A program made the position numbers and the translations under genes. A stretch of 64,000 bases of DNA from Octopus sinensis. Its lineage: Eukaryota. Of the stretch, positions 1 through 64,000 are shown piece by piece. The notes beneath the pieces were generated by a model. That model saw only the letters and a list, made by a program, of their open reading frames with translations, ran no database searches and was not told where the DNA came from. Position 1 is the first letter of the stretch. Every line of letters begins with the position of its first letter. The stretch is from positions 1-64,000 of the forward strand of contig NW_021832127.1 in assembly GCF_006345805.1 (NCBI RefSeq). Reading direction: 5' to 3'.

Positions 1-172
1 ATAAGATGCGATTTTCTTCGAATCGTTTTCGAAGACAAACACGAGGATTTGGTTCATAAATTTTTCGCGCAAATAATGATTGGATAAGGGAGACTATCTT
101 TATTCATTGCAAAAATAAGGCCAATTTCAATTCCTTCTATGGCAGTAACTAGAAAATAACATACTTTATTTG

Positions 173-300
173 TTTTTTTAATAGAGAACAAATTAAGTTA
201 GGAATGTACAGAGGGGAAACTCTGGGGGGGCTAAAGCACGCACCCTCCTGCGGAAAGTACCGCATACGTGTTGCCACGGAGAATGGCGATGGATATCCGC
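173..300 (-). mobile_element. Ultra-short 3' tail of a CRE-clade LINE
   Basis: The minus strand reads RISIAILRGNTYAVLSAGGCVL*, matching the C-terminus of other CRE copies here (RIGIAILRGNSLSI at ~37700). A short UTR and A-run follow. Confidence 0.75.
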
Positions 301-388
301 TTTATTTGTTATTTTGAGACATATTATTTATTTTAAATTAATTTGAAAAAAAAATTAAAATTATTATCAAATCTGTATCCTTGTTGTG

Positions 389-3300
389 ATGTCGCGTAAT
401 TATAAATATGTCGATGATGATTATTTCGATGACTATCAATATCATTCTCAGTTAGGAAACGAAAGACTCAGTCAATTTTCTATTTATTCTCAAAATGATG
501 GGGATAATCAAATTGTAAGATACATCATATTCATTTATTCTATTTCTACCTAACTAAAAATATTTAGATTGACGATTTAATGTCTCAAAACCTTAATTCT
601 ATGAACTTTGGAGACGAATGTAGTGATTTCAATAAATTACCTCTTCATGCTTGCGCGTAAAGTCTTAATTAATTTGTAAGATATTGTGGAATTCACGATC
701 CAAATAGTGTTGCTTTATGCACACAAAGTCAGAAATGGTTTTGTAATGATCGCGGTTTGACTTCTGGAAGCCATATAATAAATCATTTGGTGAGAGCAAA
801 AACAAAGGAGATAATTCTTCACCAAAACAGTCATTTGGGAGCAATGACAATTGAATGCTATGTTTGTGGATCAAAGAACGTATTTTCTCTCGGATATTTG
901 CCTGGAAAACAGGACAATACTGTCATGATTGTATGTAGGCAGCCATGTGCCTTCCAGGTTAGTAGCAAGGACGTAAATTGGTATTACATTTCGTTGCGAT
1001 TCTAAGGGATTTAAACGAATGGAAGCCAATCATTGAAGATAGACAGTTTGTTTCGTGGCTGTTAAAAGTCCCTGATCCTGAAATTCAGATAAAGGCAAGG
1101 AAGATCACTCCGGTAGAGATTAACAACTTGGAAGAACGATGGAAGGAGAATCCATATGCCACATTAGATGAGGTTAATAACCCTGTAAATGAGGATGTTT
1201 TACAGCATGTTTTAATTAGGTGGTGCTATTATTCTGATAATTTTAGATACAAGGATTCACATCAGTATCAATCAGTTTATAAACCTCTTATAAAGTTGGA
1301 GTCTGAGTATGATAAGAAATTGAGAGAATCACAGACGAATGAAAATGTATCAATTCGGTGGGACATTGGGTTGAATAAAAAACGAATTGCTTATCTTCAT
1401 TTACCAAAGACCAGTGATGGTTAGTTTTTTCGAGGAATTAAAATTTATTTTTCTATGACGTTTAACTAGAAATTCGTATAATGCACGGGGATGAGTTACG
1501 TATGACATATCATAGCGATGTGAGACCTTCGTGGACTACAGTTGGACATGTTATTAAGATTCCTGATAGTAAAAAATATTTATTCACTTTAGACAAAAGC
1601 GACGAGATTGGTATTGAAATAAAGAACGTGTCTGATATAAAGTGTGAAGCAACTCATGGATTATCAGTTGATTACGTCTGGAAATCAACATCATATGACA
1701 GGTTTATTGCAATTTACTGATTACGTAATTAGAATGCAGTATGCTCTTAGACTATTTGCAGTCGATGAGACGTCAGTATCTGCTATTATTTATGACTATT
1801 TGATGGGTCACCGTAGAAGTGACGTATTGATAAAAACACCACTTCCAGAATGTTTTTCTGCGCCAAATTTGCCAGATTTAAATCATTCTCAAATATCAGC
1901 TGTGAAATCAGTCCTTCAGCATCCACTTAGTCTTATTCAGGTCATTAATAGTATTATATTAATCTAGGGTCCTCCTGGTACTGGAAAAACTGTCACGTCT
2001 GCTAGTATTGTCTATCATCTTGCTGAGCAGACTAAGTCTCAGGTTCTCGTCTGTGCACCTTCTAATATTGCTGTGGATCAACTTACAGAGAAAATAGACA
2101 AAACTGGACTTAAAGTATTCTTTTATGATAATGAATAGGTTGTGAGATTGTGTGCCAAAAGTAGAGAAGCAATTGAATCTCCTGTAATTCATTTAGCGTT
2201 GCATAACCAACTAAGAAAACTTTCCAAGTTAGTATTATTAAAATATCGATTTTACATAGTAAACCTGAGCTACAAAAGTTGATAAACCTAAAGGAAGAAG
2301 CTGGTGAATTGTCAAGTAGTGATGAAAATCGTTATAGACAACTCAAACGTCAGTCTGAGCGCGAACTTTTATCTGTAATTACTGACATGTTTATTGGTTT
2401 TAGTACGCCCAAGTTATTTGTTGTACTTGTGTTGGTGCTGGAGATCCTAGATTAAATAAATTTCGTTTTAAATCTGTCGTTATTGATGAAAGCACCCAAG
2501 CAACAGAGGCCGAGTGTATGATGCCAATTGTACATGGCTGTCGACATGTTTTTATTATATGGATATTATTTTCTAGCTCGTTCTCGTAGGAGACCATTCT
2601 CAGTTGGGTCCTGTTGTTATGTCCAAAAAAGCTGCAAAGGCCGGATTTTCGCGATCTCTTTTTGAACGTTTAGTTCTTCTTGATATTCGTCCTATTCGAC
2701 TATTGGTTCAGTATCGTATGCATCCTGCTCTGTCTGCGTTCCCTTCAAATTCTTTTTATGAGGGTTCACTACAGAATGGAGTTACTGCTCGTTTATATAC
2801 TATTTATTTATTGATTAGGCAATCGGGTGTTGCCTACCTCTAATTTTCCATGGCCGAGAACTGACATTCCAATGTTTTTTTATCTCACTTGTGGCCAAGA
2901 AGAGATTGCAAGTTCTGGAACTTCCTTTTTAAACAGGCAAAGAAATTATTTTGATAAGAATTTAGAACTGAGGCTGCTAATGTGGAGAAAGTAGTAAGTA
3001 CAATGCTAAGTGCTGGGACTCATCCCGAACAAATTGGAATTATTACTCCGTACGAGGGACAAAGAGCTTTCATTGTTCACTATATGCAGTTCTCTGGTAA
3101 ACTTAATTCTCGGCTATACCAAGTGAATATTTTATCTAATTTTTTGCAGGAAGTTGAGGTTGCTAGTGTCGACGCCTTTCAAGGAAGAGAAAAGGATTAT
3201 ATCATATTGTCTTGTGTGAGATCGAATGAACACCAAGGAATTGGATTTTTGGAAGATAAACGCCGATTAAATGTTGCACTAACACGGGCCAAGTGTCAAT

Positions 3301-3937
3301 TTTTATGAAATTTTTTAGATATGGACTTATTATTATTGGCAATGCCAGGGTTCTTTCTAAAGTTTGTGTTATTTTTTGAGTAATTTTTAGAATTCTATAT
3401 GGAATGATCTTATTATCTACTTTAAGGAATGTGGTGTTTTAGTTGAAGGCCCATTAAATAATTTGAAAGAGTCTTCTTGCCAGTTTCGCGAATCTTCTTA
3501 TAGAGTAATTATTTTGTTTTATTTATCTATAAGCTGTCAAATTCTTTTGAACCAGATAAAGGTTAGATTTGCCCTTTTATTCTTAAATTTAAAGAATGTA
3601 CCACTCCGATAGATCATTTTTCTTGTATTCCGCAGAGTCAGTCAACGGCTTACAGAATGACATATCCGGTCCCTACTGCCATGTTTTCGAACGATCCTTC
3701 TTTACTGTCTTACATGTCTGATCTACGGGAAGGTGTTAAAGGCGCTGAAAATTAATTATAGAAAATTATGTTCCGCCTTCATATAACAACATTCGATCAA
3801 TGCAGGAAAGAGCATTGACAACAGTTACAAAATCTCCTGTAGTTAATGCACAGCATTTTGGTCACGGTGACAGTCTGAACAGTCCATATATGAATTTGAA
3901 TGATGAGCGTACATACCAAAATTACGTTTCTGTTTAA
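389..3937 (+). CDS. UPF1: Regulator of nonsense transcripts 1 (UPF1 RNA helicase), multi-exon with many 24-49 nt introns
   Basis: CH domain (LPLHACAYCGIHDP...[23 protein letters not shown]; [15 protein letters not shown]), Walker [34 protein letters not shown] and [10 protein letters not shown]. Frames are restored by GT-AG micro-introns. Stop TAA at 3935-3937. Confidence 0.97.
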
Positions 3938-4502
3938 TCTGTAATTTATTAGAGACAGCGTGTTGGTAATAATAAGCGTGGTAAAAGTTCCAGTCAAGAT
4001 AGTAATAATTATGAACCATTGTCCCAAGATTCTATTTACGGTTATAATCCATATCGTTAAGGTTTCAATTGAAAAAAATGGTTTTAATAGTTTTGTTAAT
4101 TTTGTATTTTTAGTACTTGCCTTGGTTTCTCGGGTTTATTAATTCTTCGTACTAACATTTCGGATTTTATTATAATATAAAAATTCTTTTTATTTATTAA
4201 GCTGACTTAGATTTTAACTATTTAGTTTTGCATTTACACAAAGCGAGTCAGCTTTCAGGAAACAAAAAATGTGAATCTAGTTGAGAAATGTAGAAATAGC
4301 TTTGTAGTTCGGTGTCTTAACTACACATACTGCAACTAAATGCATTACGGAAGAAATATTTTATGTGAGTAAAATTCAGTCAAAAGCAAATTTTCTAAAT
4401 TCATTTGTTTTTCTTCTTTTTTACTATACTAAGTTTTTCAATTTAGTCTATTCAAAAAAGTATTAACCATTATATCTTCAATCTAGCTTCTTTCAAAAAC
4501 TT

Positions 4503-4530
4503 TGTGACCGTCCAGAGAATGGACACGCAG
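4503..4530. mobile_element. Solo Ginger-like terminal repeat (TGTGACCGTCC...GAATGGAC)
   Basis: Resembles the 8484 TIR (TGTCACCGTCCAG) and a reverse-oriented end at ~54405-54430. No partner end was found. Confidence 0.4.
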
Positions 4531-5030
4531 CGGAATAAGCAGATAGTGAAATATGATAGTATAGCACTTGTTTTTTAAGTCAATGAAGAACAAAATACTT
4601 TGCCAGTCAGTAAAATTAATGAATGTAATTGTTCGGCGTGTATTTTATTTGGACTGTGACATACTACAATACAATTCGAGAACGTGGGGTCCAAACGATT
4701 AATTTAATTCTTTTTGCTTTACAGACTTCATAACTACTTTGAAAACAGCCGATTTTCATTTCCTATTAGACCATTTTATCATTTTTTGAAAATGAAAGGA
4801 GGCATAATTAGATAATTCTTTTTTATCTTAAAAAAATATTGGGTTTACGACTCAGAATTCATAATTTTTTTAGACCACTAATCTGAGGTTATCTATTTCT
4901 GAAAGCGGTGTACCTTCCAAACTTTTAGAAAATACATAATGGAAAAATAATCAAAGTGGGTATTAACTTTTGAGATGTCAGTATACAGAGACTATTTTTA
5001 TTCCACGTATTTTTTTGTTATTTGATTGTA

Positions 5031-5260
5031 ATGGTTAATCGAAAATGGAATGATACTTATCTCCAATATGGATTTACTTAATATACTGTATCTGACAACG
5101 TTGATAAAGCCTAGTGAATGATGTGCAACGTAATAATAGAAACAACTCTTTGAAGCAGTCAAAATAAAAAAGACAGGGAAAAAACTCACCCAAAAAATTT
5201 TGAAACTGTCGATAGTTTTATTGCAAAGAGAACTAAAAATGATAAATCTCAAAAACATAG
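5031..5260 (+). pseudogene. hAT (Buster/Charlie-like) transposase N-terminal relic
   Basis: MVNRKWNDTYLQYGFT...DKP resembles the BED-finger start of the Buster copies at 47180 and 58810. Contains stops. Confidence 0.55.
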
Positions 5261-5321
5261 CAATTTCGGATTTAGACCAATAGATAAATTATGTCTGCTA
5301 GCTTCATATGAGGTATTAATA

Positions 5322-7265
5322 ATTAGTTAATGCACGTTCGCGTTGCCTGTAAACAAAGTTTATGGTTTCGCTTGTGCCATGTTTTTAACTATTCTTGTCG
5401 TTAGTCCCTTCCATCCCTTCCGTCGTCTTGCCCTCTTTCCGATTTCGTCCAGATCGTCTGCATCCATCAATCGGCCTCCGATCATAGCATATTCCTTTGT
5501 AAGTATTCCCGGAAGACAGTCTCTTGGACGTCCTCTATATTTAGAGTATTCAGTATGGCCGAAAAATTCTTCCATGGCCATGTTGCATGGTGTTTCTTTC
5601 TTCATTCGTAAAATATGTCCAAACAGGCGCCAGCGGGTTTCAAGTATATTTAGACTTATAGGCCCACAGTTAGCTAACCTGTATAATTTATCATTTGATA
5701 TTTTCTTCGGCCACGAATAGCCGAGGAGTTTTCTCAGTTGACCCCTGTGGAAAGAGTCAAGTTGCTCCATGTTTTTCTCTGATGTTCCCCAAGTACCTGC
5801 GTTGTGCATGAGGACAGGTCGGACAAATGCATCATATAATCGTAGGCGCATCTTAGTCGAAATTTGGTTTTTTCTCATCCAGATGGATTGAAGTTTTTTA
5901 AGTGCAATTGTTGATAATATTTTTCGTCTGGTAATATCTTCGGAATCGCCAAGAAGAGATCCGAGTTTTCGGACGTTTTGCCACTTCTCATCTATGCGAG
6001 TTGGCACACGTTCGACGGTGGTTATTTCGGTTTTCTCTTCATTGACTTTGTGTGACCATTTATCGAAAATTGTTCTTGCTTTCTCCATAATAATTTCTAT
6101 TAATTTCCGATCCTCCGTAATAAAATCAAGATCATCCGCGTATACGAGTTCCATAACTTGGTTGTCCATACATCCAATTTCTAGTCTTAGGTCTCTCAGA
6201 GCTGCCTCCAGATAGACGATAAATAATATAGGCGATAGTGTGTCCCCTTGTGGGGTTCCAACATTTGTAGGAAATAGTCTAGATTCCTTAGGGCCAATTC
6301 TGACAAGAAGTTGAGTTTCCGATAATAGCAGACGTATCATGCGTAGACTGTCTTCATCTACAATGTTCTTTAACACGATAAGTAGTTTGCTCCTGTTGAT
6401 GCTATCAAAAGCTTTGCTCATGTTGATTACCAGGACATGAAAAGATCGTTTATACTTCTGACATATTGCATTGATCCAGCGATAGGTCCAAACAATATCG
6501 GCCGTGGATCTTCCAGGCCTGAAACCACTCTGACTGCAAGAGAGATAACGATCGATTGATCTTGATATTCGGCTTCGAACAATAGTCGATAGAGTTTTCC
6601 TTAGAAAGGTGACTAATACAACCAGTCTCAGGCTTCCACAGGGTCCCCGTCGTTTGCCCGGTTTCTGGACGGGTATTATTATTCCTGTCCCGATTGGAAG
6701 TGGGCAGTGTTGGGCAAACGCCTTGTTCAGCATCTGTGCGAAAAAGCTCGCTAGATTGTTGGGAGCGTATTTGAGTAGTTCCCTTGGGACTTCATCATAT
6801 CCTGTTATTGTTTATACGATGAAATGCTTCCAGGACCTCCGAGGGTGTTATTTCGTTCAATAAGCCTCGCGGATGACCAATGAATGGGGTGTATAAGTGT
6901 CATCTGTTTGGAGTTGTCTCTTGAAGTGGTCGGCAATTCGTGATGCTTTATCTTCATCGTCCAATATCATGTGTTCTGATTCATCCCATATCGATATTTT
7001 GGTATTTCGTGAGCTCGATTAAGTAATCGGGTGGCCATAAATATCTGGTTCCCAGGTGGGAGTCTTTCAATTTCAGTAACTTTATCGTCTAAGTATTTCA
7101 TCCATAGTAGGCGTCCCCTGTCTCTAATTTCATGAAGGAGCCTGTTCCGTTTATTCTTTAGCTTTTTTTGGTTTCCATACCACAGTTTTCGATTCTCAGG
7201 CGGATGTCTCTTTGTTGTTCTGACATCTCTCTCAGTTTTGAGTCATTGTATGTGTAATTGTTTGA
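5322..7265 (-). mobile_element. RTE-clade LINE, 3' half (RT ORF 5360-6733, linker frameshifted)
   Basis: QSGFRPGRST, NMSKAFDSI, GTPQGDTLSP, YADD, KLGSLLG and RWRLFGHILR are typical RTE RT and thumb motifs. Confidence 0.9.
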
Positions 7266-7269
7266 GCGG

Positions 7270-9894
7270 TTACTCCTGTATCCGACTTTTAATATTCGTC
7301 CATGGTAACATACTTATCCGCTTTAAAAATAATTGTTGATGTCACAATTATCCTCACCAAAATTAACGGAATCAATGAATCAATTGCATCTTTAATTGTA
7401 TAAAATTTTTCTTGGCATTTTCTGATTTCATCAATGATAGGGTTGTATGAAGCCATTAACTCTGCCAGATTTTTCTCCAAAATTTCAGAGCTAACAGCAT
7501 TTTTCGCATTCATCACAATCTTTCCACAATTGGATAGGATAAGACAATTTCGCGAACTCTTGAAAGATGTCGACTATAATATTTTGCTGCGTCCAACCAG
7601 CTGCCCCATCTTGTTAGAACAACATCAGGTGGAAGTCCAATAACTGTAAAAAGACTCCTCCGGGAAAGATTTTTTACAATCGACATTTTGATAGACGAGA
7701 TTAAGTCGTCAATTATTTATAATGTGCTCTAATCTTAAATGCACAATGTGCAGAAGATGAGCAAAACAAGTTATATGAATCATTTTAATATACATAACCT
7801 TCAATGTACTCGCTGCTAAAGTCATATAACGGGCAGCATCAGAAATAAATAATAAAAAATTTTCCCTTTTTATATCATAAATTCGAATTGTGTCATCCAC
7901 AATTCTACAAATTGCAGATGCATCACAAATTTCAATTTCCAAACAATTTAATAAATAAATTTTTTCAGGACTTTCAATAGTTCCACAAAGAACGTTACAA
8001 AATTTCTGTTTCGCTGGGAACAGTAAATCCGAGATTATTAAAAAATTAATAAAGTGTTATTTCTTATTTTGTAAAGAGGTATATTCGCCTTCGTCATCAT
8101 TTCGACTAAGCAAATTCCGAAATTTTTCTTTGCTTCAAGTTTCGGAGAGTGTTGAGTTGCGTTTGAAATTTTGTCTGTTCCTTTTTATGCCGGGTAGTTT
8201 CCCTGTGCTGCACCACATTAAACGTTTTCGTAAAATTAACAAAAACTGAGAATTTCAAACAAAATAAACGTCCAGCTGAATCAATCTGAATTCAGACGGG
8301 TATCGTTTAATTATTTTATTTAACTTTTGATTGTTGGATTGCTTTTGTTTCGGCATGTAAAAATCTATAATATTTAAGCGGCCAACTACCAAAACGTGTG
8401 AAAACGTGTTATTGTCAAAATTTAAACAAAGATTAATAAAAATATATGATTTAATAAATTAAATATGACCTAACAAAAAAAAATGTCACCGTCCAGACCG
8501 GTCAGGTCAATTATCTAAATACAACAAATATTTTTCCTACAAAACATTTCATTGCAAACAAATATTGATAATAAAAAAATAAAATCTTATTAATAAAAAA
8601 GTTCTAAAAAGTTGAAAAGATAGCATTAATCAATGGTTTAGTGATTAACTCGAGACACCCTCGAAAAAATTAGGGAGTATTTGGAATCAGGCCACCTTGA
8701 TGATTCCTTGAGTCGGAAGAAAGGGCACGAATACGGAGATATGCCAAAAAATTTTGTTCAAGGAGAACAACACTACATTTCTAAAAATGGCTCAAAGTTG
8801 CGTTTTTTTTGTATCGAAGACACTGAGCTTAAGTTAAAATCATGAAGTAGTGTATTGTTTATTTAAATTAGGCTCAACACAATCTTAATCACTTTGGAGT
8901 GATAAATTGTACAGTTATTTACACTCACCATTTATGGTGTCAGACGTACTGATGTGGCATCTGTGGTATCTAAATGTGTTAGTGTTAGGAAAAGGAAAAA
9001 AGCCCTGAAAATATTGTAAAATCGGGAGAAAAATGAAAAGGTGGAGAAAATGGAATATGATGAAGCTGAAAGTGGGATGAAATTTTAATACGCCATGATG
9101 GGGATGCAAACCCGGTTATAGAAAATACCCATTATACGACGAGATATCTGCACAAAAAAATATTGTGAAAAATAGGGATCGAGAACTCGTAACGATAACT
9201 AATGAAGAGGATGAAAAAGATCAAAGGATACATATTAGCAGAGTAAAAAAACTTTAACTGCAAATATTCATGGGTTCGTTCTGTGTTTTTTCTCGTGCCA
9301 TATTACTTAATTGTGAAATAATTGTGCCATTGTTGAGAATTCGACGCGGCCGAAGGCCGCATAGGGAAAAATATTCACATTGAATCATCCGGCCGTAGGC
9401 CGGATTGTATTTTAGAGTTTTAATGATAAAAATAGAAATTACAACATTTTTAAAAATTAAAAAGGATTTTTCTAATAAACTTTATTGTTGAGAATTGTTT
9501 GGCTAACCTTGGTTAAAGCGTTTTTAAATAAAATGCAAAATCAATTCGGTAATTATCTGGAAATGACTGGATGTTGGTTTTTTATGAACTCAGTAACTTA
9601 ATATTTAGCAAAAATAATATTAAAATCAACAAAAGAATGAACAGAAAAAGAAAATTACTTCCGAAAGGAGTTTTATTAAAAAATTTTACATAACCGATCT
9701 GGCGCCGACCTATCTGACGGTGACAAAAAATATGACCTAAAAAAATAATATGACCTAACGGCATAAATATGACCTATAAGACCTAAAAAAATTAATAAAA
9801 CTATTAAAAAATATAATAATAGTTTATTAATTATAGAAATAACATCAATATGACCAATAAAAAAATATGACTTATATGACTTTTGGTTGCCCTA
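7270..9894 (-). mobile_element. Degraded hAT transposon (TAGGGCAACC terminus at 9894, ATGACC subterminal repeats), other end lost
   Basis: Transposase pieces MMTKANIPLYK and ISDAARYM...HITCFAHLLH. The terminus matches the TIR family of 54951-55983. Confidence 0.7.
8484..9725 (+). mobile_element. Ginger-like DNA transposon, internally deleted, nested in hAT
   Basis: Inverted ends TGTCACCGTC...GACGGTGACA flanked by AAAAA on both sides. Integrase N-terminal relic with an HxxxHxG motif (AQHNLNHFGV) directly after a putative 25-nt intron (gtagtgtattgtttatttaaattag). Confidence 0.7.
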
Positions 9895-10856
9895 GTTATG
9901 AGTTGTTCGATATTATCTTGATATTTCCTCCGTTTCGTGGTATTGTTAATCAATTCCTCCGTAGCGAGCCTTCTTTGTTTTGTATTGGCTGTATAGTTCA
10001 TGGCTATGTTGCCAAATATTTTTTGCATACGTATCCGAGCTACTGTTTTCTGTGGTCGCTATTTGTAGCGGCGCCTCCGTAAGAGCGTGAGTCTATAAGA
10101 GAGTCCTTGTGTGTATTCTGACATAGTATATAATCTATTTGATTATATATTGTGATCTCCTTCCCGCTTCGGTCTTCCTATAGCCAGTCCACGTCGTCTT
10201 ATGCCTGGCAGGATGTTGAAAGGTCGTAATGCAGAGATAGAGATCAAATGCCAGGCAAAACCCAACTAGAGAGTCTCCGGAAGAGTTTCGGTAGCCTCTT
10301 CCATGGCTACCAATGCATATTTCATCATTTTTCTTAATGCCTGCTTGGCATTCCATTCTCCCGTCAGAAATAGGACTGTTGTCTTGTTTAATACGTTGCA
10401 TAATTCTAAAAGGCTTGCGTAAAATTTGTCCAACTCATCAGAAGCAACCAACAGTCTCCCCGTATGGAATGCATACACGTTGATGATGGGAAAATTTTAC
10501 TTCCTTTCGATTTCAGTTTGATTTGAAGAATCGCGATGCGGTTATTAACACTCCAGACTTTGAGTTCCTCTTTTCCAGTGAGGCTCGAACAGCGAATCCC
10601 AATCCGTAGTGTCGGCACTCAGAGTGGAGAAATATAGGCGGTATTTTCCATAAGCTTCATCATTCCCTTCCGCGACCTTCGTCTCTTGAAGACAGCACAC
10701 ATCGACCCCGTAACGGTCTAGGTCGTCGCATAAGGTATTCCGTTTTGACTTCGCTGATAGTCCTCTAACATTAAAAGAAGCAATAGAAAGGCTCGATTGA
10801 ATAGAACATGTTTGAGACATATCAAAGAGAGGCACGTAACCACCTCAACCAATAAA
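9895..10856 (-). mobile_element. RTE-clade LINE, 5' half with APE endonuclease (frameshifted)
   Basis: IASFNVRGL, CCLQETK, LTGEWNAK, FQHPARHKTTW and NQIDYIL...SYGGAATNSDH. Probably the upstream half of the 5322-7265 element. Confidence 0.85.
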
Positions 10857-13548
10857 TTTTTTTTTAGTCTTTATTATATTTCAAATCAAAGAGAAATAGT
10901 CATTGGCAGATAGTCAGAGTATTGTCTCTGACTATTGCTATAGATATTCTTTCGATTAAATACGGTGCTCACACGGGTCGCCGGTAACCCTTTCGATTAA
11001 TGAGGCAATGCGCTGGAATAGGGTCCGAGTAGAAGGCCCCTGTATTCCTGACGTCTCAACAGCCAGGGGGAAAACACTCTCCCATTCCCGATTCCAGCGT
11101 ATTTCTCAGCTTTTCTCTTCTCTGCCCGTTCAGACGGGCTCCAGGATTCTCGATGCATAACTTGATGTTCTGATTGGAAAAGGAGTTCACATACGTGACG
11201 TCCCAAACCAGACACTTTCCCCTCTGAATGTAAATGTGGTCATCCATCGGGTCTTCTGCCGTCCTCTACGAAAATCCCTGCAGGTTCCAATTGTGTGTGG
11301 AATCCAGCAGTTCGAAGAGATCGACAGATGATCTGGTTCAGTTCGCAATGCCGTGAGGAACGTCCAATTCCGTTTCGACATGAGAGGGAGTGATATCTAA
11401 ACTCGTCAGTCCACATGCCGCACCGGCATTGGTGTTTTTCATAGACGCGTAGACCGAGGCGCAGACAAACTCCAATTCTTACGGCTTCATCATTAAGAAG
11501 GCAGCCAGTTGTATTACAAGGGTAACAGTTTAGCCACGCGCCGCTTAGGGGCTGGCTGCCCGCTTGTAAACAAGCCAACCTTCTCTGGTCCATGTTTTCC
11601 TTTAGGCATGAAAACGTATTGGCGTGGACTTTCGACGTCCACTCCGATTGGCAGGTCACATCAGATGGCAATGGCAATCCCAGCTTTTCCCATACGGCGA
11701 CGCAATCATCCACAGCAAATGATTTCCTCTGTTCGTTTATTTGAGAAAGAACAGTGTCGATCATATCTCTGGACGAGAGTACTGAGGAAAAATATGCGCC
11801 GTGCGCTGAATCTGCCGGGGTGATCAAGCCGATCCCTCCCAGGGAAATTGGAAGAGTCGCCTGTCTTCACGACTGCGTATCGAAGCTAACGTTGAGGATG
11901 TCCTCAGTGCAAGCTCTCATATGCTCGGAATAGTCTTCGAGAAGATCTGTTTCCTGATAGCATTGGGCCGTCCTCAAAAGATATGTTAACTTCGGAATAG
12001 ATAGACAGTTCCTCATTAAAAAGAGCCCAATGTGGCTATCCACACAACGTAATTTTTCAGAGAGAAGGGAAAATTCCGAAATTTTAGCCTTCATAACAGC
12101 TTTAATACCACTTTCAAAAATAGGAGATCCAAGAAAAATCAAGTCCTCTTTGAGGGGGAAGGTGCATCCAGGTAGCAGTTTGTCGAATTCGGTCATCCAC
12201 TTACGAAAGGAAAGTTCGTCCGTGTTGACATTCACAATTTCGCATTTGACGCAGTTGAATTCAAGCCCAAGCGCTCCAAAATTAAAAATAAGAGACTTCA
12301 GCGTTTCCAAGATGCCTTCGGGGGTTTCTCCAATTACTCCATCATCCAAATACCACATGTTAAGATCATTTTTACACGATCTCGTTGTTTGGTGAATTGC
12401 GAGGGAGATAATAAAAGAGGACCTAGAGGGTCACCTTGTTGATTCCATTGGCAGAATCAAGTATTGTTGTTCCGAATACAAGCGCGGAAGGCTTGGAGTA
12501 TGCCAAATTTACAATCGGTAGGATGTGCGGAATTTCTTTGGCACAAGCTTCAAGAATACAGTCTCTTCTAACAGAATTGAATGCATTCTTTAAATCGATC
12601 TTGGCCAGAATTTGTGGGAATCCGTGGAAAAAAAACAAACTCACGCAGAACGTGGACCCCGGCCTCAGCGCCTCCTCGGACACCAACTCCGAGCTGTGTT
12701 GGTACGAAGTACGACAGAAGTTCCCCAGAGCTGCCTTGCTTGCTATCTTGGAAGCAATCCTTCGGAAAATGTTTCCGACAGCAATGGGGCGAACTCCGCC
12801 ATCCGCCTTCTTTAGGGCCGTCAAACATGAGGAGAAGATCAGTTCACGGGCAAAAGAGCATAAGTCGCCGGACAGAATCTTGTTAGAGAGTTCGACGATC
12901 TTTTCGAGCAAGGTAGTATTGTTTTCCCCTGAGAGCCGACATATCAAATCACGAACATGCCCAGGCCTTAGGCCATCCACACCGCCAGAGCTGCTGCGGC
13001 GGAAGGATTTCAGGCTATCGGAGACGTCCGCGGCCGAGGCTACTAGTGGCATGACATTAGGGAGGTGGAATTCACGAAAGTCTTCAGGGGCGCTGGGATG
13101 TTTCGCTTTCAATGCAGAAACAGTAGCAGTGCTGTATGGAAGGGTGCCCAGGTCGGAAAATATGGTTCGTACAGCGGCCTTTACGTCTCCTTCCATGAGT
13201 TTTGTCCGTACCAGCCGCCGTATCCTTTCGGCCTCAGATGCCTTTGAAGGCCTTCTTTCAACTTTGTGCGTCCCTTCGGTAGGGGGGCAGAGGACGGACT
13301 CGAAATTGGACATGAATTCAGCGATCTGCGCTTTCAAAACTTTAGCAAGTGATTGCCCATCCCTTTGTTGCTGTATCGGGACGCCCAAAGCGTAGACGGG
13401 AAAGAGGAATAGTTTTGCCCATGAAAGGGCGTCGGAGTGTTTCTTCGTGGCATTTCCAATCAAGGTGGCAAGACTCTCTGCAGCAAGTAGCCTGACTGCC
13501 TTCGGAATCCTGACGGGGATATATCTGCACCGTCGCAAATCGGACAGA
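10857..13548 (-). mobile_element. CRE-clade non-LTR retrotransposon (RT + restriction-like endonuclease), 5' truncated, frameshifted
   Basis: GGVRPIAVG, KIDLKNAFNSV, QQGDPLG, WYLDDG, CRCG...HSLSC, GRRPDG and LVWDVT. The 3' UTR has a perfect hairpin (ATAGTCAGAG/CTCTGACTAT), AATAAA and an A-tail at ~10857. Confidence 0.9.
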
Positions 13549-13869
13549 TAAATAAATAAATTAATAATGAAGAATTTATTTTAGTTTGGAAATCTTAACA
13601 TTTTGTAAATTAAAGAAAAATGATTAATAGTTTTAATAAAAACTATTTTTACTCAAGATGAATTAGAATTTAATTTTATAACAAAAAAAAAGATACAATA
13701 AAATTTTGTTTTTTGTTTCTGTCTAAGCTGTAATTTTTTTAATAGTTTTTACTATTTTTTTATGTTTAACGTTTATAATGGATTTCTGAATTGTTTTTAT
13801 CATGAGCAGAGTATGAAATCTGTAAAGAAATTCAACAAGTTTAATTTTGTCTTCTAAAGATTTCGATCC

Positions 13870-14687
13870 TCTTTTTTAGTTCTCAAAAGAAGTGTTTAGT
13901 ACTAAGTGACATACCATCATAGCCAGCTGACTGATTGCTTTTGAGGTGTATGAATGCATTTGTACACCTCTCATCACTGTAGTTTTGCCTATAAAAGGTT
14001 TTGGATTCCTAATAAATTTAGGTATATTTTTTTCAAATGATTTAAACTGGGTCTCAAAGTGTTTGGGTGTATAGTTTACTTTATCCTCTGGGTTTTGTAG
14101 ATAATGGCCTGTGTTATAGCAGATTTTTAGTGACTTCTTCACAGTACCTTGTATAAGTAATTTGATAGCAGCAAACATTCGTCTTCCATATTGTCAGTTC
14201 TCAACTTGGTTGATTTATCATCTACTTATTTGTGCCAGAGGTCGTTTGATCTTTTCTTATCAAATGTGACATTTGGTTGCTTTTTTTATACTTTTATTCG
14301 AATTTGAAATTCCAAGTTGCAAGAGTTTCAAGAGTATTTCCCGGACAGTTGTTCGTTCATAGAGATTACCTGATATTTTTTTGTCAAGCTTTAAAAGTCA
14401 ACATTTCCACCGCCAAACGTAAATTTAGAGACGTAGTTTTTCTCTTTACACCCTTGATCCCAAAATATTGTTTAAGATTTAATCTAGCAACTGTCATCTT
14501 TTGGAAGCTTTCGAGAGGTTTTGATCACGTGATTTAATGTACAATTGAAAAAAAGATTAAATTAAAAATGTAAAAAATTGTTTTTCGTGTAAATTAATGT
14601 ACAAAGGGTGATTTATGTGAAAAAAGTTTTAAAATGACTTAAAATAATGGAAATTTTGGCTTGTCCGGTTACTTTTGTCGTGCACTG
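13870..14687 (-). mobile_element. Tc1/mariner-like relic
   Basis: TA-CAGTGCACGACAAAAGT terminus at 14687 facing left. Internal coding is too decayed to confirm. Confidence 0.4.
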
Positions 14688-14689
14688 TA

Positions 14690-15020
14690 GGTCATCAGCT
14701 TAGGCGAGAATGATTGAGTCTTCCATTTCAGGGTTAGGAATGTCAGATAGGTACAAATTGAATAGAGCAGGAGAAAGGGGGGAGTTTTGAGGAACTCCAT
14801 TTGGAAGCAATCTTGAGATTAATTTGATTCCATTCAGGGATACACATCCTCTCCCTTGTTTTCATAATGACGGTATCACATTTTGGTTGATCGAGTAGTT
14901 GACGATAGCTGTCAGAATGGTAACTCCTTCGTCGCCAAAATTTTTTAATAGGATGATCGAGATTTTTTCTCTACTGCATAAAAGCTGTTCTAACTCTAAT
15001 TCGGAAGGTCACAGGATATT
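14690..15020 (-). mobile_element. Jockey/I-like RT fragment
   Basis: GVPQNSPLSPALFNLYLSDIP...ADD on the minus strand, similar to the RT at 30994-32151. Confidence 0.7.
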
Positions 15021-15134
15021 TTCGAAGCGAAGATGTCTCCTAGAATTTTGTTAGTTATTGTTAAAAATTATAATTCACAATATACGCTGTTAATTTTTAA
15101 ATATATAATTATCGCTTTCACATAAACAATTGAA

Positions 15135-15590
15135 CTAATATTATTAGCAGGATACCCAGCCGTACTTGAACCGGTCGGGCTTGACCGAGGAGATGGAAAA
15201 CGTCCTGATGGGATCACAATTTTCCCATTTGAAGAGGGGAAACAACCTGTGTGGACACTCTCTGCCCGTCCAACATTGCCGGGAGCGCAGTGGACAGACT
15301 GTATGCCGCGGAAAAAACGATGAGGGCAAAGGAGAGAAAATATGAAGCGCTGCGAGATCGATTCGTGTTCTGTCCGATTGTGGTCGAGACAACTGGAGGA
15401 ATAAGTGGGAAATCGCTCCGCTTCCTAAAGAAGCTTGGACGCTTAGCCACATTAAAAAGCCACGACACACGTGAGACCCGGTGACTTCTCAGTTGATCTC
15501 TGTTGCTATCGTGAGAGGCAACGCAACGTCAATTATGTTGGCGGGGTCCACTTCGGATAGATGGCTTTGTTAACTTCTAGTAAATTACAG
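15135..15590 (+). mobile_element. CRE-clade LINE 3' fragment
   Basis: EPVGLDRGDGKRPDG, PIVVETTGG and ISVAIVRGN. The 3' end is shared with 56111-56212. Confidence 0.85.
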
Positions 15591-15693
15591 TAACTTTTGA
15601 ATCAAAATAAATTTTATATTATTAGCTAATTTATTATTAAATGTAAAATATTTTTAAACTGTATTAAATAGCTTTACTGTTTGTTAGCTACTT

Positions 15694-16118
15694 ATGGTAA
15701 ATTACTTAATATTTTTATTAGGCCAAATCACATTTTTCATATGAAGACCAGAAATCAATAAACGAATTTGTTCGTCAACATACGAAATATCAAACACTTA
15801 AGCAGAATATACTTGAATACGAAGTTATTATAAAAATAATACTTTCAGGGAGAATTTGAGAAGATTGATACTGCTGAAATGGATTTAATGATGATGGAAG
15901 AGGGGGAAAATATACTTTATAACATTGGAGGAACTTTCTATTACAAAAAATACGATCAGGCATTGGAATTCCTCAATCAAGCTAAGAAAGAGTGTGAAGA
16001 GGCTTCAAATTCTGCTCGAAAACAAATGAATGAGATCGTTGAAGCGATGGATAATATTAGGAGTTCAATTTATGCAAAATTTAGCAAGGATGAAATTAAT
16101 ATGGACTATGAACTTTAA
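15694..16118 (+). CDS. PFDN4: Prefoldin subunit 4
   Basis: ATG-only first exon and two 25-nt introns. Protein M-AKSHFSYEDQKSINEF...YNIGGTF...IYAKFSKDEINMDYEL matches the PFDN4 pattern (EDQ..IN.F, Y.IG..F, YAKF..IN). Confidence 0.88.
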
Positions 16119-16219
16119 TTAAATTTTCGGATTTAAATCGTTTTCAAGCTATTTTAAAATGTGTTACTATAAGTGAACAGGGGAGTAATAGAATAAAAAT
16201 ATAAAAACGAATATAGTAT

Positions 16220-16545
16220 CGAAAATAATGGTACTAGTGGGTTTCAAGAAGGTATCAGTAGCTACTTCCTTACAAACTTAGTAGAGATCTGGAAATTCTT
16301 GTTAAACAAATAGCAAATTAATTTATCTCAAATTAAGTGTGATAAATGCAAGATAGAAATTTTGTTTTTTGCATACACAAGATCGCTATGGATTCATTTC
16401 CAAAACAGGCAAACAGATGTCCATTTAGCCACCGGTGTAATAAGATGCTAAACAGTAATTACCTCCGAATATATAATGAGGTTGCAAAGTGTATCCACTT
16501 TCACTTGTGTATAGAATCAAACGAAGATTGCCGACTATATTAAAT
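16220..16545 (+). pseudogene. Possible decayed RLE-type LINE C-terminal relic
   Basis: MQDRN...CNKML.SNYLRIYNEVAKCIHFHLC resembles the R4/Dong/NeSL zinc-knuckle region (Y..RHN.VAK.IH..LC). Confidence 0.3.
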
Positions 16546-16606
16546 TATTCTACCTTCTCTACACTCTGCCTACTATCTCAAACTAAGGTAAGACTTGAGA
16601 CATACA

Positions 16607-16990
16607 ATGAAAATCAGAAAATCAATATGCAAGTTCCCCACGTGTTTGCACCCAATCGACCTGATTTTTTCAGGAAAACCGTCACCCATGATTGTCAACT
16701 ATATTAATTTGTTCGACCTTCTCTTCACCCTTCCTAACATCTCAAAATATCTTCATGATACTTTGTCTTATGTTTTGAGGCCTATCATGAAAATCAGAAA
16801 ATCAATATGCGAGTTATTCACGTGTGTGCAAGTCATCGATCTGACCTTTCAGGAAAACCGTCCCCAAGGATTATCAATCATATTAATTTGTTCCGCCTCC
16901 TCTACACAATTTTTACCATCTCATACTAAAGATTCATGATACTTGGTCTCAAGATTTTATACTTACTATAAAAATCAGAAAATCAATATT
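16607..16990. repeat. Diverged ~180-bp tandem repeat (about 2.1 units)
   Basis: AAAATCAGAAAATCAATAT recurs at ~16610, ~16790 and ~16971, with internal blocks (TCAGGAAAACCGTC, TATTAATTTGTTC) repeated at the same spacing. Confidence 0.85.
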
Positions 16991-16999
16991 CTAGTTGTC

Positions 17000-17345
17000 A
17001 AAGAAATGTGGAACAGCATTCTTTGGACCTAAAACAAAGAGATGTAACGGCCTAACAAAGAGGTAAAAGTTGTGGAGAGATTTCTAAATTGCTGAAATTA
17101 TCAAAAAGTACAGTTTGGAATATTATTACCGACGAAAACAACACTGAACTGCTATTAATCGACCAAGATCAGGTCCTCCGAAAAAAATAACTCAACGTTA
17201 TTGTTCATTTAAAAAAGAATAATCGGTACAAAGCCTCAAATTATTTAAAAAAATTGGCCGACGATTTAAAGATTACAGGAACATCAGTATCCCATCGTAC
17301 GATTACTTCTGCACTATTAAAGAAAATAGAAATTTCTGCACGAAT
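17000..17345 (+). pseudogene. Tc1-like transposase N-terminal HTH relic
   Basis: QHSLDLKQR...GKSCGEISKLLKLSKSTVWNII...RPRSGPPKKIT. Confidence 0.7.
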
Positions 17346-19087
17346 TAAATATGTCATATATCAACCAAAAATATTTCACTGATTTCAAGTCAGATAATAT
17401 TGATTTGTTTCTAATATTAATCAATATTATAAAATTCAATGTTTTGTTTAAAAATTAAAATAAATATTAATTTTTTTAATGGCTCAACATAGATTCATAT
17501 ATTTTGCTACTTTGTATTCAATTTGTAGTTTTTTCTTTGGAATAATTGGCTTTTTATTTTATAGTAAACTATTTTGCTGATACCTTTGATGTAGATTCAT
17601 CATCAATGAAGAAATATCCTGCTCTAAATTGGATCAAACCTCTATTTATAATTCTTTTCATTGTCTTTAGAATTTTTTCGACTGAATACTGGATCAAATA
17701 TGTATCATATATGATTAATCGAGTAAAAAATTTGTTTGTTTTTACCTGATTAGAACAAAATAAATGAGATGAGGTATAATTACTGTTGTTAAAAAATAGC
17801 TATACAACAGAAATGCCTCCATCATTTAGCATTGCTTTAACAATGCCGAATCCTGATATGCATCCTGATGCCAATCCAGCGCCGATTTATACAGAAGCAA
17901 TCGAAAATATCAAACAAGGAATTTTCTTTAATGTATCGAATATTTAAACGATTTTTAACCAATTTATATCTAAATTTTTCTCTATAAATTTATGATTCAG
18001 AAAATATTTAAAAAGGTGTGTGATTGCGGTTTATTTATAACCAAATTTAGTTATCTAATCAAAACAAATTTAGTTTTATACATTTTAAACTAACTTTTTA
18101 GTCTTTGTATTGAATAAATTTTTTCTCGTTTTGACTGCGTATCCCAACATTCGATTAAACTTTTATTAACTCGCTTCTCCAAAATTTAAAATTTTCGCTA
18201 GATATTTACTGATTTGTTAACAATTTTCACTATCATTTTTGAAATATATTCAGGATCTCAGTTATCTGATTTTTTTGAGTTATCTCGGGATATTGTTTAT
18301 TGTTTGTGAAAAACTTAGCTATTCCGTCTTTACACCTCATTAGCCTTCTCATAAAAGTTTAACAATTTTAGTGCTATATGGCTGAATTTATGCAGTTTCT
18401 TCAACTAAACTTAGCTTATTTTCAGAATCGGTACATACTCGTTAGTCATTGTTAAATATTGGGCCATCATTATTTTGATCTTTTATTTCGAATGCCAACC
18501 TATACTTATTCCAATTAATCTATGTTAATTGTTTTTCATTATTTTGGTAGGTAAAAATTTTTGTATTTAAAATTAAAATAATAAGATCTCCACATCTGCT
18601 TTGAAATAAGTTTTGATTTTAGAGAAAGTATAAAATTTTTCCAATCTGGGAATTTGTTACTATTAAATAACCAGTTCGATAATCAGTAACATAAATTTGA
18701 CTCAGTCAAACAAACGAAAAAATGCACACATGGTCTTTTCATTTATTTTAATAGGGTTTGAGACGTATAATTTAGCCACACTTAGATAATTACTAAAATT
18801 TTACTAGAGATAGCAAATGAAGTTGAAGATCATTTTTTAAACTTTCGAGAGTTAAGGATACGTCCACTTATTTGTCTACCTCAGATGAAGGTGATTAGGG
18901 TCGCAAACTTTTTGATCAATAATTTTTTTAGTATTTTTTAGAAATAACCAATACCATAATTCGTAAATTCCATTTTAATTGTTGTTAGAATATGTCGCGA
19001 GCGCAGCGAGCGACCGAGCGCAGCGAGCGACCACTCAATTTCTAGATCCGATCAATCAAAAAATCTATAAATTGACAAATACCCAGG

Positions 19088-21012
19088 AATGGAATGGAAT
19101 TTTATTGTAAGCAAATCAGAGACTTAGTGAAAAGGTTGGACGAGGTTAAACGAGACGACTGCAAGGACAGTCGAGCTCTACCGAGATTCGTCCTAAGAGA
19201 GTATACGAGCCGGCCTTTGATTAGAGTCACTCTCTGATTGAGTTTCGGACACGATCCACAAAAAGATCGGACACCTGAGACCTCCGACGAAAGATTCGGA
19301 TGGAATCGAGGATGACATTCTTGATTAGTGGAAATTTCCCCTCTGCCCAGCTGGGTAGCGGCGCGCGTAGATCCAATCTGTACGCTAGCTTAACGCATAG
19401 CGTCGGATCTTCTCATACTTTTTTAAAATTTTTTCGAATTGGTTTGAATAGTGCCACGCCTCCATCCCATACAAGAGACTTGGGAGAATCGTCACGCGAA
19501 AGACAAACAGAAAAGTGTCAGGGGCCAAATGCATACCCCTCAGGAAGCGAAGGGCCGCAACGGCCTTTTTCCTTTTCTGAGTGACGTGCAGTAAGTACTC
19601 CGAGTTAGCGTCTACCGTCAAGCCCAGATAGCGAATATGGCTTGTGCGGGGAAGTCCTCTGAGAATCTTAGGTTCTTGCCTCGGTTTGCGCCGTGAGTTA
19701 ATTTCAAGGTACGCCGACTTGTCCATAGCAATGGACAGTTGTTTACCCTGACACCAGGTCTCTATCATTCCGATGTAGCGGGAGAGACGGTGCTCGGAGA
19801 GTGCAGGGCTTTTTGAAATATCCATAATGAGGACGTCATCTGCATACAAGAGAAAAGTTGTCCGCGGATTGGGAAGGAAGGAAAGCTGCTCATCACAAGG
19901 TTGAACAGCAGCGGGCTGAGACTGGATCCCTGCGGGACACCCCTTCGGAGACGAATATCTCTGGAGTGGAAGCCCGACTGGGACACAAAGGAGATACGGT
20001 TTGAAAGAAAGCAGTTCAGCCAGAGAAATGCCTCTCTCGTTGGCTCACATCCGCGGACCACGTCCAATAGGTCAGAGTGGGATACGCTGTCGAATGCCTT
20101 AGAAATGTCAAGGCAGATGCAGATAAAGTTTCGTTGAACTCAATTGCTTTCAAAGCCATCGATTGGAGAATCAGAAAACAATCGCCGCAGCTGCGCCCTG
20201 AGCGGAAACCCCACTGCTGGGGCAGAAGCACGCTTTTCTGCTCTGCGAAGGAGTCGAGGCGTTTGGTCATAATCTTTTCCATAAGCCTCGAGATCGTTGG
20301 TATTAGACTTATGGGTCGGTAGCTGCTGGCCAGGTTAGCTGGTTTTGCAGGTTTCTTGATCATCCGGATTTCGGCGACTTTCCAGGCACTTGGAACGTGG
20401 CTCCAGCGAAGACTAGCCGAGAAGAGGCGTGCCAAAAACTCAGACAGTTCCGGAGGGCCTTCTTTGAACATTTTCATTGGTAGCATGTCATGCCCCGGTG
20501 CGTTGTCCCTCGCCGAGAGGATGGCCCAGGTCACCTCAGCGGCGGTGATTGGGTGATGGTCAACAGATAGGGAGTCTGCTTGGTCTATAGGACTGGCATG
20601 TGAGTTTCCCCAGCGATCCTCATGGTCCGGCAGAGGACGGTCCAGGTGATCAGCAAATATGTTGGGGATTTCCTCCACCGACGCAGGCAATCCAGCTGAG
20701 TTCGATAATTCTGGTGCCGGAGAGTTCACGAGATGATTAGAGAGTCTGTTGTAGGCTATCCAGAAGTTTGGGTTCCTGTGATTAAGACCAGAGCAGGCCT
20801 TCTTCCACATCCTCTCAAGATCTTTCTTTCTTGTGAGTTCAATTTTGTGGTTGAGCAGAGAGATTTCCGACCTTAGGGTATTTTGGTCCGTTGGGTCGGC
20901 ACAGCGTTTGAGCTTGTTTCGCAGGCGTTTCTTTTCGCCCAGAAGTTGGAGAAGTTTGGGGTTTTGATGTGTAATGCCCTTGCTAGTTGGGCGCACCCTC
21001 CTAGCGTGGGCT
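19088..21012 (-). mobile_element. Jockey/I/R1-like LINE copy A (RT only, 5' truncated)
   Basis: SYRPISL, QWGFRSGRS, GVPQGSSLSP and YADD. AATAAA plus (CATTC)n tail. 13-bp direct repeat ACAAATACCCAGG at 19075-19087 and 21013-21025. Confidence 0.9.
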
Positions 21013-21025
21013 ACAAATACCCAGG

Positions 21026-23056
21026 GAATGGAAAGTTTTATTGTAAGTAAAACAGAGACTAAGTAAAAAGGTTGGACGAGGTTAAACGAGACGACTGCGA
21101 AGACAGTCGAGCTCTGCCGAGATTCGTCCTAAGGGAATATATGAGCCGGTTTTTGAAGAGTCACTCTCTGATTGAATTTCAGACGCGATCCACGAAAAGA
21201 TCGGTCACCTGAGACCGCCGACGAAAAGTTCGGATGGAATCAAGGATGACTTTCTCGATTAGTGGAGATTTCTCCTCTGCCCAGTTGGGTAGCGGGGCGC
21301 GTAGATCCAATCTGTACGCTAGCTTTAACGCATAGCGACGGATCTTCTCACATTTTTTCAATATTTTTCCGAATTGGTTTGAATAGTCCCACGCCTCCAT
21401 CCCATACAAGAGACTTTGGAGAATCGTCGCGCGAAAGACAAACAGAAAAGTGTCGGGGGCCAAATGCATACCCCTCAGGAAGCGAAGGGCCGCAACGGCC
21501 TTTTTCCTTTTTTGGGTGATGTGCAGTAAGTACTCCGAGTTAGAGTCTACCGTCAAGCCCAGATAGCGAATGTGGCTCGGGCGGGGAAGTCTTCTGAGAA
21601 TCTCAGGCTCTTGCCTCGATTTGCGCCGTGAGTTAATTTCAAGGTACGCCGACTTGTCCATAGCAATGGATAGTTGTTTACCCCGACACCAGGTCTCTAT
21701 CATTCCGATGTAGCTGGAAAGACGGTGCCCCGAGAGTGCGGGGTTTTGAAATATCCATAATGAGGACGTCATCAGCGTACAAGAGGAAAGTTGTCCGCGG
21801 ATTGGGGAAGGAAGGGAAGCTGCTCATCACAAGGTTGAACAGCAGCGGGCTGAGACTGGATCCCTGCGGGACACCCCTTCGGAGATGTATCTCTTGGAGT
21901 GGAAGCCCGACTGGGACACAAAGGAGATACGGTTAGAAAGAAAGCAATTCAGCCAGAGAAATGCCTCTCTCGTTGGCTCACAACTGCGAACCCTGTCCAA
22001 TAGGTCTGGGTGGTACACGCTGTCGAATGCTTTAGAGATGTCAAGGCAGATGCAAGATAAAGTTTCGTTGAACTCCATTGCTTTCAAAGCCATCGATTGG
22101 AGAATCAGAAAACAATCGGCGCAGCTGCGCCCCGAGCGGAAGCCCCACTGCTGGGGCAGAAGCACGCATTTCTGCTCAGCGAAGGAGTCGAAGCGTTTGG
22201 TCATAATTTTTTCCATAAGCCTCGAGATCGTTGGTATTAGACTGATGGGTCGATAGCTGCTGGCAAGGTTAGCTGGTTTTGCAGGTTTCTTGATCATCCG
22301 GATTTCGGCGACTTTCCAGGCACTTGGAACGTGGCTCCAGCGAAGACTAGCCGAGAAGAGGCGTGCCAAAAACTCAGACAGTTCCGGAGGGCCTTCTTTG
22401 AACATTTTCATTGGTAGCATGTCATGCCCCGGTGCGTTGTCCCTCGCCGAGAGGATGGCCAGGTCACCTCAGGCGGCGGTTGATTGGGTGATGATCAACA
22501 GATAGGGAGTCTGCTTGGTCTATAGGACTGGCATGTGAGTTTCCCCAGCGATCCTCATGGTCCGGCAGAGGACGGTCCAGGTGATCAGCAAATATGTTGG
22601 GGATTTCCTCCACCGACGCAGGCATTCCAGCTGAGTTCGATAATTCTGGTGCCGGAGAGTTCACGAGATGATTAGAGAGTCTGTTGTAGGCTATCCAGAA
22701 GTTTGGGTTCCTGTGATTAAGACCAGAGCAGGCCTTCTTCCACATCCTCTCAAGATCTTTCTTTCTTGTGAGTTCAATTTTGTGGTTGAGCAGAGAGATT
22801 TCCGACCTTAGGGTACTTGGTCGTTGGGTCGGCACAGCGTTTGAGCTTGTTTCGCAGGCGCTTCTTTTCGCCCAGAAGTTGGAGAAGTTTGGGGTTTTGA
22901 TGTGTAATGCCCTGCTAGTTGGGCGCACCCTCCTAGCGTGGGCTTCCAAGTAGAGTCGCATGAAGTCCGTCAATTCGGCGCCCGAGTTGTCGATGTCCGA
23001 GGTAGATTGATAGCTGCCTGGCGTACGTTGTTGCGAAAGAACAAGTTCAGAGCATA
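21026..23056 (-). mobile_element. Jockey/I/R1-like LINE copy B (close paralog of A, longer 5' end)
   Basis: Near-identical to A along its length, with CLDISKAFDSV and YADD. Tail AATAAAACTTTCCATTCC. Confidence 0.9.
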
Positions 23057-23067
23057 ACGATACCAGG

Positions 23068-24765
23068 TAGGTAGGTAGGTAGGGTAACAACTTTATTTAG
23101 GTAACAACGAATAGTATGTGGGGTAATAATTAATGAAACGGTAAGGCTTGCTTACCGACTTCTTCCGCGAAACAAAAAGAAAAGAGGGACCCAACGTCTC
23201 AGTATAGAATTACCTTTGCAGGTAAGTCCCAGTGACTGTTGACCAAGTTTGTAGTTTTTGATGCCTTTTTCAACGATTTCCCCCACCGTGGGCGTTTTAG
23301 CCTCGAGCCATGGGGGAATCGGGCATTCCGGGCTTTGGGAGTAGGCGATTTTTAACGCCAGTCTCCGAGTTTTTTCGAACTTCTCGATAATGGAACTCCT
23401 CTTTCTAGAGAAGTACCATGCTCTTTCCCAAATATAAGTCCTGGTAAGATCACCGTGTTAAAACATAAAGGAAAGTATCTGGTTCCAGATTAAACTTTCT
23501 TAGGCAAAACAGAGCGTTTGTTGCTTTCTTTTTCCGAATTTTCGCATATTCAGTGTATTTACCATTTCTTCAATTTGCAATCCCAGGTATTTTATTGAAT
23601 GTGTCGTGGTATGTTAGTAATCAGACATGGTGAATTTTTAAGATTTCTACTTTCTGTGATTCTCAACAGGGCAGACTTCTCACGTGCGACAGTCAGCATG
23701 TTATTTCTGCACCAATGTTCGATCTCTTCCATATATGACAGCATTCGTTGTTCAGATAAGGCAGGTTTCGGTGAATGATGAAACATCGAGGATGACCACA
23801 TCATCCGCATATATTAGAATTTCCGTCCGTACATCATTTGGAGAAGGTAGATTACTCATTACAAGTTGAATAACAGAGGACTGAGTACTGATCCCTGGGG
23901 GACACCTCTTTTTAATTTTAGCTCATCCGAGTCATGGTTCAGTAAGCTAACCACTGATCGTCTGTCGCGGAGGAAGTCCTGTAGCCATAGAAACAGTTCT
24001 CTATCTATCTGACACTCCGCCAGATGTCTCAGAAGGCCAAAATGCCATACACTGTCGAATGCCTTCGAAATGTCAAGACATGCCATCGTCAGAGATCCCT
24101 TGGTATCCAGAGCCTTCATAATTAACGAATTAACCGTATAATGACAGTCCCCACAAGAGCGATTTCTGCGGAAACCCCACTGCGCATTTTTTAAAATATT
24201 TTTGCTCTCCACATGTTCCGAGAGTCTCCACAGCAATATCCTTTCCATGATTCGGCTGATGGTAGGAATCAGGCTTATCGGCCTATAGCTTGTTGGCAAG
24301 TAGAGTAGCGAGGTTTTCCTGGCTTCAGTATCATCCTAACCTCCGTTAATTTCCAGGAGGAGGGGACGTATCCCAGATGAAGACTACAGGAGAAAAGACA
24401 TCTCAAATATTCATAAAGTTCCCTCGGTGCTTCTTGAACAATCGCATTGTTATCTTGTCTTCCTGGGGCATTATCCTTCGAGCATTTTATTGCGTCCTCC
24501 ACGTCTTTGCAACTTATAGCTATCGTGCACAAAGGCAACGAGCTGAGGAGTCCATCCAATTCTTTTTCATATGACACAGTGCTGGTCCAGATAACAGTAA
24601 GTCCGGGTTGACCTCCTGAGTTCCTTTAAGACTGTCTCCAAATATATTTGGTATTCTTCAAGAGAAGCAGGAATCCATCTTGATTTAACAGTTTCGGTAT
24701 TGCTTCCTCGGATTTTGAAGTGGATAATTTCCCGAAAACTTTCCAAAAGTTAAAAATCGATGGCT
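23068..24765 (-). mobile_element. Jockey/I/R1-like LINE copy C (distinct family)
   Basis: SYRPISLIPTISR, CLDISKAFDSV, GVPQGSVLSP and YADD. AATAAA plus (CCTA)n tail. 11-bp direct repeat ACGATACCAGG at 23057-23067 and 24766-24776. Confidence 0.88.
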
Positions 24766-25283
24766 ACGATACCAGGCTTGTATTTGGGATTAAATTATTC
24801 GATAACAAAATTAAAATCGATGCCAAAGCAGAATGAGCTTTAAAACCGATTTCATAAATAAAAATAATATTTTTAAATTTATAATTGATATTTAGAATAA
24901 TGAGAAAAAATCTAAATGCTTATAATTTATAAAATGTAAAAAACAAGAATCTTCTGAAGGAGCAAGCCTGTCTGCACAGTCATTTTGATTAGAAGACCTA
25001 ATTTTAGAGATTAAAACGAAAAAATAGCAATGAGATCTGTCAAATATTACCCCCCTCAAACCTAAACCAAATTAGCGTTCAGTATTCATTGATTTTACTT
25101 TTTCTATTAAGGTCTACTTATAAATTATTTATGGGATTCAATGGAAAACTTAAGTTATTTCAATTTTAATTTTAAATCATGTAAAATTTTAAATAATTTA
25201 ATAAATATATTTGTTGATGATAGGCTTGTTAGGTGTCAAAGTCGCGTCTAGCGCTCGTCGCGCGCTGCGCTCGCGACAGAATA

Positions 25284-26889
25284 TAAAAAGATTTAAGAAA
25301 AAATAATTAAAATGTTTTTTACTATTTGAACCAGTTGACTCATGAAGAATATCGCGGAGTGCATCTACCAACCCATTACAAGAATCAGTAGAACGAAGAC
25401 CTTCGGTTTAAATGGATCTCATCTTACCATTTACAGTGTTAGTGATCGAGTTGACACTTCCATCACATCTTTCCATTTCTGCTAATAACAATACAAGCGC
25501 TCGTTCTTTAAATGACAAATTTCTAAACAACACTATTTCATAAAATACTTTGGGATATTAATTTTTAACACAATCCGATGATCTCCCTTAATACCCTTAC
25601 CCCGTTGAGGAATTCCCTTTCCGTAAAGCCTAATCACAGTGTGTGAAGATGAACCAGGTGGAATCTACTTGACAAATAACGGAAATTAAAAAACCTTAAC
25701 GGTTTCAGTCTTGTACAAACCGCGAACAGTTACAACACCTCCCAGCATGGCCTGAGAGAGTGTAATAGGACATTCAGTTATAACATCCATATTATCTTGT
25801 TTGAAATAGTTGCTAGACGCAACCTACACAAATAAAACAAATATACATACCAAAAATTCAATATACAAGTCGGCTCCATCAACCGAAATTCGGGCAACTT
25901 CGCCGTTTTTTACAGCTAAAATTAATACTATTTATGAAATAAACCTTGAGGGACGTCAATTCGAATGTTCTTACTTATATTCGTATAACCACTTCCATTG
26001 CATGTGATACAAGGATCAGTATAAACATATCTCTTCCCATTGCATGCTGAACAGGAAAATCGTATGAAAAACGACGCAGTGTTGCTTGAATCCTCAAAAA
26101 TAAGTAACAATATAAAATGATACATATCCTGTTCCACCACAGCGTTGGCACTTTACAGGCTTACTGTTTTGTTTCACACCTGTTCCCCTGCATGAATAAC
26201 ATTTTACATTCAAATTAGCACTAATAGTCTTGTTCGAAACTCCACATGCTGCCTCTTCGAAGGACAGTGTTACCTTGGCCTGAAATAATTTAAAAATTCA
26301 AAAAACCCTCGACTCCGTTTTTGGAGAACCAAATCCTGAGCTGAATCCTTTATTTTCATCAAAACTCGAAGAATTAAAATTTTCTGTAAACATTCGGAAT
26401 ATGTCGAAAGGGTCGTTTCTCTGACCTAGAATATTTTTCTTTAAAATTTACTATTCTGTGAGGAATATGCTTTATAAGACGAAAATGGACTATCCCCAGA
26501 ATCTGTTCCATAAATATCATAATTTCTGCGTTTTTCGGAATCGCCTAAAACCTAAATAATTGATTATTATCGGCATCTTCTAATAAATAAAAGTCACAAA
26601 TTAAGTGTTTAAAAATTAACCTGATAAGCATCAGAAACATTTTTAAATTGCTCCGATGCATTTGGGTCACTGTTGGTATCGGGGTGATATTTTTTAGCGA
26701 GCTTTGAATATGAACTGTAATTATTGTACTTCAAAGTAAGCTTTCTTTATTTCTTTGTCACTTGCATTTTTCGAAACGTTCAATATTTTGTAATAATCTT
26801 TAGTTCTTGAAATAAATGTCGTGTGTATATTTCTTGTGCATAAATCTTAATGTTCATTATTTAAAAGTATTACAAAGTAGGCTTTGCAT
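25284..26889 (-). CDS. DNAJA3: Mitochondrial type I DnaJ (Tid1/DNAJA3-like)
   Basis: Presequence-like N-terminus (RNIHTT), J domain KDYYKILNV...YHPD, G/F region, CxxCxGxG repeats and a C-terminal domain ending [20 protein letters not shown]. Micro-introns. The 3' end is uncertain. Confidence 0.85.
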
Positions 26890-27099
26890 CCTATATTTCC
26901 TTATTATATCGATTTTATCTATGCACAATTTTGAAGAATAATTCATGAAAAATGCCTTTTAATATATTAATAATCATAACATACCCGCATCAAGTTATTT
27001 ATGTGTAGCACAGGAAACACGAGATTGAAAATAAATTTATTGTAGAATTTTTTGAATTTTATACAACAAATTAAACTAAAAAAATTCAGTTCCAGTTAA

Positions 27100-29760
27100 C
27101 ATGATTTCCTTTAATAGAAACATATATTTATGTGCTGCAAACAAGAGAGTTGTTAGCTAATGGCCTCACGAGACGCTCAGACAGCCTCGCGAATAGCAAA
27201 GTCATTCTTGATCGATATACATTCCAAGAGCCAAGATGACTCTTTGGAATCGTGTCTTATTCTTGATATTCGTCGACCGATGGAGCGAAGGAAGGGAGCG
27301 TCTTTAGGCCGAAGATCTTTAAAGACTCCAAAGCAATTGGGGTAAAAAGAAGTGAATTAGAGAGGTCCCCGTATTTGAGAATCTTACGATCCTCGGCCAG
27401 TCTCGAAGCGTTTTTAAGATTCGATAGCGGACAGGGCGAGACATGTCTAAGCAGGTGGAGTCGAAATAAGAGATTTCCCCTGTTTGTAAGGAAAGGTGGT
27501 CATGCCGTCTCCTCTATCCAGTTCAATCGGTTCGAGGATTGACGGGACGCCCGCGTAAGCGATGGCTCTCTGAATGATTGCGTTGAGTTCACTGTGGAGA
27601 GGGGCACGACCGGCATTCCGACGGCAAGAGAAAAAGTGCATTTCTCCCACGGTGGCATTTGTACGCCTGACAGATCTTCATCACGGAAAGAGATTGTGAT
27701 TCTTAAGCAATCGTTTTCCACCAGATTTCCGATGGAAGGAAGAAGGAGAGCCTTTAACCAAGCACCGCTGCTTTGGCAGCGACTTGAACGTAAGCAAGCG
27801 ATTCGGTGTTGATTGGAGACAGGGGCCTGGGCTTCGAAAGTCGCCTGAAAAGAGATCTCGTCCCACTGCCGCTGAATAGATAGAGAATTGGCCAGCCTCG
27901 GACCAAACCGGGCTTCCCACCTACCACAAGCAGTCGAGTAATTTTCAATTTCCGTTCGGGGAGGTTCCTGAGAACGATGTCTGAAAGAGGACAAAAGCAG
28001 AGTGAAAGGATAGGAATGCCGAGGGCCAGATCGGAATAAGATCTAATGCCAAGGCCGCTCCAGCGCACAGGTAAAGATTGCAAAATGAGCTCGTACCTGA
28101 GGATATTGTCAAGGTCCAAAAGAAGGTCACCCCTGTAAAAACAGGGTGCATATCTCAACGTGTAAAGGATCTTGGGGGTAAAAAGGTAGTTTCAGAAAAG
28201 AAAAGGAGCCACATGAGGCTCGATGTCTTTGAGCTTCTTAACGACTTTGGATAGATTTGGGATTTTTCTAGACAGTGAGCCTTCAAGGGCAGAAAGACCC
28301 ATGGAAGCACCGAAAATCGTCAGATTCGGTTTGACTGTAATTCGAACGTCGGAAAGAATACTTCGGCATGTGGAGGTTGCGGCACTAAACAGAGTTGGAT
28401 TTAGATGAATGTTCCCAATTTGGAAATTGTCCGTATTTATAGATAGGCTGATGTCCGAAAGGGAAGGGAGAATAGTGCGGAGGTCGTCGAAAACGACATC
28501 GGGAAGACCACAAATAGCTGCGTCACCCAGGTACCAAATGTTAATAGGAGATCAGACAGAGTGGGCAATATTATTAACGCTCAGAGCAAAAAGCTCAGGT
28601 CCTATGGGATCACCCTGCTGGACCCCGGGAGACGAAGAGACAGACACGTCGTCGAACATAAAAATGCTTGGGAAAGCATATGAGAGATGCAAAAAAAACC
28701 ACTTCGTGGCAGCGCTCCAGCAGGTGGAATTGAATGCGTTCTAAACGTCGAGTTTAACCATGATTAACTCCTAAAACGATTCCAATAATTCACAAATCGA
28801 ATGAACAGCCAGCGGTGATGGGGAAGTCAAATCTTTTGGATGACCGGGCCTTAGGCAAACTCCACCACTGCTTCCTAGAGAAAAGTTCCTCAGGGCTTTC
28901 AACAGCAAGTGTGGCAGGGGACGGCTGAGGTCTAAAGTCGAGGTGCTGAGAGGGATGTTTCTCCCTGACAGAATTCAAAACGGCTGGTTTCGGGAATAAA
29001 ATGAAACTCGTTGAGGCGACAAGCCTGACAGCTCCACGAACAATGAGTTTGCTGTTTATCTTTCTGTCTGAGTAGTCGTCATCATTCGCAAAAAGGGGCG
29101 CGTTATAGGAGGTTGGACCAGAGGGAGTCTCTGAATTAACGAGATAGGCATTCAACAGCACTCGTCGTACAAGGGCAATTCTTGTTTGACGATCGTAGCA
29201 AGTGAGGGGGAAGAAGTTTTATTACAGATTCTGGATGGGACTAAAGAAACAAAGCAGAACACCTTAAGCCAATCGGATTGCCATCGGAAGGCAAAACATC
29301 ATCAATTACAGTGGAAAAAAAGAAGCTGCTAGGATGCGAACAGCTTTACGGATTCTTGACGGAATTTGCCGGAGACGGAGGAGGAGTTTGGTGGATTTGA
29401 GAACGAAAAAGATAGAATGAGTCCAGAAATGGACTCTGAGAACGGGAAGGAATCTTGTGCTGAAGAGGATGCGGAAGAGTATACCCATTGAACACAAACA
29501 CAGGATCTCCTTTCCTTCTTCCACCCCTTCTCTGGCACTTTCGACCTTCGAGAAGGTGCAGTCCAGCGCCTCTCGCTGACTAAATATCAGGAAAAGGTTG
29601 GATTGGCGAGTATGAAACAAGACACTCTCCAGAATCCTCCTAAGAACAGTTGACTGCATATAAGCCTGTAGAGACTTATCTACACCCATCTGTCTTAAGT
29701 ACCGCTTTCTGGACCGCCTCAGGCCATACTTATTGCAGAGAAGAAGATGGGGGACCTCAC
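27100..29760 (-). mobile_element. CRE-clade LINE, degraded
   Basis: KLDV*NAFNS, QQGDPIG, WYLGDA, GAWLKAL, LDRGDG and IAVETSG. Many frameshifts and deletions. Confidence 0.85.
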
Positions 29761-30315
29761 CACCTCGTTGTGACACGCCTCAACTCGTTGAGGTCCCATT
29801 TGGGAGCTCGTTTCCGACGAAGTAAAGTACGCACCAAGAAGGGAGTCTTTCCCTTGAAACCATTGCTCACATTCGGAATGTGCCCAGTCAGCGCTTCCAG
29901 CTCGGCCTTTCTTGCGGCTATCTTAGCGGCAATGTTCTCCTCGGGGCAGGCCTCTGGGTGATTTCAATCATAGGATAACTCGCTACTCTAGTGCTCGTGT
30001 TGTTCAGGACACGGGGGCATCCTGACGGCGTAACCGCAGCGGCAGTCCTCCCCCGCGAGCCAGGAGGAGGGGTCTAGGCCAGCTTCTTCAGTGCATCTAA
30101 CGATAGGTTCGAGCTAAAGCGTCGATTGAAGCACTCAAACAGGGTAGGCCACCCATTTCTGGGCATCCTGGAAGCTCTTCCCAACACTTGGGAAAGGGCG
30201 GATTTAACCCAGTCCTCCCAGGTCGTGCACTCAATCCCTTCTGCAATGGCAAGGACGATATTCTTGCTATCGGACGTCTGCCTCTTCGATGCGGTTGTCC
30301 ATCCTTCTCTAGCTA
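29760..30315 (-). mobile_element. Possible LINE ORF1 (gag-like) relic
   Basis: GC-rich segment with a weak Cys/His motif (NHPEACP). Confidence 0.25.
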
Positions 30316-30431
30316 TACAGTATAACCTCCATTTGGGGCATCAATTTTGAAAAATTGCCCCAAAAATAGAGGTTTCCCCAAAAATGGAGGTCTGAAATTT
30401 TCTTTATTTTTATAAAAATTTTAATAGTTTT

Positions 30432-30540
30432 AGCCTCGGGAGAAGCAATGGTTGTTCCAAAGAATATCCATTGCGATCCTGAGGGGCAACGTCTTCTCGA
30501 TCATCAGCAGCTTAAGATTATGATAATCATTTTCACTCAA
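30432..30540 (+). mobile_element. Ultra-short CRE 3' tail inside Tigger
   Basis: Reads PREKQWLFQRISIAILRGNVFSIISSLRL*. Confidence 0.75.
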
Positions 30541-30925
30541 TTTAAAATAAACAAAAATTTTTTTATGTTTTAGCATATTTTTCATTAATTTATAAATAAA
30601 TAAAGTATTTTTAAGAACATTTAAACATGTTTTCCACTAATTTTATTGATAATTAGAGTATTTTTCAAGTAGAAAAAAATTTTTATTCTATTATACACGA
30701 AAATAATCTGTTATTTTGTTTCCTGTTGCAGATTTCTTCATATGTATGCCCAATATTTTTCTGAAATTGTAATAGTCTTTTAACGCATCGGGAAACAAAC
30801 GGTGAATATTCTCTTCAAGGTTATTCATTGCTGTTATCGTGTCCAAGTGTGAACAGTTGCATTCAGTTTGGTCATATATTGACTCATCATTATTTTCTTC
30901 TTCATTTTCAGCAATTACGTCTGCA

Positions 30926-32130
30926 ATTATTATTATTATTATTATTATTTAAGCCAAAAACAGAATCACCGTCTTAACCATTAACTAACGTGATCAGGTG
31001 ATTCCGACACTTCTCAACAGTCTAGCCATCTTTTCACGATGTCCAGACCGTGACCCCACACACTTTCTGTATGTACGGTGAAATGCTTGTGGTCCATCTC
31101 CACGATCCCTCCCACTTGCCTCTACAAGAGACTCCAGTGTTCGATGGACAATTTTCATGTCGGTATGGTCCTTCAGTATGTTTATGGATTTTTCTTGGAT
31201 TTTCTCGATTTTTAGTTGGTTCGTTGCCGCCAGGTTACAGCCCCAAGCAGCACATGCATAGCCTATTGTTGGCTCGATATACTGCTTGTAAAGGGTCTCT
31301 ACCCCTGGCGGACAAGTTCTCCCACAGTTCGAAAGAAAGGCTTTCACAAGATTGATTTTCTTTATACAAGTTGACACGATCGATTCAACATGAGGTGAGA
31401 AACAGAGGAAAGTGTCAAACGTTACACCCAATATCTTCTGTGTTTTCTTTTGTGGTATTGGGACTCCATTCAGCGTGACTTCAATAGTTTTCGTCCCCAT
31501 CTTCCTGTTTTTCGTGAATAGGGTGACTGCTGACTTTTCGGAACATGCATGTAGTCTGTTTTCATATAGCCATCCATATAATTCGTCCAGTATTCTTTGT
31601 AGTCTTTCCTTCGCGTATTCGACATTTACATCCCTTGATGCGACAACTATGTCATCGGCATAGGAGAGTAGTATGTCATTATTATCCATAGGAACCGGGA
31701 GATCATTCAGAAACAAGTTGAAGAGGGTCGGGGATAAAGGAGAACCCTGGGGTACACCATTGGGCAAAAAGCGTGATCTTGAACTCTCGTTCCCGACGCA
31801 CACTTTCCCACGACGTCCGCTCAAAAAATTCGCTATCCATAGCTTCATAGGTGTAGAAATATTTGTACCAAATATCTTTTGAATTAGGATCTTCCTTGGG
31901 ACGGAGTCAAACGCTTTTTGAATGTCGATAGTGCATACAATTGATTTCTCCTGCAATTTCTTCTTTTTGTGTCCTTCATTTATGAAATCTGTTAGTGTGG
32001 TGAGGAAGGAGGTCGTTGACAATCCTTCCTTGAATCCATGTTGAAATGTGGATTGTGGGAGGAAAGGGCGAATATGTTTTAGGACCAGTTTTTCTAAGAT
32101 TCTTGACAGCACACATATAAGGGATATTGG
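30926..32130 (-). mobile_element. Jockey/I-like LINE, 5' truncated, intact RT core ending ...RSVGIT*, (AAT)n tail
   Basis: PISL, QHGFKEG, IDIQKAFDSV, GVPQGSPLSP, YADD and ILGVTFD. It interrupts the Tigger transposase frame. Confidence 0.9.
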
Positions 32131-33671
32131 TGTCCAAATTTTCTTTCTCACTGTTAACTAAAAAATTTGAACTAGGAATCTGTTGCCGACAGTTATTAAT
32201 TGTTTCCCAACAATTCGTTATTGTTTCAGGATTTAAATTTTGCCATGTTTTTCCAACAATTATTATGACATGACGAAGATTTATTTTTTTTAAATTAACA
32301 ATTTGTAACTCAACGTCCTCAAAATAAAGAGTAAAATCCAATAAAGCGTTAAGATAATTGGACTTGAAAGATTTAATAATACCCATGTCTAACGGTTGAA
32401 TTAATGAGGTTGTATTTTTTGGGAGAAAAAACAATTCAATGTTGGAAAGATGGATATATTTGTGACAGCTTGCGTTATCAAGTAACAAAACAATTTTTCT
32501 CTTTTGCGTAATCATTTGTTCATTTGTAATGGTGAGCCATGTAATAAATATTTCTGATGTCATCCAACTGTTTTTAGATGATGAATATGAAACTCCATGT
32601 TCTTCAGGGTTAAAGTTTTTCATACAACGTGGGGATTTATATTTTCCTACTAACAATGGCTTCAATTTTTCGCCACAAGCACTGACCGACAAAAGAATAG
32701 TGAATTTTTCTTTACTCCTTTTAATTCCGAAACAATCTTCATCCGAACTTACAAATGATTTTGAAGGTATCCTTTTAATATATAACCCAGTTTCGTCGCA
32801 ATTAAAAATATTTTGAAGACCATATTCTTTTACGTATTCATCATACTTGGAAAAAAACATATCAAGCGAAGAAACATCGGAAGAGTTTTTCTCTCCACTA
32901 ATTGTCTTAAATGACAACATATGTCTTTTCTTAAATTTTTCCAACCAGCCATTGGACCCTTTGAACGCCGAATAATTCAACATCCTTGCTACTTTGGAAG
33001 CAATATTTTTTAAAAGAGGACCGGACACAGGAATAAATTCTTCCCTTGTCTTGGTGAAAGCCTCAAAAACAATTTTATCCAATTTTTGGGATAAAGTATG
33101 AGGAGAGCGTTGAATATTTCTGGGAAAATCTGTTTGAACAGCCCCAGTATTAAAAAAATTGAGATAATTTTTTTTAATACGTGACACAGCGCCTAAAAAC
33201 TTACATTAATAAAAAACCTTTACTAATTTTGTACTTATCTACAATATCTCGTTCAGTAAGATGTTTATTTTCACTTAATTCCTTGGCAATTTTGATCTTT
33301 AACTCAAGACTAAGCTTACGAGCCATAACAACAAGAATACAAAAATTACACGAGGCTTCCAAATGAAATTTTATATAATTAATTTTAATTTTAATAGCAA
33401 ATATGTATATAAATTAAAAATCCTGTGCCCCACTTAGAGGTTCCGGTAATTTCTAAATTTGGAAATTACCGCATAAAAATTATATCCTTTTCAAACTACC
33501 CCAAAAATAGAGGTTTCCCCAAAAATAGAGGTTCCCCAAGCCAGAGGTCTGCCCCAAATGGAGGTTATACTGTATTATTAATAATAATATTGTTAGTTTG
33601 TTCTTGTCCAGGTAGAGCACACATCGAGATATTAGCACGTTGCATAACAGACTATATTGAGGAATGTATTA

Positions 33672-35083
33672 TGTCGCGCCCCACGCTGGCGACCATACCA
33701 CGCCGGCGACCAAGGTGACCTACATAGTTGACAGCGTGACCTACATTGTTTGACATTCAATTAAAAACGAAAATAATTTATTATAAAAAGGGTTTAGCGG
33801 AATTTTAATTAGAAAAATGGTATCTTCCAAAAGATGTTGTATTAGTATAGTCTCAATCCTTAGGTTACGTGAAAAATGACAGTGAATACCAAAATATTGT
33901 AAATGCACTACTCCAAATACCCGTACAAACTACATCCAAATTCGAAAAATACAATGTTAATAAAAAAGTGAATCAATTTATGATAATTGATGATCGGTAT
34001 ATTTGATATTCCTAATTCATAGTCTTTAATTAAAGGACGATAATAATCAAAAACACAAATTGGTTATCTGTTTCGACAATGAAATGGAGATGAAGACACT
34101 GGCATTCACTATTCACCAAGAATGCCACTGGGGAATACTAAAGCTTCATAAGAAGTGCTGTGAATTTTATTTTACTGTGAAACGCCCTATTATCAAACAA
34201 ATTATAAAAGAATGCGAAATTTGTAAATTTGCTGCGCCGTTAAAAGTATTTTTCATTAAATTTAACACTGTGATTCATGAAATACTAGGTTATAATCTTA
34301 TTTATAATTTAGATGAAAATATTGAGGCATCGTTTGTCCAAGATGAACTCAATAGTATTATTATTATTATTTTAACCCAAGAATCACCAACAGTTAATTA
34401 GGGTAATTAATTAGGTGATTCCAACAATCCTCAAAATCTTTCTCAGCTTTTCCCGATGTTGGACTCTGGACCCAACGCAAGTGCAGGACGGGCGGGGAGC
34501 AGTTTTTGTGAGGAATTGGATCGGGGTGATGTGCTTCTGATTGTTGAAGTCTTTTGGCAGGTGGTCTTGTTGGATGGCTAAGAAACCCTTTCCATCTTTC
34601 TTAATAAGTAAATTTACGATGCATTTATTTTTAGAAACGAATAATAAAATTTTTAATTTCACTCCTCCAGACATGAATTCATCTTATTTTAAAAGAATGA
34701 ATAAAAAGATGGGAGTACACAGGTCAAAATATGATTTTGAAATAGGGAATGAGGTATAATTGAATAATAACAGTTTAGATTCGAATCTTAAAAGATTGTG
34801 GGATGAATCCGTCATTGAATCCCCATATGAAGAAAAGGGAAAAGTAAAAAATATAATGTCTAATAAAAGATTAATGGTTAGTTGTCTTTCCAAACATTTA
34901 GATTGAATTACGAAATGAAACCAAGATAGTTACTATGAATAGAGTTAAAAAATGTTAAGGTTTTTGAATATTTTGCAATTATCTTGAGTCAGTAATTAGT
35001 GTCAAACTATATGGGTCACCCTGTCAACTATGTAGGTCACCTTGGTCGCCAGCGTGGTATGGTCGCCAGCGTAGTTCGCGACA
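33672..35083 (+). mobile_element. Ginger-like DNA transposon, internally deleted
   Basis: ~80-bp TIRs starting TGTCGCG and 5-bp TSD TATTA. Integrase HHCC zinc motif (IHQECHWG...IKECEIC) after a 26-nt intron. C-terminal YDFEIGNEV. Confidence 0.8.
34360..34620 (-). mobile_element. 3' tail of a GIT-ending LINE family inside Ginger
   Basis: CVGSRVQHREKLRKILRIVGIT*, AATCACC...GGTGATT hairpin and (AAT)n tail. Confidence 0.8.
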
Positions 35084-35442
35084 TATTATAATATTCACAT
35101 AATGTGCAACTATGAGTTTTCAATCTAAAATTATATAATGGATTCCAACTTTCTAAACATTTTAATTTAATGTTTATTTAAGAGTAACATATGAAGAACA
35201 TTATTCCGTACTTAGTCATTTTTATAGTTCTACTTTCCTGTTCGACTAGCCATTGACAAAATAAATGACTTAACACTGCTAGTTGATTTCTACACAGATG
35301 ACTGAGTGCCATAATGATTAAACTATTATTGATGTTATTATTGATGATTTAACGTTATTTCTATCAAGATTTATTTTTAATTATAATTAAATTTTAAGCT
35401 ATAAAAAGTTCCTATGCCAATCAATTTATAGTTTTTATTGCA

Positions 35443-36549
35443 ATGGAATTAATTCAGCCATCTTGTTTATTCAATTTATTAAATCAAAAAAGTACATTTC
35501 CTTGGTTGAGCAATAAAAATTATTTAGTATTGTATGGTAAGTTCATTTATGTTTAATATTAGATGTACGCACTAAAGAAAGCTATTATCGAAATCACATT
35601 AAATCTGCCAAATTAGCTAAAAAAGTAATCTTTCTATGAAAAACTATAGGTAAAATTCAACAACGCACAAATAAATGTGCTCAATTATAAAGAAGATTTG
35701 AATTGTAAAATTCATGTAATAATATATGATAATAATTCCGAAAAATTTTCAGATACATGTTTGAAACGCATTAATTAACTTTTAGCTGCTGCTACCCAAT
35801 TTGCGCAAGTCTGTTTGAAAGCCGGTACCTTGAACAAAGTTAAAATTTTATTTGGTTGAATGTTTTTAATTGATAGAAACAAAATTATAGGCGGATATGA
35901 GCTTTTCTCCCGACTTTACCCTTATTTAAGAAGTCAAAAAACTATATGGATTCCAAAGGTCTTAAACAACAATTGTTTTTTACATAATATACACTGATAA
36001 ATCTGATTTAGCAGGAATTAGAATATATAAATACGTTTCCGTTTGAAATCATTTACAAAAAATTATATGTTGGAACAAAATTTCATACTTCTAATTCTTT
36101 AATTAAAAAACAAATGAATATCAACATATTTATAGAAATTTCAGATAAATCTCATCTACCTTGGTATATAAACTATTAATATAATTTATTACATTTTAGT
36201 GAAAATTTGTCAAACGACAAAATAATGTTATCAGTGTCCTCATCAGAAGAGTTTCTACTTAATTTGAAAAATGCGGTACTTAAAATCTGTTAAGATTTAA
36301 TTATTTTTATTCATAGATCGGGCTATAAAAGAATTTAAAACAGTTTTGGTATATTCTTCAAATGAAAAAAACGTTCATCTAGTTTATTCGGTCATTATTG
36401 GATATTTAATTTTGATTGATAATCTTAACTACAAGGTGATAATCTGAAATAAATTTTTAACTGTATATTTTTAGGAGGCATATGGAATTCTTATTAACAA
36501 AATTGAAAATTTTAGATTATCCGAAGAAAACATCAAAAAACTTAATTAA
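35443..36549 (+). CDS. STYXL1: STYXL1/MK-STYX-like pseudophosphatase (rhodanese + inactive DUSP domain)
   Basis: After splicing: MELIQPSCLFNLLNQ...NYLVLYDVRTKESY..NHI, GGYELFSRLYPYLRSQKTIWIPK, QELEYINTFPFEII..KLYVG and VLVYSS (no catalytic Cys). This follows the STYXL1 layout as recalled. Confidence 0.8.
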
Positions 36550-37109
36550 CTTTATTGGGATTTTTTCGTTGGATTTGTTTCAGTTATTTTTATAAGTTTT
36601 AAGAAATTTATATACGTAGCGTTATTGTTGATAGGAGACTCCATTCAAATAATTCATTATTCTCGTTTACTCTCAATTCGTAAAAGCATGCATTAAATTA
36701 ATTTTCCACGCGCACAAACGTTCAATCACCATACTGATTTGCAGCTTTATACTCTTCTAAATTAATTTTTAAGGAAATACGATCTTTGAAAAATATTCAA
36801 TGATCCTGAAATCCGGCAAATAGGTTCATCATTTCTGATGATTCCCATAATATTTTTTAAATAACTTCCTTTTTTTTAACCTGGAAATACACAAATTGAA
36901 TTCTGAATTTTGATAACTGAATAGCGTTGAACTTAAAAGAAAAAGACTATAACATTTTAGAGTGATGTTGAACTTGAAAAAAACCTGGAACCATTTTGAA
37001 AAAACGGTTAAAAAATATTAAAAAATCTGCATCTAAAACATATTTATAATTTTAGATTCTTCATATAAGACAGTTTTAACTATAGTATTTATAGATTAAT
37101 TTTAAATAT

Positions 37110-37825
37110 TTCAAATTGCGTGCAATCTCGGGACTTTTTTGGACGACGATTCTTTGAGGATTGGAATCGGACAAAGACTTGGACTAGACGTTTGCCAGGA
37201 GCACCGATGCCGCTGCGGGAAAACGGTCGATGCGAAGGGATTGCACCCGCTATCCTGCAGGAGATCCGCCGGAAGAGGACCACGTCACGCCGCTCTGAAC
37301 GACGTGATCGTCAGAGCTCTGAAGGCTGCAGGCTTCCCAGCACAGCTTGAACCAGTGGGTCTCGATCGAGGTGATGGAAAGAGACCTGACGGGATGACTC
37401 TTTTCCCTTTCAACTCCGGACGATCTTTGGTCTGGGACGCAACTTGCGTCGATACTTACTCAAGCACGAATCTCCTTAAATCGGTTCAGACACCTGGAGC
37501 AGCTGCCTCAATCGCGGAAAACCTTAAAACCAAAAAATATTCCTTCCTCGGGGACCGCTACAGATTCACCCCTGTTGCGGCTGAGTCATCAGGAGCTGTT
37601 GGCCCAGCGACTGCCGAGTTCTTGCGCGAACTCGGAAGAATGCTCGCCACAAAGAAAAATGATCCTCGTGAAGGAGTATGGCTAAGACAAAGGATCGGAA
37701 TAGCCATACTCCGAGGGAACTCGCTTTCCATACAGGCAGCGGGCTTCCTCAATTGATTTCTCAAATCAATCTCTTCTCTGAATTTATTAACTGACTATAT
37801 TAAATTTTTTCTTTAAAAAAAAAAA
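37110..37825 (+). mobile_element. CRE-clade LINE 3' fragment (RLE domain) with A-tail
   Basis: HRCRCG..VDAKGLHPLSC, RGDGKRPDG, LVWDATCVDT and RIGIAILRGN. Confidence 0.9.
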
Positions 37826-38085
37826 TATTTCAAATATTAAAATTATATGGCTCTAAATTTTCTCGGGTTGCATTTTATCGTCGTTACGTAAACAAAAGTA
37901 TTTTTGTAAGAACTTATAAAGTGTATAAGGAAATTAATTTTTAAATAGAAATTAGCAGATTCAAAAAACAATGGATTCGGTGAGTTTTATGCTACATTGA
38001 TAAAATAAAATTGCACATTTATTAATAACTTTGTAATAATAATTCCGATTATATTAAGTCTATTAAAGAGGAACAGGAAATAAGA

Positions 38086-38744
38086 TTAATCAATTTCTTT
38101 ATCCATAAATTTTTTCCTCGAAAATGCGATCCAGTGCTAATACAGATTAACAAAAACTTCCAACCTTTGAGGGTTCGCTTGGTCCATTTTTATAAATAAT
38201 ATCCACAAGTCTTTGCCCTATTTCAATTCTCATCTGCATAATATAATCCCGAAGATCTACTCATATGATAATAAACATTTAATCAGGTCTACCTTGTTTT
38301 TCTGAACTACTTGGAGCTTTATAGACAGAGTTAAGAGGAAACTTCGAATCGCCAGGAATAGAAAATGTTTGAACAGCTTTAGCATTGAGCTGTTTAACTG
38401 CGCTCGATTTTTCTTTCTGTTTGGCGATTATTTTAATGCATTCTGAAACGTAGAGGATACCATAAATGAATGTTCTATCCGAGTGAGACTCAATTTCGTA
38501 TAATTTATGTAAAACGTTGGGTCGAAAATAGGAAATTACTACGTCTACAATATCCTCTGTTTCTTTATTGCCTGTTAAATTTATTTTTAATTAAATTAAT
38601 TAACTTATTATTGGGGCTGGTCCTCTCGCGTTGGTTTTTAAGGGCATAATGGCAAAATCGCCAATTGATCTTCCATCATGTTTAATTGGGCAGTTAAAAG
38701 CCTAATTTAGTAAACTTAGAGACCATTAAATAGAATACTGGCAT
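38086..38744 (-). CDS. ARPC3: Arp2/3 complex subunit 3 (p21)
   Basis: MP-AF...IGDFAIMPLK..RGPAP, DIVD..SYFRPNVL..YEI..DRTFIY..YVSECIK, FSIPGDSKFPLN and SK-HWIAFSRKKFMDKEID*. Micro-introns. Confidence 0.93.
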
Positions 38745-38999
38745 TTGTAGAAGTGTCTAAAAATATTATAGTAATTAGCACAACCAGAAGTGAAAAATAC
38801 TAATTCCAATTATTAAGTTTATTTTAAATTTTATTATTTTTAATTATAATAAAAATATTTTGAAAATATTTAATTCAACTTTATATTTCTATATATTCCT
38901 AATTTTTATATGGAATTTTTATCAATCAAACTATCTTTTTTAGATAAATAATTAGTTTCAATTGAAAAAAATCAAACTATCAAATTCAACGAGCTAGGT

Positions 39000-39376
39000 T
39001 CCAGCAGGCAGAGATTAGTTTCATCTAAGAATGGTCAAAGATATCTTTTGAAACAGCTAAAAGGTTTCCGCTCATAATTTATCATGAAGTTTTCATTAAA
39101 TTTTGAAGCGTGTAGATAAAAACATTTTAACTTAAAAACACGGACGAAGCAGGATGTTTGGTTCGGAAACAGCATAATGTCCAGGAGATTACTTAGGATG
39201 CTGCCTTTAGCATAAAACTGCAAGTTCTGAAAGCCATGGCTGATGCTGTAGATCACTCTGACAAAGCAGAGTGGGCCAACGAGGTTGTCAGACTTTCTCG
39301 CCAGAGCTTTAATCGGATTCCTTGGAATAGATGGCCCACTATAACGGATACTTTCAATGAAAGTTTGTGACCTCAA
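39000..39376 (-). pseudogene. Possible Penelope-like RT relic
   Basis: Weak matches: SIPRN, ILSNLLDIML and FM..YERKP...FKRYLD. Confidence 0.3.
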
Positions 39377-40139
39377 AGTCTATATCCGATATCAAAACAT
39401 TCTCAGAGCTACCCTGTACAATGAATCCTACCAACAGTTATTCTTATGAAGCTCTCTCACAGAATAATGAAATATCCAATTTTAGAAATTTTCTTGAGAA
39501 ATTTGATTTCCAAATTGGGAGAGTTCAGAGTCTTCCCCGAACTAACCGGCTTGCCACTGATTAAAAAGCTACTATTTGAAATGAATCTTGCAATGAAAAA
39601 ATATTTGAAATCCTATCTTTCTACGAACTTGAAATTTCAGACATTATTTATGCTGTTCAAATTTCTTAGAAAACATATCAAATTCTTCTCGAGCAAGCTG
39701 CAAATTTGTTGAAAGTTCATCTGAAAAAATTGAAACATTAAAAAATATGTCTTTGGTCAATAATTTTCCTAATTTGACTGCAAAAAGTATGGAGTGGAAA
39801 AAAACATATGGCTATAAAAAGTCAAAAGAAGGAGAGGTTGCTAGAATCTATATTTTAATTTCTGACAAAATAAAGATCCTGGAAAAGAAGCGAAAGTTAA
39901 AATTATTTCTATTTTGTTGACCAGTAGGTAAAGAGAATTTTCTGAACCTATCTGTCGTATTTTCTAGGAGTTGTCTAAGATACTTATGTTTTGCAGCCAT
40001 GCAGGGACATCGGGATGTGAGTACAAAACGACTTTAATGTCAAAAGGGCAAGAATGGTGACTCCATTTAGGCGTTTATTGTCTCCACGGTAAAGCCCAAC
40101 AGATTCAAGTTTTGTCGGCAGCTTTTTTTTAATGGAGAA

Positions 40140-41500
40140 AATGTTGCGGGACATGAAAGAAAAGTTATAGAGCAGTTACATTTCCCAATGGAGAAATATT
40201 CTCGAATTTAACGAGATTAAGTGCCTATTTTTGTGATTCATGAAATGCAACAGTACCAAGAAGTCTAAAGGACTCTTTCGGGTCGTCCCTTCTTTTGGCA
40301 ATTCTTCTCCCCAAACAGCGTAAGAAACAAAGCGACTTGGAGCCAAAGACTCCAGAGGTCTCAACGGCGATGGGCGTGAAAATAAGACCGTATTTCCGGA
40401 TTTTAGGATTTTCAGCACGATTAAAAGCGAAGCTTTGGTCGACGGCCGACATGGCTAGGTTCCAGTTGGATAATGTGTCACAGCAGGTAGAATCCCATAT
40501 AAGGGATTTTCCCTGTTTGAAGGGGAATGTAGTTAAGCCGTCAGGGCGTTTGCCGTCACCTCTGTTCAAACCGACAGTTTCGAGGACAGATGGCACCCCG
40601 GAGGCTTCGAGGGATCTCTTCACAATGTCATTCAGTTAACTGTAGCGAGGCGGACGGCCTGTACTACCGAGGCATGCGAGGGGATGTAATCCAAACTCGT
40701 CCAAACTCCTTAGGGCTTTCAGCACGACGGGTTCTGTGGCAACAAAGGAATTGAAAGCAAGGGAGTCAGGGGACGGCTGAGGTCTAAAGTTTTTGGGCTG
40801 AGGGGGATGTTTGTCCCTGAGAGAATTCAAGACGGCAGGTGTAGAAGACAAAAGGGAACTTGTTGAAGCGACAAGCCTGACAGCACCGCGAACATCGCCA
40901 TCCAAAAGTTTACTATTCACCTTTCTGCAAAGATAGTTATCATCGTTTGCCGGTGCAGGCGCTTGATTGGAAGAATGGCTAGTGGAAAGCTCTGATTTAG
41001 CGAGATAGTCCTCAAGCCGGTAAAAAGAAAAACAATTCTGATCGTACAAACCCACTTTTTGTTTAAAAATCGTGGCTAGCGAAGGAGAGAAGGTTTTATT
41101 ACGGTCTCTAGATGAAAGAAACCCGAGGCCAAAAAAAGCAAAACAGAACAATTTAAGCCAATCGGATTGCCCATCAGAAGGTAGGGTATTATCTATTGCG
41201 ACGGTCAAGGAGGAAGCTGCCAGGGTACGAGCAGCCTTAGGGATTCTTGGGGGGATTTGCCGGAGACGGTGGAAAAGTTTGATAGATTTGAGAACGAAAG
41301 AGATAGAACAGGTCTCAGAAATGGGGACGGAATCGGGAAAAGGTCAGGAGAGTGGCAAGAGCAAGAAATTGCAAGAGGGGATGGCAATAATGAGGCGCCA
41401 GAAAGGCAGGCGCGACAGACTCAGGTTGGAAGGCGTTCTGACGTGCGGCGAGCTTGAGAAACACATGAAAGATGAAAGAACTGCGTACAAGAAGAATAAA
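40140..41500 (-). mobile_element. CRE-clade LINE, internally deleted (related to 27100-29760)
   Basis: WLKLFCFAFFGL, SKLLDGDVRGAVRL, RGDGKRPDG and LIWDSTC. Confidence 0.85.
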
Positions 41501-41759
41501 ATCGGCCTTTTTTATTTTTGTTAACCACGTTGCAGATGATGCAGAGAGAAACAGAGTTGCGAATAGGATTAGGAAAATTCATAAAAGAATACAAGATCGA
41601 AACAAATAGTGGATTGAGAAAAGATTACTGGAGGAAAGAATAAGAAGGGGTGATAGAAACAGAAAAGCAATTTACTTGATAAAATAGAATAACACCACAA
41701 CAGCAAATAACAAAAAAAGATATCGAGCTTGTAACGTAGCCAAAATAATCTCTTTGATA

Positions 41760-42000
41760 GGGAAGCACAGCTAGAACTCCTTCTGCATGAAAGGGGGTGT
41801 AATCCGTTGGCATCGACTTTATTACAACATCGGCATTGACACCCTCGAACAAACATTAAGTCCCAAGCGCATTGCTACGCTAATCCTCACACAGTCATTA
41901 TCGAGAAAAGTTCCAGGCTGAGAACAAGGAAGGGCATTAAGCCACGCACCACTTTCAGGTCTCAGGCTGAGAACCACTGCCCTAGACTGAAAATTAAGAA
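41760..42000 (-). mobile_element. CRE zinc-knuckle fragment
   Basis: [17 protein letters not shown]...[21 protein letters not shown]. Confidence 0.75.
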
Positions 42001-42204
42001 TTAATAGATGGGGCTTATTCGGTCACATCTTAAGAATGACAGGAACACTCTAGTTAATCTCGTGGTGGAACACTTCTACGGACCCATCCTGGATCGACTT
42101 TGAGGGGAAGACCACGGACTACGCTTCTAACTGTTTGAAATCAAAATCTAACCCGGATTGGAAAAGGGCTGACATCAATTGATGGCTTTTCAGATTCAAA
42201 AAAA

Positions 42205-42560
42205 ACAATGTAAAATTGGGCCGGGTCAGATAAGAAAATTCCGTTAATGATTGGGAAATATTAGAAACCCAGATGTTTTAAAAACGTTAAAATTGAGAAA
42301 TATTTCAAATACTGTCATTCCTCAAAAGCATAGATGACTGACAAAATTTTATTGAATAGCTTTATCAATGAGATATGGAATTAAAAAAGGAAAAATTCTT
42401 TTAATTATTGACCAATGCCCATTATATAAAATATTAATCAATTAAAATTTATTGAAATTATTTTTTCCCCGCCGAACACCTTAACAAAATTGCAATCAAT
42501 AAATCAAGAAATAATTCGTTCCTTTAATACTGAATTCAACCGCATGTAGGCAGAAATATG
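42205..42560 (+). pseudogene. pogo/Tigger DDE relic
   Basis: IGKY.KPRCF, KA.MT, ILLIID and FFPPNT..LQ motifs with stops. Confidence 0.6.
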
Positions 42561-42916
42561 AAGTTTTATCACGAACAGAAATCTGTAAACATGTCTATGT
42601 TAAGTTTAGTCTTGTAGAAAAAATTTTACTTAAAAGTAGTTTAAAATTGAATTTTAAATATAAATCAAACAACTCAATTTAATATAGTTTTTCAACAATT
42701 AACTTATAAAATCTTATATTTCTAGTCCACTTTTGAGCTACGATATTTAATATTATTTTTCCGGAGAAATATTAAATCTAACAAAAATATGCAAGTGTTC
42801 CATGATTTTTTGAACCATTGTAGTTTTAGACGTACCATCAGCTACGTCATATATCAGTATATAGTAATCAATATATAAATTACAAAGGAAAATCAAATGA
42901 AAGAAAATAACAAGAA

Positions 42917-44325
<1,409 letters not shown>

Positions 44326-44479
44326 TAAAGTTTCTTTAAAGAATAGAGAAAAGTGATACCAGAATATAAAAAGCATGAAGAAATTAAATAATTTTTCACG
44401 TTTTTAAATAATAATAAAATAAATTTTTTAATAATTAATTCTTAACACCTTATTTGTTTTTCTATTGATAATGTAGTTA

Positions 44480-44925
44480 TGGCGGGTGCAAGAAAGGTTA
44501 ACTTCCTGAAGGCCTTCCTGAAGAACGCAGGAGAATGCAAAGGCCTATATGGCCAAACAACATATATAACCAATACTTGGAACCTACGATCGGATATACG
44601 TGCGGAATCTGGGGAACAAACTTAAGTGCAAACAATCAATCAAAAATCGACAAAATTCGGTTGAAAGCGACAAACCTGCTAAATACTTTTTCCGATAAAG
44701 AGATTATCCCAAAAGCCTGGGACAACATCATAAAGTCATCTGCAATCCATCTACGAGAGGTTCGTCCTGAAAATCCCCGTCCGTACCGAAAATGCGTCGG
44801 GACAACGGCGGAACATCGGGAGAGGCTGCGCGAACTGCTGAGGGAGGCTGGGATCACCTGAATTCTTCTTTCTTTTGTCTATGACGGTGGTTTTCTGGTT
44901 CAATAAATAAAAATAAACAAAAATT
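44480..44925 (+). mobile_element. 3' fragment of a GIT-ending LINE family
   Basis: YNQYLEPTIGY...YRKCVGTTAEHRERLRELLREAGIT*, GATCACC...GGTGGTT hairpin and A-rich tail. Confidence 0.85.
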
Positions 44926-45049
44926 CTAACTTCTGCCGTCTATATTTACGATGTTACTCCTGGCTGATACTCTGTTCGTGTGCTGCTGACATTAGAAAAA
45001 TTATCTATGATTTTTCGACCATTGGATGATCGCTTAACTCTTAGAAATG

Positions 45050-45690
45050 CAGTACAATGCGACCTCAAATTGGAGAAATTTTTCCTTTATTTTTGAGGTT
45101 TTCCCCATAAAAAGAGTTTTCTCCTCATTTCCTTGTTAAATCAAGATAACCAATTTTCGAAAATATTTTTGTCATCAACGCGTTTCAAAATAATCATATT
45201 CAATGCCGATTTCTTTCAGATTTACACCTTTTAATACTCTTGGTAATTTCGTACGCCCATTTATAAGCTGTTTATCTTTTTCTACTCTGTTACTGCAACA
45301 CTAAAAAGGTTCATACGTTCTTTTCTTATTTTATGTTTGTTGTGTGATTTGTTTCTTTCAACAAAACTTTTTTTAATAGTTTTATAAAAGAATGCAGTTT
45401 TATCACAGCTGAAAATCTTTCTTCAGCTATAGTTTTCAAGCAAATCATTGAAAATCGATCGTAAGTTTTCCGCAACTCTTTTATCGGCTGATCGTGATTT
45501 GCCTTTCGACCTGGAATACGAATAATCTTGTAAACTTTGGCATCACTTTGTATCCAATTATTTCTTCGGATGTTGAGAAGGCATGAGCTAGAATTCTTTT
45601 CTTTTTAAGTCGATATAGCATTCATTTATAGATGTTAAAGCCTTTAAATCATTTTATTCTTAGGACCAGACTATATATCCTTGCAAATTC
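45050..45690 (-). pseudogene. pogo/Tigger relic
   Basis: IFSCDKTAFFYK and K.RKER motifs. CAGTA-type terminus near 45050. Confidence 0.6.
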
Positions 45691-45785
45691 TGCCTAGGGA
45701 GGATGAGGTCCCTGGTCGAGTGCATCGGCATCACGGGACGTTTGTTTGATTTTTACCGTGGTTCTGGCGGTTAAATAAATAAACA
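45690..45785 (+). mobile_element. ~95-bp 3' tail of a divergent GIT-family LINE
   Basis: RMRSLVECIGIT, ATCACGG...CCGTGGT stem and (TAAA)n tail. Confidence 0.6.
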
Positions 45786-47060
45786 GGTTAAAAATTCAAT
45801 TTGTTCAACTTGCGTCAATTTCCTCATCTATAAAAAATGTCTTTTCGATAATATAAATAATTAATTCAAAGAATTGAAACTAATCCTGAAAAGGTAAGAT
45901 CGATATTAATTCTCCTCTGTTTTGAAGAATTTAAATAAAATCTAGTCTTTTATAAAAACTAAATTCGTTAGTGATTACAAAAATCCTAAAAAATGAATTA
46001 AAATCGCAAGCATGCAAAAAAATGATTGCTAAATTCCAAATCGAAATGAAGTGATGCTCTTTTGGTTTCTAAACTATTCGGTAACTCTAGAAAAAGTTGC
46101 CAAGTGTCTTCACCAACCAGGTAGATGCCACTGCGTTATCAACACCGTCTCGTTTAAGTTATTTCCGAAAAAGAAATGACTTGATATCTAAAAAATGTAC
46201 CTGAGATGTTATTTAAGTTACATTATTAACCGCAAATAAAATCGCAGATCCCGGCGTTCGGGAACTCAATTTCTTTAATCGAATTGGTGTTGGAAAGTAT
46301 GTCTACAAAGTAAACCCTAAAACTACAAAACCAAAAAAAAGTTTTAATACGTTTAATTTGTTCAATATATTAAAATTTAACGAATCATATGCAAAATTTG
46401 CAACGACTTAAGAGCGTGATTCTGAAAATTTGTTTGAAAATATAAACAATATGATTTATTGAATTTAAATTCTTCGATAAGCATTTCTATATATCGAAAT
46501 CTATTAATCCCATTTTTTTCTGGATTGTAAAAAACATTTGGGATAAAACATTTACAACTATAACACAATTATTATTTAAAACATTTTTAAATAAATCATT
46601 TATGAATTATTATAAAAATAAATTTAAGAAAAATTTATGAAACTTACTATCACATTTAATGATCTTTAGAAACGAATGTTTAGAATCGATTCGGCACATG
46701 ATCTTAACGTATTATCAATGGAATGCAATATTTTATATCGTATAAAACAGGGCGAGCATCTCAATAAGTATAATAGTTTGAGGAGGGGAATGCAATATTT
46801 GAGGAGGAAAAGGGTCTCCATATTTTATATATTCTAAGTATTGCACTATGGAAGATAAACTTACTTTTTTGCAAACTCAATTAACAATCCTTGCTTTTTT
46901 GCCATAAGATAATTTGTTCCTTTGACAACTTGATCGTTGTAGCTTTCAATTTTGATCTGTGGACGACTATATATTCTATGGCGTTCATAATACTGTCATT
47001 GAATAAATATTCATTAAAGATAAAATATTTCTTTTTGATCTTTCTATTTATCACTTAAAG

Positions 47061-48118
47061 CAGGTGTTCTCAACCGGGGGCGAATCGCCCCCCTAGGGGC
47101 GAAAATTTTGAACAGGGGGGCGATAATTTTGTACAGGGGGGCGATTTTAAAATAGCACGCTGTTTTTACATTCTTGTTTGGTATCTAAGATGTCTTCTCG
47201 CTCAAATAAGAAAAGTCGTCATTATCAAAACGAATATTTAAAATATGGGTTTATTCAAAGTACTGAAGATACAAAACAGCCTTATTGTCTTATTTGTCAA
47301 TGTTCTTTCTCAAATGAGGCGATGAAGCCATCACGATTACAGGATCATCTAAAACGCAAGCACTCGGATAAAATGTCAAAGCCGATTGAATATTTTCAAA
47401 ATTTAAAATACAATTTTGAAAATAAGAAAACGATCAAATCGTTATTCACAAAGCCAGTACATGATGGTTATTTAACATTTATTTATATGTAGTTGTGGGT
47501 GCGCACATCGCTTCTTATAAAATTGCTGAAATTATTGCGAAAACTTCCAGTTCTCATACTATCGCAGAAAATGCAATAATTCCATTACTGGAAGTAATAA
47601 TATCGGATGTAATGCATCAAGATGCTTCTAAAATTATTAAAAGTCTACCTCTTAGCAATGATTCGATTATTATTATTATTTAAGCCACACAAAATCACCG
47701 TCTTAACCATTAACTAACACGTTCAGGTGATTCGTCGAAGAATTGATGAAATGGGTGACAATGCAAAAGAAATCCTTATTGAAAAACTGAAGCGAAGTAA
47801 GTTTTCATTACAAATTGATGAAAGCGTCATTGTAGATAGCAAAGCTGTTTTAATGGGATTTAAACCCGACATAGAATATTTAGCGAGTAAACATCAATAT
47901 CAAGGGTCTCACTAATAATTTTTAATAAAAATTCAATTTTTTACATTTGATTTATTATTTTATATTTTGATTTTTGAGTTATATACAAAAAACAACCAAT
48001 TAAGGGACAATGCCCAAAAATTTTTAAATTGTATGTGGACAAGGGGGCGATAAAATTTCAAAGGAGGGCGATAAAATATCTAAGGGGGCGATGAACAAAG
48101 AAAGGTTGAGAATGCCTG
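47061..48118 (+). mobile_element. hAT Buster/Charlie element, internally deleted
   Basis: TIR CAGGTGTTCTCAACC / GGTTGAGAATGCCTG and 8-bp TSD ACTTAAAG/AGTTAAAG. BED finger, 26-nt intron at 47467-47492, LPLSNDSI-RRRIDEM and FSLQIDES. Confidence 0.9.
47669..47732 (-). mobile_element. ~64-bp LINE 3' hairpin + (AAT)n insertion
   Basis: Nearly identical to the 3' end at ~30940-31005. Removing it restores LSNDSIRRRIDEM. Confidence 0.85.
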
Positions 48119-48299
48119 AGTTAAAGGACTTACTCAGTACCCTATGCGATTTCAAAACAATATTTACATGATGCATCTGCGTAATTTTTCTTGAAATAAG
48201 ATTGTTTTTGTGATGTTTATACATTTACATTAGGTCATTCTTGAATGATATTTATGTTAAACTTCATTAAAAATGAATTTGTAGTTTATGATTATATTT

Positions 48300-48948
48300 C
48301 ATAATCCGAACAGCAAATATTTTTCCAGAATCATCCAATACATTGCATTAGCAATGGAGCAACTGTTTCTATTAATCCTTTAGTAAATTCGTCAAGATTT
48401 TAAACAGGGATAATCTTAAGAAGTTTTACTTTAATGCATAGGTAACTCTTATTTAAACACTCTTTAATCGTGTTTAATCTAAAAACGATCCATAACAATT
48501 TATCATCAATCAACTGAGAATCAATTTCGCCATCTTCGAATCTGTGACCTGATTAAAGTTTTTGAAATAGATAAAAAAACCTTTCCTAACAATAGGACAG
48601 TAAAACATTTCAGAAGACGGATAAGTCCAATTTTTTGAATCAAAAGAGAACATTGGAATACTTGACGTTTCTTTTGTTTTTTTAGATTACAGAAATTCTC
48701 AAAAACTGTATCCTTACTAAGATCTGGAATCTATTTTCTAAGATTTCATATTATCGAAAACCATATTCCAATCATTTACAATCTCTATACTGTTCTGTGC
48801 AATTGGAAACCTTCCTTCTGATGGGTTAGAGATTTTCGCATTATTATTTAACTTCTCTCTTGATATTGGACAAAAAACTTCATTTAAAATATAATTAATT
48901 AGAAAACTAAGAAGCAGAATTGAATACCAGCTTCGTTGAGAGACGCAT
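48300..48948 (-). pseudogene. Holocytochrome c synthase-like gene, N-terminal half only
   Basis: After splicing: CP motif, NDWNMIP, KETSSIP...NWTYPSSEMFY...RKGHRFEDGEI, matching HCCS domain I. No IHN, FDRHDW or IDYY motif was found downstream. Confidence 0.6.
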
Positions 48949-48986
48949 GTGACGTAATTACTGTAATGCAATTTATTCAAAAAAAA

Positions 48987-51282
48987 TTAATTGTTATAAT
49001 TTTGATAACTTGTTCGAAAAATGTTTCTATCATCTTGGGACGTATTATTTGAAATTGAAGTGGGAAAAATCAATCCGTTGAAGAATGGCTGAGAATAATT
49101 AGAAACTGTGAACAATCGAGGAGCTACTGACTGAGATGAACCAAATAGAGAGTGAAACACTTGGCCATTGAAAGCCGAGTTTTTAAATGGAAGGTCTCGA
49201 TGAGTAATGCTGCTACTTCCACCAAATACAGTATTCATTGAGTCAAAACAAGGCCTCTTATTGGAAGGTAAAGGAAATCTTAGAACATGTGGTTCATATT
49301 GGGTATCCTGACAAAGAGAACGTACCGATCCTTCTATGAGGACTAAAGAGGGCGGTTCATTCTCAACTTCTAGATTATTTATATCTTTATCCTCGTCAGA
49401 ATCTTCAATAACAATAACATCGTCTCCATTCTTCGAAATATTGACCACGCTCTCAGTTATCGGAGTCGGTTCTTTATTTTCAGTGGTATCAAAAATTTGT
49501 GAGGGATTCACTGAATCAGAACCACGCCTCTTATTGGAGGATAAAGGAAATCGTAGAATATGTGGTTCATTTTGGATATCCTGACAAAGAGAACGTACTG
49601 ATCCTTCTATGAGGACTAAAGAGGGCGGTTCATTCTCAACTTCTAGATTATTTATATCTTTATCCTCGTCAGAATCTTCAATGACAATAACATCGTCTTC
49701 ATCCTTTAAAATATTCTCCACATTCTCAGTTATCGGAGTAGGTTCTTTATGTTCAGTGGTATCAGAAATTTCTATGAAAATCAACAATAGCAAGCAACCT
49801 TTAGCAGATTCCATTTTATCTGAAACACGGTGCCAAAGCCCATTCTCATCAAACCTAACAGATCTCACGTGATTTTGAGTCTGCATTAAAATGAAGGAGA
49901 CGTATCTTATGGAATAATATAGTCAAAACACAATACTCGTCAATCTTCACGTAGCAAAAGTCAATAGGCCGAAAACAGATAGGACAGCGCCAATTAGGTC
50001 TTTTCTCATTCATTGTGAGAAAAGTATGGGCATCAAAACATTGAATGTGGTCACATTGCGTTGACCTGACCGGAAGAGACAAACGAGTCTGGGATATCTA
50101 CACATGTAAATAAGGATTTTGAAACAGGACATAGGAGAGAGAGGTATATATCAGTCACAACAGGTTCGTCAGTTTCATTGTTTCCAGAAAGACGTTCAGT
50201 GACTGAAAAGTCACTTTATTAGGTCAATACTCCATTTCTGAGTCTGTTCAGTTGTTATTAGAGATCGAGATTGTATTTTATTTATTAAATCGTTGGCTGA
50301 TAATTTTTTGACAACAAAAATTCCCGCGTAATATTGATCCTAAAAAAATATATATAAATTACTTTTTCGCTAGAACTGTTACGGACAAATAAAAAATTTG
50401 TGCTATTAGGACGTGTAATTGTCACCAGAGTCACATCAACAGGAATCCGCGGGCGTTTCCGTACTTCGTTTTGTCGCTTGATAGGGAGGTATGGCTAAAT
50501 AAAAGGTCGACTTATATAGAATACTGGAAGATCAACAGATTTTGAGTTGAGTTTACACGTTAAAGTTGACGGATATTTATCACGCAAAACATTTGATTCC
50601 AAAACGCCAATTCTAAAATTATTAATTTGAACTGAACCTAAGTTGTACTTGAAATTCAGTCCTGAATCCCATATAGTCAAAGAATCTGTATTATAAAAAT
50701 GAAATATCAAAAATTATTTTATATTGAATAAATATTATTGATAAACATATTTTTTTAAACTTTTTAAAAAACAATTACTTTAAATCTGGGAAAGTATTGT
50801 AAATTGACTCTGTAAAAGTAAATAAGTTTCTGCTGTCACCGTCAGTTATATTATCACCTAAAATAATGTATGACAGAAATACCATTTTTGATTAAGGTTG
50901 GGAATAAAACTGTGTAAAGGTTTTCATAATAAGGAATGTCTTCAAATTTAAGAGAATTCAAATCTATCGGAGGAGCAACTTGTACTGTAGGAAATATCGT
51001 TTTTATTGGAAATATAGCATTATCGCTATTGCTAAAATAAAATTTGTTATCAGGTGTACTCAAAAATAGATTTTATTTCTTTCAGAAAATCAGGATTGTA
51101 AACTGTTTCTAAATTATCACAAATTCGTTTCAACAAATCATCTTTATTTCCAGAAATCTTTGCATGAATATAATGACAAAGTTTTTGCAAATCAACTTTT
51201 CGAAGTTGCCTGAGTAATATCTATTAAAATTTCAATATTTGATATAAACTATATAAGAGGCCAAAATTTCATTTCTCAACAT
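48987..51282 (-). CDS. PIAS: PIAS-family SUMO E3 ligase (SAP, PINIT, SP-RING, duplicated SIM)
   Basis: SAP (LRQLRKVDLQKLC...SGNKDDLLKR), FEDIPYYENL, SP-RING (PVRSTQCDHIQCFDA...WRCPIC), FDENGLW and two copies of VIVIEDSDED. Confidence 0.9.
49252..49773. repeat. 273-bp in-frame tandem duplication in PIAS exon
   Basis: Blocks at 49336 and 49609 are nearly identical, a period of 273 nt (91 aa). Confidence 0.92.
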
Positions 51283-51573
51283 TTTAAAACAAAAATTTCC
51301 AAAAGTCTCACTAAAGTGCTTTAATAATATTAGTCTATTTAGCTAGAAATCAATACTTAAAAAATATTAAGAATAATTAAATCAGCTTATTTTATATAAC
51401 AAATTAATTATTAATCAATGGAAACTGGTTTAATTAAAATACTAAAAATGTATATAAAACAATAATTAATATATAATGCATATTAAATTTATCTTTGTTA
51501 TAAATAAATTAATTTATTATATGAATTTTATTTTAAAAATATAAAAATTATTAAAATAAATAAAGAAACTTTT

Positions 51574-53038
<1,465 letters not shown>

Positions 53039-53348
53039 ATATTTCTTGATAATTTTGCTTACTTTTTGAGAAACTAATATTTTAAATACTATCTCAATTT
53101 CTTTACTCACTCGTTTATCTTTTTGAAATCTGTGCATGATCTAATAATTAGATTAGATTCTAATTAATTCGAACAGGCATTAGTATAGAATCTTTGGTCT
53201 TTTAAAAAAAGCACTTTAGGTTCCTTCTTTACCCAGATAACAAAATTTGTTCAAATCGAAAATGAGCCACGATGCGCAAAAATCTTTTTAAAGTATTTCC
53301 CTAACTATCTCAGAAGGGCGAATGCTTCAATTTTATTACCATTTAGGA

Positions 53349-54779
53349 CAGGGGTCGGCAAAAGCAGGCTCGCGAGCCTTTGAAGGCTCTTTAACTCTTA
53401 CGGTAGGCTCTTTCAATTTTTAACTATTTTTTTTGTTTTGTTAATAACAAAAAATCTTTGCACGTTTAACATTAATTTTTTGTGGTACATCGATATATGC
53501 CTAGCAATAAAAAAATTAATAAAAAAATCGATAATGCGCGACATTTTCAATCAAAATGGACTGAGACTTTTGCATTCACGTCTAATTCAGAACAACTACC
53601 GAAATGTCTCATTTGCCAGGAAACTTTGAATCAAAATAAAGGGGTTAGGAATCTGTAGAAGAACTTGCAAAGAATAATCAGATTGAGAATTCCGCTTTTA
53701 AATATTGGTATCACAATGCCAGGACTGCAAATATTGCCAGTTTTTTGATAAGCCACGAGGCAAGGGGAAAACCATTTACCGATGGCGAATTTATAAAGGC
53801 ATGTTTCATTAAAACCTCTGAAGAACTTTTTCACGATTTTTCAAATAAGGCAGAAATCGTGAATACAACAAAGTTCGCTGGCTTTCGAGAGGGAACGTTT
53901 TCAATCGGTTTGCTTATTGTATGCAAGAAGTCAAACTTTTTTTCAATGAGAAAAAAATTCATAATGACGAATTAAGTGATGACCGATGGCTGCAGAAATT
54001 CTATTTTATGGTTGACATAACATCAGAATTAAACAAACTTAATTCAAAATTGCAAAGGAGTGGAAATATTAAATTTTTCATGTATGAGGAAGTGATATTA
54101 TTTGAAAAAAAATTAATTTTGTTGGAAGAGGATATAGAACAAATTATTTTACTTTTCTTAGTCTGTATCTTTTTTTCTTGTCGACATCTTTAAAATATGT
54201 TGGATCGCGATCAGAATTAATATAATCCTTAATTTGTTCTATTTCTTGCAAAAAAAGCTTCACTAAAAACCATGCGGCAATTTGAAATAATTATTTTTTT
54301 TATTAGTTATAATATTATCTATTAACTTAAAATAATTCGATTGTCATCTATTTCATAAAAATTACATTTTTATTTTAATAAAAAGTTGTCGGTCCACTCA
54401 ACGGCGTGGTCCATTCAGCGGACGGTGACACAAAATTACAGATTCGAATTTGGAATCTAACCTCAGATTAAAATTAACGACTTACGACCCAGACATTAAC
54501 TAACTCTCCAAAGAAATGAGGAATCACATTTCTCATTAATGCGTCTAATTAATTTAATTTTTTAAAATGAATTCTTAATTATTTTTTAAATTAATGTCTA
54601 TTTAATTTTATGAATTTAAATTTTTGACAAGTGGTAAAAATTCATAAATTTAAATTAATGTCTATTTAATTTTATGAATTTAAATTTTTGACAAGTGGTA
54701 AAAGGTGACTCTTCAATTTTTCGAAATTTCCAAAAATGTTCAAAATTGGCTCTTCTCCAAAAGTATTTGCCGACCCCTG
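53349..54779 (+). mobile_element. hAT (SPIN/GTF2IRD2-like) element, internally deleted
   Basis: TIR CAGGGGTCGGCAAA at both ends and perfect 8-bp TSD ATTTAGGA. Transposase relics FQSKWTETFAF, GKPFTDGEFIK and WLQKFYFMVDIT. Confidence 0.92.
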
Positions 54780-54950
54780 ATTTAGGAGATCCAACCAGCG
54801 ACATCGATTGCAGGAAAAGAAATCATAATTAGATAATAAAATTAATTTTATTTGTCTGGTATAATAAAAATCCTGTGTATTAAACGATTTCAATCTTAAA
54901 AACCAATAAATGTTTGTTTACCAATAGTCTGAAAGGAAATGTCTTATAAC

Positions 54951-55983
54951 TAGGGCAAACGAAAGTCAACAAGGTCAACTTGAGTTTTTTGTTTAATTAT
55001 AGTGTTAAAATGATATTAGTCAAATTATTTCGATAAAAAAATGTATATATAAAAAGTTATAAAAGCAACAAAGTCAATTTTCTACTCTTATCGTCAACTT
55101 TTATTTTATTGAGGTCATTCGCAAACTCAATGTTGATAGGAAAAATTTTTATTTACTTATTTCTGATGCTGCTTCATATATGGTTTCTTCTGGAAAAGTA
55201 TTAAAGCAATTATATTCAAATCTATTTCATGTCACTTGTGTGGCGCATTTATTACATAATTGTGCCTTCAGAATTGCGCCAAAGCACTTGTTGTCAAAAA
55301 TAATTCACGACGTCAATTATTTACAGAAATTGGATATCCACCCGAGCCCATTGTAACTAGATGGGGTAGTTGGTTAAATGCTGCTGACTATTATGCAAAA
55401 AATTTAACACAAATCATCAATATTTGTAATGGTATAGAAGAGGAATCTTTATTGATACAAAGAGCAAAGGAATCCGTTATGAATGAATTTCTTCATACGA
55501 ATTTAGAAGAAATAAGCCGGGAATATCATTTATTAACAGATATTTTAATGGAAATTGATTCTAATAAATTCACTATTTCAAGAGAGTATCATTTTTTAAA
55601 AAATGTTGATTTTAAAGAAGATTCCTGCAAAATTTGAGACTACATAAGCTTACGAATTTCAAGAAACGACATTTTCAAAATAATGGAGTTATCTAAGCTA
55701 CCAATTACTCCATTTCACCACGCATTATTATTGGATTGCCCGGCAACATCGTGTGAAGTAGAAAGATCATTTTCTATTCTTCACAAAATTTTAACCAAAG
55801 ATAGAAATTTCCTACCTGAAAATGTTAAATACTATTTAATGTTGTGCTTTAAAAAATAAATTTCTGTTTCTTAGGGCAACTTTTTATGCATATTATGTCA
55901 ACTTTGTTTATTTTTTAAAGCAATTTAGTTGACTTTTAAGGTCAATTTTTTACATTTTTAAGAGCAACTTTCCGGTTGCCCTA
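54951..55983 (+). mobile_element. hAT element (TAGGGCAA family), internally deleted
   Basis: TIRs TAGGGCAAACG / CGGTTGCCCTA and perfect 8-bp TSD CTTATAAC. Transposase motifs ISDAASYM, TCVAHLLHNC, TRWGSW and PATSCEVERSFS. Confidence 0.92.
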
Positions 55984-56110
55984 CTTATAACTGACATGAC
56001 CTGCTAAGATACTTTCTAGAAGACAAATCTGTAACTTTGATTTGTGTCCCTATACACTTGAAAGGGTGGAATTTTACTACTTCCATTAAGACCAAAATTC
56101 CAATTTAGGC

Positions 56111-56212
56111 TTCTCCAGTTGATCTCTGTTGCTATCGTGAGAGGCAACGCAACGTCAATTATGTTGGCGGGGTCCACTTCGAATAGATGGCTTTGTTAAC
56201 CTCTAGTAAATA
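56111..56212 (+). mobile_element. ~100-bp CRE 3' tail
   Basis: Nearly identical to ~15487-15585. Confidence 0.85.
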
Positions 56213-56676
56213 ACAGTTTCTAAATTTTTGATATAAATATCTATGTTAAATCCAAAATTTTTAATTCATAAATAAAAGTTTTGTACATTTTTTAACCCGG
56301 AGTATGAAATATGGATCTAATAATTTTTCTCGATTTAAAATTTTTTATTTAATAAAGACGACCATGGAAATGCTCGTTAACATATTTTTGATTTTTTCTA
56401 ATTGAGTATAATCCGTTTCATTTTAGCCGTTCTAATTGTTCCTTTTTTATAGCATACAAAAATTCCCAATGTTTATAATATAATTGCGTAGTTCGCGTCT
56501 TATAGAACAATCCTTAATTCTTTTTATGAAACTTTAGAACATTTAAAAATGAATAAAGTACTAAGCAGACACGTTTTAACATGAATTTTTTAAATTACGG
56601 TCTAATAAATTAATCATGAGATCATATGACGCCACTAATGTTTCATTAGATAGAGAAAAAGTATAATCAGCGAGGG

Positions 56677-57014
56677 TTAGATATTTAGTGATAGTCCTTT
56701 GGGAACTTTGTCGAAAGTCTACACAATAATCACAAGTAAGAAACTAAATGAGTGAATTGGTTAATGTCCATTTTATAGCTCGACATTCCAGATTCATATA
56801 ATTTGTTGTTTTCATTGATAATGTTCATGGTACGCTTAAAAATGCAGATTCTAAATGGCTCTGGTTGTGTGATCTCTAATATACTAAAAGTATATACAAT
56901 ACTGAAGTTGACAACATAGTTGTTCCATTCTGTGAGGATGTCTTCAATGATTTCATATTGGAGATCAGTCAGTAAAATTATTTTGTAAAAGATAAATGCA
57001 AAAATAAACCACAT
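56677..57014 (-). CDS. Stand-alone cathepsin propeptide inhibitor (I29) protein with hydrophobic N-terminus
   Basis: MWFIFAFIFYKII...EWNNY..F...R..IF....IINENNKLYESGMSSYKMDINQFTHL, then a 26-nt intron, TFDKVPKGLSLNI and TAA. No protease domain follows. Confidence 0.7.
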
Positions 57015-57552
57015 TAACAAGTTTTTTTAAGTTCAAATTGAATGTTTGTAAAATTTTATGAGAATTTCGTCGCATTATTTATTATTAGACAACTGACTAG
57101 TCATATATTGTATTTATATAGATTTCTACTTCCACATACTTGAATAACTGTTATTTGATAATTCCACTACATGCATTTGTTATAACTATAATGGATTTTT
57201 ATTTGTCGACTTTTTCGTTGTCTATTGTTGACAGTGATATATTTGGATGTATCTCAAAACAAAATGCATCTCAAAATGAAGTCTAAGGTAGTCACTGTGA
57301 AGTCATTGCTGATTATTCGATAATACTAATTGCTAAATAGTAAACTTGCGTTCCGACTTCGAGAGGATTTGAGCACATATCTGCTAATGTAATAGTTCAA
57401 TGTCTATTAAAAGATATTTGAAACGGTATTTAAAATTATGTGCATTCAATAGCTTAGCTTTAATTGATTTTAAATAATAATATTAAAAATTATTTCGTTT
57501 AATTAAAACAATTATAAATTCAAATAAAATCTATTTAACGTGCTTTTGTATT

Positions 57553-58011
57553 ATGGTTGTGATTGCTATTTATTATACACATAAATATATTAAATGACTT
57601 TTCAAGGGAAGAGTAAGGAATTTTACTATCAAATCTACTGCCAAGAAAACAATCGAAATGTACTATGCCCGTCTTTCCACTGACTTTCAAATCAATAAGA
57701 TGGTGGCCAACGACGTCATTGTTACCACCAGCAAAAGAATGAGGAATCAAATTGCTGGTTATATTACACACCTCATGCGACGAATTGAAAAGGGGCCAGT
57801 GCGTGGGATATCCCTTAAACTACAGGAAGAGGAGCGTGAAAGACGGGACAACTATGTTCCCACTGTATTTCCCTCTCTTTTAAACTAAAGGTTTCGGAGT
57901 TGGAAATTGACGTGATTCCCACTGGCGACACCAAGTCGATGCTTGACAATCTCGTTTTTTTATTTGTGAAATATATTTTAGGGACTCACTCTTCCTCTTC
58001 GTTCGATCTAA
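57553..58011 (+). CDS. RPS17: 40S ribosomal protein S17
   Basis: M-GRVR..TIK..AKK.IE.YY.RL..DF..NK...[40 protein letters not shown]. Confidence 0.97.
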
Positions 58012-58610
58012 CATTCATATTCTTTTAATTGTTATTGAAATTCGATTACCAGTTTTACTTTGATTTCGTACTTTAGCTTTTTTAGAATGACATTTTCATT
58101 TGTTAACTATTGTAAATTGATAACCTCCTAAATTAATACACTTGAATCTTGATTTGAGGCACAATGCGTTCTATTTAGGGTTAGTCAAAAATTAACAGCA
58201 ATATACAACTTTAATAAAAAAAAGGCATTTAAAAATGTGCCGGAGTATACAACATTATAGAAAAGAGACCTCCTCAATGGAAAGGGAATCTAATTGGAAA
58301 ATTATACTTTTTTGATTAATTTTGTCAAGAAAATATTATAAATTAAAGATCAAATGTAAATCTAATTAGGAGATTGACTGACTCGTCGGTAAATGGGTCG
58401 ACTTAGTTATAATTGCAACTGATATAGCAAAAAAATTATTTAAAGCAAACACAAGTAGTAATTATTAAAGGATGGACTTTTTATGAGACACTTGTTTGCC
58501 TCTTCGCATTTTTGATCGTACTCTAATCATTTTACTTTAACTAAAAAGCTTCTTTTTCTTTTTGAATTAAATTCTCAAAGCAGTTCGTCGAACTGTTCTT
58601 TGACTTAGTC

Positions 58611-59505
58611 CAGTGGTTCTCAAACTGGGGTACGCGTACCCCTAGGGGTACGCGAAATTCTGTAGGGGTACGCGAAAATTTTTTGAAAATCTATTTAATT
58701 TTCGTTTCAACATAAAAAAGTTATTAATTCTAATATAATAAAAATCATAATTAATTAAATAATTAATAATAAAATAAATCTCCACGCTACTAGTTTTTCT
58801 TATGAGTTTACCTGTTAACAAGATTCGAAAATACAACGATAGTTATCTCAACTATGGATTTTATTTTGTGATTAAAAACGGTGTGGCCATCCGCAGTGTA
58901 TTATTTGCCAAAAGATTCTTTGCCCTGAATCCATGAAACCTTCATTACTTTCTCGGCATCAAGTTTCTAATCATTTCGAACTATCGGAAAACCAAATGAC
59001 TTTTTTAAGAACAAAAAAGATAATATTCGGAAAATAGACGATTCTTTCAATTTTGACATTAATTTTTTACTATCAAAACTCTCTTACATGATTTCATATC
59101 GGATCGCAAAAGCCAAAAAACCACATACAATTGCCGAGAATCTTATTATACCGTGCATTAAGGACATGTTTGAATGTTTCCCTGGCAATAAATTGGAGCA
59201 TATTGTTCGAAAAATCCATGTTCAAATGATACCGTCAATAGAAGAATACGAGATCTATCCGAAAACATAAAAGAACAAGTTATTTTCTGGTTAATTATTA
59301 TTAGGTCATTACTGAAATAAAAAGTGCTGCCTTTAAAAAATTTTCAATTCAATTGGATGAATCAACAGATGTAGCAAATTGCTCTCAGTTACTCGTTTAT
59401 GTGCGATATATTTATATGGAAAATATTAAGGAAGAATTTTTGTTCAACTATTCCTTACCTTTAAACACAAAAGGTTCTGATATTTTCGATGCAGTTAATT
59501 GTTTT
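58611..59505 (+). mobile_element. hAT Buster/Charlie element, truncated by the duplication breakpoint
   Basis: Left TIR CAGTGGTTCTCAAAC. KPHTIAENLIIP, NDTVNRRI, a 26-nt intron at 59279-59304 and FSIQLDESTDV. Confidence 0.88.
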
Positions 59506-61302
59506 TTCCCTTGTCTTGGTGAAAGCCTCAAAAACAATTTTATCCAATTTTTGGGATAAAGTATGAGGAGAGCGTTGAATATTTCTGGGAAAATCTGTTT
59601 GAACAGCCCCAGTATTAAAAAAATTGAGATAATTTTTTTTAATACGTGACACAGCGCCTAAAAACTTACATTAATAAAAAACCTTTACTAATTTTGTACT
59701 TATCTACAATATCTCGTTCAGTAAGATGTTTATTTTCACTTAATTCCTTGGCAATTTTGATCTTTAACTCAAGACTAAGCTTACGAGCCATAACAACAAG
59801 AATACAAAAATTACACGAGGCTTCCAAATGAAATTTTATATAATTAATTTTAATTTTAATAGCAAATATGTATATAAATTAAAAATCCTGTGCCCCACTT
59901 AGAGGTTCCGGTAATTTCTAAATTTGGAAATTACCGCATAAAAATTATATCCTTTTCAAACTACCCAAAAATAGAGGTTTCCCCAAAAATAGAGGTTCCC
60001 CAAGCCAGAGGTCTGCCCCAAATGGAGGTTATACTGTATTATTAATAATAATATTGTTAGTTTGTTCTTGTCCAGGTAGAGCACACATCGAGATATTAGC
60101 ACGTTGCATAACAGACTATATTGAGGAATGTATTATGTCGCGCCCCACGCTGGCGGCCATACCACGCCGGCGACCAAGGTGACCTACATAGTTGACAGCG
60201 TGACCTACATTGTTTGACATTCAATTAAAAACGAAATAATTTATTATAAAAAGGGTTTAGCGGAATTTTAATTAGAAAAATGGTATCTTCCAAAAGATGT
60301 TGTATTAGTATAGTCTCAATCCTTAGGTTACGTGAAAAATGACAGTGAATACCAAAATATTGTAAATGCACTACTCCAAATACCCGTACAAACTACATCC
60401 AAATTCGAAAAATACAATGTTAATAAAAAAGTGAATCAATTTATGATAATTGATGATCGGTATATTTGATATTCCTAATTCATAGTCTTTAATTAAAGGA
60501 CGATAATAATCAAAAACACAAATTGGTTATCTGTTTCGACAATGAAATGGAGATGAAGACACTGGCATTCACTATTCACCAAGAATGCCACTGGGGAATA
60601 CTAAAGCTTCATAAGAAGTGCTGTGAATTTTATTTTACTGTGAAACGCCCTATTATCAAACAAATTATAAAAGAATGCGAAATTTGTAAATTTGCTGCGC
60701 CGTTAAAAGTATTTTTCATTAAATTTAACACTGTGATTCATGAAATACTAGGTTATAATCTTATTTATAATTTAGATGAAAATATTGAGGCATCGTTTGT
60801 CCAAGATGAACTCAATAGTATTATTATTATTATTTTAACCCAAGAATCACCAACAGTTAATTAGGGTAATTAATTAGGTGATTCCAACAATCCTCAAAAT
60901 CTTTCTCAGCTTTTCCCGATGTTGGACTCTGGACCCACGCAAGTGCAGGACGGGCGGGGAGCAGTTTTTGTGAGGAATTGGATCGGGGTGATGTGCTTCT
61001 GATTGTTGAAGTCTTTTGGCAGGTGGTCTTGTTGGATGGCTAAGAAACCCTTTCCATCTTTCTTAATAAGTAAATTTACGATGCATTATTTTTAGAAACG
61101 AATAATAAAATTTTTAATTTCACTCCTCCAGACATGAATTCATCTTATTTTAAAAGAATGAATAAAAAGATGGGAGTACACAGGTCAAAATATGATTTTG
61201 AAATAGGGAATGAGGTATAATTGAATAATAACAGTTTAGATTCGAATCTTAAAAGATTGTGGGATGAATCCGTCATTGAATCCCCATATGAAGAAAAGGG
61301 AA

Positions 61303-62080
61303 CGTAAGCTTGGCGCTCGTCCCGTAGCCACTACCACCAAACCGTTGACAGGTTGGTTGGCAAGGGGGAAAAGTTGGTTCTGTTGTTGCTGATGTGAAAT
61401 CAGCATCCAATCGTCTCCACGAGAAGGTGAACCACATGACGATCAACTTCAGAGAACTCAAAACTCAGCATTACGAATTATTACCGGCTGTCTAAAAACG
61501 ACACTACCGACCACCTACATTGGGAATCGAAAATCCTTCCAATCAGTGACCATTTTGAAATGCTCGGGCTGCCAATTTCTTGACAATGCCGAACCCTAAA
61601 TCACCCTGGCTACTTCCTCTGGCACTCCACTAACAACAGGAGAATAGTTCCGACCCTCGCGGACAAAGTCCGCAAGCTTATACGATCCCCTCCGGACATT
61701 AACCAGAAGGGGATTCACGACCTGGTGGCTACGAGGGCAATCAGATGTCTTGGAATAAACAAGCTTCTGGGACGCCTTCCGCCGCCAATTAATAAGATCG
61801 AATCCTCCCTCTCAAGAGAAGCCCGAGTGAACTTGGCTCGTCTCCGCTGTGGCCACCATACTGGCCTACACGATTATCGCATAAAAATCGGTCTTGGTGA
61901 AATAACCCCTTCCTATTCCCTCAACGACCTTTTCTCCTGTCCAGGCCCGCCTTCTACTTCCTCGGAACACCGGATCACGATCGGGGATCTTTGGGAGCGT
62001 CCGACATTGGCCCTAACGTTCTTGTTAGCCACCGGCTTCCTTCAATTGAAGGGGCCGGGGGTAAATAAATAAATAAATAA
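61303..62080 (+). mobile_element. 5'-truncated LINE (I/ingi-like C-terminus) with 15-bp TSD
   Basis: TSD ATGAAGAAAAGGGAA at 61288-61302 and 62081-62095, (TAAA)n tail and LARLRCGH motif. Absent from the paralogous site at ~34830. Confidence 0.92.
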
Positions 62081-62696
62081 ATGAAGAAAAGGGAAAAGTA
62101 AAAAATATAATGTCTAATAAAAGATTAATGGTTAGTTGTCTTTCCAAACATTTAGATTGAATTACGAAATGAAACCAAGATAGTTACTATGAATAGAGTT
62201 AAAAAATGTTAAGGTTTTTGAATATTTTGCAATTATCTTGAGTCAGTAATTAGTGTCAAACTATATGGGTCACCCTGTCAACTATGTAGGTCACCTTGGT
62301 CGCCAGCGTGGTATGGTCGCCAGCGTAGTTCGCGACATATTATAATATTCACATAATGTGCAACTATGAGTTTTCAATCTAAAATTATATAATGGATTCC
62401 AACTTTCTAAACATTTTAATTTAATGTTTATTTAAGAGTAACATATGAAGAACATTATTCCGTACTTAGTCATTTTTATAGTTCTACTTTCCTGTTCGAC
62501 TAGCCATTGACAAAATAAATGACTTAACACTGCTAGTTGATTTCTACACAGATGACTGAGTGCCATAATGATTAAACTATTATTGATGTTATTATTGATG
62601 ATTTAACGTTATTTCTATCAAGATTTATTTTTAATTATAATTAAATTTTAAGCTATAAAAAGTTCCTATGCCAATCAATTTATAGTTTTTATTGCA

Positions 62697-63803
62697 ATGG
62701 AATTAATTCAGCCATCTTGTTTATTCAATTTATTAAATCAAAAAAGTACATTTCCTTGGTTGAGCAATAAAAATTATTTAGTATTGTATGGTAAGTTCAT
62801 TTATGTTTAATATTAGATGTACGCACTAAAGAAAGCTATTATCGAAATCACATTAAATCTGCCAAATTAGCTAAAAAAGTAATCTTTCTATGAAAAACTA
62901 TAGGTAAAATTCAACAACGCACAAATAAATGTGCTCAATTATAAAGAAGATTTGAATTGTAAAATTCATGTAATAATATATGATAATAATTCCGAAAAAT
63001 TTTCAGATACATGTTTGAAACGCATTAATTAACTTTTAGCTGCTGCTACCCAATTTGCGCAAGTCTGTTTGAAAGCCGGTACCTTGAACAAAGTTAAAAT
63101 TTTATTTGGTTGAATGTTTTTAATTGATAGAAACAAAATTATAGGCGGATATGAGCTTTTCTCCCGACTTTACCCTTATTTAAGAAGTCAAAAAACTATA
63201 TGGATTCCAAAGGTCTTAAACAACAATTGTTTTTTACATAATATACACTGATAAATCTGATTTAGCAGGAATTAGAATATATAAATACGTTTCCGTTTGA
63301 AATCATTTACAAAAAATTATATGTTGGAACAAAATTTCATACTTCTAATTCTTTAATTAAAAAACAAATGAATATCAACATATTTATAGAAATTTCAGAT
63401 AAATCTCATCTACCTTGGTATATAAACTATTAATATAATTTATTACATTTTAGTGAAAATTTGTCAAACGACAAAATAATGTTATCAGTGTCCTCATCAG
63501 AAGAGTTTCTACTTAATTTGAAAAATGCGGTACTTAAAATCTGTTAAGATTTAATTATTTTTATTCATAGATCGGGCTATAAAAGAATTTAAAACAGTTT
63601 TGGTATATTCTTCAAATGAAAAAAACGTTCATCTAGTTTATTCGGTCATTATTGGATATTTAATTTTGATTGATAATCTTAACTACAAGGTGATAATCTG
63701 AAATAAATTTTTAACTGTATATTTTTAGGAGGCATATGGAATTCTTATTAACAAAATTGAAAATTTTAGATTATCCGAAGAAAACATCAAAAAACTTAAT
63801 TAA
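62697..63803 (+). CDS. STYXL1: Second STYXL1-like copy
   Basis: Same length and apparently the same sequence as 35443-36549. Confidence 0.8.
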
Positions 63804-64000
63804 CTTTATTGGGATTTTTTCGTTGGATTTGTTTCAGTTATTTTTATAAGTTTTAAGAAATTTATATACGTAGCGTTATTGTTGATAGGAGACTCCATTC
63901 AAATAATTCATTATTCTCGTTTACTCTCAATTCGTAAAAGCATGCATTAAATTAATTTTCCACGCGCACAAACGTTCAATCACCATACTGATTTGCAGCT

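Follow-up and report, generated by a model that had tools for sequence, protein, structure and literature searches.

Three 5'-truncated LINE copies from two sister families stacked at one sequence motif inside a TIR element of Octopus sinensis

Target-specific LINEs of the R1 clade (R1, TRAS, SART, Waldo, Mino, and Kibi) are APE-type elements that nick DNA in a sequence-specific manner and form tandem insertions; in the microsatellite-specific members of this clade, the tail matches the target. The R1-clade ORF2 carries a Cys-His motif downstream of the reverse transcriptase (RT), and in L1/Tx1-type elements the RT of ORF2 is followed by a C-terminal Cys-His domain. Tx1L, a member of the Tx1 clade within the L1 group, targets the DNA transposon Tx1D in Xenopus. 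Site-specific LINEs are also under development as gene-insertion tools. The R1, Tx1, and RLE groups hold nearly all known target-specific LINEs, transposons are among the targets, and two LINE lineages, Keno and Utopia, insert at the same U2 snRNA site (PMC4640811). Tandems of transposable elements (TEs) formed by double insertion include an R1 array with 33-nt rDNA spacers, jockey dimers, and P-element dimers (McGurk & Barbash, bioRxiv 10.1101/158386).

In Octopus sinensis, three 5'-truncated LINEs (copies A, B, and C) lie head to tail on the minus strand inside a 597-bp TIR element (18993-25278; Table 1). The DNA analyzed, hereafter the window, is a stretch of 64 kb in which the region was read directly and the coordinates were checked by script; the layout, TSDs, and junctions given for the stack in a preliminary description proved correct to the base. 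The reading we favor, with a probability of roughly 0.6, is that the stack records three separate target-primed insertions by two sister LINE families with a strong shared nick-site preference, the TSDs recreating the target.

Table 1. Features of the LINE stack and its host TIR element, in window coordinates.
Feature	Position	Strand	Evidence
Left TSD GAATA of host TIR element	18988-18992	.	Equals 25279-25283; abuts TIR
Left TIR, starting TGTCG (TGTCGCGAGCGCAGCG...), with two 17-bp units CGAGCGCAGCGAGCGAC	18993-19031	+	First 16 nt equal right TIR
TIR element left arm, candidate target motif at its end	18993-19087	+	597 bp when joined to 24777-25278
Candidate target motif ACAAATACCCAGG (CCTGGGTATTTGT in LINE sense); A's 3'-side TSD	19075-19087	-	Exact 13/13 repeat of 21013-21025, joined directly to A tail
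LINE copy A, 1925 nt: RT, short 3' UTR, (ATTCC)-type tail; 5'-truncated	19088-21012	-	RVT_1, frames, tail
Second 13-bp motif ACAAATACCCAGG; A's 5'-side TSD and B's 3' flank	21013-21025	-	Direct reading, script
LINE copy B, ~2031 nt, A's family; 5' limit uncertain by ~3 nt	21026-23056	-	94.4% identity to A
Imperfect motif ACGATACCAGG at B 5' junction; C's 3'-side TSD and putative primer	23057-23067	-	Exact 11/11 repeat of 24766-24776, joined directly to C tail
LINE copy C, 1698 nt, sister family: RT, 3' UTR, (CCTA)4 tail; 5'-truncated	23068-24765	-	RVT_1, tail
ACGATACCAGG, C's 5'-side TSD	24766-24776	-	Direct reading, script
TIR element right arm, starting CTTGTATTTGG and ending with right TIR (25240-25278)	24777-25278	+	Direct reading
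Right TSD GAATA of host TIR element	25279-25283	.	Direct reading, script

A and B align by blast with 94.4% identity over 1944 nt, the motif lying inside the alignment, and B reaches 112 nt further 5' than A (22945-23056). C is of a different family, as first described, and shares 39% protein identity with A/B. That comparison scores 330 bits, whereas the best database matches reach only 177 and 206 bits; the two are thus sister families, each nearer the other than any of 5.8 billion proteins, which makes it plausible that a shared site preference was inherited from one ancestor. Pfam recognizes RVT_1 on the stitched A/B protein (E=1e-32) and on C (E=1e-39). In each copy the 5' truncation falls upstream of the RT and has removed the endonuclease, and all three are dead: A has about three frameshifts, B has frameshifts and stops, and C has at least four frameshifts and several stops. 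Candidate stem-loops in the 3' UTRs of A/B and C were rejected as not significant.

The junctions are precise. Exact TSDs of 13 bp and 11 bp surround A and C, respectively, and directly before each of the three 3' tails the + strand reads ...ATACC(C)AGG. The choice of site was therefore not random, as all three copies were primed from one + strand 3' end, ...CCAGG. The exact 9-mer ATACCCAGG has no further occurrence in the 64 kb. On the + strand, the tail repeats read (GGAAT)3 at 19086-19100 (A) and (AGGT)4.8 at 23065-23083 (C). After AGG, the cDNA begins with AATGG (A/B) or TAGG (C), each continuing the repeat unit of its own tail, a register that fits priming by a putative microhomology between tail and target. 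The claim that the tails themselves end in CC does not hold: the CC (A/B) or CCT (C) is duplicated target, which overlaps the tail repeat register by only 1-3 nt. B's 5' junction does offer the near-copy of the motif that C used, although not as a clean copy of a TSD. The motifs flanking B differ, ACAAATACCCAGG on the 3' side vs ACGATACCAGG on the 5' side; to account for this, the 5' junction must have been imprecise or the TSD 9 bp long with one indel. Separate insertions rather than one tandem duplication, as the preliminary description had it, are borne out by independent origins: A has its own exact 13-bp TSD and a distinct 5' truncation, C belongs to another family, and the divergence between A and B is non-uniform (1.25% over the 5' 400 nt but 10-14% over the final 340 nt; p = 1.2e-4 by chi-square), which argues against a simple duplication, whose decay should be uniform.

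In the proposed mechanism, the endonuclease would nick the + strand, antisense to the LINE, immediately 3' of ...ATACC(C)AGG, and the ...AGG 3' end so released would pair over 1-3 nt with the RNA tail, (AUUCC)n for A/B or (CCUA)n for C, and prime reverse transcription. The second strand would be cut 9-13 bp away, placing the recognized sequence within the TSD, so that either flank of the new insertion would carry it. B would have been the first insertion, into the 597-bp non-autonomous TIR element; A would then have entered the site on its 3' side and C the imperfect copy on its 5' side. Because A and C would have used sites made by B, all at one locus, target choice was not sampled independently three times. 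C appears to be the most decayed of the three copies, which is hard to square with its having inserted after B.

The motif could also be the LINEs' own 3' terminus, or read-through from the source copy, with the stack built, without TSDs, by repeated end addition or by the RT jumping between RNA templates. Under this account, the 11-mer (24766-24776) would be an extremely truncated C copy, and the empty TIR element would read AAATTG joined directly to CTTGTATT, without the motif, while CCTGG(G)TAT... would end every LINE copy; if the motif is target DNA, the reconstructed empty element would be expected to hold contiguous ACAAATACCCAGGCTTGTATTTGG. At a single locus the end of a site-specific element and a TSD are indistinguishable, the blast alignment of A to B continues through the motif, and the AATAAA found a few nt ahead of the tail in both families marks an unusual 3' end region. 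However, this account, which we consider improbable, requires an 11-nt LINE fragment identical to the C end plus four events without TSDs, whereas exact repeats around single elements are the classic TSD signature. Microsatellite tails, moreover, normally stand at the very end of a LINE, and the motif forms a 7-bp inverted repeat with the right arm of the element, though a weak one (-3.9 kcal/mol, z = -1.3; 25 of 200 shuffles fold as well).

The inverted repeat is thus present at the reconstructed empty site, as had been noted, but a role for its hairpin does not rise beyond chance. This weighs on a further unlikely account, a local hotspot where no sequence-specific endonuclease acts: a fragile or structured site, such as the small palindrome or a LINE/flank junction, would be repeatedly nicked or broken, and would serve to prime whichever active LINE had a compatible tail. 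The nick does lie within the loop of the inverted repeat, and tail-target microhomology of 1-3 nt recurs in all three events. Nevertheless, the hairpin is no stabler than shuffled sequence and is absent as such at the sites used by A and C, since B separates its arms. Endonuclease-independent insertions usually lack regular TSDs, and the site was used by this one lineage only, though several other LINE types occur in the window. Least probable is one A/B insertion followed by tandem duplication (unequal exchange or replication slippage), with the position of C coincidental: A and B are 94% identical neighbors that share an orientation, and the repeat unit of 1932-1938 nt takes in the motif, but unequal exchange across the repeats flanking B would have copied B's full 5' end whereas A ends 112 nt earlier, precisely where the motif lies, and diverges unevenly from B. 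The joining of C's tail to that very bond, complete with an exact 11-bp TSD for C, would be a coincidence of about 1 in the region length or worse.

The lineage to which separate target-primed insertions would be credited has a jockey/CR1-type architecture, with RVT_1 as the only domain found by Pfam, a short C-terminus, and neither RNase H nor a C-terminal zinc motif. In A, B, and C alike, the ORF ends ~200 aa past YADD, 110-150 nt before the tail; a C-terminal Cys-His motif is absent in any frame of the three copies, and no RNase H or RLE domain follows the RT. The closest relatives that have a name carry the labels jockey, X-element, or BS, and no named match is LINE-1 or Tx1. The label 'R1-like' given earlier finds no support in the ORF end, the missing Cys-His motif, the lost endonuclease, or these names, which are indirect evidence, and membership of the Tx1 clade finds neither a C-terminal domain nor a LINE-1/Tx1 label among the named matches. 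RLE-type elements (R2, R4/Dong, NeSL, CRE, and Utopia) are excluded, as an ORF ending so soon after YADD, with the tail within 150 nt, leaves no room. Given this exclusion, and relatives that carry PF03372/PF14529, the intact elements presumably encoded an N-terminal APE endonuclease. A short-repeat tail without poly(A) would, we assume, suit the CR1 group better than Jockey; PDB and Pfam searches gave no clade resolution. Neither family has a relative above 42% identity in the protein database, and so no further family copies are found there. The ORF1 of relatives shows only a weak CCHC knuckle. The distant relatives L004, L005, and L010 were rejected as guides to clade or target, having different 3' ends and flanks; L010 extends more than 1 kb beyond the RT, with a Cys-rich motif at its end (by eye, RNase H plus zinc motif).

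The joined arms of the host element (18993-19087 and 24777-25278) yield 597 bp of 31% GC with no ORF. The first 16 nt of its TIRs are identical, with 0.04 matches expected by chance, and ~28 nt align with one mismatch and one gap. Ginger elements have termini TGTNR...YNACA and, in metazoans, a 4-bp TSD that is CCGG/CCGT (Ginger1) or lies within RTATAY (Ginger2); a 5-bp TSD is reported only for Dictyostelium TDD-4/5 (PMC2836005). The description of the host as 'Ginger-like' is apt for its termini, TGTCG...CGACA, but not for its TSD, the 5-bp GAATA, which read as 4 bp gives AATA vs GAAT and no match. The element has the short size, TIRs, and TSD of a MITE and is present as a single copy across the 64 kb and 57 kb of haplotig sequence; blastn and a TIR scan of the 64-kb window found neither an autonomous partner nor a second copy. 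As no empty copy was found, placing the motif within the TIR element rests on parsimony. The element may be a dedicated target, or simply where B landed.

Within the 64-kb window, blastn, tblastn, and motif/TIR scans revealed no further A/B, C, or TIR element copy, and another LINE there ends in an (AAT)8 tail next to unrelated sequence; the clustering is therefore not general to the region. With no additional copy in this window or in the collections scanned, the genome-wide site specificity and the DNA-transposon 'safe harbour' of the preliminary description gain no support. Further O. sinensis DNA was compared in the form of three haplotig loci (L001-L003, 57 kb), which match window positions 1-18463 only and lack A/B, C, and the TIR element; the L001 contig ends ~770 bp further on, beyond the sequence compared. 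No match came from exact-protein look-ups of the A and B ORFs and neighboring ORFs, from a metagenome scan with the A/B 3' UTR, or from a scan of a genome contig collection, and an Rfam search of the target returned no RNA gene. Two matches to the reconstructed empty site in a metagenome scan (unrelated GC-rich coding DNA) and two to the TIR in a viral contig scan (GC-rich sequence) were rejected as chance.

The locus points to an undescribed site-preferring LINE lineage whose behavior is of a known kind; as it stands, this is already described behavior at one locus of dead copies. A bolder proposal, which we regard as doubtful, is that a cephalopod LINE lineage without the hallmarks of the RLE, Tx1, or R1 groups is strictly specific for CCTGG(G)TAT in a non-autonomous TIR family and has kept this target across a split of 39% protein identity. 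Such a long-lived partnership would resemble that of Tx1L and Tx1D, and arrays might, in principle, be carried along by the host element, although hitch-hiking of the LINEs on it is pure speculation. Should genome-wide flanks confirm the preference, a target-specific LINE lineage would be added from a phylum with none described. In that event, the lineage might fall outside the R1, Tx1, and RLE groups, and two old sister families would have conserved a short, defined target. The case would then be informative about how APE-type elements gain and retain sequence specificity, and about TE tandems as seeds of satellites.

Among known systems, the stack resembles double-insertion tandems in its tail-to-internal joins, its varied 5' truncations, and the TSDs kept in its junctions, which preserve and double the preferred target. 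A copy of the target site lies inside each junction, at 21013-21025 (A/B, 13 bp) and 23057-23067 (B/C, 11 bp), and A, lacking B's 112 nt of 5' sequence with the motif in the junction, bears the published double-insertion signature. What was proposed as 'self-stacking' is a mechanism already described as double insertion (bioRxiv 10.1101/158386). Unlike the described tandems, the octopus stack comprises three events by two families (39% protein identity) at one bond, in a cephalopod host, and its target lies in a small TIR element rather than in rDNA or a promoter hotspot. As with Tx1L and Tx1D, the LINEs sit at one defined position within a DNA element that has TIRs, known here from one locus; in contrast to Tx1L, the octopus ORF lacks a C-terminal Cys-His domain and its named relatives bear jockey-type labels. 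Its end ~200 aa past YADD, without that motif, also sets it apart from the R1 clade, and its identity to database proteins is 40% or less at best. Like Keno and Utopia, different LINE families are found at an identical position, yet Keno (APE) and Utopia (RLE) are unrelated and converged on their site, whereas the closest relative of A/B is C and vice versa, which makes inheritance of their shared site more likely.

Direct reading of the sequence and a scripted coordinate check bear out the anatomy that the preliminary description gave for the stacked locus, in which three LINE copies (A, B and C) lie inside a host element with terminal inverted repeats. All three copies are on the minus strand with their 3' tails facing the low coordinate, and each is 5'-truncated upstream of the RT. 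The stitched LINE proteins have RVT_1 as their sole domain match (E = 1e-32 and 1e-39), and every copy is dead, carrying 2-4 frameshifts as well as stops. The repeat tails are (ATTCC)-type in A and B and (CCTA)4 in C. In both LINE families an AATAAA lies 5-12 nt ahead of the tail (19088-19227, 21026-21165 and 23068-23190, minus), and 60-100 nt upstream of the tail there is a stem-loop, of the form GACGA...CGACUGUC-loop-GCAGUCG...UCGUC in A/B; the fold z-scores in the same three intervals are weak (-2.0, -1.2 and +0.5).

Features of the stacked LINE locus, in + strand order
Feature	Position	Strand	Placement
GAATA, left TSD of TIR element	18988-92
Left TIR	18993 onward
Motif ACAAATACCCAGG	19075-87		between left arm and A
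LINE A	19088-21012	minus
Motif ACAAATACCCAGG, second copy	21013-25		between A and B
LINE B	21026-23056	minus
Motif variant ACGATACCAGG	23057-67		between B and C
LINE C	23068-24765	minus
Motif variant ACGATACCAGG, second copy	24766-76		between C and right arm
Right arm, begins CTTGTATTTGG, runs to right TIR	24777-25278
GAATA, right TSD of TIR element	25279-83

The copies were described as separate insertions rather than one duplication, and this reading holds. The direct repeats around A (13 bp) and C (11 bp) are exact, and the 5' end of A falls 112 nt short of that of B, stopping exactly at the motif. A TSD copy within a tail-to-internal junction, together with differing truncation points, is the signature of double insertion (McGurk & Barbash, bioRxiv 10.1101/158386). 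Unequal exchange between the repeats flanking B should have copied its entire 5' end, which the 112-nt shortfall contradicts. Simple duplication predicts even decay, and the substitutions between A and B are far from uniform (5 in the 5' 400 nt vs 34 in the last 340 nt; chi-square p = 1.2e-4), a pattern better explained by origin from different source copies or by partial gene conversion. In LINE sense, A and C both start AGCC right after the TSD (21009-21012 and 24762-24765); in A the four bases belong to the LINE itself, being present internally in B, and the common start is probably a coincidence.

C was also held to be a family distinct from A/B, as its 39% protein identity over 520 aa (330 bits) confirms, yet it is sister to A/B. 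Among 5.8 billion proteins, no match exceeds 206 bits for one family, 177 bits for the other, or 42% identity for either, so the two are sister families and each other's closest known relatives. Because of this relationship, a common target preference is most simply inherited. Sisterhood is not the same as convergence of two families, and it also makes the evidence less independent.

A single locus permits no proof of whether the motif is target DNA or belongs to the LINEs; parsimony favours target DNA, in which case the empty site of the TIR element is expected to read ACAAATACCCAGGCTTGTATTTGG uninterrupted. An exact 11-mer flanks C on both sides, so motif-like sequence adjoined CTTGTATTTGG before C arrived, and this is what the TSD of B would leave. 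Were the motif LINE-borne, the empty site would instead read AAATTG joined to CTTGTATT, at the cost of an 11-nt LINE fragment and four TSD-less events. With the motif as target DNA, the unequal flanks of B (ACAAATACCCAGG vs ACGATACCAGG) are most simply explained by B as the first insertion, whose 5' junction was imprecise or whose TSD was 9 bp with a single G indel, and by a TSD of C that takes in 3 nt of the 5' end of B. The exact 11-bp TSD of C agrees with the proposal that a near-copy of the motif at the 5' junction of B was then used by C. An order with C first would need three changes in one motif copy while older copies stayed identical. The heavier decay of C relative to A and B is a loose end for the B-first order.

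All three insertions would have been primed from a common + strand end, ...ATACC(C)AGG, and CCTGGGTATTTGT is the candidate target duplex for nicking by the LINE endonuclease. In 3 of 3 events this 3' end is extended, by AATGG... for A/B and TAGG... for C. These first cDNA nucleotides carry on the tail repeat units, which makes primer-tail pairing of 1-3 nt plausible. The DNA 3' of the nick varies (CTTGTATT for B and C, the tail of B for A); the constant part thus lies 5' of the nick, within the TSD, so each insertion would recreate the site on both sides. The empty site had been described as an inverted repeat with the insertion point in its loop. This short palindrome, with a 7-bp stem and an 8-nt loop, is no more stable than shuffled sequence (z = -1.3) and was already gone at the sites taken by A and C, and we do not think it matters.

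Beyond this locus, no copy of A/B, C or the TIR element occurs elsewhere in the 64-kb window or in the three O. sinensis haplotig loci. Metagenome, prokaryote-genome and viral collections gave nothing or chance matches to them, and exact-protein look-ups gave no other copy of A/B or C. By rough estimate, a 9-bp preference alone could yield occasional triple hits, given ~20,000 sites in an octopus genome that we take to be ~2.7 Gb and insertions numbering a few thousand. The TIR element does not have to be a dedicated target. With its arms joined it measures 597 bp, at 31% GC, with no ORF, and the first 16 nt of its TIRs are identical (0.04 matches expected by chance). Its earlier label, Ginger-like MITE, amounts to a guess: the termini, TGTCG...CGACA, conform to the TGTNR rule of Ginger, whereas the TSD is 5 bp instead of the 4 bp of metazoan Ginger (PMC2836005), and neither a transposase nor a second copy was found in these searches. 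It can safely be called a non-autonomous TIR element.

The window is octopus DNA, AT-rich outside TEs (27-38% GC) and full of transposon remains, with no RNA gene in an Rfam search. An exon-like ORF at 978-1424 (+) has Pfam matches (E = 1e-11) to the zinc-binding and 1B domains of UPF1; the window starts in or beside a UPF1-like helicase gene. Positions 1-18463 match two unplaced contigs (GCA_006345805.1), probably alternative haplotigs, at 97-99.8% identity. In the alignment to one haplotig locus (97-99.7% identity), breaks near 8485-9725, 10985-11431 and 14539-15330, with indels of 0.4-1.2 kb, point to dense structural polymorphism in this TE-rich region. An intact 457-aa RT ORF (RVT_1; 5360-6733, minus), identical at three places on these contigs, may be a recently active LINE; it is an annotated RefSeq protein whose cluster mates are O. 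sinensis RefSeq proteins. A segment of >3.7 kb occurs at 33038-36746 and 59503-64000 (99.7-100% identical, 26.5 kb apart) and represents a young TE or else a segmental duplication of recent date. The first copy begins in a pogo-like ORF, and the second has ~780 bp extra (61303-62080) and continues off the window end. Another 5'-truncated LINE (30926-33187, minus; RVT_1), which shares 27-34% identity with A/B/C, carries an (AAT)8 tail, and its flank is unrelated. It interrupts a pogo/Tc5-type transposase ORF (DDE_1 + HTH_Tnp_Tc5) in its 3' part, an ordinary nesting that contrasts with the stacked site. ORFs at 11240-13538 (-), 27500-29776 (-), 37139-37756 (+) and 40636-41324 have no Pfam match but bear the pattern C-x-C-G...H-x-L-S-C-R...R-H...E-P, which by eye looks like the region of RLE-type LINEs that holds Cys-His and the restriction-like endonuclease; similarity between 28904-29432 and 40756-41324 is 70%. 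A further ORF without a Pfam match, 299 aa long and starting with ATG (48987-49886, minus), includes a tandem duplication of 273 bp (49233-49771, 91% identity), and its protein has two acidic DSDEDKD repeats.

As for clade, the endonuclease is missing from A, B and C. Their ORFs end ~200 aa past YADD, 110-150 nt before the tail, and downstream of the RT show no RLE, RNase H or C-terminal Cys-His domain. The early stop and lack of an RLE domain rule out the RLE group; the short end without Cys-His, given the architectures of those groups, also argues against Tx1/L1 and R1. The R1 affinity first proposed is not upheld. The named relatives are labelled jockey, X-element or BS. Distant relatives, which vary in architecture and whose 3' flanks are unrelated, give no guidance. 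These data place the LINEs no more closely than as jockey/CR1-like.

Target-specific LINEs are well known, with transposons among their targets, and almost all of them fall in the RLE, Tx1 or R1 groups (PMC4640811). Stacking via TSD-regenerated targets has likewise been described, in R1 arrays, jockey dimers and P-element dimers (bioRxiv 10.1101/158386). The stacked LINEs probably belong to this known kind of behaviour; their new aspects are the host phylum, the fact that two sister families, deeply diverged, share one bond, and perhaps the clade.
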